Origin: a bacterium
GTDB taxonomy: Bacteria > Patescibacteriota > Minisyncoccia > Phycocordibacterales > Zambryskibacteraceae
Direction of reading: 5' to 3'
Length of the DNA stretch: 64,000 nucleotides
Assembly: GCA_030649135.1 (NCBI GenBank)
Contig: JAUSGI010000008.1
Coordinates: 128,001 to 192,000 of the forward strand
Shown: piece after piece, positions 1 through 64,000 of the stretch
Layout of the letters: each line of letters begins with the position of its first letter
Numbering within the stretch: position 1 is the stretch's first letter
The notes under the pieces: generated by a model
The model's database searches: none
Seen by the model: only the letters and a program-made list of their open reading frames with translations
Told to the model about the DNA's origin: nothing
Position numbers and translations under genes: made by a program

Positions 1-562
1 CCTTCTCTCCGTAGATCAGGACGAGTTCGTCCGACACTTTCAGCAGGTCCTCTCTGAGATCGAGACCGACGATGTTGCGGTAGGTTTCTCTCATCACGGG
101 ACTGGCCTTAGTGTAGTAGGGATTTCTCACCACGCTCGTAAGATAGAAGTCTCTGGCAAGTACAATGAGTCTTTCCGGCAGGATGGCTTTGAGCCAACCG
201 ATCGAGACACTCTTTTTCTCGTACCGGCGAAGAATGGCTGGGGAGACGAGAAAGGTCTTGACTGTCTTGTTGCCCGAGACTGCCTTCCAGTGAAGCAAAA
301 TCGCTCCGCCGAAAGAGTATCCGAGCACGATGTCCGGTTTCTCCCTCTGTATAACCCGATCTAAATACCGGCTAAAATCAGAAAGAACCCATGGGTGTTC
401 TGGTTCTTTCTCCCCGCAGAATCCGGGAAGATTGAAGCGAACAACCTCAAAGTATGTCGAGAGTTCTTCCACGAAGCGTGAGCGATTGCTCCACGCATCC
501 GTGCATCCAGACGATGTATAGTTATCGTGATTCCAACCGTGGACAAGGAGAATCTTTTTCAT
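1..562 (-). CDS. alpha/beta-fold serine hydrolase (RBBP9/YdeN-like), partial; runs off the window edge
   Basis: Minus-strand reading from the ATG at 560-562 gives MKKILLVHGWNHDNYTSSGCTDAWSNRSRFVEEL...VLGYSFGGAI with a GxSxG nucleophile elbow. Not in the ORF track because no stop falls in the window. Confidence 0.5.
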   Translation of the reverse strand, partial: MKKILLVHGWNHDNYTSSGCTDAWSNRSRFVEELSTYFEVVRFNLPGFCGEKEPEHPWVLSDFSRYLDRVIQREKPDIVLGYSFGGAILLHWKAVSGNKTVKTFLVSPAILRRYEKKSVSIGWLKAILPERLIVLARDFYLTSVVRNPYYTKASPVMRETYRNIVGLDLREDLLKVSDELVLIYGEK

Positions 563-654
563 GTTTTCACCTTTCGTGGGTTTGTTGTTAAGGATCTGAT
601 GTCTGCAGTGGACACTACATTAAATAAATACATTCGTCAAGATAGTGTTCTTTT

Positions 655-1920
655 TTATTTCCTTATTTCAGAGAGTCCGTTCATATAGGGCACCAGTACC
701 TCGGGAATCCTGATGGAACCATCAGCCTGTTGAAAATTCTCAATCAGAGAAACCAGAATGCGCGGAGTGGGCGCAGCAGTGGCGTTGAGTGAGTGGGCGT
801 ATTTAATTTTGCCGTCATCATCTTTATATCGAGTGTTGAATCTTCTGGTTTGGAAGTCATGATAGTACGATGCGCTGGCAATCTCTCTGTACCTGCCTTC
901 TTTGGGCACCCAGAGTTCGGTATCATAAGATTTGACGTGAGCACCCTTGAGGTCGCCGGTACATATCGCTAGCTGTTGATACGGAATACCGAGTGACTCG
1001 ATAAACTCTTCCATATTTCTGTTTAGTTCTTCATGGAACTTCACGGACTCTTCGTGGCTTGCCTCACACAAAATAAGTTGTTCCAGTTTGAAAAACTCAT
1101 TGACCCGAATCAAACCTTTTACATCTTTTGAATAGCTGCCGGCTTCGCGGCGATAACACGGCGAAAACGCCAGATACCTCTTTGGCAACTCTGCCTTGTC
1201 GAGAATCTCTTCCGCATGATAGGCCATCATCGGCACTTCGGCCGTGCCGGCCAGATAATCACCGTCTTGAGTTTGATAAATGTCTTCGGCTCCTCCCGGC
1301 AAGTGACCGGTACCGTAGAAGAAATTTTTATGAACAATCGCTGGGGCAATGAATGGCGTAAAGTTTTTTCGCAGGAAGAAGTGTTGCGCATAATTCCAGA
1401 TTGCCCAAGAGAGCATGGCTCCAGCATTTTTCAAAAAGTAGCCCCGAAAGCCGTGCACCTTGACTCCCCTTTCAAAATCAACCATATCGAGTCCAATCAT
1501 GAGCTCGGTATGATCTTTAGGCTCAAAGTCGAACTTAGGCTTGTCACCCCAAGTTTTGATTACAACATTTTCTTCTTCGCTTGCGCCTTCGGGAACAGAA
1601 GCATCCGGCACGTTAGGGACAGAGAGCATCAGTCCCTGCCATTCATGCATCACTTCCTTTAATGCCTCTTCCTCTCGCCCAAGCTCTACCTTCAGCACTT
1701 TCATCTTTTCCAAAATATTGTCGCGTTCTTCGGAATTTGCCTTAACTATTGCGTTGTTAGCCACCTTCTGTTCAGCTCGCTTCTCTTCCACTTTGCCTAA
1801 GAGCTTTTTACGCTTGTCATCGACTGCGATAAGTCTATCGATATCGCATTCGATATGTTTCTTTTTAGCCGCGAGTTCGACTAGTTCTCTATTTTCCCTA
1901 ATAAACTTAATATCAAGCAT
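655..1920 (-). CDS. serS: seryl-tRNA synthetase
   Basis: N-terminal coiled-coil MLDIKFIRENRELV and a class II aaRS core. The ORF 655..1986 is trimmed to the Met that aligns with the SerRS N-terminus. Confidence 0.9.
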   Translation of the reverse strand: MLDIKFIRENRELVELAAKKKHIECDIDRLIAVDDKRKKLLGKVEEKRAEQKVANNAIVKANSEERDNILEKMKVLKVELGREEEALKEVMHEWQGLMLSVPNVPDASVPEGASEEENVVIKTWGDKPKFDFEPKDHTELMIGLDMVDFERGVKVHGFRGYFLKNAGAMLSWAIWNYAQHFFLRKNFTPFIAPAIVHKNFFYGTGHLPGGAEDIYQTQDGDYLAGTAEVPMMAYHAEEILDKAELPKRYLAFSPCYRREAGSYSKDVKGLIRVNEFFKLEQLILCEASHEESVKFHEELNRNMEEFIESLGIPYQQLAICTGDLKGAHVKSYDTELWVPKEGRYREIASASYYHDFQTRRFNTRYKDDDGKIKYAHSLNATAAPTPRILVSLIENFQQADGSIRIPEVLVPYMNGLSEIRK

Positions 1921-1943
1921 AATACGATACAATATTATCATAA

Positions 1944-2800
1944 TGATTCGTGAACTTCTCCCACCTGATTTCCCCGCACTTCTCAAAGAAATTCCTGACG
2001 CCCCGCAACGGCTTCGTTACGAAGGCATGTTACCGAAAGATGGCAATAAGCTTTTGGCTGTCGTCGGTTCAAGAAAGTACTCGAGCTATGGCAGAGAATC
2101 ATGCGAGTCTATTATCTCCGGACTGTCCGGTTCTCCCATCACAATCGTCTCCGGCTTGGCACTCGGTATCGATTCTATAGCCCACCGCGCCGCTCTGCGC
2201 GCTGGCCTCCAGACTATCGCCATCCCGGGCTCCGGTCTTGATAGGAAAGTCTTACACCCCCACTCACATGTTAATCTCGCGGAAGAAATTATCGAAAATG
2301 GTGGCGGACTCATTTCGGAATACGACGATACGATGCCAAGTGGCGCGTGGGCCTTCCCAAGAAGAAACAGAATCATGGCTGGGATGTGCCACGCCACTAT
2401 CGTCATCGAAGCGGAGAAGCGTTCTGGGACTCTCATAACTTCACGGCTCGCCACAGAATATAACCGTGAAGTTGGTTGCGTTCCCGGCCCAATTGATTCT
2501 CCCACTTCCGATGGGCCGCATATGCTTATCCGCCTCGGCGCCGCACTCATCCGAGATGCCAATGATGTACTGGAACTTCTAGGACTCCAGAGAAAGGACG
2601 AGAACCTAACACTCGTAGATATAGAAGAGCTAAGTGATGAAGAGAAAATTTTTATAAAAATCTTAGAGGAACCATGTTCACGCGATGAACTTATCCGTAA
2701 ATCACAACTCGATATCGGCAACGCTAGCGCTACTTTGTCACTTCTGGAGATTAAGGGTTTAATTAGCGAAGAACTGGGTGAAGTACGAAAGACGTTTTAA
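1944..2800 (+). CDS. dprA: DNA processing protein DprA/Smf
   Basis: Motif VVGSRKYSSYG and a Rossmann-like DprA core. The ORF upstream of 1944 is antisense to serS, so the start is set at MIRELLPP. Confidence 0.85.
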
Positions 2801-2872
2801 ATATTTCAATTCGCATATTTTCCTTGACATTATTGACACGATATGTTATGCTTCTCGCAGGAGGTGTGTTAT

Positions 2873-3098
2873 GGAGTCAATCATCACGGCCATCATGATT
2901 CTCCTTGTTGTGCTATGCACGATCCTCACATTCGACAGATGGCTGACTGCTATCCTGTCGGTCGGAGGACTCGCGCTCTACGTGGCCTCGTGGCCTGCCG
3001 AGAGCGTGTGGGGTAGCTGGCCAGCGATGCTGGTCTGGGCCGTCGGTATTCTAATGTGGTTCACAGCGGTCCGCATGTGCATGTCATCAACGGACTGA
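2873..3098 (+). CDS. small hydrophobic protein with two predicted TM helices
   Basis: AGGAGG at 2861-2866 precedes the ATG at 2873. The product is strongly hydrophobic. Confidence 0.4.
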
Positions 3099-3188
3099 GC
3101 AGATTCCACTGCTCCCCGCCTCGTCGCAAGATTTGGCGGGTTTTCGTTTTATAATTTGCAAATAAAAAGTTTCTGTAGTATTTGTTAG

Positions 3189-5396
3189 GTGATGCGTTTA
3201 CTTATAGTAGAGTCGCCGTCGAAAGCCAAGACTATCGAGAAATATCTTGGTAAAGATTTTCGCGTGGTCGCGTCCGTCGGGCATATTCGCGACCTTCCCA
3301 AATCAAATAAGGCGGCTATTGATGTACCGGGTGGCTTCATACCGCACTACGAAGTGGTGAAGGGAAAAGAAAGAGTGATTTCGGAAATTAAGTCATTGTC
3401 CAAAAAAGCCGACGAAGTCTTGCTCGCGACCGACCCAGACCGCGAAGGTGAGGCTATTGCTTGGCATGTCGAGCAGGCGGTTGGATTGAAGTCTCCGAAA
3501 CGTATTGTCTTCTATGAGATAACCAAAGAAGCCGTAGAAGAAGCGCTCGAACATCCCCGAGAAATTGACACCAACCTTCGGGAAGCACAGGAAGCAAGGA
3601 GGGTTTTGGACCGTTTGGTCGGCTATGACCTTTCCGGACTAATCTGGAAAAAGGTGCGTTACGGTCTGTCCGCCGGCAGAGTGCAATCCCCCGCTCTGCG
3701 CATCGTAATGGAGCGCGAGCGCGAAATACGCGCCTTTCTACCGGTCACTTTCTGGACTATTACTGCCAATCTCGAAGATAAATCTAAAAATAATCTGGTT
3801 TTCGTCTGTTCCCAAGAACCAAATAAAAAAGAGGATGTAGAAAATATCATTAATTCTGCCAAGGTCTCCCCTTGGCAAGTTACGGACATCAAGGAAACCA
3901 AAGTGGCGCGCGCTCCGCGCGCGCCCTTCATCACCTCGACCTTGCAACAGACAGCAAGTTCTCGCCTTGGCATGGCACCCTCTCGCTCTATGTACTTTGC
4001 CCAGAGACTTTACGAAGCCGGACACATTACTTATATGCGTACCGACTCCACCAATCTTGGTGGTGCGGCGCGCAAAGAAATAGAGGAGGTGGTGAAGAAA
4101 AAATACGGAGCGAATTATTTTGAATCGCACGTCTTTGCGAAAAAATCTAAAAACGCACAAGAAGCTCACGAAGCCATTCGGCCAACGCACATGAATGTAG
4201 AAACGGCTGGGGCGACAGATGGGGAGAAAAAACTTTACCAACTAATCTGGCAGAGAACCATCTCAAGCCAAATGAAACCGGCGGAAGTCATGCGGACCAA
4301 AGTCGTGGCCAACACAGAGGTTAAACCTCTGGGATTGGAGTCCGGAGGTTTAACCTCTGGGGAAATGCCGGACTTCTGGCTCAATGGCTCGCGCATTATC
4401 TTTGACGGCTGGCTTAAGGCCGACCCACGCTCGGCTAGTGAGGATATTATCTTGCCGAAAATCTTGACAGGCGACCCGCTCAAGCTCTTGAATATAAGCT
4501 CGGAAGAAAAGCTAACCGAACCGCCCGCTCGATATTCCGAAGCAGGATTAATTAAAGAACTTGAAAAACGCGGCATCGGCCGACCGTCGACCTATGCTTC
4601 CATTATCAAGACACTTGACGACCGTGGCTATGTGGAAAAAAGGGCTAAAGCCCTTTTCCCCACCGACACAGGTGAAGTGGTCAGCTCATTTCTCGAAGAG
4701 CATTTCCCTACCTATATCAGTGATTCCTTCACTGCGGAAATGGAGGACGAGCTGGACGACATCGCCAACGGTACGCGCACATATAAGAAAACTCTGGCTG
4801 ATTTTTATACGCCATTTTCAAAAGAAGTAAAAGAGCGAGATAAAGTCGCCAAAATCACTAACCTAGGCAAAGCGCCAGCGGACTTGAAGTGCCCCGTCTG
4901 CGGAGCTAACATGATTATCAAGCTCGGCAAGAGCGGTAAGTTCTTGTCCTGCGAGAAGTACCCGGAATGCCAAGGGGCACGCACCATGGAAGGCAAGGAG
5001 CTTGAAGGGCCTAAAGATACCGGAGAAATATGCCCTAAGTGCGGCAAGGGTAATCTGGTCACTCGGGAAGGCAAGTTCGGCATGTTCACGGCTTGTTCGC
5101 GTTTCCCCAAGTGCAAGTTTGTCAAAAAAGATGAGGAGCAAGAGAAAGCAAACTCCACCGGTGTAAAATGTCCCGTATGTAAAACTGGTTTTCTGTCGGA
5201 ACGGCGCGGCCGCTTCGGAATATTCTACAGCTGCTCAAACTATCCCGACTGTAAGTATGCCATCAATGCTAAGCCTACCGGTGAGACCTGCAAACTCTGT
5301 GGTAGTTTGATGATGGAAGGTACGAAAACTATTCCGGAGAGATGTTCAGATAAAAAATGTCCCAATCACAACCCACACAAAATCAATCAGACCTAG
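3189..5396 (+). CDS. topA: DNA topoisomerase I with C-terminal zinc-ribbon repeats
   Basis: Toprim and topoisomerase IA motifs (LLIVESPSKAKTI, APFITSTLQQ, YITYMRTDS) and four CxxC...CxxC zinc ribbons at the C-terminus. Confidence 0.93.
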   Translation: MMRLLIVESPSKAKTIEKYLGKDFRVVASVGHIRDLPKSNKAAIDVPGGFIPHYEVVKGKERVISEIKSLSKKADEVLLATDPDREGEAIAWHVEQAVGLKSPKRIVFYEITKEAVEEALEHPREIDTNLREAQEARRVLDRLVGYDLSGLIWKKVRYGLSAGRVQSPALRIVMEREREIRAFLPVTFWTITANLEDKSKNNLVFVCSQEPNKKEDVENIINSAKVSPWQVTDIKETKVARAPRAPFITSTLQQTASSRLGMAPSRSMYFAQRLYEAGHITYMRTDSTNLGGAARKEIEEVVKKKYGANYFESHVFAKKSKNAQEAHEAIRPTHMNVETAGATDGEKKLYQLIWQRTISSQMKPAEVMRTKVVANTEVKPLGLESGGLTSGEMPDFWLNGSRIIFDGWLKADPRSASEDIILPKILTGDPLKLLNISSEEKLTEPPARYSEAGLIKELEKRGIGRPSTYASIIKTLDDRGYVEKRAKALFPTDTGEVVSSFLEEHFPTYISDSFTAEMEDELDDIANGTRTYKKTLADFYTPFSKEVKERDKVAKITNLGKAPADLKCPVCGANMIIKLGKSGKFLSCEKYPECQGARTMEGKELEGPKDTGEICPKCGKGNLVTREGKFGMFTACSRFPKCKFVKKDEEQEKANSTGVKCPVCKTGFLSERRGRFGIFYSCSNYPDCKYAINAKPTGETCKLCGSLMMEGTKTIPERCSDKKCPNHNPHKINQT

Positions 5397-6901
5397 ACCC
5401 ACTCGCCAACATTATAAGGAGCATGGTCAACCCTTTGCCGGAAGACGTTGTCACCGTCAAGAAGGCCTTTACCTTCGCTCTCCGCGCTCACCAAGGGCAC
5501 GAGAGACTATCCGGGGAACCTTATTTAAAACATCTGTCCGAAACGGCACTGATACTGGCAGAGCTGGGCGCGGGAGGGCCAACGATTGCAGCTGGATTAC
5601 TTCACGATACGATAGAAGATGTTGGGGTTAAAAGAGAGGAAATTGTATCTGAATTTGGAGAAGAAGTCGCTTTCTTGGTTGACGGTGTTACCAAGCTCGG
5701 ACATCTTAAATATAAAGGTGTTAACCGACACAACGAGAGCTTGCGTAAATTATTCGTAGCCATGTCGGAAGATATCAGAGTGCTTCTCATCAAGCTCGCG
5801 GACCGCCTACATAATATGAGAACGCTCTCTCATGTGCCGAAAGAAAAACAAAAAAGGATAGCGGCGGAGACACTCGAAATCTACGCCCCCATCGCCTACC
5901 GACTGGGTATCAGAAAGATTAATCGCGAGCTTGAAGACTTATCCTTCCCTTACGTATATCCCAAGGAATACGAAGAGATGCGAAAAATGCTCAAAGAACG
6001 ACACTCGGATAGAGTAGAGAGTTTAGAAAAATTTTCACACTCTGTTCAGAAGGCGCTGGCCAAAGAAGGTTTAACCAAAGCCAAGACAGAGTATCGGGTA
6101 AAGGGACTCTATAGTCTATACAAAAAATATCTTAGATATGATAAAGACCTGGAAAAGATCTATGACGTGAGCGCCATGCGTATCCTAGTGGACTCTATAG
6201 CAGATTGTTATCGAGTGCTGGGAGTGATACATGGACGCTGGAGACCTTTACCGCGTCGTATCAAAGATTACATCGCTTTCCCCAAACCGAATGGCTATCA
6301 GGCCCTACATACAACTATCTTCATTGGAGACGGCAATATTGTGGAAGTCCAGATTAAAACTCACGAGATGTATCGGTATTCCGAATACGGTATCGCTTCC
6401 CACCTTTACTATAAAGAAAACGGTCGCAATAAAAATGTCTTGGCCTGGGTCTATGCCCTTTTGCCAAAATCTAAAAAAGCAAACGGCACAGGTACTGTTA
6501 AAAGTAAGGATGTGCCCAAATGGATATCGGAGTTGGCCACATATGAAGAGCCCTCCCAAAATCAACGGCTCTTCCGAGAAAGGCTCACAAGCGACTTTTT
6601 CAGCCAAAGAATATTTGTTTTCTCCCCGAAGGGCGACGTGGTGGACTTGCCTATTGACTCAACCCCCATCGACTTTGCCTATTCGATACATTCCGACATC
6701 GGAGACCGCATGACGGGCAGCAAAGTGAATGGCAAGTTGGTCTCACTTGACACCAAGCTTCACAATGGAGATATAGTTTTCATCATGACTAGCGAATCGG
6801 CTAAACCTAATCGCAAATGGCTTGAGATGACCAAAACCTCAATGGCTCGCCGCCATATCCGACATCAACTTGGGAAACTTAGGAAACCTGACCGCGCTTA
6901 G
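5357..6901 (+). CDS. bifunctional (p)ppGpp synthetase/hydrolase, RelA/SpoT family, without an ACT domain
   Basis: HD motif LLHDTIEDVG, a RelA_SpoT synthetase block (KDYIAFPKPNGYQALHTTI) and a TGS domain. It overlaps topA by 40 nt, and the start could instead be the ATG at 5423. Confidence 0.85.
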   Translation: MSQSQPTQNQSDLDPLANIIRSMVNPLPEDVVTVKKAFTFALRAHQGHERLSGEPYLKHLSETALILAELGAGGPTIAAGLLHDTIEDVGVKREEIVSEFGEEVAFLVDGVTKLGHLKYKGVNRHNESLRKLFVAMSEDIRVLLIKLADRLHNMRTLSHVPKEKQKRIAAETLEIYAPIAYRLGIRKINRELEDLSFPYVYPKEYEEMRKMLKERHSDRVESLEKFSHSVQKALAKEGLTKAKTEYRVKGLYSLYKKYLRYDKDLEKIYDVSAMRILVDSIADCYRVLGVIHGRWRPLPRRIKDYIAFPKPNGYQALHTTIFIGDGNIVEVQIKTHEMYRYSEYGIASHLYYKENGRNKNVLAWVYALLPKSKKANGTGTVKSKDVPKWISELATYEEPSQNQRLFRERLTSDFFSQRIFVFSPKGDVVDLPIDSTPIDFAYSIHSDIGDRMTGSKVNGKLVSLDTKLHNGDIVFIMTSESAKPNRKWLEMTKTSMARRHIRHQLGKLRKPDRA

Positions 6902-7860
6902 ATACTGAAATTGGCGACAGAATAGAGAGACTCGTCGTCTTCGGATTTTACTGGCTCGTCCTCTGCGAGAATTTTGTCCTCCTCTGTCAGAGCTGGAACG
7001 TCTGCTATAGACATGTTTACTTCATGTGAGTTTTTAAATTCTTTATCCACAATAATTCTTTCAAGTAGAGCTCGTAGGTCATCTTTATTGAAAAAGTCTA
7101 TCGTCACTCGCCCGCCTTCTTCCTTCTTTTCTATTCTCACTCGAGTACCCAATTTCTCTTTAAACAAGCCCTCGATATCTATAAGTTCTTGGTCGATCAA
7201 CTTGCGGGCACGCTCGACCGCAATGTGACGTGCGATACCTTCCGCCTCCCTGACGTTGAGTTTTTTGAAAATAATTTCTTTGAAAAGCGTTTCTTGCTCC
7301 TGTGGCCTGTCGGTAAGCATCATGAGTGGCCGGGTATGGCCCTCGCTAATCTTATTTTCCGATAGAGCGTTAATAATATATTCCGGCAAAGAAAGAATGC
7401 GCAGAGAGTTTGAGACAAACTCACGACTCTTCCCTACTTTCTTGCCGATCTCGTGATGCTTGAACTTAAATTCTTTCGACAGGCGGTCGAAAGCGCGGGC
7501 ACGGTCAACGGGACTAAGGTCCTCGCGCTGAATGTTTTCGATGATAGCGAGCTCAAGTTTCATTAGGTCAGTTTCCTCACCATCGCGAATGAGTACTGGT
7601 ACTTGCGCGAGGCCAGCTAGGCGAGCGGCGCGGAGGCGCCGCTCGCCGGCCACCAATTCATATTCCACACCAATCCCCCCCTCCTCCTTTTCCACTTCTT
7701 TACGCGTCACCACAAGAGCCTGAAGCACGCCATATTGGCGGATGGAATCCGCCAAACTCTTGAGCTGAACTTCATCGAAGTCACGGCGGGGCTGGTATGG
7801 GTTCGGCTTAATTTTATCCACCTCTATCCAGAAAATAGAGTCGTTATAGAATCGGGACAT
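6898..7860 (-). CDS. parB: ParB/Spo0J-family partition protein
   Basis: ParB box GERRLRAARLAGL plus a helix-turn-helix, with an acidic C-terminal tail. Confidence 0.85.
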   Translation of the reverse strand: MSRFYNDSIFWIEVDKIKPNPYQPRRDFDEVQLKSLADSIRQYGVLQALVVTRKEVEKEEGGIGVEYELVAGERRLRAARLAGLAQVPVLIRDGEETDLMKLELAIIENIQREDLSPVDRARAFDRLSKEFKFKHHEIGKKVGKSREFVSNSLRILSLPEYIINALSENKISEGHTRPLMMLTDRPQEQETLFKEIIFKKLNVREAEGIARHIAVERARKLIDQELIDIEGLFKEKLGTRVRIEKKEEGGRVTIDFFNKDDLRALLERIIVDKEFKNSHEVNMSIADVPALTEEDKILAEDEPVKSEDDESLYSVANFSI

Positions 7861-7903
7861 GCAAATATTATATCAAATGTTTTTATGCTATTCTATGGTA
7901 GAC

Positions 7904-7986
7904 GCTGGAGTGATGGAATGGCAGACATGCAGCACTCAAAATGCTGTGGGCGCAAGCCCGTGTGGGTTCAAGTCCCACCTCCAGCA
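7904..7986 (+). tRNA. tRNA-Leu (anticodon CAA)
   Basis: Hand-folded. Acceptor GCTGGAG/CTCCAGC, anticodon stem CAGCA/TGCTG, anticodon loop CTCAAAA, a long variable arm (TGGGCGCAAGCCCGT) and T-arm GTGGG-TTCAAGT-CCCAC. CCA is not encoded. Confidence 0.85.
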
Positions 7987-7987
7987 C

Positions 7988-8566
7988 ATGCTAAATCTTA
8001 CCGATAAAACTTTGGTGGCATATGTTATTGGTATCGCTCTTGGCGATGGAAATCTTTCTAATCCGAATGGACGTGCAGTTAGATTAAGAATAACCTGTGA
8101 CTCTAAATATCCCTTTTTGATTTCTAAGATTGAACAGTCATTAAAGAAATTGGCCCCTAAAAATAAAGTCTCTCGAATCAATAGAGGAGATAATGCCATA
8201 GATGTCAGCTGCTATTCAAATCAATGGGAGCAATTACTCGGTTGGAAGGCCTACGGTGGCTCAAAAATAAGACAATCGGTTCGCATACCTAGTTGGATAT
8301 TTAGAAATAAAAAACTTTGTCAGGCTTGTTTGTGCGGACTATGGGAGACCGATGGTTCGGTTTACAAAGACAGAAAATATATAACAGCAAATTTTGTGAC
8401 TCAGATTCCAAGCCTCGCACAAGGTGTGGCGAAGATGATTCTTAAAACCCGCTACAAGGCTTCTATACAAAAATTGGTCTTATCTGATAACAGAGAAAAA
8501 TTTACTTTCAGAATTCATAGAAATGCTTCTCAGTTTATTAAAGAAATGTCTATAGAGAAAAGGTGA
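7988..8566 (+). CDS. LAGLIDADG homing endonuclease (double-motif, monomeric type)
   Basis: Two LAGLIDADG motifs, VIGIALGDGNL and LCGLWETDGSV. The ATG at 7988 sits 1 nt after the tRNA-Leu discriminator. The upstream part of the track ORF (7859..7987) overlaps the tRNA and is rejected. Confidence 0.75.
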   Translation: MLNLTDKTLVAYVIGIALGDGNLSNPNGRAVRLRITCDSKYPFLISKIEQSLKKLAPKNKVSRINRGDNAIDVSCYSNQWEQLLGWKAYGGSKIRQSVRIPSWIFRNKKLCQACLCGLWETDGSVYKDRKYITANFVTQIPSLAQGVAKMILKTRYKASIQKLVLSDNREKFTFRIHRNASQFIKEMSIEKR

Positions 8567-8617
8567 TACAGCAAGCGTCCATCATAGAATGTGGATTCTC
8601 TCTCCCGGCACCCATAA

Positions 8618-8643
8618 TTGACTTCCTATCAGTGTGATATAAA
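8618..8643 (+). promoter_or_regulatory. promoter-like TTGACT ... TGaTATAAA (short spacer, extended -10)
   Basis: Read by eye. The spacer is only about 14 nt, so this is weak. Confidence 0.3.
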
Positions 8644-8704
8644 ATTCGTGTTAAACAGTACAAACGCGACTTATCAGATAGAACCAAGGGAGGAGGTGAA
8701 GGAC

Positions 8705-9094
8705 ATGACACCAGGCGATAAACTGCAGTTATGCCAGCAGGTTGGGGAGTGCCTCCGAAACTCTCCGGTAAAAGATTCTCTCACGAAGCGCTGGGAGAAT
8801 CAGCTCTTCGCGAGGCATCTAGAGTATCCGGAGCGAAGTCCCCAAATCTGCACGACGGTGCAGTTGGAAATCGGACCTACAACCGGCTGGTTTACACTTG
8901 AGCAGACGGGTGGTGGTTTCTTGGCGCACATCTGGGCGCCAGGCGCCCGAGAGTCCAAGGAGGTCGAGAAGGAGGCACGCGATCTCGGTGACCATCTGTT
9001 GTCGGTCCTTCCTGCCTCATGCGTTCGAGTCCGTTTTGCCAAACCGCACGAGTTCCTCTCTCGTAAAGGGTGGTCAATCCACAACGGCAACTAG
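8705..9094 (+). CDS. hypothetical protein (GC-rich, 129 aa)
   Basis: Strong RBS GGGAGGAGGTG at 8688-8698 before the ATG at 8705, in frame with track ORF 8618..9094. GC content is higher than in flanking genes. Confidence 0.5.
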   Translation: MTPGDKLQLCQQVGECLRNSPVKDSLTKRWENQLFARHLEYPERSPQICTTVQLEIGPTTGWFTLEQTGGGFLAHIWAPGARESKEVEKEARDLGDHLLSVLPASCVRVRFAKPHEFLSRKGWSIHNGN

Positions 9095-9115
9095 GTATAG
9101 ACGGGCAATCATCCC

Positions 9116-9158
9116 GGGCCTCTCCGACACCGCTGTCGGAGAGGCCCTCTTCTTTTTT
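9116..9158 (+). terminator. rho-independent terminator
   Basis: GGGCCTCTCCGACA-ccgc-TGTCGGAGAGGCCC followed by TCTTCTTTTTT. Confidence 0.75.
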
Positions 9159-9198
9159 AAATTTATTTTCATAAATGGTTAGTTTTTACTGCATGTGC

Positions 9199-9228
9199 TT
9201 GACTTTTAGCATATATCTATTGTATAAT
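9199..9228 (+). promoter_or_regulatory. sigma70-like promoter: TTGACT, 18 nt spacer, TATAAT
   Basis: Canonical hexamers by eye. The RBS AAGGAGGG lies at 9265-9272 before the ATG at 9274. Confidence 0.6.
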
Positions 9229-9273
9229 CTAAGCAGAAAATAAAACGATCTTAGCCCAGGGCCCAAGGAGGGC

Positions 9274-9729
9274 ATGATGCACAAGTCACTAGTTTTCGCA
9301 TGGATATGTGTGATCTGTTGGTCATTCCTTCCGAATATTTTGGAACGGAAGCTGGATGGTTTCCACCCTGCGTCGATCCTCGTCCTCGTCTACTCCGTGA
9401 TGCTCTCGCTCGCCTTTGTACGACTGGGACACGTAAAGTACATGGGAGAGCCGGTGCACTTCCCGACGGGCATCTTCCTTACCATCGCTGTCGGTACTGC
9501 CTTCCTCTGGTTTGTGGGTGACTACTCGTATACCAGCGCATTCTTGAGCCAGGGTAGCCTGGTCGCGATCATGACTATTTTGGCTTTATCACCCATCGGT
9601 GCAACCCTCGTGAAGATGGTTTGGGCAGGGGAGCTCCCGAACCGTTATCACATCGTGGCGTATGTGGCAGTCCTCATAGCAATCTACTTCACGGCGAAAG
9701 GTAATACCATCGCCAACTCAGTCCCCTGA
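9274..9729 (+). CDS. hypothetical integral membrane protein (4-5 predicted TM helices)
   Basis: Hydrophobic profile, with its own promoter and RBS. GC-rich. Confidence 0.55.
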   Translation: MMHKSLVFAWICVICWSFLPNILERKLDGFHPASILVLVYSVMLSLAFVRLGHVKYMGEPVHFPTGIFLTIAVGTAFLWFVGDYSYTSAFLSQGSLVAIMTILALSPIGATLVKMVWAGELPNRYHIVAYVAVLIAIYFTAKGNTIANSVP

Positions 9730-9841
9730 AATAGACATTGCGAGTTCAAGCCTCGCATGGGAAAGCTCAACACAGCTTACCGTGCGGGGCTTTCTTATTT
9801 TCATAACATACTCTGTATATTTGCAATGTATAATAAGATGA

Positions 9842-12553
9842 ATGGAAACCAAGTGGCATACACTAGAGCTTTCGGAAATATTTGAGATATTGAAGTCTAG
9901 TGAGCACGGACTCTCAAGCGTAGAGGCGGATCGGCGGCTTGACGAGAACGGACCGAATAAATTACCGGATTCGAAAGCAGATAGCATCGCGTTTATTTTC
10001 CTGCGCCAATTTCGAAGTCCCTTGATTTATATCCTCCTCGCGGCCGCCCTGACGGTTTTTGTCATGGGGGAAACAGTCAACAGTATCGTTATTATGGCGG
10101 TGCTTATTGTTAATGCAGTTATCGGCTCCATCCAGGAGGGACGGGCCCGCAGTACCATACTTGCCCTGAAGCAATTCGTGGAGACAAAAGCGGTTATTCT
10201 GCGAGACGGCAAAGAAGTGATTGCCCCCGATACGCAAGTAGTAGTCGGGGATATCATCTTACTCCAAGAGGGCGACAGAATAGCCGCCGATGCAAGGTTG
10301 ATAGTCGCCCGGAATCTAAAAATCGACGAATCCTCTTTGACCGGAGAGTCCGAGGCGGTGCACAAGACAAGTGACACTCTGGTCAAGCCAGACTTGGCGA
10401 TGATAGGGGAAAGCAATATGGTCTTCAAAGGCACCCACATTGTCCTGGGCAATGGCAAAGCAGTTGTGGTAAAAACCGGAGTGGAAACAGTCATCGGTAA
10501 AATTGCCAAAGAGGTTCTAACTATCGAGACAGAAATTCCACTTCAGACCAATATCCGTTATCTCTCCAGAATAATTATCGCAATTGCTATTGGCGTCAGC
10601 ACCGCCATCTTTATCCTTGGCAGCTTTTCCGGTCAATCTACACGAGAAATGTTTTCTCTTGTCGTTTCCATGCTCGTCTCCGTCATACCGGAAGACTTGC
10701 CTATTGCCATCACTATAATTTTAGCCGCCGGCGTCTGGAGAATGAGTAAGAGAAATGCTCTGGTCAAGCGCCTGCAGGCGGTCGAGGCGCTTGGAGAAGC
10801 CCGAGTCATCGCGGTAGATAAGACCGGCACTATTACCAAAAACGAGATGATGGTCCAGACTATCTATGTGGATGGTAAAACTTTCGAGGTCGGAGGCATC
10901 GGGTATGAACCTAAGGGAGATATCAAACTGGAAAATCGGATTATAGACCCGCCCAATCATCCGGAACTTTTGCTAGTCGGCAAAATGGCCGCTTTTTGCG
11001 CCAATGCTCGGGTCATGTTTCTGGAAAAGACCAAGGAGTGGAAAATCTCCGGCGATCCGACGGAAGCGGCCATGTTGGTAGTGGCAGAAAAACTTGGATT
11101 TAATAAAGATGATTTGGAACGTGAGTCCCCGCTCATATCGGAAATTCCTTTCGACTATAAATTGAAATATCACGTGACCGTTCACAAAGACAATAACCAA
11201 AACTTTACAACAATCGTGGGGGCGCCGGAAACTATCTTGGGAATCTCGAGCAAAGTCTGGCGTAACGGGCAGGCAGAGCAACTCTTACCGGAGGAGAAAG
11301 ATGAATTGGTATCCATTTTTTCCGGTATTTCGAAGAGGGGGCTTAGAGTTATCGCGCTTGCCTTAAGCCCACAGGTGTCAGAAAATGTTAATCAAACAGA
11401 TATTAAACATCTCACTTTTGTCGGGTTCTTGGGCCTAAAGGATGCCTTACGTCTGGAAGTTAAGGAAGCCACCAAACGCGCGATCTCGGCCGGCATCAGG
11501 GTGGTGATGATTACCGGTGACCACCAAAATACTGCGGAAACCATAGCGAAAGAAGCCGGTATCTACAGGACCGGTGATATCAGTTTGACGGGCGCAGAAA
11601 TTGATAATCTGTCGGATACCATGCTTAAAGAGCGCCTGACCAAAACTTCTGTCTTTGCCAGAGTAACGCCGGAGCACAAGCTCCGCATTATCAATGCCTA
11701 CAAATCGAGAGGAGAGATTGTCGCGATGACGGGTGACGGAGTAAACGACGCGCCGTCTCTAGTGGCGGCAGACCTCGGAGTGGCGATGGGCAGAGTCGGC
11801 ACCGAGGTGGCCAAAGAAGCTTCCGATATCATACTCTTGGACGATAACTTCGGCAGTATCATTTCCGCCATTGAGGAGGGCAGGAGTATTTATAAAACTA
11901 TTAAAAAAGTTGTTCTATATCTATTATCCACCAGTCTCGGAGAGATTTTTGTTATTGCCGGAGCCATCATCGTTGGGCTCCCCCTACCGCTTTTGCCAAC
12001 ACAAATTATCTGGCTGAACTTCGTCACTGACGGATTTTTCACCTTGGCGCTCGCCATGGAACCGAGGGAGGAGGGACTATTGCGCGGCAATTTTGAGAAG
12101 CCGAAAAAATATTTGGTTGATGCCCTCATGGGACGGCGGATGATTGTCATGGCGCTCCCGATGACGATAGCGACGCTCGTGCTGTTTCAAAATTACTTCA
12201 ATACTGACTTGGCAAAAGCCTGGACAATTTCCCTCACCCTCCTGGCAGTATTCCAATGGTTCAATGCTTGGAATTGCCGCTCCGAGAGCGAGTCTATCTT
12301 CCAGACTAACCCCTTTGAAAATAAGTTCATGGTATTTGCCACCTTGGCGGCCTTTTCCTTCCAGTTGCTGGCTGTTTATAATCCCCTGTTCCAAAAATTC
12401 TTACATACTGCGCCGCTTGCGCTTTCCGACTGGTTGGTTATCATTGCCCTTGCTACTTCTATTGTCTTGGTGGAAGAAGTTAGAAAATTTTTATGGCGCA
12501 ACAAAAAGTCCTCGTTATCCTTGGCCCTACCGCTTCAGGCAAGTCAGATTTAG
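9842..12553 (+). CDS. cation-transporting P-type ATPase (P2, Ca2+/Mg2+-type)
   Basis: Phosphorylation motif DKTGTITKNEM, TGDGVNDAPSL, TGES and ten TM segments. Confidence 0.93.
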   Translation: METKWHTLELSEIFEILKSSEHGLSSVEADRRLDENGPNKLPDSKADSIAFIFLRQFRSPLIYILLAAALTVFVMGETVNSIVIMAVLIVNAVIGSIQEGRARSTILALKQFVETKAVILRDGKEVIAPDTQVVVGDIILLQEGDRIAADARLIVARNLKIDESSLTGESEAVHKTSDTLVKPDLAMIGESNMVFKGTHIVLGNGKAVVVKTGVETVIGKIAKEVLTIETEIPLQTNIRYLSRIIIAIAIGVSTAIFILGSFSGQSTREMFSLVVSMLVSVIPEDLPIAITIILAAGVWRMSKRNALVKRLQAVEALGEARVIAVDKTGTITKNEMMVQTIYVDGKTFEVGGIGYEPKGDIKLENRIIDPPNHPELLLVGKMAAFCANARVMFLEKTKEWKISGDPTEAAMLVVAEKLGFNKDDLERESPLISEIPFDYKLKYHVTVHKDNNQNFTTIVGAPETILGISSKVWRNGQAEQLLPEEKDELVSIFSGISKRGLRVIALALSPQVSENVNQTDIKHLTFVGFLGLKDALRLEVKEATKRAISAGIRVVMITGDHQNTAETIAKEAGIYRTGDISLTGAEIDNLSDTMLKERLTKTSVFARVTPEHKLRIINAYKSRGEIVAMTGDGVNDAPSLVAADLGVAMGRVGTEVAKEASDIILLDDNFGSIISAIEEGRSIYKTIKKVVLYLLSTSLGEIFVIAGAIIVGLPLPLLPTQIIWLNFVTDGFFTLALAMEPREEGLLRGNFEKPKKYLVDALMGRRMIVMALPMTIATLVLFQNYFNTDLAKAWTISLTLLAVFQWFNAWNCRSESESIFQTNPFENKFMVFATLAAFSFQLLAVYNPLFQKFLHTAPLALSDWLVIIALATSIVLVEEVRKFLWRNKKSSLSLALPLQASQI

Positions 12554-13383
12554 CCGTTCGATTAGCCAAGAGATTCGGGGGAGAAATAATCTCTGCCGAT
12601 TCGCGACAAGTATATAAGGGTCTTGATATCGGCACCGGCAAGATTACCAAGCAGGAAATGCGGGGAGTCCCCCATCATCTGCTGGATGTGGTAAATCCTC
12701 GAAAACAATTCTCGGCATCGAAATACAAAAAACTAGCTGATGAAAAAGTACGATATATCGCACAAAAGCATAAGTTACCCATTGTGGTAGGAGGGACGGG
12801 GTTTTATATTGATGCCTTGACAGGCAGAGCTAATTTTCCGGAGGTGGGACCCAATCTTCTATTACGCAAGAAGCTGGAGAAAAAAACTGCGTCTGAACTT
12901 TTCCGAATGTTAAATAAAAAGGACCCCCGGAGAGCTGGAGCAATTGATTTGAGAAATAAAGTACGTGTGATACGGGCATTGGAAATTGTCGAGGCTCTGG
13001 GCAAGGTGCCCCAAGCTAGCCCCAAGCCCCTAGAACCTAGCCCCTTTATCTACATCGGCCTCAAACCGGATAATCTTGACGGGAGAATTCATAAGAGACT
13101 AATAGAGAGGCTTGATGGGATGATTCGCGAGGGCAAAAAACTCCACACTCAAGGACTCACCTACAAGCGCATGCACCAGCTCGGGCTGGAATATAGATAT
13201 GTTGGTATGTACCTACAAGGCAAGCTCTCACGGGAAGAAATGGTTGATAAGTTATATATTGAAATAAAACGTTACGCCAAGCGCCAAATGACTTGGTTCA
13301 AACGCAATAAAAAGATTAGGTGGTTTAAACCGGAGGAATACAAAAAGATAGAAAGATTAGTAAATGTTCAGCTAAACACCTAA
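12493..13383 (+). CDS. miaA: tRNA dimethylallyltransferase
   Basis: P-loop GPTASGKS at the N-terminus and an IPP-transferase fold. Overlaps the ATPase 3' end by 61 nt. Confidence 0.9.
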   Translation: MAQQKVLVILGPTASGKSDLAVRLAKRFGGEIISADSRQVYKGLDIGTGKITKQEMRGVPHHLLDVVNPRKQFSASKYKKLADEKVRYIAQKHKLPIVVGGTGFYIDALTGRANFPEVGPNLLLRKKLEKKTASELFRMLNKKDPRRAGAIDLRNKVRVIRALEIVEALGKVPQASPKPLEPSPFIYIGLKPDNLDGRIHKRLIERLDGMIREGKKLHTQGLTYKRMHQLGLEYRYVGMYLQGKLSREEMVDKLYIEIKRYAKRQMTWFKRNKKIRWFKPEEYKKIERLVNVQLNT

Positions 13384-13776
13384 AAACTTTCGAATTTCAG
13401 CTATGGCTAGCATGTCATGGTCAATCATCTGGAGATTTCCTAAATCATCAAACTTCCGCCAACTCTTGCCTTGACCCTCATGCTGTATAAGCGGCTGTGA
13501 AGAATCGTATTCCTCAACAAAAACGTACTTGATATTTTCATCTTCCTTCCAATTAAATTTCTGAACTAACACCCGAACTGGCTTAGATACTTTATATTCT
13601 AGTTCTTCAAAAATTTCTCGCTCTAAAGCCGCCTCTGGAGTTTCCCCTTTCTCTATCCCTCCCCCAAAGAAACCCCAGTAGTTAGGAAGTCTTTTCGCAT
13701 CCTCGTCTCTATGTTGAAGAAGGATTTCCTTATCCTTATTGTATAAGGCCAATACTGAAATATTTCTTACTGCCAT
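13372..13776 (-). CDS. Nudix hydrolase
   Basis: Nudix box GGGIEKGETPEAALEREIFEELEY. Confidence 0.8.
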   Translation of the reverse strand: MAVRNISVLALYNKDKEILLQHRDEDAKRLPNYWGFFGGGIEKGETPEAALEREIFEELEYKVSKPVRVLVQKFNWKEDENIKYVFVEEYDSSQPLIQHEGQGKSWRKFDDLGNLQMIDHDMLAIAEIRKFLGV

Positions 13777-13779
13777 ATG

Positions 13780-13850
13780 CGGGCGATCGAGGAATCGAAC
13801 CTCGGATAGCAGATTTGGAGGCCGCAGTTATACCACTTAACTAATCGCCC
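13780..13850 (-). tRNA. tRNA-Trp (anticodon CCA)
   Basis: Hand-folded on the minus strand: GGGCGAT-TA-GTTA-AGTGGTA-TAAC-T-GCGGC-CTCCAAA-TCTGC-TATC-CGAGG-TTCGATT-CCTCG-ATCGCCC-G. There is one mismatch at 31:39. Confidence 0.8.
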
Positions 13851-13873
13851 TTCGAGGGCTATATTAGCACAGA

Positions 13874-14047
13874 CTAAGCTTTCTTCTCCTTATAAACCGT
13901 GTGTTTGCGGACGATGGGGTTATATTTTTTAAACTCGAGTTTACGCTCTACGGATTTGCGATTTTTGCGAGAATAATAGGTGTGGCCTTTGCCGGCACCC
14001 TTTTCGTCCCCTACCGAGACTAGCTTGATGAGATGATTCTGCGACAT
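13874..14047 (-). CDS. rpmG: 50S ribosomal protein L33
   Basis: 57 aa product MSQNHLIKLVSVGDEKGAGKGHTYYSRKNRKSVERKLEFKKYNPIVRKHTVYKEKKA. Below the 60 aa track cutoff, found by hand. Confidence 0.8.
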   Translation of the reverse strand: MSQNHLIKLVSVGDEKGAGKGHTYYSRKNRKSVERKLEFKKYNPIVRKHTVYKEKKA

Positions 14048-14230
14048 ACTAGACGGCTATTCGGCAATATAAACCTCTGACCCTTCTTTGGCTGGTTGAC
14101 AGCCACAGAAAGCTTGTCGTACCAGTGCATCACCTTGCCAATCGGATTGTCTTTTGACATGACAATATATGTTACACCATTTATTAGATTTTGCAACTGT
14201 CTATAGTGACGATTATGGTATACTTGTAGA

Positions 14231-14515
14231 ATGCTTACTCCTCAATATTTTGTTCGTGGTTTGACACTGGGTATCGGACTAATCTATCTGATCATTGGGA
14301 TAGCGAGTTTGCCGTTTACTCTTATGGCAGTAGATCCCTCGCCGGATGGTTGGCCGGCTTTTCGTCCGTCAGTTCATCCAATAATACTAGTGCTATTCAC
14401 ATTGTCATTTATTTCAGCTTCAATAATCTTAATCAGACCGAGTTCCCCATCTAGACTTCGTCGGATATCTTTCTATCTCCCGTTAATAATTACTATCCTG
14501 ATGTTATGGAAATAA
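14231..14515 (+). CDS. hypothetical small membrane protein
   Basis: Track ORF with a hydrophobic product. No RBS seen. Confidence 0.3.
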   Translation: MLTPQYFVRGLTLGIGLIYLIIGIASLPFTLMAVDPSPDGWPAFRPSVHPIILVLFTLSFISASIILIRPSSPSRLRRISFYLPLIITILMLWK

Positions 14516-14684
14516 CTTTGGACCAGCTAGCTTGCCTTAGGCAGATTTTTTAATTAACTTAAAAACAAAAGACGCCCACCCCGCCTCCAGCACGATGCTG
14601 AGGGGAAATGAACGAAATCAATATAAAAGTAATTAGTGTGCCTGGCCGGGGTCTCTCGCGACTCTTCCAGATTCGTCCCTTTAA

Positions 14685-15104
14685 CTATGCCTCCGGAGTC
14701 TTGATTGGTACTGGTAAGCCAAACTTTCTGTGATAGTCGAGGTCTTCAGCTTCGTAATCGAAAGTTAACTCTTCTCCTTCCGGAATATCATGGGCGGCAA
14801 TATCAGAATAAATTCCATTTTCTAGAGAACCATTTGTAATGTTTGGTTCTTTCGAGTGATTGACAAATCGAGCATCATCAAAACATAGAATGTAAATGTC
14901 TGGCTTTTCTTTATCAATATAAGAATAGTTTAGAATTTGCTCGCGACTATATTCAGAGAGGGCAACTAGATCTTCTTTCTTCAACTCTAAATCAAGGCCT
15001 GGAGTAAACTTCCAAGTAGGCGTGCCCTTTTTGACGAACTCCGCAGCAAATAATCCAATACCGTTAATTTTACTTGGACCAATTCTTGTTTTAACGAGTA
15101 GCAT
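14685..15104 (-). CDS. SET-domain protein (lysine methyltransferase-like)
   Basis: SET motifs GLFAAEFVKKGT, ARFVNHSKEPN and EELTFDY. The start is moved to MLLVK because the track ORF N-terminus (15105..15209) overlaps tRNA-Tyr. Confidence 0.75.
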   Translation of the reverse strand: MLLVKTRIGPSKINGIGLFAAEFVKKGTPTWKFTPGLDLELKKEDLVALSEYSREQILNYSYIDKEKPDIYILCFDDARFVNHSKEPNITNGSLENGIYSDIAAHDIPEGEELTFDYEAEDLDYHRKFGLPVPIKTPEA

Positions 15105-15120
15105 ATAACATATTTTATAC

Positions 15121-15207
15121 TGGTGCGCCGGGCAGGATTCGAACCTGCGTAGACCAAAGGTCGAGGGATTTACAGTCCCTTGCGATTGACCGCTCCGCCA
15201 CCGACGC
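15121..15207 (-). tRNA. tRNA-Tyr (anticodon GTA), long variable arm, CCA encoded
   Basis: Hand-folded. Acceptor GCGTCGG/CCGGCGC, anticodon stem AGGGA/TCCCT, anticodon loop CTGTAAA, variable hairpin GACCTTTGGTC, T-arm GCAGG-TTCGAAT-CCTGC, then A-CCA. Confidence 0.85.
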
Positions 15208-15215
15208 AATAACCA

Positions 15216-15455
15216 TCAATTTATCAGTTTTTTCAAACCATTGCCACCTTTGTAAGATTTGATCTTCTTTTCTCTCTCAAAAGCTTCTTGTTGTCCCTCG
15301 AACAATTCCAAATGGACTATTTCCCACGGACAGCCAAGTTTTGTAGATAAATTTTGACCTTTATTATGTTCCTTCAGCCTCCTTTTATAATTATTTGAGC
15401 ACCCTATATAATATTTTCTATTCTTTTTGCTCTGAAGAATATATACATGCCACAT
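15216..15455 (-). CDS. GIY-YIG nuclease-superfamily protein (UPF0213-like, 79 aa)
   Basis: MWHVYILQSKKNRKYYIGCSNNYKRRLKEHN, the classic GIY...YIG module. Confidence 0.8.
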   Translation of the reverse strand: MWHVYILQSKKNRKYYIGCSNNYKRRLKEHNKGQNLSTKLGCPWEIVHLELFEGQQEAFEREKKIKSYKGGNGLKKLIN

Positions 15456-15467
15456 GTCCGTGCGATT

Positions 15468-15527
15468 GATTCCGCCCCGCCTCGGCGGGGCAAGCTCCGC
15501 CTTTACCCCGCTGTGGCGGGGACCGAC
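15468..15527. repeat. two GC-rich hairpins of the CCCCGCC-N3-GGCGGGG family
   Basis: CCGCCCCGCCtcgGCGGGGCAAGC and ACCCCGCtgtgGCGGGG. A related copy, CACCCCGCCatgGCGGGG...GGGGCAAGC, lies at 22350-22392. Confidence 0.5.
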
Positions 15528-15575
15528 ACGATGGGGCTATTCTAATCGAAATCTGACGGACTTGCAAAAATACTT

Positions 15576-18251
15576 CTATTTCAGCGCAGGTTCTCTGCTT
15601 GATACAACTGTACTCACATGACCCGAGCGTTTGCTCCTCTTAATATCGAAAGTAAATTGGCCATCTTTCACATCAACCGAAACCGTACCACCGGAAAGCA
15701 CTTTATTGGATATCATCATGGAAGCCACCGGGTTCAGAATTTTTTCCTGAATCAGACGCTTCAGGGGTCTTGCTCCGTACTGTGGATTATAACCTTCTGC
15801 GGCCAAGAGTTCCGACACCGACTCCATGACCGAAAGGTTGATTTCCTTTTCTGCGAGACGCTTCTTAATGATATCGATTTGGATATTAACAATTTCTTTG
15901 ATTGCCTCCTTGGAGAGTATGTCGAAGATAATAATATCGTCAAGACGGTTGAGAAATTCCGGTCGGAAATGCTCTTTGAGGGTCGAGAGCACTTTCTCTT
16001 TAACACCCTCGTAAGTTTCCTTCTCGCCACTGTTGAAGCCGATGGATTGCATCTTGTCTATGTATTGGGCACCAATGTTTGAGGTCATGATGATGACCGT
16101 GTTTTTGAAATTAATAACCCTACCCTTGGCATCGGTCAGACGACCATTATCGAGGATTTGCAATAAAATGTTAAACACCTCCGGATGCGCCTTCTCAATC
16201 TCATCGAAAAGGATGACCGAATATGGCCTGTGTCGCACAGACTCGGCAAAACTGGAACCTTCTTCGAAGCCGACGTATCCCGGTGGCGCGCCAATCAGTT
16301 TGGAGACGGAATGCTTTTCCATAAACTCCGACATATCTACGCGGATGAGTGCCCGTTCATCGTCAAACATAAATTCCGCCAAGGCCTTAGTCAGCTCGGT
16401 CTTACCCACCCCAGTCGGACCAAGAAAGATGAAAGAACCGATAGGACGATTGGGGTCGGAGATACCGGCGCGCGAACGCTTGACGGTGTCAGCAATCTTT
16501 TTGACTGCCTCGCCTTGACCGACAATACGCTTCTTGAGGAATTCTTCCATTCGGGAAAGTTTGGCCGCTTCTTCTTCAAGCATTCTGGAAACCGGGATAC
16601 CGGTCCACCGACTGACTACCAGCGCGATATCGGGTGCGGTAATTTCTTCTTTCAGAATGCTCCTGGAACTTTGAAGTTTTTTCAGACGCTTGGCTTTGGC
16701 TTCTAATTCTTTCTCCAGACCCGGTATCTGGCCGTATCGAAGTTCCGCCGCGCGGGAAAGGTCGGCGCGTGCCTCCGCCGCTTCGGCCTCAAGTCGCAGA
16801 GTTCCCAGAGTTTTTTTAATCTCCTTGATTTCCCCTACCGTTTCTTTCTCATTTTTCCACTTCAACTCTATCTCCGAAGTCTTCTCGCGCAAATCGGCAA
16901 TATCTTTGTCAATAACTTTCAGTCGTGCTTTCACTTTAGGGTTCCCGGACTCTTTCTTAAGTGCTTCCTTCTCGATATCTAACTTCATAATCTTGGAGTG
17001 GGCATCCTGAAGCACCGGCGGCATATTCTCGAGAGAAATTTTGAGAAACGAAGATGCCTCGTCTATAAGGTCTACCGCTTTATCCGGCAAAAACCTGTCA
17101 GTGATATAACGCGAAGAGAGATTAACGGCTGCTTGGATAGAATCATCGGTAATACGCACCCCATGATAGAGTTCGTACCTTTCTTTCAATCCACGCAAGA
17201 TGGTCACGGCATCATCGATAGAAGGTTCCTGAACATAAACGGGCTGGAAACGGCGGGTCAAAGCCGGGTCTTTCTCGATATGTTTCTGATATTCACGCAG
17301 AGTTGTGGCACCAATAGCCCGTAGTTCCCCTCGAGCGAGTGAAGGTTTGAGCATATTGGAGGCATCCATAGCCCCTTCCGCGGCACCGGCGCCGACGATG
17401 GTATGAATTTCATCTATAAACAGAACAATTTTGCCTTCCGATTTTTCGATTTCTTTAATGATATTTTTGAGCCGCTCTTCAAATTCGCCGCGGTACTTGG
17501 TGCCGGCAATCAAGAGTCCGATATCGAGAGACACCAATTCCTTATCCCGCAGAGATTCCGGGACGTTGCCGCTTGCCATGCGTAGTGCCAGTCCTTCGGC
17601 AATGGCAGTCTTACCGACGCCCGCTTCACCGATGAGAATCGGATTATTTTTGGTACGGCGGGAAAGAATTTGGATAATGCGCGAGATTTCATCATCGCGA
17701 CCAATAACCGGGTCGAGTTTATTTGCCTTGGCAAGCATGGTTAGGGAACGGGTGTATTTGGAAAGAGATTTATATTTCTTCGATTCTTTCGGCTCGGTGG
17801 GGCTGGTCTTTTTCAGTTCCTCAAGCACCTTTAGAATTGTTTGTCTGTCGATTTTAAATTTTAAAAGAAGTTCACGCGCTTCTCCCGGAACATCGAGTAC
17901 CGCGATAAATAGATGCTCGGTGGAAACAAATTCATCTCCCAGAGATTGGGCCACCTTGTTACTCGACTCGATAGTATGAGCCAGTTCCGGGGTGAGATAA
18001 ATCTGGTAGGAGGGCGAGATGGTCTGACTAGTCTCGGAATTTTCTATGGTATCGAGCACCGAATCGGTCAGGAGAATGGTATCGACATCCATCTTGTCCA
18101 AAATAGAAATGGCCATGCTCTCCTCCTGTAGCAAAAGAGCAGCCAAAAGATGCATGGGGTTGACGTGATTCTGGCCACGCTCAATAGCCAGCTCATGGGC
18201 CTTCCTTATAACCTCTTTTGCCTTAGTGGTGAAGTGGGCAAATGGCTGCAT
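15576..18251 (-). CDS. clpB: ATP-dependent chaperone ClpB
   Basis: N-terminal domain, two AAA+ modules ([16 protein letters not shown]) and a middle coiled-coil domain, 891 aa. Confidence 0.93.
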
Positions 18252-18256
18252 TGGCG

Positions 18257-19228
18257 CTATTTTACCACGGACGTGGCAATTCTACAAAATATTTTGGCGG
18301 CTCGCCTCACATCACTTGCGGTTGTGAAGCGGCCGAAAGAGAAACGCACCGGAGTATCGGGTGGTTCGGGCTTGTAAGAGTTACAGGCGGGACCGGCGGA
18401 GACCATGACACCCTGCCGATCGAGGGCAAGCACCAGATATTCAGGGAGAATGCCCGGCACGAAAACATGCACGATATTGGGCAGGCTCCGAGTGACAAGC
18501 GCCTGAGGCAGGGAACGCTCAATAGCTTCCACAAATCCGGCACTTAATGATTCCAGACGTATGCGCTCCGCTTCTCTATCGCGTACGGCAATCTCAAGCG
18601 CCTTAGCGAAACCTGCAATCAGCGGCACAGGAAGCGTTCCTTGAGGTGGTATAGCGAGTTTTACTCCTTTCCTTACGACCAAGGCGCCGATGCCTTTGGG
18701 CCCATAAAGCTTGGCTGAATCAAGCGTGAGGATATCACAGGCAAGAACTTCAAGCCCGACGGGGAAATAATTCGCAGTCTGCGAGGCATCAACATGAAGA
18801 AGCGGATATTCGGAATTGTTCTTTTTCCTTTCTTCGCGAATCGCGCGACCCCGTTTATTATCAGTCGTAATACTTGAGACAAGAGTAATCTCCGGACCGC
18901 CAATATCTTTTGCTGCTTCAAAGACAGACGGATGGCTCTCGGCATCAATGACAATCTGTCCCGGCTTTACACCACGAATTGCCAAGACATTGGACTCCGT
19001 CCCACCGGAGGTGAAGATGACCGACTCTTTTCCAACCCCCAGTATCTTCGCGATATTGGCGCGACAATATTCAACTGCTTCTTTGACTCTCTCGCCTTCT
19101 TCGTATATCGCCGAAGAATTGTAGAAATCTTTAGACCAATATTGCTCCATCACACGTCTCACTTCCGGCAAGACCGGGGTAGCGGAAGCATAGTCAAGAA
19201 AAATCCTTTTTGGTTTAAACCAATTCAT
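18257..19228 (-). CDS. cysteine desulfurase / class V aminotransferase (short form)
   Basis: PLP-lysine context LDSAKLYGPKGIGAL and an active-site Cys in AGPACNS. Confidence 0.8.
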   Translation of the reverse strand: MNWFKPKRIFLDYASATPVLPEVRRVMEQYWSKDFYNSSAIYEEGERVKEAVEYCRANIAKILGVGKESVIFTSGGTESNVLAIRGVKPGQIVIDAESHPSVFEAAKDIGGPEITLVSSITTDNKRGRAIREERKKNNSEYPLLHVDASQTANYFPVGLEVLACDILTLDSAKLYGPKGIGALVVRKGVKLAIPPQGTLPVPLIAGFAKALEIAVRDREAERIRLESLSAGFVEAIERSLPQALVTRSLPNIVHVFVPGILPEYLVLALDRQGVMVSAGPACNSYKPEPPDTPVRFSFGRFTTASDVRRAAKIFCRIATSVVK

Positions 19229-19291
19229 CCCGCCATTCTATAGATACAAAGTGTTTTTGCAACATATTTGTGATAAGGTTATAACCTAATT

Positions 19292-20800
19292 ATGGCTAAA
19301 CTAGAACCCAAAAAAGATAAAGACTCTCGCCCACCGGTGGTGGCCATTTTGGGGCACATCGACCACGGCAAGTCGACTCTTATTGACTACATCAGAAAAA
19401 CTAACGTGACAGGCTCGGAAGCGGGAGGCATCACTCAACACACAAGTGCTTATGAGGTTACCCACACTTCAAAAGACGGCCGAAGCAGGCGTATTACTTT
19501 TCTTGACACTCCCGGACACGAAGCTTTCTCGAGCATTCGCACCCGTTGCGCCAATGTAGCCGACATCGCTGCGCTCATCGTAAGCGCGGAAGACGGAGTT
19601 AAACCCCAAACTCTGGAAGTGTTCAAACATATCAAGGAGTGCGCCTTGCCTTACATGGTGGTTATTACCAAGATTGATAAGCCTTCAGCCAATGTCTTGC
19701 GCACCAAACAAAATCTGGCGGAAAACGAAATTTATGTTGAAGGCTATGGTGGCGACACACCGGTAGTGGAACTGTCTGCGACAACAGGTCAAGGGGTGGA
19801 CGAATTCTTGGACATGATTGGTTTGATGACAGAACTCGAAGAAAAAACGGCCGACCGAGACGCGCTCGGCTCCGGGGTGATTATCGAGAGCCGGTGCGAC
19901 GCCAAAAGAGGCATTACCGCGGTGGGTATTATCAAGGATGGCACGGTGCGCCCGGGTCTATTTGCCGCTACTTTAGGAACCATTGCCCCGATACGCTTCC
20001 TCCTCGATGCGGAAGAAAATGCGGTGGATGAACTCTCCTTCTCAAGTCCGGTACAAATTGTTGGTTGGGACAAAATGCCAACCATCGGAGAAGAGTTCAA
20101 AACATTTCTAAAGAAAGAAGACGCACTCGCCTATGCCGAAAAAAGAAAAAGTGAATCGGTTGAAAGCAAATCGGAACCAAAAGTGATGGAGGGCATGTCT
20201 ATCTTGCCTCTAATCATCAAGGCGGATACTGCCGGAAGTCTCGAAGTTATCAAGAGCGAACTTGGCAAACTCACCCGAGAAAGAATAACACCGAAAGTCG
20301 TTCTATCAAGCGTGGGAAGTGTGAACGAAAATGACGTCAAATCGGCGCTGGCCACAGCCGGTGCCGTGATTATCGGCTTCAATGCCAAAGTAGATTCGCA
20401 GGCTATGGCTCTGGCGGAACGTTCCGGTATTACAATACTCGGCTTCAACATTATTTATGAATTGACAGATAAAGTGAAGGAACTACTTACTGAAAAAGAA
20501 CCGAGAATAGAAGTGGAAGAAATAATGGGTACCGTCAAAGTGTTAAAATTGTTCGGTATCACCAAAGGTAAGCAGGTTATCGGCGGGCGAGTGCTCTCTG
20601 GTCAACTTAAACGCGGTGCCATTGTGAAAATCATCAGGCGTGAAGCGGAAATAGGTACCGGCAGGGTGAAGGAGCTCCAACAGTCTAAGATTACGACCGA
20701 TACCGTGAGCGAAGGCACTGAATTCGGCGCCATGATTGAATCCAAGATAGAAGTGGCACCCGGCGACGTACTTAATGCGGTAGTTATGGTTACCAAATGA
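19292..20800 (+). CDS. infB: translation initiation factor IF-2 (short form lacking the long N-terminal region)
   Basis: G domain [17 protein letters not shown] and beta-barrel domains. 502 aa. Confidence 0.9.
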
Positions 20801-21117
20801 GAGAAATCAAAAAGGAAAAGATAGGAGCAATGATTCACCGTCTGGCGGCGGAATTTGTGCGAGACGAAGCAAGTGGCGCATCGCTTCTGACTATTACCCG
20901 CGTTGAGCTTTCCCCAACCGGCAAAGAAGCAAAAATATTTTTTACCACCCTTCCCGAAAGCGAGGAGGATACGGCTTTGAAATTTTTAATAAGAAAAACT
21001 CCGGAGTTTAAAAGATACGTGAGAGACGAATCCCGCATTGGTTTAATACCCCATATCGATTTCAAAATAGACTACGGCGAACGCAACCGCCAGAGACTGG
21101 ACGAGTTAAGTAAGTAG
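20797..21117 (+). CDS. rbfA: ribosome-binding factor A
   Basis: RbfA KH-like fold. The start overlaps the infB stop by 4 nt. Confidence 0.85.
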   Translation: MREIKKEKIGAMIHRLAAEFVRDEASGASLLTITRVELSPTGKEAKIFFTTLPESEEDTALKFLIRKTPEFKRYVRDESRIGLIPHIDFKIDYGERNRQRLDELSK

Positions 21118-22008
21118 ATATTTCAACAGAGCCATTCTGATTGTCACTCCATATTTGGCTTGTTTGAAGTAAACTGCCTTGGGAGACTTATCAACCTCAA
21201 GGAGAATCTCGTCTACTCTTGGCAGTGGGTGCATAATAATCGACTTGGCTTTCATTCGAGCCACTAATTCAGCATCTATTCGGTAACACCCTTTGAATTT
21301 TTTATAATCCTTTTCACTCTTAAATCGCTCCTTTTGAATCCGCGTCTGGTACAGAACATCAACTTTGGGGATAATTGATTCCCAATCTTCAATTTCTTGA
21401 TATGGAATACCGTGTTTATTTAAATAAGCTTTAATATCTTCTCCCACTCGAAGAGCTTTGGGCGATACGAAAAATATTGTGATATTTTGGAACTTTCCCA
21501 ATAGATACGCCAGCGAGCGAATAGTCCGGCCATGCTTTAGGTCTCCGACCATGGCTATGCTAATGCCGTCAATTCTGCCGAGCTCTTTTTTAATCGTGTA
21601 AAGGTCCAGAAGTGCCTGCGTTGGATGTTGTCCAGTCCCATCACCCGCGTTAATTATAGGAACACGGGAAACTCGGGCGGCGCGTTCCGAAGCTCCATTT
21701 TCGTAATGACGAAGCACTATAACATCAGCATAATTACTGATGACTCTGACGGAGTCCTCGAGAGTCTCACCTTTCACGGCCGAAGAAAATTTATCGGCGT
21801 TGTCGGTGGTAATGACGCTGCCGCCCAGTCGCAACATGGCTGATTCAAAAGAAAACCGAGTTCTGGTACTTGGTTCGTAAAAGAGCGAGGCCATGATCTT
21901 GCCTCGTAAGGAATTCTCGGTTTTCTTTTCTAACCCATCCGCAATCGAGAAAATTTTATTAATGAACCTTTTATCAAACTGTTGAGATTTGACGATATGA
22001 TTCATCAA
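21106..22008 (-). CDS. pyrB: aspartate carbamoyltransferase catalytic subunit
   Basis: STRTR, HPTQ and HPLP motifs. 300 aa. Confidence 0.85.
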   Translation of the reverse strand: MMNHIVKSQQFDKRFINKIFSIADGLEKKTENSLRGKIMASLFYEPSTRTRFSFESAMLRLGGSVITTDNADKFSSAVKGETLEDSVRVISNYADVIVLRHYENGASERAARVSRVPIINAGDGTGQHPTQALLDLYTIKKELGRIDGISIAMVGDLKHGRTIRSLAYLLGKFQNITIFFVSPKALRVGEDIKAYLNKHGIPYQEIEDWESIIPKVDVLYQTRIQKERFKSEKDYKKFKGCYRIDAELVARMKAKSIIMHPLPRVDEILLEVDKSPKAVYFKQAKYGVTIRMALLKYLLT

Positions 22009-22041
22009 TAGGCTATTATAACCTACCCATAGTTAATATAG

Positions 22042-22112
22042 TGCGAGATGCGAGAATCGAACTCGCGCCCGATGCTTGGGAAGCACCAGTTCTGCCACTA
22101 AACTAATCTCGC
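22042..22112 (-). tRNA. tRNA-Gly (anticodon CCC)
   Basis: Hand-folded. Acceptor GCGAGAT/ATCTCGC, anticodon loop TTCCCAA and T-arm GCGAG-TTCGATT-CTCGC. Confidence 0.8.
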
Positions 22113-22113
22113 A

Positions 22114-22200
22114 TGGTGCCCGGGGTGGGCATCGAACCCACACGACCTTGCGGTCACGAAATTTTAAGTCTCGCGCGTATACCAATTCCGCCACCCGGGC
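22114..22200 (-). tRNA. tRNA-Leu (anticodon TAA), long variable arm, CCA encoded
   Basis: Hand-folded. Acceptor GCCCGGG/CCCGGGC, anticodon loop CTTAAAA, variable arm TGACCGCAAGGTCGTG and T-arm GTGGG-TTCGATG-CCCAC. Confidence 0.85.
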
Positions 22201-22275
22201 TGGAGGCGTAGGCGGGAATCGAACCCGCGCATATCGGTTTTGCAGACCGCCGCGTTTCCACTTCGCCACTACGCC
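22201..22275 (-). tRNA. tRNA-Cys (anticodon GCA)
   Basis: Hand-folded. Acceptor GGCGTAG/CTACGCC, anticodon stem CGGT/ACCG, anticodon loop CTGCAAA and T-arm GCGGG-TTCGATT-CCCGC. The 3' end abuts the tRNA-Leu 5' end with no spacer. Confidence 0.75.
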
Positions 22276-22392
22276 ATTGTCCAGCTAACTAACTTTTATA
22301 CATTATCATAATTGATAAATCATTGCTTTTTTGAAATACTGTACTCTTATACCCCGCTTCACCCCGCCATGGCGGGGCGAGACGGGGCAAGC

Positions 22393-22465
22393 GCGCCTAT
22401 AGCTCAGCTGGTAGAGCAGATCCCTCTTAAGGATAAGGTCGCAGGTTCGATCCCTGCTGGGCGCA
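22393..22465 (+). tRNA. tRNA-Lys (anticodon CTT)
   Basis: Hand-folded. Acceptor GCGCCTA/TGGGCGC, D-arm GCTC-AGCTGGTA-GAGC, anticodon loop CTCTTAA and T-arm GCAGG-TTCGATC-CCTGC. Confidence 0.8.
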
Positions 22466-22467
22466 CT

Positions 22468-22548
22468 GGGCGGGTGGTGAAATGGTAGACACGCCAGTTT
22501 TAGGAACTGGTGCCGCAAGGCATGGAGGTTCAAGTCCTCTCCCGCCCA
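22468..22548 (+). tRNA. tRNA-Leu (anticodon TAG), long variable arm
   Basis: Hand-folded. Acceptor GGGCGGG/CCCGCCC, anticodon stem CCAGT/ACTGG, anticodon loop TTTAGGA, variable arm TGCCGCAAGGCATG and T-arm GGAGG-TTCAAGT-CCTCT. Confidence 0.85.
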
Positions 22549-22616
22549 CAACAACATCTTTCCTTTTCTTCGATTTTTTGCTAAAATCAGCGATATAGTT
22601 AATCTAACAAAATAAT

Positions 22617-23555
22617 ATGAATCACCAAAAAGGGTTTATCAATATAGTGTATACGGTAGTAGTAGTTGCTCTGCTTATTGGAGCGGGAGCATACCTTACC
22701 ATCCGACAAATCAATAAACCGTATATTTCCCCTACCGCCACCACTACTCCTCCAGGCGCCACCACTACTCCTCCTACTCCACCGCCACCACCCGCACCAG
22801 GAGTTTGTACTGCCGATGTCAAACAATGTCCTAACGGCACTTACGTAAGCCGAAGTGGTCCTAATTGCACCTTCGCCGCTTGTCCATCTTCTTTGCCACA
22901 ACCACAATTCCAGCTCATCTCTATGCGTGAAGGAGAACGGGAAAGTTCGTTCCTGCTGGAAAGAATTTATACAGACCGCGTGACTGGTCTTAATTTCGGA
23001 GAATATCCGGTAGCGATGGAACAGGGCAATCCAGTCACTTTGCGTCTCGGTGAAGTCGTAAGCAACGGTTGTACTGTCACACTCACGCTTACCAAAATTG
23101 AAGGAAATGTCGCTACGTTTAGCAAGAAAACAGATTCCAGTCAGATTTGCCCGATTTGTCTTGCTCGCAATACGTTAATCGATACTCCTTCTGGTACAAT
23201 TCCCGTACAAGATTTGGAAAAAGGCATGGCTATTTGGACTCTAAACCGATTAGGCGAGCGTATCTCCGCTATTGTCGTAGAAACTACGAGAACTCCTGTA
23301 CCCCCGACCCATCAAGTGATTCATCTTGTTCTTAATGATGGCCGAGAAGTATTCGTATCCGGAGGACACCCAGTTACCAATGGGCAAAAAGTACAAGACC
23401 TCTTGGTCGGTGAAGTTTATGACGGCTCTTATGTATCGAGTGTAGAATCTATCCCCTACCGCGAGCAGGCTACATATGATGTCTTACCATCAGGCGAGAC
23501 CGGGTTCTATTGGGCTAACGGCATCTTACTTGACAGCACACTGAATCATAAGTGA
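22617..23555 (+). CDS. membrane-anchored Thr/Pro-rich, Cys-rich protein with a C-terminal Hint (bacterial intein-like) domain
   Basis: N-terminal TM helix, a TTTPPGATTTPPTPPPPP linker and a Cys-rich module. Hint blocks are present: CLARNTLIDTPSGTIPVQDL, SGGHPVTNG and TYDVLPSGETGFYWANGILLDS. Confidence 0.7.
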   Translation: MNHQKGFINIVYTVVVVALLIGAGAYLTIRQINKPYISPTATTTPPGATTTPPTPPPPPAPGVCTADVKQCPNGTYVSRSGPNCTFAACPSSLPQPQFQLISMREGERESSFLLERIYTDRVTGLNFGEYPVAMEQGNPVTLRLGEVVSNGCTVTLTLTKIEGNVATFSKKTDSSQICPICLARNTLIDTPSGTIPVQDLEKGMAIWTLNRLGERISAIVVETTRTPVPPTHQVIHLVLNDGREVFVSGGHPVTNGQKVQDLLVGEVYDGSYVSSVESIPYREQATYDVLPSGETGFYWANGILLDSTLNHK

Positions 23556-25474
23556 AGCAAGAAGAAAATAATATACTTGAAGGGATTGTACGCGTCACAG
23601 GTTCGGGTGTCGGCTATTTCCCTGTGCCAAATGCCGAAAATGACTTGGAAATCCAGCCGGAGAATCTAAGCGGCGCTCTGAATAGAGACAGGGTCAAAGT
23701 CGAGTCACTTCACACGGAAATCCTTGGCAGAATGCAGGCCAAAGTGGTGGATATCATAGAGCGCCATAAAACAGCCTTTGTGGGCACTCTGGAGAAGGCC
23801 GACGAGGGATTTTTCCTCGTGCCGGACGACAAGCGTATGTATCGGGATATTTTCGTACCAGAAGATAAAGTGCTGAAGGCCAAAGAGGGGGACAAAGTCC
23901 AAGTCAGATTGACCTTGTGGCCCGATACATCAAAGAGTCCGAAGGGAGAAGTGATTCGGGTGATAGGCCGAGCCGGTGAACACAATGCCGAAATGCTCGG
24001 TATTGTTTATGAGAGCGGGTTTGAAGTTGACTTCCCTGCCGAAGTGGAGCAAGAAGCCCAAGCATGGAAAGAAAAATACAAACAAGAAGATATGCTCAAA
24101 GACCGTAAGGACTTCCGGGAAACCACTACCTTTACCATTGACCCCGCAGATGCCAAGGACTTCGACGATGCTCTATCTTTTAAAATACTGCCAAACGGTG
24201 GCTGCGAGATTGGTATTCACATTGCGGATGTTTCTCATTTCGTAGTGGAAAAGACCGAACTCGATCGCGAGGCGCGCAACCGAGGCACTTCCATTTATCT
24301 CGTAGACCGTACTATCCCAATGCTTCCGGAAATACTTTCCAATGACCTCTGCTCCCTTAATGCCAATGAACCCAAATATGCTTTCTCGGCCGTCTTTGTG
24401 ATAGATAAAGAAGCCAAAGTCAAAGAACGCTGGTTCGGTAAAACACTCATCAAATCCGATAAGCGCTTCACCTACGAAGAAGCCCAAGAAATTATGGACC
24501 AGGATAAGGGAATATTTGCCGAAGAGCTTAAAACTTTGAATGCGCTCGCCAAAAAACTTCGTGAAGAGAGATTTAGAAATGGCGCCATTGATTTTGAAAC
24601 CGATGAAGTGAAGTTTGAACTTGACGATTTGGGCAAACCCATCCGAGTGTACAAGAAGGCGCGTAAAGATACCCAAAAACTCATAGAAGAATTCATGCTG
24701 TTGGCTAATCGCGAGGTAGCCACCCATATGCATACCGCTAATGATAAGAACAGCCGTGCCGCCTTCGTCTACCGCATTCACGATGCGCCGGACAGAGAAA
24801 AAATTGTGAACCTTGCCACTTTTGTCAAAGCTCTTGGCTTCGAGCTCAAGAATAAAGATGGAGAAACTACCGGTAGCGACATCGCCCGGATGTTAAGTTC
24901 GGTGGGTGGCACTCCCGCGGAAATGCTTATAAAAACTGCCGCTATCAGGTCAATGTCGAAAGCCATATATTCCACTTCCAACATCGGCCATTTTGGACTC
25001 GCTTTCGAATACTACACTCACTTCACCTCGCCTATCCGCCGTTACCCCGACTTAATGGTTCACCGCCTGCTCCTACGCTTCTTATTGAATGGTAAAATCG
25101 AGCAAGACGAAATTATCAAATATCAAAGACTCTGTGATGACTCAAGCGAGCGCGAGCTCGAGGCGGCAGAAGCGGAACGAGCTTCTATCAAATACAAACA
25201 GGTTGAATATATGCAGGAACATATCGGTGAAGAGTTTGACGCTATAGTCTCCGGCGTTTCGGAATGGGGCATTTATGTCGAAGAGATTAATACCAAGGCG
25301 GAAGGTATGGTCAAACTACGCGACATGAAAGATGATTTCTATGAGCTGAATGAGAAACTTTATGCCATCGTGGGCAAAAAAACCGGCAAGAAATATTCCC
25401 TAGGCGATAAAATCCGAGTCAAACTCGTCGCCTCCGACCCAGAAAGAAAGACTTTAGACTTCCAGTTTGTTTAA
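23552..25474 (+). CDS. rnr: ribonuclease R (RNB family 3'-5' exoribonuclease with C-terminal S1 domain)
   Basis: RNB signature HFGLAFEYYTHFTSPIRRYPDLMVHR, cold-shock-like N-terminal domains and a C-terminal S1 domain. Confidence 0.9.
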   Translation: MKQEENNILEGIVRVTGSGVGYFPVPNAENDLEIQPENLSGALNRDRVKVESLHTEILGRMQAKVVDIIERHKTAFVGTLEKADEGFFLVPDDKRMYRDIFVPEDKVLKAKEGDKVQVRLTLWPDTSKSPKGEVIRVIGRAGEHNAEMLGIVYESGFEVDFPAEVEQEAQAWKEKYKQEDMLKDRKDFRETTTFTIDPADAKDFDDALSFKILPNGGCEIGIHIADVSHFVVEKTELDREARNRGTSIYLVDRTIPMLPEILSNDLCSLNANEPKYAFSAVFVIDKEAKVKERWFGKTLIKSDKRFTYEEAQEIMDQDKGIFAEELKTLNALAKKLREERFRNGAIDFETDEVKFELDDLGKPIRVYKKARKDTQKLIEEFMLLANREVATHMHTANDKNSRAAFVYRIHDAPDREKIVNLATFVKALGFELKNKDGETTGSDIARMLSSVGGTPAEMLIKTAAIRSMSKAIYSTSNIGHFGLAFEYYTHFTSPIRRYPDLMVHRLLLRFLLNGKIEQDEIIKYQRLCDDSSERELEAAEAERASIKYKQVEYMQEHIGEEFDAIVSGVSEWGIYVEEINTKAEGMVKLRDMKDDFYELNEKLYAIVGKKTGKKYSLGDKIRVKLVASDPERKTLDFQFV

Positions 25475-25477
25475 ATA

Positions 25478-27598
25478 CTATTTCGCAACCTCGACGGCTT
25501 CGCCAAACGAGATGGAAAGCAGTTTGGAAATGCCGTTTGAGCCCATGGTCACGCCGTAAATCACTCCGGCGCGGCTCATAGTCTCGCGGTTGTGGGTTAT
25601 TAAAATAAGTTGGGAATGCTTTGAGAGTATCGCGACCAAATCTCCATATTTTTTAGAATTAGATTCATCAAGTGCTGCGTCCGTCTCATCAAGAATAATA
25701 AATGGCGGCGGGTTAACTTGAGAAATCGCAAAAATAAGAGCGATAGAAGTAAGCGCCCGCTCCCCGCCGGAGAGCATCATGAGACCCCGAATTTTTTTCT
25801 TAGGCAGACTGACCTTGATATCCAAACCCCCCTCCCTTGCCACGCCGGAGCCTTCGGCGGAGGCGGGTTCTAATAGATCTTCATCATTTGTTGGAGCTAA
25901 TTTATTTTCTTTAACTAAAACCAAACTAGCCTCTCCCCCACCAAACATAGAAACAAAGAGCTTGCCAAATTCTTTATTAATACTCTCAAGGCCAGAGCTA
26001 AATTCAACCGCCAAGCGCGTCTCCAACTCCTTTATGAGCTCGGCAAGAGTATCGGCTGACTTCTCGAGGTCAAGCAACTCGCGGGCCAAGAAAGCGTCAC
26101 GCTCAGAGGTATCTTTATACTCTTTATGCATTTCTTCCATGCCGGAAATATTTGAATCTTCAAGCCGGATTTTAAGCTTCTCGATAACACGTTTACGTTC
26201 TTCTTGTCTTTGCCTGTCTTCTTCTACCACCAACTTCTCCGTTCCGGTATTTATATCCTTGAAACGAATAGCCTCGGTCCCCACCAGATGCCCCACCTCT
26301 TCAAGTTCGCGGGCAAACTCCTCCGCCTCCAAATTGAGTCTGTCCTCACGCGCTTTCAAGGAATTCAATTTTGAAACCAATTCATTCTCCTCCGACATGA
26401 TGCGGAAAACCGCTTTCTCCGCATTAGAAATTTCTTGCTCTTTTTCTTTCGCGGTCGTGAGAGATTTTTCCAGTTCCGCTTGGCGTTTTTTCAATTCATC
26501 TATCTTCGATTGTGCTTCCGCTACCAACCTTGAGTCTGTGCTATGTTTCCTGTCCTTAATAAACCCCTTAAGCTTGCCGAGAATTTCCGCAATACTGGAG
26601 AGCAGGCTGACCTCTTGATATAAATGCTCCACATCCTTAAGCCGTACAGTCTTAAATTCATCAGAGGCTGAAAGTTTTTTTTCATTTTCTATCACTCTTT
26701 CTTCAGCTATGACAAGCCCCTCGACCTTGCCGAGCTCTCTCGTCAAGTCATCCCTCTGCTTCCGAACCACACTTAATCCCGACTCAAATTCCAGTACCTT
26801 TTTCGCACTCTGTGATTCCTTGGAAAGTTTTTCCAGAGCTTCGTTTAAGGGTTTCCGCTCGGCCAGAAGCGATGCCCGGGAGAAAGCGATATGAATGTCT
26901 TCCCGTTTGAAGTATTCTCCGGCAAGCGAGATTAATTCCTCACGCATACCTTCCGCCCTCTTGAACTTCTCGACTTCCCTGCCGAGAAATTTCAGATGCG
27001 GGGCGATTTCCTTGCGTAAAGCCTGGGTCTGCGCAATATTTTCGAATGTTTTCTCAAGTTTGCGTTCACTCTCCAGACGTTTGTATTGATAGAGCTTGAG
27101 CCCCAGTGCATCTTCCACCATGCTCTTCCGGTCCTTGGGGCTGGCAGAGAGAATTTTATCGGCTTCGCCCTGGGAAATGATGTGATGGCCGGAAGCGCCA
27201 ATGTGAGCCCGCGCCAGAAGCTCGAGAATATCCTTGAGCCGTACCGTACTGCCATTGATTAAATACTCGTTTAAACCATCACGATGAACCGTTCGTTCGA
27301 TAGTCACCTCCGGAAAATCTATATCAAAAATCTTTTTTGTATTGTCAAAAACCACCTTGACAGATGCTCGGTTGGCGCGTGGCTCGGAAGTAGCACCGTT
27401 CCAAATCAAGTCCTCGCCCCGCTTGCCACGCATGCTCTTGATGGATTGCTCCCCGAGCACAAAGCGGAAGGCTTCGGCGACATTCGACTTGCCCGAGCCA
27501 TTGGGCCCGACAATGGCCGAAACGGGCGAATCAAATTCAAAAATATTCTTCTTGGCAAAAGACTTAAACCCCGAAAGTTCTATCGACTTCAAGTACAT
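25478..27598 (-). CDS. smc: SMC-family chromosome segregation ATPase, short form (706 aa) with no recognisable hinge domain
   Basis: N-terminal MYLKSIELSGFKSF...GPNGSGKSN, a C-terminal ABC signature LSGGERALTSIAL plus Walker B ILDETDAALD, and a coiled-coil middle. The start is trimmed to the Met matching the SMC N-terminus, 1 nt downstream of the rnc stop. Confidence 0.8.
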   Translation of the reverse strand: MYLKSIELSGFKSFAKKNIFEFDSPVSAIVGPNGSGKSNVAEAFRFVLGEQSIKSMRGKRGEDLIWNGATSEPRANRASVKVVFDNTKKIFDIDFPEVTIERTVHRDGLNEYLINGSTVRLKDILELLARAHIGASGHHIISQGEADKILSASPKDRKSMVEDALGLKLYQYKRLESERKLEKTFENIAQTQALRKEIAPHLKFLGREVEKFKRAEGMREELISLAGEYFKREDIHIAFSRASLLAERKPLNEALEKLSKESQSAKKVLEFESGLSVVRKQRDDLTRELGKVEGLVIAEERVIENEKKLSASDEFKTVRLKDVEHLYQEVSLLSSIAEILGKLKGFIKDRKHSTDSRLVAEAQSKIDELKKRQAELEKSLTTAKEKEQEISNAEKAVFRIMSEENELVSKLNSLKAREDRLNLEAEEFARELEEVGHLVGTEAIRFKDINTGTEKLVVEEDRQRQEERKRVIEKLKIRLEDSNISGMEEMHKEYKDTSERDAFLARELLDLEKSADTLAELIKELETRLAVEFSSGLESINKEFGKLFVSMFGGGEASLVLVKENKLAPTNDEDLLEPASAEGSGVAREGGLDIKVSLPKKKIRGLMMLSGGERALTSIALIFAISQVNPPPFIILDETDAALDESNSKKYGDLVAILSKHSQLILITHNRETMSRAGVIYGVTMGSNGISKLLSISFGEAVEVAK

Positions 27599-27599
27599 A

Positions 27600-28289
27600 C
27601 TACTTCCAGCCTTTAGACTCAAGCGCGGTCCGGGCGGCCTCTTGCTCCGCATCCTGTTTGGATTGGCCTTCTCCTTGACCATACAAATCGGCGCCCACGG
27701 AAACACTGACAACGAAACGTCTGTCATGGTCCGGACCGGATTCACGCACTGTTTTATACGTGGGGGTTAGCCCCGTATATTCTTGGGCTTTCTCTTGGAA
27801 AAGACTTTTGGCATCTATCCAAGCGCCATTTTTAAGAATCTCTTCTGTCAGTGGCGCCACGTGAGCCAGAATAAATTTTTTCGCAATCTCATAGCCTTGG
27901 TCAATATAAATGGCGCCGATGATGGCCTCCAGAGTGTTGGCAAGGATATATTGACGCGCTCGGCCGATGTCTTTCGTTTCCCCCTTAGAAAGAAGCAGAA
28001 AATCGTTGGCGCCCAGGGTTTGCGCCACGCGGCTACAAGTATCGGCATTGACCAAAGCCGAGCGTAGCGAGGTTAATTCTCCCTCGGTGGAATCTTTCAG
28101 ACGCCCATAGAGATAATCGGTGATAACCAATTCCAACACGGCATCACCCAGAAATTCCAAACGCTCGTTATGCTCCAGAGCGGAGCCCCGATTCTCGTTT
28201 ATGTACGAACGGTGAGTGAAGGCTTGCTTGAGCAAACCCTTGTCCTTAAATATCACTCCCGCTCTTTCTTCAAATTTCGAGAAATCCAT
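27600..28289 (-). CDS. rnc: ribonuclease III
   Basis: RNase III signature ERLEFLGDAVLEL and a C-terminal dsRBD. Confidence 0.92.
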   Translation of the reverse strand: MDFSKFEERAGVIFKDKGLLKQAFTHRSYINENRGSALEHNERLEFLGDAVLELVITDYLYGRLKDSTEGELTSLRSALVNADTCSRVAQTLGANDFLLLSKGETKDIGRARQYILANTLEAIIGAIYIDQGYEIAKKFILAHVAPLTEEILKNGAWIDAKSLFQEKAQEYTGLTPTYKTVRESGPDHDRRFVVSVSVGADLYGQGEGQSKQDAEQEAARTALESKGWK

Positions 28290-28293
28290 ATAA

Positions 28294-29214
28294 TTATTTA
28301 GACTCCGCTAATTTTTTGATAGCTTTAGTCACGATAGGCAGGATATCATCATAAAAGTTTAGAGCCAAGATGTCGGCGAGTTTGAACCATCGCACATCAT
28401 CCAACCCTCCTTGCACCTCTTTTTTTTCGAGAGTCAGTTCTTGGTATGATGCCTCCGCTAAAAAGTAACTGACGTGCTTCAATATTTTGCCTTTCTCCGG
28501 ATGATAGGTGGAATATGAATTTTCTCCCAATCGTTCGATAATGTTGACTGGTATGCCGAGTTCCTCTTGCACTTCTCGGCGAAGACCCTCCTCCTCGCTC
28601 TCCGTACCCTCCAATTTACCCTTAGCCAGAGTCCAATGCCCGAAGACATCATGAACCAAAGCCAGATAAATGTCTCCCCCATGGCGAGCATAGACCATGG
28701 CCCCGGCCAAACGTTCGACCGGCAATTTATCCAGAGGCACATTACCATATTTTTTCTTGGCTTTCGGCGCATCAAATTTACCCGGCTCCCCCATCTCCTT
28801 ATAAACAGCGCCCAACACTCCATTAATAAACCTTCCGGAAGTATCCCCGCCGAAAGTCTTGGCAAGCTCAATGGCCTCATTAATAGCCACCTTGGGCGGT
28901 ACCTCATTACGGTCCGCGAATAAAAGCTCGGCTAGTCCGATACGCAGAATATTACGGTCAACGACGGAAATTTTATCAATGGGCCAGTCTGGTGCCGCCT
29001 TTTCTATCAGAGTGTCCAGATCTCTTTTTTTCTCAAGCACCTGCCTTAAGAGCTTGTCCATAAACGGGCGGTCGTTTGTACCCGGCGCAAATTCAGCGAG
29101 AGTACGTTCAAAGATTTGGAATATCTCACCGGGCTTAGCGCCTTCGAAGTCCCAGGCAAAGAGCGTCTGGAGAATGATGGACCTCGATAGATGTCGGTTG
29201 GACATAAAGAACAA
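28294..29214 (-). CDS. nusB: NusB antitermination factor fused to a C-terminal Nudix hydrolase domain
   Basis: N-terminal half is NusB-like (SRSIILQTLFAWDF...INGVLGAVYKE). C-terminal half carries the Nudix box GKLEGTESEEEGLRREVQEELGI. The start is TTG in the track, or the ATG 9 nt downstream. Confidence 0.8.
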   Translation of the reverse strand: MFFMSNRHLSRSIILQTLFAWDFEGAKPGEIFQIFERTLAEFAPGTNDRPFMDKLLRQVLEKKRDLDTLIEKAAPDWPIDKISVVDRNILRIGLAELLFADRNEVPPKVAINEAIELAKTFGGDTSGRFINGVLGAVYKEMGEPGKFDAPKAKKKYGNVPLDKLPVERLAGAMVYARHGGDIYLALVHDVFGHWTLAKGKLEGTESEEEGLRREVQEELGIPVNIIERLGENSYSTYHPEKGKILKHVSYFLAEASYQELTLEKKEVQGGLDDVRWFKLADILALNFYDDILPIVTKAIKKLAESK

Positions 29215-29219
29215 AGAAA

Positions 29220-29423
29220 CTATTTGGTTTTTTTCGCCTTTTTCTCGAGTTTAGCTCTTAGATCGATAATTTTTCTGCCACGGTAAGTACCACTCACTTT
29301 GGAAAGTCTGTGCCGTAAATGAAAATTACCTGACTCATCTTTTGAGAGAGCGGGCTTGGCGAGCGCGTGGTGAGAGCGCCTGTTTTTGGTATGAGACCTC
29401 GTATGTCTCATTCGTACTGTCAT
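29220..29423 (-). CDS. rpmF: 50S ribosomal protein L32 (no zinc-binding cysteines)
   Basis: MRHTRSHTKNRRSHHALAKPALS...HLRHRLSKVSGTYRGRKII matches the L32 family. Confidence 0.75.
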   Translation of the reverse strand: MTVRMRHTRSHTKNRRSHHALAKPALSKDESGNFHLRHRLSKVSGTYRGRKIIDLRAKLEKKAKKTK

Positions 29424-29447
29424 GAAGCTACTTTATCATATAAATTG

Positions 29448-29499
29448 GCGAACGAAAAGCCCCGTGAGACGCCATGCTTGCGCAGGCTATCTCACGGGG
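29448..29499 (-). terminator. possible intrinsic terminator: 10 bp perfect stem CCCCGTGAGA / TCTCACGGGG with a 20 nt loop
   Basis: Sits at the 3' end of the minus-strand Nudix gene and is followed by CTTTTCGTT on the minus strand. Coordinates are approximate. Confidence 0.35.
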
Positions 29500-29983
29500 A
29501 GTGGTTGGGGTCCGATGCGGGTTCGATGCCGAGCTCGCGGCAGGCCTCCATATAATGTGGCAGATGTTTGGGAAAAAGAATGTGCCCAAGAACTTCCGCC
29601 CTGACCCAGTAAGGGGCGGACAACAGATCTCCATCGTCGTCGATCATCTCTTCTTGTCTCATATCGCCGAGGCAATCATCTATGTCGACCAGAAAGCCGT
29701 ACTGGGTATGGGTGGAGGTTACTTCAACGCTCCACTCTTTTTTCCAATGGTAGACGCAAAGCGATGTCTCCTCAAATACTTCTCTGGCCATAGTCTGACC
29801 CGGATACTCGTGATGGTACTTCAGACCGCCGCCAGGAAACTTAATCTGAATCTCGCCCAACTTACCAGTCTTGGGGTGGACGGACTGGTAATTGATTACC
29901 AGAAACTCGACACTCCCGCCCGTTGTCTCCTGGGGAGAACGGACATTGCGGCAAGGCACGGCGCAAGAAAAGTACTTAGTCAT
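29492..29983 (-). CDS. Nudix hydrolase (GC-rich)
   Basis: Nudix box GGGLKYHHEYPGQTMAREVFEETSL. Confidence 0.75.
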   Translation of the reverse strand: MTKYFSCAVPCRNVRSPQETTGGSVEFLVINYQSVHPKTGKLGEIQIKFPGGGLKYHHEYPGQTMAREVFEETSLCVYHWKKEWSVEVTSTHTQYGFLVDIDDCLGDMRQEEMIDDDGDLLSAPYWVRAEVLGHILFPKHLPHYMEACRELGIEPASDPNHSP

Positions 29984-30019
29984 TCCGTCCTCCTTCCTAC
30001 TTCCTGCAATTTTCTACTC

Positions 30020-30646
30020 CTAATTATAATACATATACTTGCCTTTTGTCAAACGAGTTAGGAAACTCCGACGGTGGATAACGGTTGGGCCAAACTTTCG
30101 GATCGCTTTCCGATGCTGACTGGTGCCATAGCCCTTGTGTATATGAAAATTGAATTCTGGAAATTTTTTAGAGAGTCTGACCATTCTCTTGTCTCGTATT
30201 ACTTTTGCCATGATGCTCGCAAGCGAAATAATCGGAATCTTTTCATCCCCTTTTATAACCGTCAGTTGATGTCTAAACCGGTCCGGCGCTTTTATACCTC
30301 CGTCCAAAAATACTTGAGCATCCTCCGGTACGGAAAGAGAGGCGAGGCTTCTCTTAATACCGAGTCTGATGGCGTAGGTGATGCCCTTGCGGTCAATAAT
30401 CTTTTCCGACACAAGCGAAACCGCAAAGTCGAGCACACCCTTTTTACGAGCCTCGAGAGCCAAAGCAAACCACAGTTCCCTATCACCCGCGGAGAGTTTT
30501 TTGGAATCTTTGATGCTCTTGAAAAAGTTTTTACTTGCCCTACGAAGCTTAAGCGAAGTGGGGTTGGGAATCGCCACTGCTCCTACCGCCACCGGACCGG
30601 CCAAAGGCCCTCTACCCGCTTCATCAATACCTACGACATAACTCAT
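30020..30646 (-). CDS. rnhB: ribonuclease HII
   Basis: N-terminal MSYVVGIDEAGRGPLAGPV with the DEAGRG catalytic motif. Confidence 0.9.
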   Translation of the reverse strand: MSYVVGIDEAGRGPLAGPVAVGAVAIPNPTSLKLRRASKNFFKSIKDSKKLSAGDRELWFALALEARKKGVLDFAVSLVSEKIIDRKGITYAIRLGIKRSLASLSVPEDAQVFLDGGIKAPDRFRHQLTVIKGDEKIPIISLASIMAKVIRDKRMVRLSKKFPEFNFHIHKGYGTSQHRKAIRKFGPTVIHRRSFLTRLTKGKYMYYN

Positions 30647-30682
30647 GCGTTACCGAAGATTATACCTTATAATGACCTTCTG

Positions 30683-33600
30683 ATGAATAAGTTTGTCCAC
30701 CTACATACCCATTCGCATTACTCTCTACTCGAAGCTCTGCCAAAAGTCCCGGACCTCGTCAAGAAAGCCCGTCTCTCCGGTATGAACTCGCTTGCCTTGA
30801 CGGATTCCGGCAATTTGTACGGCGCTATAGAATTTTATAAAGAATGTAAGAAACAGGACATTAAACCGATAATCGGAGTCGACTTCTACGTCGCTTTGCG
30901 CACCAGAAACGATAAAGAAGCGCGTATAGACAACGAGCATGGCCGCCTGGTACTCCTTGCCGAGAATAATCTGGGATACCGAAACCTCCTCAAACTGGTG
31001 ACCGATTCCTTCTTGGAAGGCTTCTACTACAAACCACGCATCGACAAGGAGTTGATTGAGAAATACCGCGAGGGTCTCATCGCTATTCTACCGACATCCA
31101 CTTCGGCAGATGTAGAGGAGAAAGCAAAATATTATAAAAGTATCTTCGGCCCGGACAACTTTTTTCTGGAACTTACCAGCCATCCGGAGGTGAGAGGCCA
31201 CCAAGAAAAGATGCGAGAAAGAATCGCCTTCGCCCAAAAGGCGGGGATCTCTCTGGTTGCCGCCCATGATGTCTACTACCTGGAACCGGACGATAAGTCG
31301 GCGCGAGACACCTTGCTCTCCATCCAAGGTCATCTTAATCTAAGCGGAGATAGCGGAGTCTTCGGCAAGGATGTCGAGAATCTTTCTTTCATTAGTAGCG
31401 AGGAAGCCAGAGAATACTTCAAAGAAACACCGGATGCCATAGAGAACACGCAAAAAATCGCCAGGAGATGCAATATTGAACTTGAACTCGGCAAATGGGT
31501 CTTCCCCAATTATGTGGTCGAGAGTGGCAAGTCGTATGACGAAGAGCTACATGATGTGGTTTATGCCGGATTTAAAAAGAGGAACCTGCCCCAGAATGCC
31601 GAAACATTGGAGCGAGTAGCATATGAATTAAAAATTATTTGCGGTAAGGGTTATTCTCCATACTTCCTGGTTGCCGCCGACCTGCTGCGCTATGCGCATG
31701 AGCATGGCATTTTGACCAATACCCGTGGTTCGGCCGCGGGCTCTATGGTTACCTACCTTTCGGGCATCACCACCGTTGACCCTCTCAAATATGCCCTGCC
31801 CTTTGAACGCTTCCTTAACCCGGACCGCCCCTCACCGCCGGACATTGACCTTGATATCGCGGATGACAGACGGGATGAGGTCATAGAATATGCCCGTACA
31901 AAATATGGCAAAGACCATGTAGCCCAGATCGGCACCTTCGGCACCATGATGGCCCGCGGGGCGGTACGCGACGTCACCCGAGCACTCGACTTCTCGTATA
32001 CCTTGGGCGACAAAATAGCCAAACTGATTCCGCTCGGCGCTCAAGGATTCCCCATGACCCTCAACCGAGCTATGGCGGAAAATCCGGAACTTAAAAAACT
32101 CTATGAAGAAGACGGGGAAGTAAAACGAATTATCGACATGGCTCAAAAAATAGAGGGTAATGCGCGGCATATTAGTGTTCATGCCGCCGGTGTAGTAATC
32201 TCGCCGGAACCACTCGTCGACTACACTCCCCTTCAGTACGATACCAAGGGAGAAAAGAAAATTATTACCCAGTACGACATGTACTCCATCGAGGAAACCG
32301 GGCTCTTGAAGTTTGACTTCCTGGGTATCAGAAACCTCTCCATTATTGCCGAGACTCTCGTCCGTATCGAAAAGATTGAAGGTAAATCAATAAAGATAGC
32401 GGACATACCCATAGACAATCGTAAGACATTTGAAATGCTGACTCGTGGCGAAACGGAAGGCACATTCCAACTAAACGGCGACGGTATGACGCGAGCCCTG
32501 ATGGAACTGAAACCTAACTCTATTCACGATATTAACGTTATGGTTGCCCTCTATCGTCCGGGACCGATGGACAACATCAAGGAATATATCGCAAGAAAAC
32601 ACGGACAGAAACCGACGAGCTATATCCACCCCAAAATGAAGAATTTCCTGGACACTACTTATGGGGTACTGGTTTACCAAGACGACCTCATCATGACAGC
32701 CATTGAAGTGGCCGGCTATTCCTGGGGCGAAGTCGATAAATTCCGTAAAGCGGTAGGCAAGAAAATTCCGGAAGAGATGAGAAAACAACATATTATCTTC
32801 GTCGAGGGCTGCCAAAAGAATGGCGGCATGAATAAGGAGAAGGCTGAGACGCTTTGGAAACTTTTTGAACCATTTCAGGGTTACGGCTTCAATAAAGCTC
32901 ATGCGGCCAGTTATGGTCACATCGCCTACGTCACGGCTTATTTGAAAGCAAATTTTCCCGCTATCTATATGTCCGCCGTACTTACGGCAGAATCCGGTGA
33001 TGTGGAAAAAATAGGAGTTATGATAAAAGAGTGCAAGCGCATGGGTATAGAGGTTCTGCCCCCTTCTATAAACGAGAGCTTTTCCCAATTTACTGTTGTT
33101 AAAGACAATGTTCCCCTAGGAAAGACCTCGGGGTACCCCGAGGTCTTTCCTAGGGGATACAAAATCCGTTTTGGGTTGACTACAATCAAAAATTTCGGAG
33201 AAGGCATATCCAGTTCCATTACAGCTGAAAGAAAAGTGCATGGTAAGTTCAGAGATTTAGAGGATTTCCTTGACTGCATCCGGGATAAAAATTTGAATAA
33301 AAAATCTCTTGAATCACTGATAAAATGCGGTGCTCTTGATGACATCCCCTCGACAAGCTCGGGACAAGTCGGCGAACGAGGCGTACTACTCGCCAATATG
33401 GATAACTTACTTGAATATCATCGGGAAAGAATAAATGCGCCTCAAAACCAGGACTCGCTTTTCGGTCTCATGTCCGACACATCCACTCTGCCTGGTTTAC
33501 GCCTCGCGAATGCTCCCGCCGCTACGCAAAAGGAGAAACTGCTGTGGGAAAAAGAACTGCTCGGTCTCTATATCTCCGGACATCCGCTGGAAGCATACAA

Positions 33601-33901
33601 AGATAAGCTTCTGGCTCTCCAAGTCAATATCGAGAAGCTCCCAGGCCTACACGAAGGTGATACGGCGGTCATTGCCGGACTGGTCGAGGAAATCCGCGAC
33701 GTTCTTACCAAAGGAAATGAGCGTATGGTCTTCATGCGCTTGGCAGATTTGTCCGGCATTATCGAGGTGGCTATCTTTCCGAGTATACTCAACGAATTTC
33801 GTTCTTTCATCCAGCCGGAAGCATGTATAGCTATCAAGGGCAAAGTCTCGAAACGGAAAGGTGAGACCTCATTCATTGCCGAAAAGATTAAGGCCTTGTA
33901 G
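30683..33901 (+). CDS. dnaE: DNA polymerase III alpha subunit
   Basis: PHP domain HLHTHSHYSLLEA, palm and fingers, HhH (GLTTIKNFGEG) and an OB fold. The start is set at MNKFVHL because the track ORF 5' extension is antisense to rnhB. Confidence 0.93.
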   Translation: MNKFVHLHTHSHYSLLEALPKVPDLVKKARLSGMNSLALTDSGNLYGAIEFYKECKKQDIKPIIGVDFYVALRTRNDKEARIDNEHGRLVLLAENNLGYRNLLKLVTDSFLEGFYYKPRIDKELIEKYREGLIAILPTSTSADVEEKAKYYKSIFGPDNFFLELTSHPEVRGHQEKMRERIAFAQKAGISLVAAHDVYYLEPDDKSARDTLLSIQGHLNLSGDSGVFGKDVENLSFISSEEAREYFKETPDAIENTQKIARRCNIELELGKWVFPNYVVESGKSYDEELHDVVYAGFKKRNLPQNAETLERVAYELKIICGKGYSPYFLVAADLLRYAHEHGILTNTRGSAAGSMVTYLSGITTVDPLKYALPFERFLNPDRPSPPDIDLDIADDRRDEVIEYARTKYGKDHVAQIGTFGTMMARGAVRDVTRALDFSYTLGDKIAKLIPLGAQGFPMTLNRAMAENPELKKLYEEDGEVKRIIDMAQKIEGNARHISVHAAGVVISPEPLVDYTPLQYDTKGEKKIITQYDMYSIEETGLLKFDFLGIRNLSIIAETLVRIEKIEGKSIKIADIPIDNRKTFEMLTRGETEGTFQLNGDGMTRALMELKPNSIHDINVMVALYRPGPMDNIKEYIARKHGQKPTSYIHPKMKNFLDTTYGVLVYQDDLIMTAIEVAGYSWGEVDKFRKAVGKKIPEEMRKQHIIFVEGCQKNGGMNKEKAETLWKLFEPFQGYGFNKAHAASYGHIAYVTAYLKANFPAIYMSAVLTAESGDVEKIGVMIKECKRMGIEVLPPSINESFSQFTVVKDNVPLGKTSGYPEVFPRGYKIRFGLTTIKNFGEGISSSITAERKVHGKFRDLEDFLDCIRDKNLNKKSLESLIKCGALDDIPSTSSGQVGERGVLLANMDNLLEYHRERINAPQNQDSLFGLMSDTSTLPGLRLANAPAATQKEKLLWEKELLGLYISGHPLEAYKDKLLALQVNIEKLPGLHEGDTAVIAGLVEEIRDVLTKGNERMVFMRLADLSGIIEVAIFPSILNEFRSFIQPEACIAIKGKVSKRKGETSFIAEKIKAL
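33113..33156. repeat. 44 bp perfect palindrome inside the dnaE coding sequence
   Basis: CCCCTAGGAAAGACCTCGGGGT|ACCCCGAGGTCTTTCCTAGGGG, where the right arm is the exact reverse complement of the left. It encodes PLGKTSGYPEVFPRG. Confidence 0.9.
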
Positions 33902-33911
33902 GATGTAGCGT

Positions 33912-35132
33912 ATGAGCGAACTGGGAAATAACGACCATCGGCGTATTGGACAAGAACTCGACTTGTTCGTGTTTTCTGATTTGGTAGGAAGCGGACTGCC
34001 GATGTGGACTCCTCGAGGCACTATTATTCGCCAGGAGCTAGACAATTTCGTCTGGGAGTTACGCTCCCAGTATGACTATTCGAGAGTAACAATTCCCCAC
34101 ATTACTAAGCGCGACCTTTACGAAACTTCCGGCCATTGGGAGAAATTCGGTGATGATCTTTTTAGAATAGTTTCTCGCGAGGGCAAGGACTTTGCACTCA
34201 AGCCTATGAATTGCCCTCACCATACTCAAATCTTCGCTCGAAAGCCGCATTCCTATCGTGAAATGCCCCAGCGCTATGCTGAGACAACCATGGTCTATCG
34301 TGATGAGCAGTCTGGAGAACTCGGTGGCCTCACCCGGGTTCTTTCTATTACTCAAGACGACTCTCACGTCTTCTGTCGCGCTTCTCAAATCAAGGAAGAG
34401 TTTCTTAAAATTTGGGATATGGTGGATAAATTTTACAGTACTTTCGGTTTCAGTCTTAGAGTACGTCTGTCTTTTCGTGACCCAGCTACTCCGGAAAAAT
34501 ATCTTGGCACACCGGAAATTTGGAACCGAGCCGAAGATGAGCTTCGTGAAATTGCAACAGAACGTGGGGCAGATTTCTTCGAAGGCCTGGGGGAGGCCGC
34601 CCTTTACGGACCGAAGCTTGATTTCGTTGCCAAGAATGCCGCGGGTCGCGAATGGCAAGTAGCGACTATTCAACTTGATATGAACCTACCCGAAAGATTT
34701 GACTTGTCATGCATTAATGAGAAAGGAGAGAAGGAGCGTATTGTGATGATCCACTCTGCTATTACCGGGTCGATTGAACGCTGCGTGGCAATCATTCTTG
34801 AACATTTAGAAGGCACTCTCCCTCTCTGGCTCTCGCCTGTCCAAGTCAAGATACTGCCCATCGGTGAAGCACATTTTGAATACGCAAAAAATGTTTTTGA
34901 GAAATTAAAAGCAGAAAATATTAGGGTAGAATTGGACGATTCAAATGAAAGCCTGGGCAAGAAAATCAGAAATGCCAAAACCGAGAAGATTCCTTATATG
35001 TTGGTAATTGGAGACAAAGAGGTTTCAGAAAGTAAAGTGACACTTGAGAGTCGTAACGATGAAAAGTTAGGTCAGATTGGAATTGAAGAGCTAGTTTCTA
35101 AACTCAAACAAGAAATAAAAGGGCGAGTTTAG
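33912..35132 (+). CDS. thrS: threonyl-tRNA synthetase, catalytic core plus anticodon-binding domain only (no N-terminal TGS or editing domains)
   Basis: HRRIGQELDLF, MNCPHHTQIF and class II motifs. 406 aa. Confidence 0.85.
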   Translation: MSELGNNDHRRIGQELDLFVFSDLVGSGLPMWTPRGTIIRQELDNFVWELRSQYDYSRVTIPHITKRDLYETSGHWEKFGDDLFRIVSREGKDFALKPMNCPHHTQIFARKPHSYREMPQRYAETTMVYRDEQSGELGGLTRVLSITQDDSHVFCRASQIKEEFLKIWDMVDKFYSTFGFSLRVRLSFRDPATPEKYLGTPEIWNRAEDELREIATERGADFFEGLGEAALYGPKLDFVAKNAAGREWQVATIQLDMNLPERFDLSCINEKGEKERIVMIHSAITGSIERCVAIILEHLEGTLPLWLSPVQVKILPIGEAHFEYAKNVFEKLKAENIRVELDDSNESLGKKIRNAKTEKIPYMLVIGDKEVSESKVTLESRNDEKLGQIGIEELVSKLKQEIKGRV

Positions 35133-36598
35133 TTCTTCGGTTTCAGGGTTGGGAAGAGGATGACTTCTTTGATGTTTTTGACACCAGTCAAGAGCATCGC
35201 TAGGCGGTCAATGCCGATGCCGACTCCACCAGCAGGAGGAATACCGTATTCCATCGCTTCAATGAAATCTTCATCAAGCAGTTGCGCTTCTTTGTCCCCC
35301 TCTTTTTTATTTTTCTCCTGCACTTCGAAGCGCTCGCGCTGGTCAACAGGGTCGTTTAATTCAGAAAAAGCTTTTACCAATTCGATTCCGCCAGCGTATA
35401 GCTGGAACGCATCCACAAGCTTCGGATTATCTTCTTTCTTCTTGGTAAGAGGCAGCATATCAAGAGGATAATCTACCAGGAAAGTGGGCTGAATAATTGC
35501 TGGTCTGATTTTTTTAAATATTGCATCTAATACCTTCATGGAGCTATGCCTGTCTTCTACATTTGACCCAAGGCGGTCGGCTTCTTTTACTAATTCAGAC
35601 AACGACGCCTCTAGAGGATTACCTAGTTCGGTGTGTTCTCTAATGAAATCTCCATACTTCGTAACCTCAAAAGGTTTATTGAAATCAATCTCACGACTAT
35701 CGAAAACAATCTTACCCTGGGAATTACTTAGGAAAACTAGTCTCCTTATCATATCTTCCACAAAAATCCGCTGCTCCGTAGCATTCGAATACGCTTCATA
35801 GAACTCCAGCATTGTGAACTCTGGATTGTGAGTAATATCTATTCCTTCATTTCTGAAATCTCTAGCAATCTCATAAACTTTCGGAAAACCAGCGGCCAAA
35901 AGTCTCTTTAAATAAAGTTCATCAGAAATTCTGAGGTAGAGATCGGTGTCTAGAGCTTTGTGATGAGTCACAAATGGCTCAGCGGAAGCACCGCCATAGA
36001 GTGGTTGTAGTACCGGAGTCTCCACTTCCAGATATCCTGCCCCATCGAGAATCTTCCTGATTTCTGTAACTACTTTGGTCCTGAAAATAAACCTCTCCTT
36101 AACTTCTAAATTTGAGAGTAGATCCAAATAACGCTTGCGGAAGCGTTCTTCCACATCAGTAAGACCATGCCATTTTTCCGGCAGAGGACGAAGGGATTTG
36201 GCGAGCATTCTGATTTCTTCTACCAGAATAGTCTTCTCGTCTCTTTTGGTCAGAAAAAAAGTGCCCTTAACTTCCACAAAATCTCCAATATCAAAAGCCT
36301 TCTCAAAAAGCTCGTATAACTCCTCTTTCAGCGGCTCTCCCTTCTTAAGAAAGGCCTGAAAGCGACCTGTACCATCGTAGAAGTCAAAAAAGGTAATTTT
36401 ACCCTGCGCGCGTAACGACATAATACGACCAACCATGTAAAGACTCTTGCCACTTTTGGTGAGCTCGTCAAAACGAGCGATACTTTCCTCGCAGGTAATA
36501 TCCCGATGGACGGTAGCAGGGTACGGGTTAATCCCCTGCTCGGTGAGAAAATTCAGTTTGGCTAAACGTGCGGAACGTATTTCTTCTATGGAGGTCAT
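35129..36598 (-). CDS. lysS: lysyl-tRNA synthetase (class II)
   Basis: N-terminal OB anticodon-binding domain followed by a class II core (FRNEGIDITHNPEFTMLEFY, GGVGIGIDRL). Confidence 0.9.
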   Translation of the reverse strand: MTSIEEIRSARLAKLNFLTEQGINPYPATVHRDITCEESIARFDELTKSGKSLYMVGRIMSLRAQGKITFFDFYDGTGRFQAFLKKGEPLKEELYELFEKAFDIGDFVEVKGTFFLTKRDEKTILVEEIRMLAKSLRPLPEKWHGLTDVEERFRKRYLDLLSNLEVKERFIFRTKVVTEIRKILDGAGYLEVETPVLQPLYGGASAEPFVTHHKALDTDLYLRISDELYLKRLLAAGFPKVYEIARDFRNEGIDITHNPEFTMLEFYEAYSNATEQRIFVEDMIRRLVFLSNSQGKIVFDSREIDFNKPFEVTKYGDFIREHTELGNPLEASLSELVKEADRLGSNVEDRHSSMKVLDAIFKKIRPAIIQPTFLVDYPLDMLPLTKKKEDNPKLVDAFQLYAGGIELVKAFSELNDPVDQRERFEVQEKNKKEGDKEAQLLDEDFIEAMEYGIPPAGGVGIGIDRLAMLLTGVKNIKEVILFPTLKPKN

Positions 36599-37065
36599 TA
36601 CTTAATGTCGATAATCTTATACGACATTATACCATTGGGGGTCTCGAAAGAGAAAGATTCACCTTTTGATTTGCCGATGGCGGCGAGACCTAAGGGAGAA
36701 TGCATGGAAATTTTGCCGAGATTGGCATCGGCTTCTTCAGAACCAACCATGGTGTAAGATTTACGAGATTTGTCGGATTCTTTTTCCACACTTATGACTG
36801 AACCAACTGTCACCAAATGCGTGCTTTGGGTCGAAACAATTTTAGCTGATTTTAAAATAACCTCGAGGCGATTAATGCGGTCTTCCAAGATGGCCTGACT
36901 ATCACGCGCCTCCTGATATTCCTGATTTTCGGATAAATCTCCGAGAGACTTGGCGTATTCCAAAGCGTCAGCAACCTCTTTGCGTTTTACCGTCTTTAGA
37001 GATTCCAATTCCGTTTCCAGCTCCTTGAACTTCTCTTGGGTCAGGTATTCTTGCTTGATGTTCAT
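36598..37065 (-). CDS. greA: transcription elongation factor GreA
   Basis: N-terminal coiled-coil and a C-terminal FKBP-like domain. 155 aa. Confidence 0.9.
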   Translation of the reverse strand: MNIKQEYLTQEKFKELETELESLKTVKRKEVADALEYAKSLGDLSENQEYQEARDSQAILEDRINRLEVILKSAKIVSTQSTHLVTVGSVISVEKESDKSRKSYTMVGSEEADANLGKISMHSPLGLAAIGKSKGESFSFETPNGIMSYKIIDIK

Positions 37066-37142
37066 GGAGTCAAATTTTAAATTAATTATTGGCAGACATC
37101 ATATCCCACTATCCACCAAAAAACAACCCTCTAGCAAACAGG

Positions 37143-38864
37143 TTATTCGAAATACTCCGGAGCATTGACCGCCATCCAGTCAAAAAGTTGGCGAACTACG
37201 GAAGTGGCCCCGAGGGTGTTTGTGCTCGGTCCCTTCTCCATCACAACCGCCCAGGCATATTTAGGATTCTCAAACGGAAAAAAACCAATAGACCAAGAAT
37301 TGACATAGAGGTTAAGAGAACCCACTTCCGCCGTGCCTGTTTTGGCAGCCACTTGCACAAATGGTACGTTGAGACCAACCGAGGTCCCGTAAGTGACACT
37401 ATCGCTCATGCCGGCGCGTACGACTTTCCAATCTTCGTCACTAAATTGAATGACACGCGCTGCGGACTCTAGGTTGCCACCGAGTACCAATGAGGGCGTT
37501 AGGACGTTACCGCCATTAGCGATTGCGGCCGTGAATCTTGCCGCATTGATAGGAGTGATTTGCGTGCCATATTGGCCGATGGCAGTAATATAGGTATCGC
37601 CTAGACGCCAGATTTCACCGTTAAATTTGTTCTTCTTCCACTCCGGAGTAGGAATAACGCCCTCTACTTCTCCCAGAAGTTCAATCCCCGTCCTCTCGGT
37701 CAAAGCAAAGAGTTGAAAGTATCTATCCAGGGCGGTTATACCCAATCCTTTTTGGTCACCGAAGCCGCCACCGATAGAATAAAAGTAAGTATCCGAAGAA
37801 ACAGCAAGGGCCTCTTTCATATCGGTCCAACCGTGGGCCTTCCAGTCTTTAAAGACAGAGGGTTGGGACGGATTGTATGGATTGGGCACCGTAATCGAGC
37901 CGGTGCTTAAAATTTGTTTGCCCGGAGAAATTAATTTCTCGTTGAGGGCCGCCAAAGCAACCATGGGCTTTAAAATAGACCCCGGGGTGTAGAGTCCACC
38001 GATGGCGCGGTTGAGAAATGGCTTGGATGGATTGTTAATAAAAAAATTAATAGCCCTTTGGTCTTTTCCCGATGTAAGCATGTTCTGGTCATATTCGGGA
38101 AAGCTCGTCATCGCGATAATCTCGCCAGAACGGACATCCATTAGTACGGCCGCCCCGCCTACAAAACCCTTATCCTTGGACAAAGACTCCATGGCCGAAT
38201 AAAGCCTGCCGGTCAAACGAGAGTCGATGGAGAGCACGATAGGATGACCATCTTCCGGCTTTTGGACTATTGACTCCGAAGTAGCCTCGCCAAAAACATT
38301 TGTCTCTTTTAACTTGAGACCATTGACTCCACTAAGCACATTATCGTAGGCGCGCTCGACTCCATCACGGCCACGATAATGTTCTTCGTAGTAGACACCC
38401 GCTCGGTCAAAGAGGGGATACTTAAGATAGCCGACCACGTGTGCGAGCCCCTTGATAGGCAGGTAAAGCCTGCCGGCAAAATCACTGTCACCTTCCTTGA
38501 CGGCATTCGTGGCCAATTCACGCATATTTCTGTCATAGATTACCCCTCTGTTCGCAAATATGAGAGTTTGCTCCAAACGGTTATGTTCCGAAATTTGCGC
38601 ATAGATAGCGCCTTGTTTGATTCCCAAGACCCAAAGCTTCGCAAAGAGAGTAAGTATCAAGAGAGCTAAAACAATCTTCACCACCAAAAAAGTTTGCTCA
38701 CCCATCGGCTTCTCTATCCTGCCTTCCAGACGATACTCCTCAAACCCCGGCAAGTTCGTGGAGTCCATAAAAATGTCCTCGGGGTTAATATCGCGATATT
38801 TTTTTCCTGTCTGCCGAAACAGGTTTAAACTTTTTTTTGTTTTGCGAAGCAGTTGTCTAAACAT
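37143..38864 (-). CDS. mrdA: penicillin-binding protein 2 (elongasome transpeptidase)
   Basis: SxxK (GSILKP), SSD and KTGTAE motifs. It lies in the mreBCD operon. The start is trimmed to MFRQLL, which overlaps the mreD stop. Confidence 0.8.
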   Translation of the reverse strand: MFRQLLRKTKKSLNLFRQTGKKYRDINPEDIFMDSTNLPGFEEYRLEGRIEKPMGEQTFLVVKIVLALLILTLFAKLWVLGIKQGAIYAQISEHNRLEQTLIFANRGVIYDRNMRELATNAVKEGDSDFAGRLYLPIKGLAHVVGYLKYPLFDRAGVYYEEHYRGRDGVERAYDNVLSGVNGLKLKETNVFGEATSESIVQKPEDGHPIVLSIDSRLTGRLYSAMESLSKDKGFVGGAAVLMDVRSGEIIAMTSFPEYDQNMLTSGKDQRAINFFINNPSKPFLNRAIGGLYTPGSILKPMVALAALNEKLISPGKQILSTGSITVPNPYNPSQPSVFKDWKAHGWTDMKEALAVSSDTYFYSIGGGFGDQKGLGITALDRYFQLFALTERTGIELLGEVEGVIPTPEWKKNKFNGEIWRLGDTYITAIGQYGTQITPINAARFTAAIANGGNVLTPSLVLGGNLESAARVIQFSDEDWKVVRAGMSDSVTYGTSVGLNVPFVQVAAKTGTAEVGSLNLYVNSWSIGFFPFENPKYAWAVVMEKGPSTNTLGATSVVRQLFDWMAVNAPEYFE

Positions 38865-39120
38865 AAGCTCTAAGATTCTCCCGAATAGGTAACAGCACAA
38901 TAAGCGCGACCAACGCCGTAAGTGCCAGCGGAGACGCAAGTGAAAACGGCACTTCCATCCCACTACCGTGAATCACGTCAATCAAAAACGCCAGCAAGAT
39001 TCCTTCCCAAAAAAACGGGGTAATAATAATGGCGATAAATAAAACCGGTATATAAACCCAGTACGGGAAGACTAGGATAGAAACCAGTACCACTACCAAA
39101 CTAAGGACGTGACGGGTCAT
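38857..39120 (-). CDS. mreD: rod shape-determining protein MreD-like small membrane protein
   Basis: 87 aa hydrophobic protein positioned between mreC and PBP2. Confidence 0.55.
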   Translation of the reverse strand: MTRHVLSLVVVLVSILVFPYWVYIPVLFIAIIITPFFWEGILLAFLIDVIHGSGMEVPFSLASPLALTALVALIVLLPIRENLRAYV

Positions 39121-39893
39121 GGCGTGACAAACACAAACCGAAGATGAAAGATGTTGGTCGGACTCTTGGCCAGTACTTCTTTAAATGAATCCGTGGGTTG
39201 TACGCCAATCTCTTCCACCACGGCCAAGAGTCGTGAGGTGATGTCAGCGACGAGAATCCTGTCACCCTTTTCAATTGCCACATCACGCGGGAAAGTCATT
39301 CTGAAATTACCCCCACCGGCACCGACAAGCATTATAGGCACTTCATTCCTTTCCAAAACCGCGCTTGTTTCTTCACCACTGGAGGAGAAGAGCTTTACTT
39401 TTGCCGAGCGAGAAAAAACCTCGGAGACTATCCCCAAAGCGGGGCCCTCCGGTAGAGACACCCTGGAACCTACCGTAATAGATTCATTTGAACCCGCATC
39501 AATAATGATGACATCGTAGGGCGTCTGGGGCGGTCGGGTCAGCACCGCTGCCACTACCATATTGAATTCCCCTCTACGACCTACCAACTCCAGAAGTGTA
39601 TTTTCTTGAATTCTCTCTTGGGACATGGAAAGAATGTCGAGCTCAAGGGAAGACAACCTTTCTTTAAGCCTGGTATTTTCTTCCACCAGTGCTTGTTGTA
39701 AACTGACAAAAGCGACTCCATTCCGCAAATTCCTGACAATGACATTCTCTGCCTTCCAGACAGGAGACACCATCGAGACTAAAGCCCCATCGAGAAAAGG
39801 GAAGATAATCGCTCCGGATAGGAAAATTGCCACGAGAACGAGTATCCGTTTAAAGTAAGGACGCTTTAATCTATTTTTTGGGAGGTAATTCAC
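39117..39893 (-). CDS. mreC: rod shape-determining protein MreC
   Basis: N-terminal TM helix and coiled-coil, then a beta-rich domain. Sits directly downstream of mreB. Confidence 0.8.
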   Translation of the reverse strand: MNYLPKNRLKRPYFKRILVLVAIFLSGAIIFPFLDGALVSMVSPVWKAENVIVRNLRNGVAFVSLQQALVEENTRLKERLSSLELDILSMSQERIQENTLLELVGRRGEFNMVVAAVLTRPPQTPYDVIIIDAGSNESITVGSRVSLPEGPALGIVSEVFSRSAKVKLFSSSGEETSAVLERNEVPIMLVGAGGGNFRMTFPRDVAIEKGDRILVADITSRLLAVVEEIGVQPTDSFKEVLAKSPTNIFHLRFVFVTP

Positions 39894-40935
39894 CTTCGTT
39901 TTCTACAAGTAAATCTCGGAAACTTTCCAAATCTTCAAGAATAATGCCGGTACCACGTGCCACAGCGGTGAGAGGGTCGGCGGCTACATGCACCGGTATA
40001 TGAATCTCACTTTCGATAAGTTCGGCGAGTCCCTTGACCAAGGCTCCTCCGCCGGAGAGATAAACTCCTCTATGCATGATGTCACTCAAAATATCGGGCG
40101 GGGTAGACTCCAATACTTCCTTAATCGTCTCTATGAGACTTTCCATTGATTGAGAAAGGGCGTCGCGGATATCCATGTCGGTAAGAATAATTTCTCTGGG
40201 AAGACCGGAGACCAGGTCGCGCCCTTTGACCGGCATTTCAAGCGGGGCGTGGGTGGGCAAAACCGAGCCAATGGAAATCTTGACCATCTCGGCAGTCTTT
40301 TCCCCCAAGAGCACTTTGAATTGATTACGAACATGAGCAATGATGTCCGAGTTAAACTTATCTCCGGCGATGCGCAAATTTCTGGACTTAACCACTCCGC
40401 CAAGCGAGATAATGGCGATATCGGAAGTGCCACCGCCTATGTCTATGACCATATTGCCGACAGGGTCATGAATGGGCAGGCGCATGCCAATAGCGGCCGC
40501 CATCGGTTCCTCAATAATATGCACCTCTCCGGCGCCGGCGTTCCTGGTGGCGTCACGCACGGCGCGAATTTCCACATCTGTGATGCCTGACGGTACACCA
40601 ACCACCACTCTTGGGCTAAAAACTTTATTCGAACCTACCGTAGCTCTACTTAAAAGATAGCTAATCATCTCTTCGGTAATCTCGAAGTCAGAAATCACGC
40701 CGTCTACCAAGGGCTTGATAGCCAAGATATGCCCTGGAGTACGCCCAAGCATTGCCCTGGCCTCTGTACCGATGGCCACAATCTGTCCGGTCTTTTGATT
40801 GACCGCCACCACCGACGGCTCGTTAATTACAATCCCCTTGCCGCGCAGATAGACTAAGGTATTGGCTGTACCAAGATCGATACCGACATCGTGGGAAAAA
40901 AGTCTGCGGAAGTTTTTTATACCGGGAAATTTCAT
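39871..40935 (-). CDS. mreB: rod shape-determining protein MreB
   Basis: Actin-like ATPase motifs GIDLGTANTLVY and DIGGGTSD. Confidence 0.93.
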   Translation of the reverse strand: MKFPGIKNFRRLFSHDVGIDLGTANTLVYLRGKGIVINEPSVVAVNQKTGQIVAIGTEARAMLGRTPGHILAIKPLVDGVISDFEITEEMISYLLSRATVGSNKVFSPRVVVGVPSGITDVEIRAVRDATRNAGAGEVHIIEEPMAAAIGMRLPIHDPVGNMVIDIGGGTSDIAIISLGGVVKSRNLRIAGDKFNSDIIAHVRNQFKVLLGEKTAEMVKISIGSVLPTHAPLEMPVKGRDLVSGLPREIILTDMDIRDALSQSMESLIETIKEVLESTPPDILSDIMHRGVYLSGGGALVKGLAELIESEIHIPVHVAADPLTAVARGTGIILEDLESFRDLLVENEGELPPKK

Positions 40936-42152
40936 TACCGTTTAAGTTTGTTAATGATATCCTCAACCTTAAGTTCTTCGGTCTTGCCGGTAGCCCGCTC
41001 TTTAACCTCTAACATTTTTGATACAAGAGCTTTTGTGCCAATTATCACCTGCATGGGAATACCGATGAGGTCAGCATCAGCGAACTTCTCTCCGGCGCGC
41101 ATGTCACGGTCATCGTAGAGCACTTCGATACCATGTGAGATAAGCGTCTGGTACGCCTCGTCCGCTAATTTCTTCGCTTCCTCTGTCAGAGAAAGCAGGT
41201 GAACTTGGAAAGGCGCGACCTCCCTTGGCCAGACAATACCTTTTTCGTCGGAGAGCACTTCCACTACCGTGCCCATAAGCCGTCCGAGACCAATACCATA
41301 AGCACCCATAAATATTGATTTCTTCTCCCCCTTTTCATCTTGGAACTGAAGTCCGAAAGCGTCTGGGTATTTTGAACCATAAGGAAAGATGTTGCCTACT
41401 TCTATTGATTTTCTACCTTCTCCGCCCCTATCTTCGACTTCCTTATTTACCGCCATTTTCTTGCTCTCATCTGTTATATAAATGATGTCTTCACCCGCTT
41501 CAGATAGGGTTTGGAACTCGTCGGTCAAATTTGTGGTAAATGACCCTCCAGCAGCAACCGTACGATAAGTTTTTTCACCCAGACCAACTCGGGCAAATAT
41601 CTTTAGATAAGCCCCGGCGCACTTTTCGTAAAATTCTTTGAATTCATCTTCAGTCCGATTGAAAGAATACATATCTTTCATCAGAAACTCCCGCACACGC
41701 ATGATACCACTCTTGGCGCGCAGTTCATTCCTGAATTTAGTCTGGAATTGGTAAGTATATAGAGGTAAATCTTTGTAAGAACTCACAAACTCTGTGAGCA
41801 TTGCTGTCATCGGTTCCTCATGAGTGTTAGCGATACCTAGATCGTTGCCATTCGCAAGTTTGGTCTTGAACCAATTGTCTACTACTTTATCGTCCCACCT
41901 GTTCGTCTTCTTCCATATTTCTGGGTCCTGAAGAGTGGTCATGAGAACCTCTTGACCACCTATAGCATTCATCTCCTCGCGGATGATATTTTCGATATTC
42001 TTCACTACTCGCAGACCTAAAGGTAGATACGAATAGACCCCAGCTAACTCCTTATGAATGAAGCCCGCGCGAGTGAGGAGAATGGCATTCTTAGAGACTT
42101 CGTCCTTGGGCGCTTCCTTGCGCGTCTTGGTAAATAGTTCGCTCTGTCGCAT
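40935..42152 (-). CDS. proS: prolyl-tRNA synthetase, bacterial type without the editing insertion
   Basis: N-terminal LLTRAGFIHKELAGVYSYLPLGLRV plus class II motifs. 405 aa. Confidence 0.85.
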   Translation of the reverse strand: MRQSELFTKTRKEAPKDEVSKNAILLTRAGFIHKELAGVYSYLPLGLRVVKNIENIIREEMNAIGGQEVLMTTLQDPEIWKKTNRWDDKVVDNWFKTKLANGNDLGIANTHEEPMTAMLTEFVSSYKDLPLYTYQFQTKFRNELRAKSGIMRVREFLMKDMYSFNRTEDEFKEFYEKCAGAYLKIFARVGLGEKTYRTVAAGGSFTTNLTDEFQTLSEAGEDIIYITDESKKMAVNKEVEDRGGEGRKSIEVGNIFPYGSKYPDAFGLQFQDEKGEKKSIFMGAYGIGLGRLMGTVVEVLSDEKGIVWPREVAPFQVHLLSLTEEAKKLADEAYQTLISHGIEVLYDDRDMRAGEKFADADLIGIPMQVIIGTKALVSKMLEVKERATGKTEELKVEDIINKLKR

Positions 42153-42193
42153 CGCACTATTCTACAGAAAAATCAACGTAAAACAAAGTCCGG

Positions 42194-43270
42194 TTAGAAC
42201 AGATGACGAACGTCTTGGACGGTTATAACAAGCATCAGGATAATGAGTAGGACAAAACCGACAGTATTCAACATATTAAAAATTCTTGGCGGAATAGACC
42301 GACGGCTCATTGCTTCAATTCCGACAACCAATAGTCGCCCACCGTCAAGCGCAGGAAGGGGCAAAAGATTAATAACGGTAAGATTAATAGAAAGTAGGGC
42401 GGTAAAAGTCAAAAGGTAAGCCAGTCCCAGTTCCCGTGCATCCCCAACCATACCTACAATGCCCACCGGTCCCGTCACACTGGATAAGTCGGCCCTGCCA
42501 CCCATAGCCTCTAAGATAAAGGTACCAATCGCCTGGCCAGTCAATAAAGTTAGTTCAGAAGTAGTTTTGAGTCCATACCAGATGGCTTTATGCGGGGGCA
42601 ATTTCACTATACCTATGACATCCATAGAGATACCCACGGCGGGTCTGTCTGGAACGATCCCCTCCTTCGGTACTACAGTCTTTTTAGAGATTTGCCCACT
42701 TCTCTCTACCTCGAAAATAAGTGGTTCCATCGACTGAGCGATAAAAGCGGACACCTCCTCCGGTAAAAGTGAAGCACTAACCCCATTTCTGGAAAGCGAG
42801 ACCACCGTATCTCCGGATTTAATACCGACAGAAGCTGCCGGAGAAGCGGGTAAGACAACAGTGATAACGGTATGGGCATTTTCAAGTGGCAAAGAGAGAC
42901 TCTCTGGGGCAGGCAAACCGGTAATAAATCCGAGTGAGATTAATAACCACGCAAACATAAAATTTCCCACTACCCCAGCCACCAACACAGACGCTTGGAT
43001 GCCGCGGCGCTTGGACTGAAAATTATCTGGAGACAGAATTTCGGTTTTTTCCGCAGGATTTTCTCCGAAGATTTTTACAAAACCGCCAAACGGCAACCAA
43101 TTGAGAGTAAAGGGGGTATCTTTCCAAATAAAAAGTCTTTTAGCGCGGGGTGGGAAACCCAGACCGAATTCGTCTACCCGAATCCCGAATCTTTTCGCAA
43201 CCAGAAAATGCCCAAGCTCGTGGACAATAATAAGCGCGCTTAAAATAATGATGAAGATAATAACGGACAT
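42194..43270 (-). CDS. rseP: RIP zinc metalloprotease RseP (site-2 protease, M50) with a PDZ domain
   Basis: HELGHFLVAKRFG and LDGG motifs in a polytopic membrane protein. Confidence 0.85.
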   Translation of the reverse strand: MSVIIFIIILSALIIVHELGHFLVAKRFGIRVDEFGLGFPPRAKRLFIWKDTPFTLNWLPFGGFVKIFGENPAEKTEILSPDNFQSKRRGIQASVLVAGVVGNFMFAWLLISLGFITGLPAPESLSLPLENAHTVITVVLPASPAASVGIKSGDTVVSLSRNGVSASLLPEEVSAFIAQSMEPLIFEVERSGQISKKTVVPKEGIVPDRPAVGISMDVIGIVKLPPHKAIWYGLKTTSELTLLTGQAIGTFILEAMGGRADLSSVTGPVGIVGMVGDARELGLAYLLTFTALLSINLTVINLLPLPALDGGRLLVVGIEAMSRRSIPPRIFNMLNTVGFVLLIILMLVITVQDVRHLF

Positions 43271-43279
43271 ATAGTCTGA

Positions 43280-43831
43280 TTACTCCAAAATCTCCCTTTC
43301 TTTCTTCAGGGCCAACTCCTCAAGCTTCTGGTTGGCAGTATCAACCACCTTTTGTAACTCTTGCTTGAACCTAAATTTATCATCTTCGCTGACACTTCCA
43401 TCTTTTTCCTTGCGGTCGATGGTCTCCAAACTCTTCTCGCGTTCCGTACGTATTTTAATACGCGCTTCTTCCAGTTTTTCTTTCGCCACTTTTGAAAGCA
43501 TAGCACGCCGTTCACCAGTCAATTCTGGGAAAGAGACTCGTAGACCCGCCGCATCTATAGCCACGGAAAGTCCCAAATTTGACTCTCTGATGGCTTTATC
43601 AATATCCTTGGTAACATCTTTATCCCACGCTGTTATGCGCAAGGTCTTGGGGTCTTCGATAGCGACGGTGGCCAGTTGATTGATAGTCATAGGCGAGCCG
43701 TAAGCGTTTACCGATACCCCGTCGAGGATACTCGGCGTAGCCCGACCGGTACTAAGACCGGCGTATTCCTTCTTGAGCCAGCCGAGTGCCGACTCACCCG
43801 CTTGCCTAAATTCGGCGAAATCGTATGCCAT
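43280..43831 (-). CDS. frr: ribosome recycling factor
   Basis: RRF fold. 183 aa. Confidence 0.9.
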   Translation of the reverse strand: MAYDFAEFRQAGESALGWLKKEYAGLSTGRATPSILDGVSVNAYGSPMTINQLATVAIEDPKTLRITAWDKDVTKDIDKAIRESNLGLSVAIDAAGLRVSFPELTGERRAMLSKVAKEKLEEARIKIRTEREKSLETIDRKEKDGSVSEDDKFRFKQELQKVVDTANQKLEELALKKEREILE

Positions 43832-43838
43832 AAAATTA

Positions 43839-44447
43839 TTATAGCACCAGGGACAGATGCTCGATGGTTAAACGCGGAGCAAGGACAGGATCACGCACCA
43901 GACGCCTGATACGATAAACACTCTCGACCGGCCCATTTTTTCCTACCCGCTGTCTTAACAACAACAAGAGATTATCGAGAAAAATCGGCAAACTTTTTTC
44001 CTCATCGGCAAAGGTCTTGGCAAATAAGAGGCGGTCTTTGACAGAGGATGCGAGAAACACTTCCGCATCCTTAGACCCAAGAATTTTATGGCCAGAGATG
44101 CGGACAATTTGCATGCGGGAAAGTAAAGTCGGCACAATTAAACTCTCTTCTCTGGTAACAAGAAAGAAGTAGGTATCGGGAAATGGCTCTTCAAATGTCT
44201 TGAGCAGAGCATTTTGCGCTTCAAGCGTTATGCGCGTTGGGACAATGAGGAAAATCTTTCTGTTGGTTAACGCCTTGCGTGCGGACAATAACTTCAACTC
44301 TCGCGCCTCGTCAATACCGAAAGTCTCTTTTTTAAAAACAAAGAAATCAGGGTTATTGGCAAGTTCAATACCTAGACTGGCATAGAGCGAGCGTACGTAT
44401 AATTCCCCCTCTTCCGCCCCACCGATGAGCAGACTAGCGTGGTGCAA
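43839..44447 (-). CDS. holB: DNA polymerase III delta-prime-like clamp-loader subunit (truncated AAA+ domain, no Walker A)
   Basis: [10 protein letters not shown] motif and sensor LSRMQIV. Confidence 0.6.
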
Positions 44448-44904
44448 GTTTATCGATGTTTAAGAGTTCTACTTCAAAGATAAGGGTCGAATTGGGAGGA
44501 ATAGTTCCTACCCCGAGCGGACCGTAGCCGTAGTCTGGGGCGACGGTGAGACGGCGCTTGCCTCCCACACGCATACCGGAGAGTCCGTCATCCCAACCGC
44601 GAATAACTTCTCCTGTTCCAAGGGTAAAACTAAACGGTATGTTTCTATCAAGAGAACTATCGAAAACCCTTCCATCCGAAAGAGTGCCCACGTAATGTAC
44701 AGTAAGAGTATCCCCCGATTCTGCCACGAGACCCTCTCCCACTACCACTTCTTCCGTCACTATACCCGTCTCTAACGTTCGTGCGTTTAAGTTATCAAGA
44801 GGAGGGTTAAAGAGATTCATGATGGGACTGGCAAACAAAAGATATGCTAATAAACCCAAACTTGCGGATACGGCAACCCATTGATTTTTGTTAAGATGTC
44901 TCAT
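44434..44904 (-). CDS. FKBP-type peptidyl-prolyl cis-trans isomerase
   Basis: FKBP signature DGRVFDSS...[19 protein letters not shown] with an N-terminal signal anchor. Confidence 0.85.
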
Positions 44905-44954
44905 ATTTTTCTTTATACTTTATAGGCGTACTGTCTATATGATATGATAGCGCC

Positions 44955-45692
44955 ATGAAAGAATCAACTGGGAAAGCGCCCGTCAAAAATATCCTGACTT
45001 TAAGCCGAGAAGAAATGCACATCCTCGCCCGAGAGAGAGTCTCGGAAATCTCGAAAGAATTTACGGAAGGATTCGAATTTCTTGAAGATTACCCCAAATC
45101 CGTCACTTTCTTCGGCGCTAACCAGTCCCAGGAGGATAATCCTTATTACATAAGCGCCCGTGCCCTTGCCTCGCGAGTGGTCAAAGAGCTTGGCTACTCG
45201 GTGCTCTCCGGCGGCGGTCCCGGTATCATGGAAGCGGCTAATCGAGGCGCCTTTGAAGCCGGAGGGAACTCGCTTGGGCTTCTGATTAAACTCCCGGAGG
45301 GACAGGTGATAAATAAATATATCACCAAGTCATTCGCTTCCTATTATTTCTTTGTACGCAAGGTTTGCCTTTCTTTCTCCGCCGAGGCGTTCATCTTTTA
45401 TCCCGGCGGCTTTGGCACCCTCGACGAATTTTTTGAAATTTTGACTCTTATCCAAACAAGAAAAATCGCCAACGTGCCATTAATTTGCGTCGGTTCCGAA
45501 TTCTGGAGTAAACTCAAAGATTTTATGAAAAAGGAACAACTTGGCCGTAAAGCCATCATGCCAGAGGACCTCAATCTCTTTCACATCGTCGATGACCACG
45601 ATAAAATTATAGAAATCATCAAGAAAGTACCGGTGCGCATCGGTGTGCCACTAACTAAAGCAAACGCCAAGATAACAGATAGATACGAATAG
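44955..45692 (+). CDS. LOG-family protein (TIGR00730 Rossmann-fold nucleotide-binding, cytokinin riboside 5'-monophosphate phosphoribohydrolase-like)
   Basis: GGGPGIMEA and PGGFGTLDE motifs. Confidence 0.85.
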   Translation: MKESTGKAPVKNILTLSREEMHILARERVSEISKEFTEGFEFLEDYPKSVTFFGANQSQEDNPYYISARALASRVVKELGYSVLSGGGPGIMEAANRGAFEAGGNSLGLLIKLPEGQVINKYITKSFASYYFFVRKVCLSFSAEAFIFYPGGFGTLDEFFEILTLIQTRKIANVPLICVGSEFWSKLKDFMKKEQLGRKAIMPEDLNLFHIVDDHDKIIEIIKKVPVRIGVPLTKANAKITDRYE

Positions 45693-45700
45693 GTAAACAT

Positions 45701-45739
45701 AAAAAAACCGGCGGGACACCCAGAGTGGGTGTCCGCCGG
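45701..45739 (-). terminator. rho-independent terminator for the minus-strand gene
   Basis: Plus strand shows AAAAAAA then CCGGCGGGACACCC-agag-TGGGTGTCCGCCGG. On the minus strand this is a 13-14 bp GC stem followed by TTTTTTT. Confidence 0.7.
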
Positions 45740-45753
45740 CGCGGCGGTTGCCG

Positions 45754-46230
45754 CTAGCGTTTCGAGTGGAGATAATGCTGATGAGGTAGGCGCTGGCGCG
45801 AGCGACGCTTCCTGCGGTGCGGGGAAGGACCATTTCCCCACGGGTACTCGTGGCCGTTCTGGCGGAACTCGCGAGAGAACATCGTCGCGATCTGTTGCGC
45901 CGCGCCTTTCACATGTGACGGGAAGGTCACGCACTTCCTGCCGACGGCAACACACGAACCGGTGGAAAGCCTCCGCACCCAGTCAGGCATCCCATCGGCC
46001 GTGTTTGTAGGACGAGGGCTCCACCTGTTGACACCGAACTCGACGTCACAGAGCGCCACCACTACATTCCCACGCACCTTGGCTTCAGCCTCGATCACGG
46101 ACTTCACGACCACCGTTGTACATCCGTGCTCCTTGAGCGCCTCGATCACGAGGGCACTCCTGGGGTTGTGATGCTTGTCGGCCGGTTCGTGAATGGTAAA
46201 GAAGACCAGACCGCCGCTCTGTTCACCCAT
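45754..46230 (-). CDS. hypothetical protein (about 62 % GC) with a basic C-terminal tail
   Basis: RBS GGGAGAGGTG precedes the ATG at 46230, and a terminator follows at 45701-45739. No recognisable family. Confidence 0.5.
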   Translation of the reverse strand: MGEQSGGLVFFTIHEPADKHHNPRSALVIEALKEHGCTTVVVKSVIEAEAKVRGNVVVALCDVEFGVNRWSPRPTNTADGMPDWVRRLSTGSCVAVGRKCVTFPSHVKGAAQQIATMFSREFRQNGHEYPWGNGPSPHRRKRRSRQRLPHQHYLHSKR

Positions 46231-46327
46231 CTATCACCTCTCCCAAAGAATTGGACAAAGGGGATAACTGTCCTCTGACAGTCTAGCCCTAGAGCTTTGA
46301 GGGTGTCAAGGCAGAACTAAAACCATT

Positions 46328-46714
46328 TTAAAGTGATACCGGCCAAGGGGTCGGAATGGCGAGAAGCATCAAGACCGCGCCGAGAATGGCTAAGTTTTTC
46401 ATAAACTGAATCTGGTCCATCATGCGCGCTTGGCCCTCTTCTTTCCAGAAAGTGTGCATGGTAAATGTCACCGGTATAAAGAAAAGTGCCACAGCAATGA
46501 TGCCAGCTGTTACCCGCACTCCGGTGATGATAGTGTAGCCACCAAATAGCAACAGAAGTCCGGAAACAATTACTGCGACCTTCGCCATTGGCACTTTTTT
46601 GGATTCGGTATAGGCAATTAAATCTTTAGTCTTGAACAAATGATTATAGGCGTTGTAAAGCAAGAAACTTCCGAGCAAAAGTCGGCCGATAAAAAATAAA
46701 ATGTCCGTATTCAT
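46328..46714 (-). CDS. DoxX-family membrane protein
   Basis: Four TM helices. N-terminal FFIGRLLLGSFLLYNAYNHL is typical of DoxX. Confidence 0.7.
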   Translation of the reverse strand: MNTDILFFIGRLLLGSFLLYNAYNHLFKTKDLIAYTESKKVPMAKVAVIVSGLLLLFGGYTIITGVRVTAGIIAVALFFIPVTFTMHTFWKEEGQARMMDQIQFMKNLAILGAVLMLLAIPTPWPVSL

Positions 46715-46873
46715 GTGGTTTAAATAAACTTATAAGTCCTCATATCATAACATTTATAGAGATCAATCGGTTCCACTTGCATTTTATAAACACTTGTTGT
46801 ATAATTAAGGCAGACAGCAGATAACCTTAGTAAACTTTCCCGCTCAACGTAGCGTAACCACAGGAGAAGAGTA

Positions 46874-48004
46874 ATGACAAATGTGTACGTGGCACTCGGT
46901 TTCCTCGTTCTATGGACAATCATCTTCGCCTACGCCTCAATTGTCTTGGTGAAGACCGGGTCGATTGCGGTCGTGTTTCGATTCAGGGCGTTCAAACGCG
47001 TCCTTGAACCCAGGACATTCCCCCACTTCATCATCCCAATCATTGACACCATCGAGAGGTATTCGACCCAGACTCATCAGGAGGAACTCCCGGCCGAAGC
47101 TGACAATATCGATCGGGTAAACGACATCCCCAGTCCCGGGAAAAAACTCCCTTTCCGTGTCCTCATGAAAGGAAAGGGGGAAGCCATCTTCTACGTGAAG
47201 AAGGCCGAGAGCGACGCTACCATCATCCGTACCGACCCACTCACAGCATGGAATCAGGTCCATTTCCAAGACCTTAATGAGCCAAGAAGAAAAGCTCTGG
47301 AGGAGGACTCGCTTCACGCCCCACTCACAGGAGAGATCGCGGTGGTCGTCGAGTGGTATTTGAAGGGCGACGACGAATATTCCATCAAAGACTTCGTCCA
47401 GAACGTCATCCCAGAGGGTGGGCGTAATCGAGAAGAAGAGATCAGGAAGCGTATCGAGGACATGGCATCCAGGACGCTTCAGGAACTCCTTGGACCCGTT
47501 ACTCTCGGTCATGCCCAAGAGATGATGTCTCTCTTCAGCCTACTCATAAAGGAAAGGACAGAGATTCTGGTCGGGGAAAAGGGTGAAGGGAGCAGACCCT
47601 GGGGCATCCACATTCGTGATGCCTACATCAAGAGCATCCACCCGGGCCGGAGAGTGAACGAGGCCAGAGCGGATGCCGCAGCCGCAGTCAGCCAGAAGCA
47701 AGGAACAATCCGTATTGCCGAAGGTGTGGCAGTGGCAACCGAGCTGCAGGCCGAGGCTGACAAGACGAGGGAGATCAAGAAGGGCGAAGGAGAAGCCGCC
47801 CGGATCAACGCGATGGCTGCTGCGATGAAAGATCCTGACGCGCGCTTCATCGCCCAGCTCGACGTGCTGGAAACGGCCCTGCCGGCTGCCAACACCGTGT
47901 ACGTGGTGCCAAGTGACGGAGGACTCTTCGGCAACCTGCTCGCTCTCGGCAAAGAGGTCGTGAAAAATACGAAAAAGGAGGACAAACCAGAAGACAAGAA
48001 ATAG
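46874..48004 (+). CDS. SPFH/Band-7 domain membrane protein (stomatin/HflK-like)
   Basis: N-terminal TM helix, then SIAVVFRFRAF... in a band-7 fold, then an Ala/Glu-rich coiled-coil. RBS AGGAGAAG upstream. Confidence 0.75.
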   Translation: MTNVYVALGFLVLWTIIFAYASIVLVKTGSIAVVFRFRAFKRVLEPRTFPHFIIPIIDTIERYSTQTHQEELPAEADNIDRVNDIPSPGKKLPFRVLMKGKGEAIFYVKKAESDATIIRTDPLTAWNQVHFQDLNEPRRKALEEDSLHAPLTGEIAVVVEWYLKGDDEYSIKDFVQNVIPEGGRNREEEIRKRIEDMASRTLQELLGPVTLGHAQEMMSLFSLLIKERTEILVGEKGEGSRPWGIHIRDAYIKSIHPGRRVNEARADAAAAVSQKQGTIRIAEGVAVATELQAEADKTREIKKGEGEAARINAMAAAMKDPDARFIAQLDVLETALPAANTVYVVPSDGGLFGNLLALGKEVVKNTKKEDKPEDKK

Positions 48005-48152
48005 ACAGGAAGTGTTCGTGTGCCGTCGCCAGCTTTCAGCTGGCGGCGGCACTTTTATTTATAAAATTCTATCACATCTATTGACATAATTGAATCAAAG
48101 GTGTATAATTCTAGTAGATGCTCTCCACAAACTAACAGAAAGGACAGGCGAA

Positions 48153-48662
48153 ATGACGCTACTGGTAATTATCGCCATCGGAATTTTAGGGACGATACTG
48201 GCTGGCTACACAGCATACCGCCTTCGCGACACGTCGGTCAGGCGCCAGCGGCAGACCAGACGACGTGTACGAACAGAAGATACTGCTGTAGCGGCTCCGC
48301 AACCGACACCGACACCACGTCGTCGCTCCTCACCAGGAGGAAACGGATGTCTGGTGTGGCTAGTCTTAATCGTCGTGATTGTCTTAGGAATCAGTGCCTA
48401 CTCGTACTGGTCTTCCAAGGCAACAACGCCGGCGGTGCCTATCGCATCAGACGAGATAACCACCGTGGTGGCCCGGCCGGGACAACCGGCCGAGGTTGTC
48501 GTCCGAAGAGGGTGGCAACTCCAGGTTTGGGATAGGGACCACTCCAAGTTCTCTAGCCGTATGATACGGCGGGGGGAAGACCGGGTGTGGGTCTTCATCA
48601 CCAAGAAGGGAGTGGAGTCCGCGGAAATCAAAGTCCGCGTGTACTATGCCCCGCGGAGGTAG
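48153..48662 (+). CDS. hypothetical membrane protein, possibly an NfeD-like partner of the SPFH protein
   Basis: Two TM helices and a C-terminal beta-rich segment. The track ORF is 48090..48662 and the internal start at MTLLV is preferred. The NfeD assignment is speculative. Confidence 0.4.
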   Translation: MTLLVIIAIGILGTILAGYTAYRLRDTSVRRQRQTRRRVRTEDTAVAAPQPTPTPRRRSSPGGNGCLVWLVLIVVIVLGISAYSYWSSKATTPAVPIASDEITTVVARPGQPAEVVVRRGWQLQVWDRDHSKFSSRMIRRGEDRVWVFITKKGVESAEIKVRVYYAPRR

Positions 48663-48689
48663 GGGGGGGAGAACAGCGCAATACCAAAG

Positions 48690-48726
48690 GCGCCACGACC
48701 TCGGAGGTCGTGGCGCTCTTTTCTTT
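48690..48726 (+). terminator. rho-independent terminator
   Basis: GCGCCACGACCT-cgg-AGGTCGTGGCGC followed by TCTTTTCTTT. Confidence 0.8.
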
Positions 48727-48753
48727 AGCCTGAGCTTGTCGAAGGGCCAATTT

Positions 48754-49017
48754 TCAGTTAACCGGATAACGGGCAGGAATACCAAACGTACCAAGAATTA
48801 AGTGGATCAAACCATAAGCAGAAATCATAATGAACATCCCAAAAAGCCCCCAGAAGATTTTCCTCTTCCCCTCGTCACGATTAGTATCGGTAGTCTGGGA
48901 TGCAATGAATTGAAAGACACCCCAAAAGAACACCAGAAAAGCGATAGCAAACGCCAAGAGAATCAGAGGGTTCAGTATGAACTGATTAATCTTACCGAGA
49001 AAAACAGAAATATCCAT
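48754..49017 (-). CDS. small two-helix membrane protein, paralog A of a pilin-like (VirB2/TrbC-like architecture) family
   Basis: FLVFFWGVFQFIASQTTD...EGKRKIFWGLFGMFIMISAYG shares its hairpin motif with the five upstream paralogs. Confidence 0.55.
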   Translation of the reverse strand: MDISVFLGKINQFILNPLILLAFAIAFLVFFWGVFQFIASQTTDTNRDEGKRKIFWGLFGMFIMISAYGLIHLILGTFGIPARYPVN

Positions 49018-49024
49018 CCACTAA

Positions 49025-49369
49025 CTATAGGCCAATAATCCCCGGAGGTTGGATGTTTGAATTATCAGTAATACCCAAGTTAGTACCGATGAACCTGACA
49101 AGACCCCAGACGGAAACCATGACGAATAGGGCAATGAGGCCCCAGAGCATAATTTTCTTGGCTTCCGTCTTGGACGCCTCATCTCCTTGAGCAAAGATGA
49201 ATTTGACCAAACCCCAGAAAAATGCCAGAAGGGCAAGACCCACGACAATTGGCAACGCGAGAGCTACCAAACCTTTAATACTATTAAAGAGTATCGTTAT
49301 GTTGCCAAGCGTCTGGGCGAAGGCAAATGCCGGAACAAGCGCCAGAGTCACAAGAATGACTTTTTTCAT
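49025..49369 (-). CDS. pilin-like paralog B (Sec signal peptide plus two-helix hairpin)
   Basis: MKKVILVTLALVPAFAFAQ signal, then LLAFFWGLVKFIFAQGDEASKTEAKKIMLWGLIALFVMVSVWG. Confidence 0.6.
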   Translation of the reverse strand: MKKVILVTLALVPAFAFAQTLGNITILFNSIKGLVALALPIVVGLALLAFFWGLVKFIFAQGDEASKTEAKKIMLWGLIALFVMVSVWGLVRFIGTNLGITDNSNIQPPGIIGL

Positions 49370-49465
49370 TTATTTAACTATCTAATATTACTTTTAATAT
49401 ACCTAAACGGTATGCCTATATGGTACAACAAGGCGCATAAAAGGCAATATGGTTATCCCCCGCAC

Positions 49466-49816
49466 CTATATCACAACAGGCGGGGGTGGAGGAGTTGTAC
49501 TTTTAATCTCTAGCTGCACCTGCATGAATTTGATTATCCCCCAGACAGAGACCATGACAAAAAGGGCAATAAGACCCCATTTCATAATCCTCTTGCCCTC
49601 TTCTATTGCTTTCTCGTCTCCACTTACATGGAAGATAAACTTTACCAGACCCCAAAAGAATACCAAGAGGGATAGCCCGGCTAATACTATAATTGATGTC
49701 TTCGTGAGAGCCCCGATTGCTTCTATGAGAGCCTTGAGACCAGTAAGAGGCGCGGCAAACACAAAACCCGGCAAGAGGAGGGCTACAAGCGCGAATATAT
49801 TTGAATATTTTTTCAT
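49466..49816 (-). CDS. pilin-like paralog C (signal peptide plus hairpin, poly-Pro C-terminus)
   Basis: LLVFFWGLVKFIFHVSGDEKAIEEGKRIMKWGLIALFVMVSVWG. Confidence 0.6.
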   Translation of the reverse strand: MKKYSNIFALVALLLPGFVFAAPLTGLKALIEAIGALTKTSIIVLAGLSLLVFFWGLVKFIFHVSGDEKAIEEGKRIMKWGLIALFVMVSVWGIIKFMQVQLEIKSTTPPPPPVVI

Positions 49817-49829
49817 CTTAAATTAATAA

Positions 49830-50123
49830 CTACTTATACGGTGGTAAAAGTGGTAAACCGAACGGTCGACTGAAGCCTATGTCTCTATATGCGAAGGCGA
49901 GAATCGCCATAAGAGATGATAGCACAAAAAGCGCTATTAGTCCCCACTTCATTAAATTCTTGCCTTCCTCAACAGCCTTCTCGTCCCCGCCGACACGGAA
50001 GATAAACTTGACCAGGCCCCAGAGGAACACCAATAAAGCAAGACTCGCGATTACAGGCAAGGCCGTGCGTATCAAGTCGATAAAGATATCCACCAGACCC
50101 TTGAAATCGCTTGGAGGGTTCAT
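49830..50123 (-). CDS. pilin-like paralog D
   Basis: LLVFLWGLVKFIFRVGGDEKAVEEGKNLMKWGLIALFVLSSL. Confidence 0.6.
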   Translation of the reverse strand: MNPPSDFKGLVDIFIDLIRTALPVIASLALLVFLWGLVKFIFRVGGDEKAVEEGKNLMKWGLIALFVLSSLMAILAFAYRDIGFSRPFGLPLLPPYK

Positions 50124-50473
50124 CTTAGTTTATTAATAGTAGTCTCAATCACTTGCGCAAGCACCCAAGAACCGAGTAAGACCGCAGTACCCACAGACGT
50201 GTAGAGTAACGCCTTGTGGGCGGTCTTAAGATTCGTCTCATTGCCTTGTGCTGTGACATAAAGAAAGCCGGAATAGATGAAAGAGAGTACCGCAAGTACC
50301 CCGCCGATGGGTAGAATAATCTTGTCGATAATTATCCTAAGGAGGGTAAAGAGCGTGCAGTCCGAGCCACAGTTAATCGGGTTCTTTAGGGTTAAACCAT
50401 AAACCGAGACCGTGCCTAGGACAAAAAATATGGAGAATGATATTAGGGCGACGGATAATTTTTTCATGCTCAT
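50120..50473 (-). CDS. pilin-like paralog E (divergent)
   Basis: Signal or TM segment, then FIYSGFLYVTAQGNETNLKTAHKALLYTSVGTAVLLG. Confidence 0.5.
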   Translation of the reverse strand: MSMKKLSVALISFSIFFVLGTVSVYGLTLKNPINCGSDCTLFTLLRIIIDKIILPIGGVLAVLSFIYSGFLYVTAQGNETNLKTAHKALLYTSVGTAVLLGSWVLAQVIETTINKLR

Positions 50474-50476
50474 GAT

Positions 50477-50785
50477 TTAAGGCGCACCCAAGAGAGAGTA
50501 GCCAGTATTAAGCAAGACACTCGTTATAGTATAAATCAGAAGCCAAGCTCCGAGTATCCACAGGTAGCCGACAAGTACTTTCCGGAAAATCTCTTTTGCC
50601 TTCGTCTTGGCCGACTCGTTACCGCCCGATGTCAGTAGGATAAAGCCAGCGTAGGCAAAAGCGGCGGTAGCAAGAAAAGTGGAGATGACTATCAGATTAT
50701 TTATAAGGTTTTGAGCAAGCAAAATCAGACTGGAGAAGGTACATAGTTTTTCCACACCATCACAGACTATAAGTGTCTTCCACAT
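50477..50785 (-). CDS. pilin-like paralog F (divergent)
   Basis: AFAYAGFILLTSGGNESAKTKAKEIFRKVLVGYLWILGAWLL. Confidence 0.5.
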   Translation of the reverse strand: MWKTLIVCDGVEKLCTFSSLILLAQNLINNLIVISTFLATAAFAYAGFILLTSGGNESAKTKAKEIFRKVLVGYLWILGAWLLIYTITSVLLNTGYSLLGAP

Positions 50786-50787
50786 AA

Positions 50788-52071
50788 TTATGGTTTTATT
50801 AGCGCTTCAATCTCATTATGGGCATGGTAGACTGCCTCGAGAGTGCGGGCACGGCCACTGGTTACGGATTCTATTGCGTTATGAAAGATTGTTTTGGTCA
50901 TCACGGTATCAGGGTCCAGCCAGCCCTTAGACTGAAGCGCCGCATCGTAAAAGACAGACAATGCCGTGTCAGCCGGTCTTACAGATAGGAGGTCGCGCCG
51001 TGCCGGTGGTAGAGAAAGAATCTCGGATAAAGCCCGCGCCACATCTTTTGACACCAATTTGGTGGCGAGGGCAAGTGCGGCGCCGGGATTTAGAGAACCG
51101 CGGGATATGGCCACCCCTCGCAGTCGCCCGAAGGTAACAGTCTTACCGGTGACTCTCGACTGGGGTACGGATGAGACGGCAAAGTTGAGAATGGGGTTTT
51201 TGTTCCTAAGCACGCGAAGTTCTGATGCAAAGCCCAGATAATAAGCGGAATCGCCACTTGTGAAGTGGGTCTGGGCATCAATGAGCGAACGATTCCAACT
51301 ATAGTAGACCCTCGTCGGGTTTGAGAATTGGGTGTAAAAACTTAGGGCCGCCTCACCCGGCGAAATTGTCAAACCAAAAGTTTCGGCGATTTGTGAGCGC
51401 AATTCTATTCCGGCCAAACTGGTAATAGGCGTGCCGGCCTGAAGTAGCAGTAGAGCGAGAATGTCTTTGGCATGAGGAATATTTCGCGCCTCCCCCAGAG
51501 CCATGACCGAAGAAATGAGATTACCCGCGGCATCCTTTTTAGATAGATTGGTAGCGGCCGGATATATTTCATCCCAATACACAATAGGTCTGGCTTGCCC
51601 CGCTGCCGTAAGCAAATCTCTATTATAGTAAAGCACCAAGGGGTCTAGAGAGAGAGGAAGAGCGTAGATACCACCCGGGTCAAGGAAGAGTTCCCCTTCT
51701 TCAATGAATACGCTCTTGAAATCTCGCTCATTCACATTGCTGTAAGAAATGAGCGCGAGCTTGGGCTTATTTTTCCAAAGTTTGTCTTGAGTGAGAATAA
51801 TCAGGTCAGGGCCAGTTCCCCGCGCCAACGCTTCGGTAAATTCCGCCTCTATTGTGTCAGCTGACTTTTCTTCATAACTTACGGAGAATGCCCGGTCTTC
51901 ACCAAGAAGGGATGGGGTAAGTAAAAGATTAAAGTCCTGTGAGGTAATATCTCCCCAGACGGTTAAGGCAACATTCTGGCCACCAGAACCGCGATACAAA
52001 GAGAAGGCCGCCACGCCGGCGACAATAGCAACCGCGAAAATCGCTAAGAGAATAATCTGAAACTTTGACAT
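50788..52071 (-). CDS. membrane-anchored extracellular solute-binding-protein-like protein (orphan)
   Basis: N-terminal TM anchor followed by a periplasmic-binding-protein-like fold. No permease or ATPase gene is adjacent. Confidence 0.5.
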   Translation of the reverse strand: MSKFQIILLAIFAVAIVAGVAAFSLYRGSGGQNVALTVWGDITSQDFNLLLTPSLLGEDRAFSVSYEEKSADTIEAEFTEALARGTGPDLIILTQDKLWKNKPKLALISYSNVNERDFKSVFIEEGELFLDPGGIYALPLSLDPLVLYYNRDLLTAAGQARPIVYWDEIYPAATNLSKKDAAGNLISSVMALGEARNIPHAKDILALLLLQAGTPITSLAGIELRSQIAETFGLTISPGEAALSFYTQFSNPTRVYYSWNRSLIDAQTHFTSGDSAYYLGFASELRVLRNKNPILNFAVSSVPQSRVTGKTVTFGRLRGVAISRGSLNPGAALALATKLVSKDVARALSEILSLPPARRDLLSVRPADTALSVFYDAALQSKGWLDPDTVMTKTIFHNAIESVTSGRARTLEAVYHAHNEIEALIKP

Positions 52072-52114
52072 ATGTTAATCCTACACTAAAACTAAAAGAA
52101 CTAATCCCCATTGC

Positions 52115-52135
52115 TGTCAAAGACCGTCTTTGACA
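52115..52135 (+). repeat. REP-A copy 1 (TGTCAAAGACCGTCTTTGACA)
   Basis: Exact palindrome located 10 nt upstream of the RAYT start. Confidence 0.85.
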
Positions 52136-52145
52136 TAATAGGTTC

Positions 52146-52793
52146 ATGGGTAATAGAGACTATAAAAAATTTGCCACTGGAACTATCTTTCATATATACA
52201 ATAGAGGCAATAACCGAGAAAAAATTTTCCATGATGAGCAGGACTATAAAGCGCTAATATTTAGAATTGGTCTGGCACTAGGATTCGAAGAAAAAGAACT
52301 GTCACATCAATTATGTCACCAACCATATTCAAGAATCAGGATTACAGGCACACATAAAGGAAAATTCAAGCTACACGCTTTTTGTCTTATGCCAAATCAT
52401 TTTCACTTACTTATCGAACAGTGTGAAGATGTGCCTATATCGAAAATTATCTCGAAAATATGTGCAAGTTATGCTAAATATGTAAATAAAAAATACAAAA
52501 GAGTCGGGCATGTATTTCAGGATAAATTTAAAGCAGTACTTATGGAATCAAATGAACAACTTATGTGGATTTGCACATATATACACATGAATGCAGTGAA
52601 GGACAGTATGGTCAAACATCCAGATGAATATGTATGGAGTAGCTACAATGACTATACAACTGACAGAAATCTGCCAATCATAAATACTGACTTTTTGATC
52701 TCACTATTTGGTGATAAAAATAGTTTCAAAAAAGAGACCCTCCGCCCTTACTCAGATAGCCTGTCAAAGACCGTCTTTGACATTAAGAGTTGA
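52146..52793 (+). CDS. REP-associated tyrosine transposase (RAYT; IS200/IS605 Y1 HUH family)
   Basis: HUH motif MPNHFHLLIE and catalytic Tyr region YVWSSY. The last 10 codons are encoded by REP-A copy 2. Confidence 0.85.
   Translation: MGNRDYKKFATGTIFHIYNRGNNREKIFHDEQDYKALIFRIGLALGFEEKELSHQLCHQPYSRIRITGTHKGKFKLHAFCLMPNHFHLLIEQCEDVPISKIISKICASYAKYVNKKYKRVGHVFQDKFKAVLMESNEQLMWICTYIHMNAVKDSMVKHPDEYVWSSYNDYTTDRNLPIINTDFLISLFGDKNSFKKETLRPYSDSLSKTVFDIKS
52762..52782 (+). repeat. REP-A copy 2
   Basis: Identical 21-mer, overlapping the RAYT 3' end. Confidence 0.85.
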
Positions 52794-52813
52794 AACATAT
52801 CGGTCTGGATTAT

Positions 52814-53590
52814 TTATTTCAAAACCACCATCAGGTGATCTGAGAAATCGATATAGCCACCCTTTTGATATTCTTTGATTTTCTTAAGGAACTCTTCAGC
52901 CTCTGTATCATTCGGAAAAGAATCAGTATTATGAATAAATCTATAGAAAATCTTGAGGTCAAAACGGCTATTAGTCGTAAGGATATCTCCAACAAACATT
53001 CTCATCCTTAATCTCTTAACCTCGACCTTAAACCCGAGTTTCTTATAGAAATCAGCGATGTATTCTGCATAATTAAATTCTGGGTAAACCTGTTGCAACA
53101 TTATCTTATAGTGATCGCTATCTTCAGGAAGAGTGAGAATAAGCAATTTGCCATCATTATTTAATAAGTCAGGAAGTTTAGAGAGTTGTGCATTATAATC
53201 TTTTTCATTGAGACCCCAGTAATAGTTTGTGTGGGATGTAAAGACAATATCGTATTTTTTATCAGTTTTAAAAGTAGCAAGACTCCCTGGAAAACATTCC
53301 CCAATGTTATTTTCCAGAGTTAAAAATGCTTTGGCTGATGATAAGGCATTTTGATTAGGTTCAAGTAAGTCACAAATGTAGTCTCCTTCAACACGGTCAA
53401 GAATCTGCTTTGTAGTGTGGCCTTCGCCGCAACCAATATCAAGAACGAGTTTATTGGGGGAATTTTGAGTATTTATCTCTTTTACAATTTCAGCTACAAT
53501 CCCAAACCAATCCTCAGCAAAACTACGAATGTAGATATTTTCGTATACATCTGAAAATTCTTTTTCTCCCCAGAAATGCCACTTTGCCAT
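52814..53590 (-). CDS. class I SAM-dependent methyltransferase
   Basis: Motif I VLDIGCGEGHTT. Lies between REP-A copies 2 and 3. Confidence 0.8.
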   Translation of the reverse strand: MAKWHFWGEKEFSDVYENIYIRSFAEDWFGIVAEIVKEINTQNSPNKLVLDIGCGEGHTTKQILDRVEGDYICDLLEPNQNALSSAKAFLTLENNIGECFPGSLATFKTDKKYDIVFTSHTNYYWGLNEKDYNAQLSKLPDLLNNDGKLLILTLPEDSDHYKIMLQQVYPEFNYAEYIADFYKKLGFKVEVKRLRMRMFVGDILTTNSRFDLKIFYRFIHNTDSFPNDTEAEEFLKKIKEYQKGGYIDFSDHLMVVLK

Positions 53591-53611
53591 AATATTTTTT
53601 ATTTCAGGATA

Positions 53612-53632
53612 ATGTCAAAGACGGTCTTTGAC
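53612..53632 (-). repeat. REP-A copy 3 (inverted orientation, TGTCAAAGACGGTCTTTGACA)
   Basis: Reverse complement of copies 1 and 2. Confidence 0.85.
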
Positions 53633-53678
53633 ATACACATACATTTGAGAATGGAGATTTTTTCACAAGCATAAATAA

Positions 53679-56123
53679 TCAAAAACAAATTAAGGAAGCT
53701 ATGCTATCCCCCTCTCTTAATTTCATAATCCTTACTCCCTGAGTCTGGCGACCCAACTCCGGAATCTCTTTGAGCCCAACCCGGACTACCTGACTCTTTT
53801 TGGAAATAGCTATGACTTCGTCTTCTTGGTCGGTCACCACTTGCGAGGCGATAACCTGACCAGTTTTCGGTGTCACTTTAGAAGTGAGAATACCGGAACC
53901 ACCCCTGCCTTGTACTTTGTATTCGGATAGTTCCGTGCGCTTACCGTAGCCATTGGCAGAAATGACCAAGAGATGACCCGCTTTCTCTTCTGATTTGATA
54001 TGGTGCGCGCCCACGACCAGGTCCCCTTTGCCGAGCTTAATCCCCCTCACTCCTCCCGCGCCACGGCCCATCTCACGAATGGCCGATTCCTTAAACCGGA
54101 TGGACTGGCCTTTTTTCGTCACAATGGACATGTCATCGTTCTTCTCGACCAATTCAACCGATATCAATCTGTCTCCCGGAGAAAGTTTGATGGCAATGAT
54201 GCCGGAAGCGCGCACGTCATGAAAACTTTTAGCCGAGACTTTCTTGGCGGTACCGTTTTCCGTAATCATAAATAGCGAACCACCGATATCCTTCTTGCCC
54301 TTGCCCATCGCCAGAATGGAAGTCACCTTCTCGTCATCAGAAAGTGAAATGAAATTCATCACCGACTTGCCGCGCGTAGCGCGCTTACCCTCCGGAATGT
54401 CATACATCTTGATTTGATAAGCCTTACCCTTGTCGGTAAAGAACAAGAGGTCGGCATGGGTGCTGGCAGTCAAAAAATTGGTGACAAAGTCCTCTTCTTT
54501 GGTATCCAGGTCTACCACTCCTACCCCGCCACGTTTCTGGCGTCTGTATTCATCCGGATTGGTGCGCTTGATGTATCCACCTGATGTTAGAACTAGCGTA
54601 TTCTCTTCCTCTGGCACCAAATCTTCGACAGAAAGAATTTTGACTCCCCCTTTGATTACTTTGGTGCGACGCTCGTCACCATACTTATCTTTAATATCTT
54701 GTAGTTCAGTCTTGACTACTTTTAAAATTTTAGCGTTCGAGGCCAATAATTCTTTCAGCTCTTTGATAAAAGCTTGGACTTCTTTAAGTTCATCCTCCAC
54801 TTTCTGGCGTTCCAGACCGGCCAGTTTCTGGAGCTTCATTTCGAGAATGGCATTGGCCTGCAATTCGGAAAGTTTAAATTCTTTTATCAAACCGGCTCGG
54901 GCGTCGTCAACGCTTGATGAGGCTCGAATGAGTTTGATAACTCGGTCAATGTTGTCGAGAGCAATCGTAAGACCGAGCAGAATGTGTTCGCGTTCCTCGG
55001 CTTTGGCCAAATCAAATGCTGTACGACGCTTGACCACTACCTCTCGATGTTTGAGAAACTCAATGAGCATGCTCTTGAGTGATAGAGTCTGAGGTACGCC
55101 ATCGACCAATGCCACGAGATTGAAGTGGAAAGTTTCCTCGAGTTGGGTATGTTTGTAGAGAGCATTTAAGATTTTCTGCGGTTGACTGCCATTTTTAAGA
55201 TCAATAACCACCCGAACGTCTTTAGTCGACTCATCACGCAAACCCTTCACCCCTTCAATCTTCTTCTCTCGCACTAAGTCCGCAATTTTAGGTATTAACC
55301 CCTCCGCTTTATTTACTCGGTATGGAATCGCGGTGATGATAATCTGATTACCGCCGCCCTTACCTTCCACAATCTCAGCCACACCACGGACCACCACTGG
55401 CCCTCGACCGGTAGCATAAGCATGGTGAATATCTTTTTCATTAAAAATAATACCGCCAGTGGGAAAGTCTGGGCCCTTTATAAACCCGAGTAAATCTTCC
55501 GTAGTCGCATCACGATTATCAGCTAGGTGGACCGTAGCATCAATAACTTCCGAAAGATTATGAGGTGGAATATTGGTAGCCATGCCCACGGCGATACCCA
55601 AAGTACCGTTGAGTAAAAGGTTAGGCGTTGCCGCCGGTAAAACTACCGGCTCTGACCTTGTACCATCGTAATTGGGTCTGAAGTCTACCGTATCTTTATC
55701 AATATCTTTAAGCATTTCACCTGCCAGACGTGACATCTTCGCCTCGGTGTAACGATAAGCAGCGGCACTATCTCCGTCTATTGAACCGAAATTTCCTTGT
55801 CCGATAACCAAGGGATAACGCATCGAGAAATCCTGTGTCATTTTGACCATGGCTTCGTAGACAGAGGAGTCGCCATGCGGGTGATATTTGCCGAGCACGT
55901 CTCCAACGATGGTGGCGGACTTCTTGGTCTTAGCGCCCGCGTTAAGACCAATCTCATTCATGGCATAGAGAATACGGCGGTGCACCGGCTTGAGGCCATC
56001 ACGCACATCAGGCAATGCGCGGTCGGTGATGACCGACATGGCATAGTCGATAAACGACTCCTTCATCTCGCTCGTAATCGGGCGAGAGATAACTCTGTCT
56101 CCGTCCTTATTCGCCATATACAT
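53679..56123 (-). CDS. gyrA: DNA gyrase subunit A
   Basis: [28 protein letters not shown] with the catalytic Tyr region and a C-terminal beta-pinwheel. Confidence 0.93.
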
Positions 56124-56460
56124 CTAAAGCGCCATCTCTCATCTCTTTGTATTCAGCTTCCAAGTCTACCGCTTTTAAACCGGACTTGAGCGCTCCGAAA
56201 TTCTCCCGAAAGGCTTCGAGACTGGTGCTCAAGTTCATGCGCAATGATTCAAACGGACTTACTTCCGTCTCCGGTTGAGCAGACGCTTCTTGAGAACTGC
56301 CACTTTCGGCGACAATCTTTGTGTTGGTACTATTAATACCGAAAGTGGCGAGAGACCAAACTCCGAAAATAAAAAGGGTGATAGAGCTTGAAGCCAGAAA
56401 GGCAAATTGCTTCTTATGGCGTTCGGGTTTGGTGTGAAGTGTTGAAAGATATCTACGCAT
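56107..56460 (-). CDS. hypothetical membrane-anchored protein
   Basis: Track ORF with one TM helix. Overlaps the gyrA start by 17 nt. Confidence 0.35.
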
Positions 56461-56472
56461 ATTCGTTATTTA

Positions 56473-57147
56473 TTATTCTTCTTTAATTACCACAATCTCG
56501 CCTTCTTTGCCTTCCAAGTCTTTCTTCTTAACCACCAATTTATCGAGTGATTCCATTCTAGCTTGGCCACCTTCTTTTATAAACTGTTCCAAAGTCTCTT
56601 TAGTATAGTACATCGGTATGATAATAGACGGCTCGAGAGAAACGGCAAGTTTATAAGCGGATGCCGCACCCAACATACCTTGTCCGCCGATAGGCACAAA
56701 CAGTATATCGATATCTTCTATCGCTTCGAGAGTCTCATCCGAGAGAGTTGGATTGGCGAGCGCGCCGAGGAAACATAGATTCATCCCTTCGAAGAAGACG
56801 AGATAAATTGTATTTATTTTCTTGGCGGGCTTGCCCGCCGACCCGGTGGCGGGTCCTTCCGAAAGAAAACCCTTTACGAAAACGTCTTTGATTTCATACT
56901 CGCCCGGACCGTCTATGACGAAAGACTCTTTATCGCCCCCGCCTGCAATGCCTGCGGATGCATGGCGGGCAGGTCGAGAAGTCTGGTCACGCCCGTTAAA
57001 GTCGGGCAGATTCGTAGTAATGAGAGTGACATCAGCGCCAAATCTCGCTGGTTTTAATTTAGAATCTTTCGATATCGGATTGAACGCCAGGGTAATATCT
57101 CCTTGGGAGATTTTGAAGCATTCCGCGCCGTGATAAGTGATTACCAT
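56473..57147 (-). CDS. MBL-fold metal-dependent hydrolase (UPF0173-like)
   Basis: MVITYHGAECFKI N-terminus and a beta-lactamase-like fold. Confidence 0.7.
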   Translation of the reverse strand: MVITYHGAECFKISQGDITLAFNPISKDSKLKPARFGADVTLITTNLPDFNGRDQTSRPARHASAGIAGGGDKESFVIDGPGEYEIKDVFVKGFLSEGPATGSAGKPAKKINTIYLVFFEGMNLCFLGALANPTLSDETLEAIEDIDILFVPIGGQGMLGAASAYKLAVSLEPSIIIPMYYTKETLEQFIKEGGQARMESLDKLVVKKKDLEGKEGEIVVIKEE

Positions 57148-57322
57148 TGCTCCATTTTAGCATAAAACAGTGCTATTTGCCAGCGTTTTCCGCCTTGAAT
57201 TCCCTTCCCTTTCTTCTTGACAAAGAGTGTTATATATGATAGGATTCTAGAGGACCTTGGGAGCACCTGCCATACCGGCATGGTGCGCTCGTTAACCCAG
57301 TTCATTCACAAGGAGACAAGAG

Positions 57323-58459
57323 ATGACACGACGCATTGCTTTGTTCACGCTGGTCGCAATCCTCTGGATTGCTCAGACCAGCCTCGCGCAGGCACCCTAT
57401 CAGGTGAAGGAGGGAGACACCCTCTACGCCCTGAAGGGGATCTACTCGGCTAACCAACCCGAGTGGAAAGCGCTCACGATCGTGAACCCGCAGCTCGCGG
57501 AACCCGGCCGAGCCTTCACCGATACGCAGAAACGATTTATCGTCATCCTGCGCCTGGGTGAACGGCTCAAGGGCCTCGAAATGCTCGGCATAACCGCCCA
57601 GCCGATACTCGTTACCGGGTTCGTAGCGCCAGCGCCGACCACGAAAAACGTCGTCACAGACATCACTGCCAGTGCCGATAGCCACAACAGGTGGCTCATC
57701 GCGCTCATGGCAACAGTGTTGGCGCTCATCATTCCCTACCTGATCTTCCGGTATCTGCCGGAATCGCGTAGGCCGAACCTTCCGTTCCTCGGGAGGTATA
57801 ACCCGGCACTCACCACGAACCCTGTCACGGCGGCTCCCCCGATGGTCGCCGGAGGCATCGCCTCTGACAATCATGACGCTATCAGGCGCCAGTTCCGGGA
57901 ACAGGCGGCGCGGACGTACGCGTCGACGCACGGCGGTGTTATACCCCAGATGAGTGACATCCGCATCGTCGGCAACATCATCCATGGTACGCTACACGAC
58001 GTCTGGGAAACCTCAGACGCCAATGGCCGCTGGATTCCCCGCCGCTACAACGGCGAGCCAGGGTTCCAGGCGATGGTCTCGGTCAACAACGCCGAACCAG
58101 CGCTCCAGACATGGTCACAACCATGTGGCAACGATCTGCGTATCGGGCGACGCTACCGTGGCGGGCGCTTCATATCCCGCCCTGCGGCCGGGACGATTCC
58201 GGCTCAGGCTCCAGCCACTCCAGTGGCTCCGCTTCGTCCGCACATCGCGGTGGCGCAGGAGCCGGACGGGCAGGTGGTCACCATCACGGTCGGCGGTATG
58301 CGTTACACCACTCATGGCAATGACATCCACGTCAACGTGGATCAGGGGGGCGCTGTGACGGATGTCACAGCGAACGGCCAGATCCGCGTGGCGAAGGTGC
58401 CGAAGCGGACGAAACCACGTGTGGTACGACCGGCGGCGACAGGTACACGCGACAAGTAG
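57323..58459 (+). CDS. secreted and membrane-anchored LysM-domain protein (about 62 % GC)
   Basis: Signal peptide, LysM motif (YQVKEGDTLYALKGIY), one TM helix and a Pro/Ala-rich region. RBS AAGGAGA upstream. Confidence 0.6.
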   Translation: MTRRIALFTLVAILWIAQTSLAQAPYQVKEGDTLYALKGIYSANQPEWKALTIVNPQLAEPGRAFTDTQKRFIVILRLGERLKGLEMLGITAQPILVTGFVAPAPTTKNVVTDITASADSHNRWLIALMATVLALIIPYLIFRYLPESRRPNLPFLGRYNPALTTNPVTAAPPMVAGGIASDNHDAIRRQFREQAARTYASTHGGVIPQMSDIRIVGNIIHGTLHDVWETSDANGRWIPRRYNGEPGFQAMVSVNNAEPALQTWSQPCGNDLRIGRRYRGGRFISRPAAGTIPAQAPATPVAPLRPHIAVAQEPDGQVVTITVGGMRYTTHGNDIHVNVDQGGAVTDVTANGQIRVAKVPKRTKPRVVRPAATGTRDK

Positions 58460-58514
58460 TACAAACGCGGCCAGACGTTAATCTGGCAAAGTCCGGGGAG
58501 ACTTAACTCCCCAC

Positions 58515-58542
58515 GGGCAGGTCATCGTGACCTGCCCTTTTT
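58515..58542 (+). terminator. rho-independent terminator, preceded by a second hairpin GGGGAG-actta-ACTCCCC
   Basis: GGGCAGGTCA-tcg-TGACCTGCCC followed by TTTTT. Confidence 0.75.
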
Positions 58543-58552
58543 CGTTACAAGT

Positions 58553-58870
58553 TTATACGCGAGGGCGGGCTAAAAAGGCGAACCACATGAAATAGCGTTC
58601 AACATCCGGCAGGAAGCTGTGATATTCCTTTCCCCCCAGAACCGCATCGGCGAAGACTTCTCTCGCTCGGTCAATTTCTGACCTGCGTTTTTTCCACCTC
58701 TTGTCCATTTGCGTCAGCTCGAAAAGTTCCATGGCTCGTCCCACCGCTCCCCAGAAAGATTTCTCGTCTTTACCTTGCCACTTGGCGGCACGTCCGACTT
58801 CACTACCAATATTACCGAGTTGTTCGGCCAGAGTCAGAGTAAACCACCTTTCTTTCGAGACCGTTGCCAT
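58553..58870 (-). CDS. hypothetical protein
   Basis: Track ORF with a helical prediction. A four-helix-bundle (23S rRNA IVS protein) resemblance was considered and is too weak to call. Confidence 0.3.
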   Translation of the reverse strand: MATVSKERWFTLTLAEQLGNIGSEVGRAAKWQGKDEKSFWGAVGRAMELFELTQMDKRWKKRRSEIDRAREVFADAVLGGKEYHSFLPDVERYFMWFAFLARPRV

Positions 58871-58871
58871 G

Positions 58872-59222
58872 TTACTTAACTATCTTAGTTACGATTTCTA
58901 CAATTTTATTTTGGATTCCAATATCCCCAACACCTCGAGTCTTATTGCCAAGGACTGGCTTAAGATTAATCATTGAATCGAATTCAATAAAATCTTCCCC
59001 AGATTTTTCTAGATATAAGTTGATGCCCCAAGTATCCTCCCCGCGCGAATTTTCTTTTTCAATAAGTTGCGACTGTATATCGACATGGAGTTCCCCACCA
59101 ACTCCCAAGATACCTTGCCCGACATCTACTACCGCCTTTATGATATCGCCATAAAGTTCGCGAGCGAGTTCCCTTAGCTCTTCTCTGGAAATTGAATCCT
59201 TGACTATTCTTGTTTCAACCAT
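58872..59222 (-). CDS. hypothetical protein
   Basis: Track ORF, stop-start adjacent to the previous hypothetical. Confidence 0.35.
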   Translation of the reverse strand: MVETRIVKDSISREELRELARELYGDIIKAVVDVGQGILGVGGELHVDIQSQLIEKENSRGEDTWGINLYLEKSGEDFIEFDSMINLKPVLGNKTRGVGDIGIQNKIVEIVTKIVK

Positions 59223-59257
59223 GGGGATATAATAGCATCAACTTTTGACCTTTTTGT

Positions 59258-60436
59258 TTGATTTTGATATTATGGACCCCGTTCCTTATTAACCCCCGCT
59301 TTCGTTACCCCCCGCGCTTCGGCAAACACTCTATAAAGCGCGAGGACCGGAAACGGCCCATCAATTTGACTACTAATACTGCAGAAGTTGACGCATTTCT
59401 AACAAGCATCCCCAATCCCCCTTCCATCGATGACCTCGTGGAAGGTCCTGTCATCAGTATTGATAAAGGCGCGGTCTATGTCGACCTGCCGCCTTTCGGC
59501 ACCGGTATCATCTACGGTCGCGAGTTTATAAACGCCCGAGACATTATCAAAAAGATTAACGTCTCCGACATTGTCGCCGGCAAAGTGGTCGGCATCGGTG
59601 GTAAAGAAGGTTATATCGAAATTTCCCTGAAGGAGGCGCGTCAGGCCCTAATCTGGAGCGAGGCTGAGGAAGCTATTCGCGAGAAACGCATATACGAGCT
59701 TCCTATCACAGATGCCAACAAGGGTGGTCTCATTATTAACTGGCAAGGCCTCTCCGGTTTCCTGCCTGCTTCCCAACTTAAACCGGAACATTACCCGCGC
59801 ATCTCCGACGGAGACAAAGACAAAATTCTTGATGAATTGAAGAAACTGGTTGGGGAAAAACTCTCGGTCACCATTATTGGCGCCAGTCCCAAAGAAGGCA
59901 AACTTATTTTCTCGGAGAAAAGTCCCGAGACCAAAGATAAAGAAAATATTGTGGCCCGTTACACTTTGGGCGACGAAATTGTGGGCGAAGTCACCGGTCT
60001 CGTCGACTTCGGTATTTTCATTAAACTGGAAGAAGGGCTGGAAGGGCTGGTGCACATCTCGGAAATTGATTGGGGTCTTGTAGAAAATCCCAAAACCATG
60101 TTCAGGATAGGTGAAAAAGTACGTGTGAAGGTTATCGAGATTAAGGATGACAAAATTTCTCTCTCTATTAAAGCCTTGAAAGAAAACCCTTGGCGAGAAG
60201 CGGAAAAGAAATACAAGAAAGACGCCATTGTAGACGGTATCATTATTAAATTCAACAAGTACGGAGCGCTTGCTTCAATTGAGGAGGGTGTGGCGGGCCT
60301 GGTGCATATCTCCGAATTTGGTTCGGAAGAAAAACTGCGCGAGAAACTCGAAATGGGCAAGGTCTACACTTTCAAAATCACCCTCTTCGACCCCAAAGAG
60401 CAAAAGATGGCACTCTCGTTCATCGACAAGAAATAA
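59258..60436 (+). CDS. rpsA: 30S ribosomal protein S1 (four S1 repeats)
   Basis: Repeated S1 motifs (GKVVGIGGKEGYIEIS, GLVHISEIDW, GLVHISEFG). The true start is uncertain and may be a non-ATG codon downstream. Confidence 0.8.
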   Translation: MILILWTPFLINPRFRYPPRFGKHSIKREDRKRPINLTTNTAEVDAFLTSIPNPPSIDDLVEGPVISIDKGAVYVDLPPFGTGIIYGREFINARDIIKKINVSDIVAGKVVGIGGKEGYIEISLKEARQALIWSEAEEAIREKRIYELPITDANKGGLIINWQGLSGFLPASQLKPEHYPRISDGDKDKILDELKKLVGEKLSVTIIGASPKEGKLIFSEKSPETKDKENIVARYTLGDEIVGEVTGLVDFGIFIKLEEGLEGLVHISEIDWGLVENPKTMFRIGEKVRVKVIEIKDDKISLSIKALKENPWREAEKKYKKDAIVDGIIIKFNKYGALASIEEGVAGLVHISEFGSEEKLREKLEMGKVYTFKITLFDPKEQKMALSFIDKK

Positions 60437-60446
60437 TCCATCCCTT

Positions 60447-61163
60447 TGTCAAACACTGGGTGTTAGACAACTATAGGATCTTCAAATAATCTAGCTCTTC
60501 TTCTAGAAGTTTTGCTGGACTTGTCCTAGTAAACTCTTGGTATTTGTCTGGGCCTTTGAATTGACCTAGAACGATTTCTGATAAAAGCAGACTTCCCCAT
60601 CGATTTTCTTTTATAAAATCTTGATAGCTTGACCAAGGATATTGGTCTTCTTTCTTAAACCACTTCCCAATCTCTCTCGGGTTTCTATGAATATAGCTAG
60701 ACAGATATAAAAGCTGATGATCACCTTCTATATGAACCGCACGATAAGGCCCTTGAAAAACATGTCCAGATTTATCATATCTGGTATTGTAATATTTGGC
60801 ATAAGCATTAAGCACTCTCTGCATATAAGCTGCTATGCCTTCTTCTTCAACTTCTTTGACCAATAAGTGGAAATGGTTTGGCATGATACGGAAAGAAACA
60901 AGCTCAACTGTACGCTTTTTAACAATCTCCTCTGTATTATCTAACACCCGGTGTTTGACGAAATCCTTTACTGACCTACCAACCTGTGGAAAAGTTACTT
61001 CTGATTGGAAGTAAAGAATGAGGAAAAGAAATCTGTTGTAGTCTCCTGTATCATGAAAAATAACTTGTTTGTGTACACCCCTATTACACAAATGATAATA
61101 CTCGTTTGGAGACAACCGTGTTCTTCTCATATATTCATTATGTCAAATACCCGGTGTTTGACA
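60447..61163. mobile_element. second REP–RAYT module (REP-B, RAYT, REP-B)
   Basis: Imperfect palindromes TGTCAAACACTGGGTGTTAGACA (60447-60469) and TGTCAAATACCCGGTGTTTGACA (61141-61163) abut the stop and start of the transposase gene. Confidence 0.7.
60471..61130 (-). CDS. REP-associated tyrosine transposase (RAYT; IS200/IS605 Y1 HUH family), second copy
   Basis: HUH motif MPNHFHLLVKE and YPWSSY. A partial REP-B (AACACCCGGTGTTTGAC) lies inside the gene at about 60943-60959. Confidence 0.85.
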   Translation of the reverse strand: MRRTRLSPNEYYHLCNRGVHKQVIFHDTGDYNRFLFLILYFQSEVTFPQVGRSVKDFVKHRVLDNTEEIVKKRTVELVSFRIMPNHFHLLVKEVEEEGIAAYMQRVLNAYAKYYNTRYDKSGHVFQGPYRAVHIEGDHQLLYLSSYIHRNPREIGKWFKKEDQYPWSSYQDFIKENRWGSLLLSEIVLGQFKGPDKYQEFTRTSPAKLLEEELDYLKIL

Positions 61164-61182
61164 AACTTATATATCCTTAATA

Positions 61183-61737
61183 TTACTTGACCGGATGGTC
61201 AAGTTGATAAATCTGGGTATCGTAGCCTCTGGTTTCTTCGTCATTTCTGGAAAGTCCCAGAGATTCAAGTTCTTTGAATAATTCTTCCCTGACTTCCTCT
61301 GCGTCGATGTCTTCTTCAGTCAGCTTTTCAAGCTCGATAAATGTCCCAAGTTTTTCCACTTCATCCAGACAAATCTCATACGGTCCGAGTTTGCCCTTCC
61401 GACGCATTTTCTTTACCTCGACTACCGGATACCACCCCAGTAGCTCAAGCATATGGTGGACTTGTTTCGGATCTGCCACTTCTGTCTCGCACTCAATATT
61501 GTCGCTCTCGTTGGAACGCTGCTGTTTGAGGGTAAGCTCAGCAGAATCCTTCAAGTAGCGGATGCGAATAACAATATCTCCCTCCTGTGCCGATTGGAAT
61601 TCATTCCTCGAACCCTTGAGAGAATAGACAACATCATGCTGGCTTATCGGTTCTGAAAGAACGCAGCCTTTCTCTTTGAGCTTTTGCTCAATTTCTTCCA
61701 GATTCTTCGCTTTCAGCTTTACTTCTATTTCTCTCAT
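61183..61737 (-). CDS. CYTH-domain protein (class IV adenylate cyclase / triphosphate-tunnel metalloenzyme-like)
   Basis: N-terminal EIEVKLKAK plus conserved acidic tunnel residues. Confidence 0.75.
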   Translation of the reverse strand: MREIEVKLKAKNLEEIEQKLKEKGCVLSEPISQHDVVYSLKGSRNEFQSAQEGDIVIRIRYLKDSAELTLKQQRSNESDNIECETEVADPKQVHHMLELLGWYPVVEVKKMRRKGKLGPYEICLDEVEKLGTFIELEKLTEEDIDAEEVREELFKELESLGLSRNDEETRGYDTQIYQLDHPVK

Positions 61738-61741
61738 GCAG

Positions 61742-62269
61742 TTATTTATTAAATTCCGTCATGGCGCGAGTGAGGCCGTGTTCGACGATAGCTTCAACCG
61801 CTCCTTGTGCGCGTTTGAACACTTTTTTCAAAATCTCTGTTTCAGATTTTTTAAATTCTCCCAAAATATGCTTTTCTACTGCTGCCTCCCCTTTCGGCTT
61901 TTTGATTTTGCCGGAAGGAGTAACCGGTGAAATGCCAATGCGAATACGAATAAACCCTTCAGTCTTGAGAGCGCGGATAACTGACTCTAATCCCCTGTGC
62001 CCGCCCGAAGAACGATTATAAGAAACTTTCAGCGTACCTATGGGTAAATCCAAATCATCATAAATCACGATTAATTTCTCCGCCGCCTTTTTGTTTTTGA
62101 CTACCTTGGCGACACCACTTCCCGATTTATTCATAAAGGTATCAAGATGTACCAACTTTATTCCCGTTAATTCTTTTTTTGTCAAATACTCCAGTGTCAA
62201 GCGACCGGTGTTGTGCCGGGTGCGCGCATACTGGTCGCCGGGATTACCTAAACCCACGATGATATACAT
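61742..62269 (-). CDS. pth: peptidyl-tRNA hydrolase
   Basis: MYIIVGLGNPGDQYARTRHNTG. Confidence 0.9.
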   Translation of the reverse strand: MYIIVGLGNPGDQYARTRHNTGRLTLEYLTKKELTGIKLVHLDTFMNKSGSGVAKVVKNKKAAEKLIVIYDDLDLPIGTLKVSYNRSSGGHRGLESVIRALKTEGFIRIRIGISPVTPSGKIKKPKGEAAVEKHILGEFKKSETEILKKVFKRAQGAVEAIVEHGLTRAMTEFNK

Positions 62270-62316
62270 ACCGCTATTGTGTCAAATCAAGTTAAAGAAT
62301 ACAATCTTAGCAAATT

Positions 62317-62850
62317 ATGAATTCTAATTTCTGGAAAGAGCTCATCAAACTTGTTCTCATATCCCTCCTAATAGTAGTGCCGTTCCGTGTCTATATTGCT
62401 CAACCCTTCTTGGTGGATGGCGCGTCTATGGACCCGACATTCGAGACGGGAGACTATCTCATAGTCGATGAGCTTACCTACCATTTCAAGCAACCGGAGC
62501 GCGGTTCTGTCGTTATCTTCAAATATCCCAAGGACCCCAGAAAATCTTTCATTAAACGTATCATCGGCCTGCCTAACGAAACAGTGACCCTCTCCGACGG
62601 ACAGGTCACTATTGTAAACACCGCATATCCGGACGGTTTGGTGCTTGATGAACCGTATGTGGTGTTGAGGAAGTCCGACAATTTGAGTTACACGCTTGGC
62701 CCGGGCGAATATTTCGTCATGGGGGACAACCGCTTGGCGAGTGCCGACTCGCGTATCTGGGGCTCGGTACCGGAGGAAAACATTATCGGCCGACCTGTTA
62801 TACGCCTGCTCCCTCCGGCGCTTTTCCCCGGTGATAACTCCAATGATTGA
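62317..62850 (+). CDS. lepB: signal peptidase I
   Basis: Catalytic Ser box GASMDPT and GDNRLASADSRIWG. Confidence 0.88.
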   Translation: MNSNFWKELIKLVLISLLIVVPFRVYIAQPFLVDGASMDPTFETGDYLIVDELTYHFKQPERGSVVIFKYPKDPRKSFIKRIIGLPNETVTLSDGQVTIVNTAYPDGLVLDEPYVVLRKSDNLSYTLGPGEYFVMGDNRLASADSRIWGSVPEENIIGRPVIRLLPPALFPGDNSND

Positions 62851-63961
62851 ATTCGATAGAGCTCTTGTCACCGCCGCTTACTTCGGTTTCCGCCCCATCA
62901 TCGCTCCGAAAATTACCCGGCATGATATTGAATTGACTAGAATTTGCGGAGAGTATCCGCATTATGACGCCATAGAGAAAGCCGCTGTGATACGAACGTA
63001 TCTGGAACAGGACTTCGCTTCCTTACCGCATCCTATTGCTTTGGTTTACGAAAAACCGGCTGCAAAAAAAAGACTGGGCGGCTACGCCCTCCACTTCATC
63101 GGCTCGTCTTCGGGTATAGCGGAGGCAACCTTGATCCAAACCGCGCTGGCTATGCTCTCGGAAGAAGGACATAAAAATTTGAAGGTAGACATCAACTGTA
63201 TCGGCGACCGAGATTCCATAAATACTTACGAGCGGGAACTCGTAAGCTACGTACGTAAGTTCGGCGCCCATTTGTCGGACGAATTAAAACAGAGTATGAA
63301 ATCAGACATCTTCAACCTCTTTAGACTGGAGGCGCCGGAAGCTCTCCTTCTACGTGAAACGGCGCCGTCTTCCATAACCTTCCTGTCTGCGCAAAGTCGA
63401 ATCTATTTCAAAGAAGTACTGGAATATATTGAAGCTTTGGGCATAGAGTTCCGTCTGACACCAGAACTCGTGGGCGAACGAAATCACGCTTCTCACACTA
63501 TTTTTGCCATTAAAAACACGGTGGGCGAACATAAAGATATTTTAGCCGTGGGCTATCGTTACTCTCGCATGGCACGTCTCTTCGGGCTAAGGAAAGAAAT
63601 TCCCATGGCCGGAGTAAATATTTTTGCCGCATCTTCCGGCAGTACTGGCAAGCGAGTTTACAAAGAATTACCAAAACCGAAATTCTGTTTGGTCCAATTG
63701 GGTCGTGAGGCCAAGATTAAAACTCTCTCGCTCATAGAACTCTTGCGTTTACACCGTATACCACTACATCACCTGCTCGGTAAAGATAAAATAGCTACCC
63801 AACTCTTGAGTGCCGAAAATTTGCGGGTGCCCTACCTCATCATCATTGGACAGAAAGAGGCACTCGACAATACCGCCACCATCAGAAATGTAGCCACACG
63901 CGCCCAAGATACGGTAAGTATCGCCAACCTGCCACACTTCCTCAAAAATATTACACTCTAG
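62843..63961 (+). CDS. hisS: class II aaRS-like protein of the HisS/HisZ family with a divergent catalytic core
   Basis: C-terminal anticodon-binding domain (PYLIIIGQKEALDNTATIRNV) and a motif-3-like GYRYSRMARLFG. Catalytic motifs 1 and 2 are poorly conserved. The start is set at MIEFD, which overlaps the lepB stop. Confidence 0.55.
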   Translation: MIEFDRALVTAAYFGFRPIIAPKITRHDIELTRICGEYPHYDAIEKAAVIRTYLEQDFASLPHPIALVYEKPAAKKRLGGYALHFIGSSSGIAEATLIQTALAMLSEEGHKNLKVDINCIGDRDSINTYERELVSYVRKFGAHLSDELKQSMKSDIFNLFRLEAPEALLLRETAPSSITFLSAQSRIYFKEVLEYIEALGIEFRLTPELVGERNHASHTIFAIKNTVGEHKDILAVGYRYSRMARLFGLRKEIPMAGVNIFAASSGSTGKRVYKELPKPKFCLVQLGREAKIKTLSLIELLRLHRIPLHHLLGKDKIATQLLSAENLRVPYLIIIGQKEALDNTATIRNVATRAQDTVSIANLPHFLKNITL

Positions 63962-64000
63962 CTTTGAGATACTCGAGCATGGTCTTCTGGTCGGAAACTT

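Follow-up and report, generated by a model that had tools for sequence, protein, structure and literature searches.

What kind of unit is formed by the Y1/HUH gene that lies, together with three palindromes, between rpsA and pth in this patescibacterial genome? The initial annotation had described a second RAYT transposase with a REP family of its own, inserted at this place. Here, we follow up this description in the whole stretch of 64,000 nucleotides (the window), of which the region occupies positions 60447-61163, and in 83 homologous loci with 33-74% identity, almost all of them labelled Patescibacteria. We arrive at a reading which we consider probable, if by no means secured: the region is a self-contained REPtron-like unit, i.e., a Y1/HUH gene with three private palindromes that would be its cognate sites and would be maintained by exchange.

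The gene, named RAYT-B here, is an open reading frame of 219 aa on the minus strand (60471..61130). Its annotation as a Y1/HUH transposase is well founded, with a Pfam Y1_Tnp match (E=2.4e-11) and with both MPNHFHLLV and YPWSSY in the translation. The HUH motif is located at H86-F87-H88, the catalytic-Tyr motif at Y146-I-H-R-N-P, and a W-S-S-Y motif starts at W166. In an alignment of 51 A- and B-type sequences (A2), N85-H-F-H88, Q126, Y146, H148, N150 and W166..S168 are invariant, and P151 is present in 42 sequences. The best PDB match of the AF2 model (pLDDT 89, pTM 0.87) is 4er8_A, the E. coli TnpA_REP with its REP hairpin (E=9e-7, TM 0.68), followed by the TnpA structures of ISDra2 and IS608. 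RAYT-B hence combines the traits by which a RAYT is recognised, namely the HUH motif, the catalytic Tyr in a Y-x3-NP helix and the Y1 transposase fold. Those homologs that bear a name are called 'transposase', 'putative transposase', 'REP element-mobilizing transposase RayT' or 'hypothetical protein'; no others were encountered among them. The RAYT-B branch consists of class-2 Y1/HUH enzymes, relatives of RAYT/TnpA_REP, which are found almost entirely in Patescibacteria.

All three palindromes are assigned to the minus strand. The DOWN copy, TGTCAAACACTGGGTGTTAGACA (60447-60469; gene strand TGTCTAACACCCAGTGTTTGACA), carries one T.T mismatch, begins 1 nt after the TAG stop and lies where the S1 gene and RAYT-B converge, between their stop codons. 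The UP copy, TGTCAAATACCCGGTGTTTGACA (61141-61163; gene strand TGTCAAACACCGGGTATTTGACA), carries one C.A mismatch and lies 10 nt upstream of the ATG, so that the two imperfect palindromes abut stop and start as annotated. The internal (IN) copy, TATCTAACACCCGGTGTTTGACG (60938-60960; gene strand CGTCAAACACCGGGTGTTAGATA), lies in frame in codons 57-64, with the core GTC AAA CAC CGG GTG TTA GAT encoding V58-K-H-R-V-L-D64. The annotation had mentioned a partial copy inside the coding sequence. A copy is indeed present there, but it is nearly full length (19-20 of 23 positions identical to the flanking copies), eroded in this genome and, far from accidental, conserved in frame. The main structure, i.e., the UP copy on the promoter and the internal copy conserved in frame, had been missed.

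A chance origin of the window palindromes is excluded, since matches to the spaced motif exceed expectation: in the 64-kb window, TGTCAAA-N9-TTTGACA with at most two mismatches occurs three times (0.30 expected) and exact TGTCAAA-N3-25-TTTGACA four times (0.00 expected). As folded DNA, the B copies form imperfect hairpins of -4.4, -2.6 and -7.0 kcal/mol (z = -1.6, -0.5 and -3.0). With all three copies eroded, this genome may harbour an inactive B system. No solo copy of REP-B or REP-A was found elsewhere in the 64-kb window. Other perfect palindromes (at 3905, 7735, 45714, 48690 and 58515) were ruled out as solo REPs, their sequences being unrelated; the ones at 3905 and 7735 translate as native parts of a topoisomerase-like and a ParB-like protein, respectively.

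The best promoter-like match within 60300-61300 is a predicted sigma-70-type promoter of RAYT-B on the minus strand (61137..61164), composed of TTGTCA, 16 nt and CATAAT, with TG before the -10 box and agreement with the consensus at 10 of 12 positions. Its -35 box and spacer are overlapped by the UP copy. The predicted -10 box ends 6 nt upstream of the ATG and therefore implies a leaderless or near-leaderless mRNA. At 50 of the 83 homologous loci, the ATG is preceded, at a distance of 4-14 nt (mode 6 nt), by the end of a -10 box that agrees with the consensus in at least 5 of 6 positions, compared to 5.9% of random positions.

A second Y1/HUH gene, RAYT-A (52146..52793, plus strand, 215 aa), is the first RAYT of the initial annotation. 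Its palindrome, REP-A, has the form TGTCAAAGAC(C/G)GTCTTTGACA and occurs at 52115, 52762 and 53613, in each case without an assigned strand. The last two bases of copy 1, TGTCAAAGACCGTCTTTGACA (52115..52135), are overlapped by CATAAT, and the ATG of RAYT-A follows 6 nt after CATAAT and 10 nt after the copy. Copy 2 (52762..52782) is located within the last codons of RAYT-A, whose 3' end reads through it (...LSKTVFDIKS, then stop). Copy 3 (53613..53633) has its centre base flipped to G and, with copy 2, brackets a SAM-dependent methyltransferase-like ORF of 258 aa (52814..53590, minus strand; Pfam Methyltransf_12/25/23). The REP-A hairpins are strong (DNA folding -7.2 to -8.4 kcal/mol, z about -6). 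The block 52115-53633 shows a GC content of 0.32-0.38 versus 0.44-0.55 in its flanks, and the closest relatives (L003, L004, L007) lack it between gyrA and SBP; orthologs of RAYT-A with 78-79% identity are located in the same SBP-gyrA interval. RAYT-A is a second unit, with a palindrome of its own, and more probably a horizontal acquisition. A specific type of cargo between gene and nearby extra copies was ruled out, as the cargo is heterogeneous; the methyltransferases beside RAYT-A in the window and in L086 are not homologous.

The two proteins are 30% identical and each is paired with its own palindrome. From the proposal of two co-evolving RAYT-REP lineages, this part holds, likewise for paralogs in relatives, while defining features of a canonical RAYT/REP system are lacking. 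The TGTCAAA...TTTGACA termini shared by A and B are real, though only weakly unlikely by chance (~0.03, a rough estimate from column frequencies in alignment A3).

The layout recurs among the homologous loci. A gene-specific palindrome is present in at least two copies at 58 of 83 loci, and 50 of 83 possess both UP and DOWN copies, in agreement with the flanking of RAYT genes by cognate palindromes and with the situation in the window. Within the 58 loci with a repeated palindrome, UP is found in 56 and DOWN in 52. An in-frame internal copy at +150 to +207 (mode +171) occurs at 28 loci, a second internal site at four. In the L006 ortholog, all three copies are perfect. The aligned palindromes pair in 97.2% of cells, with double compensatory changes in 7 of 10 pairs. 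Palindromes entered these sets because they were palindromic and repeated, which makes the figures for covariation and within-gene identity circular in part: the covariation score is 0.685 versus 0.214 in shuffles (none of 500 reaches 0.685) and at most 0.12 with partners slid; copies within a gene are 94% identical versus 53% for the same position in different genes, or 95% versus 80% in the close clade; and 56 of 66 copies have their nearest neighbour within their own gene. The palindrome is thus kept while its sequence changes between lineages via compensatory changes, and concerted evolution is seen among the copies of one gene. Where a relative has several paralogs, distant co-resident genes bear different private palindromes. 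A genome-wide homogenisation by a shared host factor, an idea prompted by TGTCAAA common to A and B in the window and by TGGTCAA common to two L003 genes, was ruled out by the unrelated palindromes of such paralogs in L013, L023 and L076.

At the internal site, the DNA palindrome dictates the protein sequence. In 120 homologs, mirror codons yield V-K/Q-H/S-x-V/A-F/L-D, with the pairings H-V/M, S-A, Q-L and K-F. If full symmetry would make an in-frame TAG/TAA, the internal copy retains a mismatch, e.g., in L002 and L049/L077. RAYT-A, which lacks a palindrome at the internal site, has a segment of similar length there.

Both palindrome types also occur as solo copies away from the gene in relatives, which supports their annotation as repeat families. 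An interim view that they are not dispersed at all, taken from the window and the ±10-kb flanks of the 83 loci, was dropped after a metagenome scan with REP-A and a cognate-enrichment test. The exact REP-A 21-mer has at least 120 matches in metagenome contigs. Among the matches listed, 108 of 120 stretches with REP-A are devoid of the Y1 gene, and long contigs showed one REP-A stretch each. These listed matches comprise 122 non-redundant copies, of which 76 (62%) lie in frame in long ORFs and 71 of the 76 read as x-SKTVFD-x; their host ORFs include LeuRS, ThrRS and RNase H, and many are housekeeping genes. The slot in LeuRS follows APEHP[LIF], the one in ThrRS precedes LxxxGIR of the anticodon domain, and RT-like genes also have such slots. 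B-type palindromes fill one linker of the NAD-dependent DNA ligase, again in frame, and each is within two mismatches of a known private type of RAYT-B: the window type in L217, the L007 type in L129, the L002/L007 type in L130 and the L025 type in L119. The solo copies near a gene share the type of that gene: 800 kb of flanks from relatives contain 14 cognate copies versus 0.088 per non-cognate type.

How these copies are placed can be seen from orthologs with and without palindrome. ThrRS orthologs show no alignment gap at the repeat and LeuRS orthologs differ by at most one residue; judged from these alignments, the solo copies in ThrRS and LeuRS appear to replace native sequence without a change in length. 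Such a length-neutral replacement is not predicted by known peel-and-paste insertion. The palindrome at orthologous slots varies between genomes in step with the known palindrome types of the Y1 genes. As the solo palindromes end with TTGACA, they were also considered as portable -35 promoters, which was ruled out: there is no enrichment of -10 boxes at 16-18 nt, and on intergenic solo copies such a box is present on 3 of 90 sides versus 1.8% in the control.

The insertion between rpsA and the CYTH/pth genes that had been read from the window turned out to be misleading. Inspection of the rpsA-pth interval in relatives reveals the Y1 gene already there, in the same pth-Y1-S1 order, in four genomes (L003, L004, L007, L008); the CYTH gene is the variable member of this neighbourhood. 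Ortholog divergence of RAYT-B (66-74% aa) is similar to that of pth, the signal peptidase and a HisS-like gene (64-78%). Because the interval is shared by four genomes and the divergence is neighbour-like, RAYT-B is a long resident and no recent insertion; on the sequence evidence, it has long occupied the pth-rpsA interval and is inherited vertically. Paralogs that reside in one MAG are at most 72% identical (L019/L023 being the highest pair), which argues against recent transposition. Together with the four-genome synteny, this corresponds to the low-copy, vertical and housekeeping-like character of RAYTs. Carriage by phages or plasmids was ruled out: searches of mobile carriers returned two weak viral matches, seven distant plasmid matches and no PHROG match, so that plasmids rarely carry the family and viral contigs hardly ever do. 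At 77 of 78 loci, the Y1 gene has a lower GC content than the DNA around it (mean -7.3 points), yet this content tracks the host GC; a recent insertion cannot be read from a dip which is that general and follows the host.

We propose that the palindromes are putative cognate hairpin or binding sites of the RAYT-B enzyme. The concerted evolution of one gene's copies would then come about via Y1-catalysed cleavage and strand transfer between hairpins on single-stranded DNA, with hairpin exchange or short-patch conversion as the homogenising process. The palindrome in the promoter would most likely make RAYT-B autoregulated. Known RAYTs and IS200/IS605 transposases recognise their hairpins in a strand-specific way via a 5' tetranucleotide, a bulge or a loop (PMC3479197, PMC8266576). 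In our set, GT[AG]G was found within 8 nt of palindrome feet in 8 of 290 cases versus about 13.6 expected by chance, and in none of the window copies. The centres of the palindromes are oriented directly about as often as inverted, and among the mismatches G.T is not favoured over other types. Near-perfect symmetry, the missing GTAG foot and the random orientation of centres count against the proposal, as they also fit a dimeric operator on double-stranded DNA. So do the lack of solo copies in the 64-kb window, the erosion of the three B copies and the length-neutral replacement in ThrRS and LeuRS.

Such a purely regulatory role, in which the palindromes are double-stranded operators (one in the promoter, with internal and 3' auxiliaries) bound by a dimer of the encoded protein or of another factor, with neither cleavage nor mobility and with the solo copies as a regulon, is in our view unlikely. 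It accounts well for the overlap of the UP copy with -35 box and spacer in most loci and for symmetric palindromes whose mismatches show no wobble bias, and the spacing of about 205 bp between UP and IN would be a plausible looping distance. However, 62% of the REP-A copies among the matches listed reside in the coding sequence of unrelated housekeeping genes, and the intergenic ones are not placed as promoters. A pure repressor could do without the catalytic HUH and Tyr residues, yet these are invariant, and an exact identity of 21 nt across unrelated genes requires templated copying.

It is quite improbable that RAYT-B is a canonical RAYT that mobilises a high-copy, extragenic REP-B and was recently inserted beside rpsA. 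The cognate palindromes on both sides of the gene, the fold nearest to E. coli TnpA_REP, the class-2-typical Y-x3-NP (PMC6006769) and the name 'REP element-mobilizing transposase RayT', given to A-type relatives in some sources, would all suit such an element. But REPs of RAYTs are high in copy (usually >100 per genome) and mainly extragenic, whereas we observe no solo copy in 64 kb of the window and, in relatives, 14 cognate copies in 800 kb or about 1 per 57 kb, i.e., not hundreds per genome when extrapolated from gene flanks and listed REP-A matches; most of the latter are in ORFs. The GT[AG]G foot is absent, the NCBIfam model REP_Tyr_transpos (NF047646) gives RAYT-B 37.1 bits, below its cut-off of 80, and synteny in four genomes contradicts a recent insertion.

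An active minimal IS200-like element of ~720 bp, with a hairpin at each end and moving as a unit, is very improbable. IS200 (IS200/IS605 family, class 1.1) is similar in size and layout, a unit of ~700 bp with only a Y1 gene between perfect palindromic ends (PMC8266576), and both the low GC of the Y1 genes and the absence of the RAYT-A block from the closest relatives are in line with movement. Yet IS200 has Y-x3-Q and multiple identical copies and behaves as an IS, none of which applies to RAYT-B: its motif is YIHRNP, the NCBIfam IS200 model (NF033573) yields 16.5 bits against a cut-off of 55, and near-identical copies are missing both in the window and among paralogs in MAGs. RAYT-B has diverged in place like its neighbours, the dispersed form consists of solo palindromes without any gene, and plasmids and viral contigs seldom carry the family.

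That the hairpins act in RNA, as 3' stabiliser or terminator and internal attenuator, or merely reflect a chance terminator and promoter hairpin, is hardly credible: while the DOWN copy lies between two convergent stop codons and REPs elsewhere are known to act in mRNA (PMC3733652), the UP copy is upstream of the predicted -10 box and thus outside the transcript of the gene, yet is kept identical to IN and DOWN, no copy is followed by a T-run or coincides with a terminator-like site, chance is excluded by motif counts and covariation, and an RNA family or RNA-level hairpin was ruled out by the lack of a G.T bias and by Rfam, which matched tRNAs alone and no palindrome.

Returning to the REPtron-like unit, a wider formulation can be put forward as a tentative possibility only. 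Patescibacteria would harbour an undescribed system of Y1/HUH enzymes and palindromes, in which each enzyme keeps a small family of perfect palindromes of 21-23 nt; these are overwritten length-neutrally and in a tolerated frame into fixed slots (among them the own gene and essential genes such as DNA ligase, LeuRS, ThrRS and RNase H) and are kept identical per genome by enzyme-catalysed hairpin exchange. If this slot reading is true, recognition site and cognate enzyme jointly dictate stretches of seven residues in housekeeping proteins, with concerted changes of such stretches from lineage to lineage. The field has yet to settle how REPs spread and what keeps domesticated RAYT-type genes in place (PMC8266576, PMC5581495). 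From this point of view, the Y1 family of Patescibacteria is a pared-down example, in which a single small gene goes with a handful of perfect palindromes per genome, in thousands of natural variants. The heptapeptide made by mirror codons is a record of the palindrome that is readable in the protein, and therefore the co-evolution of enzyme and site is directly testable. The observations point to a templated, length-neutral copying that known peel-and-paste transposition leaves unexplained, and they show that essential genes of very gene-dense genomes can retain such repeats. In-gene palindromes in these lineages also matter for annotation and for phylogenies based on alignments of aminoacyl-tRNA synthetases and DNA ligase.

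Among known systems, E. coli TnpA_REP and its REPtron (PDB 4er8; PMC3333891, PMC3479197, PMC8266576) share with RAYT-B the Y1/HUH fold, the Y-x3-NP motif and the single gene bordered by its own palindromes, and with the whole family the housekeeping-like, vertical inheritance and the pairing of each gene with its own palindrome type. The RAYT-B family differs in having no 5' GTAG tetranucleotide, in near-perfect palindromes of 21-23 nt without a bulge, in its low copy number, in one copy in the promoter and another in frame inside the gene, and in solo copies that are mostly intragenic.

By motif inspection, as distinct from a subclass reference profile, RAYT-B resembles TnpA_Y1 subclass 2.1 (Bertels Group 1, 'TIRYT'; PMC6006769, PMC3733652). 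NH[YF]H agrees with NHFH and Y[IV]H.NP with YIHRNP, FQ (F125-Q126) takes the place of WQ/WE, and WSSY corresponds to the C-terminal 'SS' tail (Table 1 in PMC6006769). All four motifs are invariant or nearly so in the aligned sequences. Plasmid-borne relatives in Pseudomonas and Skermanella have YPWSSY as well. The length of 219 aa compares to a subclass median of 238 aa. Subclass 2.1 is characterised by a C-terminal HTH-like domain, Bac_DnaA_C, HTH_23 or HTH_28; in RAYT-B, no Pfam HTH domain was detected at E up to 0.01, and the AF2 model shows four short C-terminal helices (residues 169-218). Members of the subclass reportedly have no REP-like sequences, or terminal inverted repeats of the type GGGGWSAS (PMC6006769, PMC3733652). 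In contrast, RAYT-B has private palindromes, and GGGG[AT][CG]A[CG] does not occur within 60200-61400 or 51900-53900. Three relatives from cultured bacteria are without flanking palindromes.

Cognate palindromes within the transposase gene, with the frame intact, are also known from TnpA_Y1 subclass 2.4 (Bertels Group 4; PMC6006769). In that subclass, the insertions lengthen the gene between the HuH and Tyr motifs, with REPs of GTAG or 'double-foot' type; the main internal copy of the RAYT-B family has a fixed position N-terminal to the HUH motif. Rickettsia palindromic elements (RPE) and REPs inside ORFs demonstrate that in-frame palindromes are tolerated in functional genes, and their targets, as here, include DNA ligase and aminoacyl-tRNA synthetases (PMC3733652 and references therein). 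Uninterrupted ORFs with a repeat inside are common to both, as seen for the IN copy of the window, for 76 of 122 REP-A copies among the matches listed and for the B-type copies in DNA ligase. Whereas RPE insertions lengthen the host protein, the element described here comprises just 21-23 nt (seven codons) and appears to replace native sequence, with ThrRS and LeuRS unchanged in length to within one residue. Compared with all these, the RAYT-B system is a new, low-copy and coding-compatible variant of the RAYT/REP theme.

The initial annotation described a second Y1/HUH gene with palindromes at its start, at its stop and inside its coding sequence, and this anatomy is confirmed. The gene, RAYT-B (60471-61130, minus strand), encodes 219 aa with the motifs MPNHFHLLV and YPWSSY, and is neighboured by an S1/rpsA-like gene, a CYTH gene and pth. 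Its 23-nt palindrome, REP-B, occurs as an UP copy 10 nt before the ATG (61141-61163), an IN copy inside the coding sequence (60938-60960) and a DOWN copy 1 nt past the TAG stop (60447-60469). RAYT-A, the other Y1/HUH gene (52146-52793, plus strand), is 30% identical to RAYT-B and is accompanied by REP-A (TGTCAAAGAC(C/G)GTCTTTGACA), which is located before the ATG, over the last codons and beyond the adjoining methyltransferase gene. Each of the two Y1 genes has its own palindrome type. Folding energies are -7.2 to -8.4 kcal/mol (z about -6) for the perfect A copies and -4.4, -2.6 and -7.0 kcal/mol for the eroded B copies. Chance hairpins, considered in the initial annotation as well, are excluded, since pattern searches of the window gave 3 matches versus 0.30 expected and 4 versus 0.00 expected. 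No third Y1 gene was found in the window.

The RAYT-B protein is matched by Pfam Y1_Tnp (E=2.4e-11) and scores under the curated cut-offs of two NCBIfam models, REP_Tyr_transpos (37 bits, cut-off 80) and IS200 (16.5 bits, cut-off 55). The closest structure to its AlphaFold model (pLDDT 89, pTM 0.87) is E. coli TnpA_REP with REP hairpin (4er8_A, E=9e-7), followed by the ISDra2 and IS608 transposases. Both families are very large, the B query matching 1,129 database proteins and the A query 4,948. Their members are about 205-230 aa long and belong to Patescibacteria wherever the sources name a taxon, and the lineage is almost restricted to them; protein names, if given, are 'transposase', 'putative transposase', 'REP element-mobilizing transposase RayT' or 'hypothetical protein'. 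At least 539 loci occur in species-representative genomes. N85-H-F-H88, F125-Q126, Y146, H148, N150, W166 and S168 are invariant among 51 A-type and B-type sequences. YPWSSY or related motifs were also found in three distant relatives on plasmids of cultured bacteria, none of which is flanked by palindromes. The exact RAYT-B protein is present in a database of 5.8 billion proteins (P0001, from an NCBI contig). The exact RAYT-A protein is not among the matches from there (top match 84% identity); the source record may annotate another start, or a pseudogene.

Hairpins were searched around the Y1 genes of 83 homologous loci (33-74% identity). At least two copies of a gene-specific palindrome were found in 58 of the 83, and 50 have both UP and DOWN. 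An internal copy lies at +150 to +207 nt in 28 loci, most often exactly at +171, and in 4 loci another internal site is present near +450 to +490. The palindrome sequences are unrelated across lineages, with arms such as TGTCCAACAC, TGTTAAACAC, GAGCAACAT, TTACAAGGTT and CTTCCGGGAG. Among 25 upstream copies, 97.2% of the cells pair, 7 of 10 pairs show double compensatory changes, and the covariation score is 0.685 versus 0.214 for shuffled copies (0 of 500 reach 0.685) and at most 0.12 for slid controls. Palindromy is thus kept despite sequence change between lineages. Copies are 94% identical within one gene versus 53% at the same position of other genes, and 95% versus 80% in the closest clade; since similarity served to define the copies, there is some circularity in these percentages, but none in the conserved positions. 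We hold the anatomy of the RAYT-B unit and its family-wide conservation with high confidence. In one relative, L003, the RAYT-B ortholog (9892-10646) has TGGTCAAAGC.. as UP and IN copies and CTGTCAAACACCCGGTGTTTGACAG, the REP-B type of the window, as DOWN copy, and may thus show a type switch in progress. This relative has another Y1 gene 3.9 kb away (6023-6706), with three TGGTCAACAC.. copies.

The internal copy is read as seven codons in which mirror partners are reverse complements of each other, e.g., GTC CAA CAC CGA GTG TTG GAC (VQHRVLD) or GTT AAA CAC TCG GTG TTT AAC (VKHSVFN). Across 120 homologs H is paired with V or M, S with A, Q with L and K with F, and the centre switches between R (CGA) and S (TCG), i.e., it is flipped. 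One mismatch is kept where full symmetry would bring a stop codon into frame (TAG in L002, TAA in L049 and L077); the upstream copy of L002, unlike its internal copy, is perfect. In the structural model, the heptapeptide (residues 58-64) is predicted to form the end of helix 50-60 and the next loop, N-terminal to the HUH strand. At this position RAYT-A has a stretch of comparable length that contains no palindrome, so the internal site is not a simple insertion.

The top promoter-like match of the RAYT-B region (TTGTCA, 16 nt, CATAAT with a preceding TG) sits within and just past the UP palindrome, with 6 nt between the end of its -10 box and the ATG. In 50 of the 83 loci, a -10 box with 5 or more of its 6 positions matched has its end 4-14 nt ahead of the start codon (most often 6 nt), versus 5.9% of random positions. 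The mRNAs would accordingly be leaderless or nearly so, and the palindrome would cover the -35 box and spacer. The Y1 gene might be autoregulated through this promoter-overlapping palindrome, a mechanism to which we assign low to moderate confidence.

It had been proposed that RAYT-B was inserted between rpsA and CYTH/pth. The synteny contradicts this: the interval from pth to S1 also holds the ortholog in L003, L004 (contig shared with L006), L007 and L008, where the wider gene order is also that of the window (signal peptidase, HisS-like, lactamase_B, gyrA, SBP, pilins). Identity to the window proteins is 66-74% for RAYT-B, much as for pth (64-76%), signal peptidase (71-73%) and HisS-like (70-78%); the values are 68-79% for SBP, 87-90% for gyrA and 89-92% for S1. 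The CYTH-domain gene (61183-61737), between RAYT-B and pth in the window, is missing from these relatives, with pth directly beside the Y1 gene in L003 and L004, and thus CYTH rather than Y1 is the variable, lineage-specific addition. The S1-pth interval of L086 contains neither Y1 gene nor palindrome. A GC dip as a sign of recent insertion is uninformative, since Y1 gene GC is below the flanks in 77 of 78 loci with enough flank (mean -7.3 points); it still follows host GC across a range of 26-56%, and could reflect amino-acid composition or a long-term foreign signature. With high confidence, RAYT-B is inherited vertically and not a recent insertion.

RAYT-A is cleanly missing from the closest relatives, and orthologs of 78-79% identity occupy the same SBP-gyrA interval in other genomes, whose gyrA, S1 and SBP are 70%, 74% and 43% identical to those of the window. 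This distribution is one of horizontal gain at a recurrent site or of repeated loss. The whole palindrome-bounded block has low GC. The adjacent SBP gene begins with ATGTCAAAG (MSK.., 52063-52071), the same 9 nt with which the extended REP-A arm ATGTCAAAGAC (52114-52124) opens, and SBP starts in relatives are ATGTCCAAG or ATGTCAAAG; the match may be coincidental or may hint at a target preference.

Within the 64-kb window there are no solo copies, only three A and three B copies, and its other perfect palindromes are unrelated to both. One of 46 nt (TCCCCTAGGAAAGACCTCGGGGT / ACCCCGAGGTCTTTCCTAGGGGA, 33112-33157) lies in frame within a 1275-aa ORF (30074-33901) and encodes ..VPLGKTSGYPEVFPRGY..; its core GACCTCGG recurs in a 27-nt palindrome (GCGCCACGACCTC-G-GAGGTCGTGGCGC, 48690-48716) within a 115-aa minus-strand ORF of doubtful reality. 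A third, of 23 nt (GGGCAGGTCATCGTGACCTGCCC, 58515-58537), follows a GC-rich island (57250-58500; 0.58-0.66 versus a window mean of 0.47) that covers a 378-aa ORF (57323-58459) with only a weak LysM-like match and may be foreign DNA. Of eight tRNA genes, five are clustered on both strands (22042-22548), the others being listed at 7904, 13780 and 15124; a weak palindrome-pattern match adjoining the cluster (21972-21994) is probably due to chance.

In 800 kb of relatives' flanks, 11 of 58 loci account for 14 cognate solo copies, a density of about 1 per 57 kb, versus 0.088 copies per type in the non-cognate comparison. Distant co-resident paralogs each have their own palindrome, and no two paralogs within a MAG exceed 72% identity. 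Decisive for dispersal was a search of metagenome contigs with the exact 21-nt REP-A sequence, which gave at least 120 stretches, on Parcubacteria-like contigs with 65-72% nucleotide identity to window genes. Among the 120 listed, 108 lack a Y1 gene and all flanks differ. Among the matches listed, 76 of 122 non-redundant copies (62%) are in frame within long ORFs, 71 reading x-SKTVFD-x and 5 CQR[PR]SLT; the third frame contains TGA. Judged by their conserved motifs, the host genes are putatively those of LeuRS, a ThrRS-like synthetase, an IleRS/ValRS-like protein, RNase H and NAD-dependent DNA ligase, plus a reverse-transcriptase-like gene. Solo B-type copies occur too, in one DNA ligase linker: L217 carries GTCAAACACCCAGTGTTTGAC, the REP-B type of the window, read VKHPVFD. 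The same linker holds the L007 type in L129, the L002/L007 type in L130 and the L025 type in L119, but has no palindrome in L110 and L209. In L099, L128, L134, L145, L152, L162, L169, L176, L178 and L214, related palindromes lie as doublets with 4-33 nt between them, often of two different types and some in frame inside ORFs; these doublets recall BIME or REPIN pairs. REP-A adjoins TGTTAAACACCGAGTGTTTAACA in L152 and TGTCAAGGTTCAACCTTGACA in L102. The dispersal of A-type palindromes is an observation of high confidence.

Orthologs with and without the palindrome show no gap at the repeat in ThrRS and differ by at most one residue in LeuRS. The ThrRS slot is ATGTCAAAGACCGTCTTTGACATG (MSKTVFDM) in L100, AAAGCCAAAGAGGTTTTTGATTTG (KAKEVFDL) in L165 and TACGCAAAAAATGTTTTTGAGAAA (YAKNVFEK) in the window. 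Past APEHP[LIF], the LeuRS slot holds REP-A in L164 and L182, another palindrome type (MSKGILDI) in L101, and non-palindromic sequence in L167 (same length) and in L199, L215 and L074 (one residue shorter). The equal ortholog length is evidence against plain insertion, and 21 nt exactly alike in unrelated genes demand a templated process. As a working model, the Y1 enzyme would catalyse hairpin exchange or short-patch conversion between palindromes, with surviving copies biased to sites tolerating the heptapeptide; the same process would account for the way in which the three copies of the enzyme's own gene evolve in concert. We have moderate confidence that the enzyme itself acts on the palindromes, and low to moderate confidence in the exchange mechanism.

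By structure and logic, RAYT/REPtron is the closest known system, and the RAYT-REP reading of the initial annotation stands in part. The fold closest to TnpA_REP and the solo copies in relatives speak for it. Several defining features fail: the GT[AG]G foot is absent (8 of 290 feet versus about 14 by chance), the REP_Tyr_transpos score is under the cut-off, and high-copy extragenic dispersal is not seen. Known RAYTs recognise hairpins strand-specifically (PMC8266576); unlike those hairpins, the palindromes here are near-perfect, with the centre direct as often as inverted. By motif, the Patescibacteria Y1 family resembles subclass 2.1 of Quentin et al., for which REPs were reported absent (PMC6006769). 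The theme itself is already known, since in-frame REPs occur within tnpA_REP genes of subclass 2.4 (PMC6006769), and ORFs, among them those of DNA ligase and tRNA synthetases, are known to harbour REPs or RPEs (PMC3733652). No earlier description of Patescibacteria Y1 genes combined with promoter, in-frame and length-neutral palindromes was found in the literature searched, which is absence of evidence only. The feature is a variant of the RAYT/REP kind, and what appears new is the combination of an almost Patescibacteria-only lineage, perfect palindromes of 21-23 nt, a promoter-overlapping copy, a slot at a fixed in-frame position of the enzyme gene itself and slots in housekeeping genes that are length-neutral.
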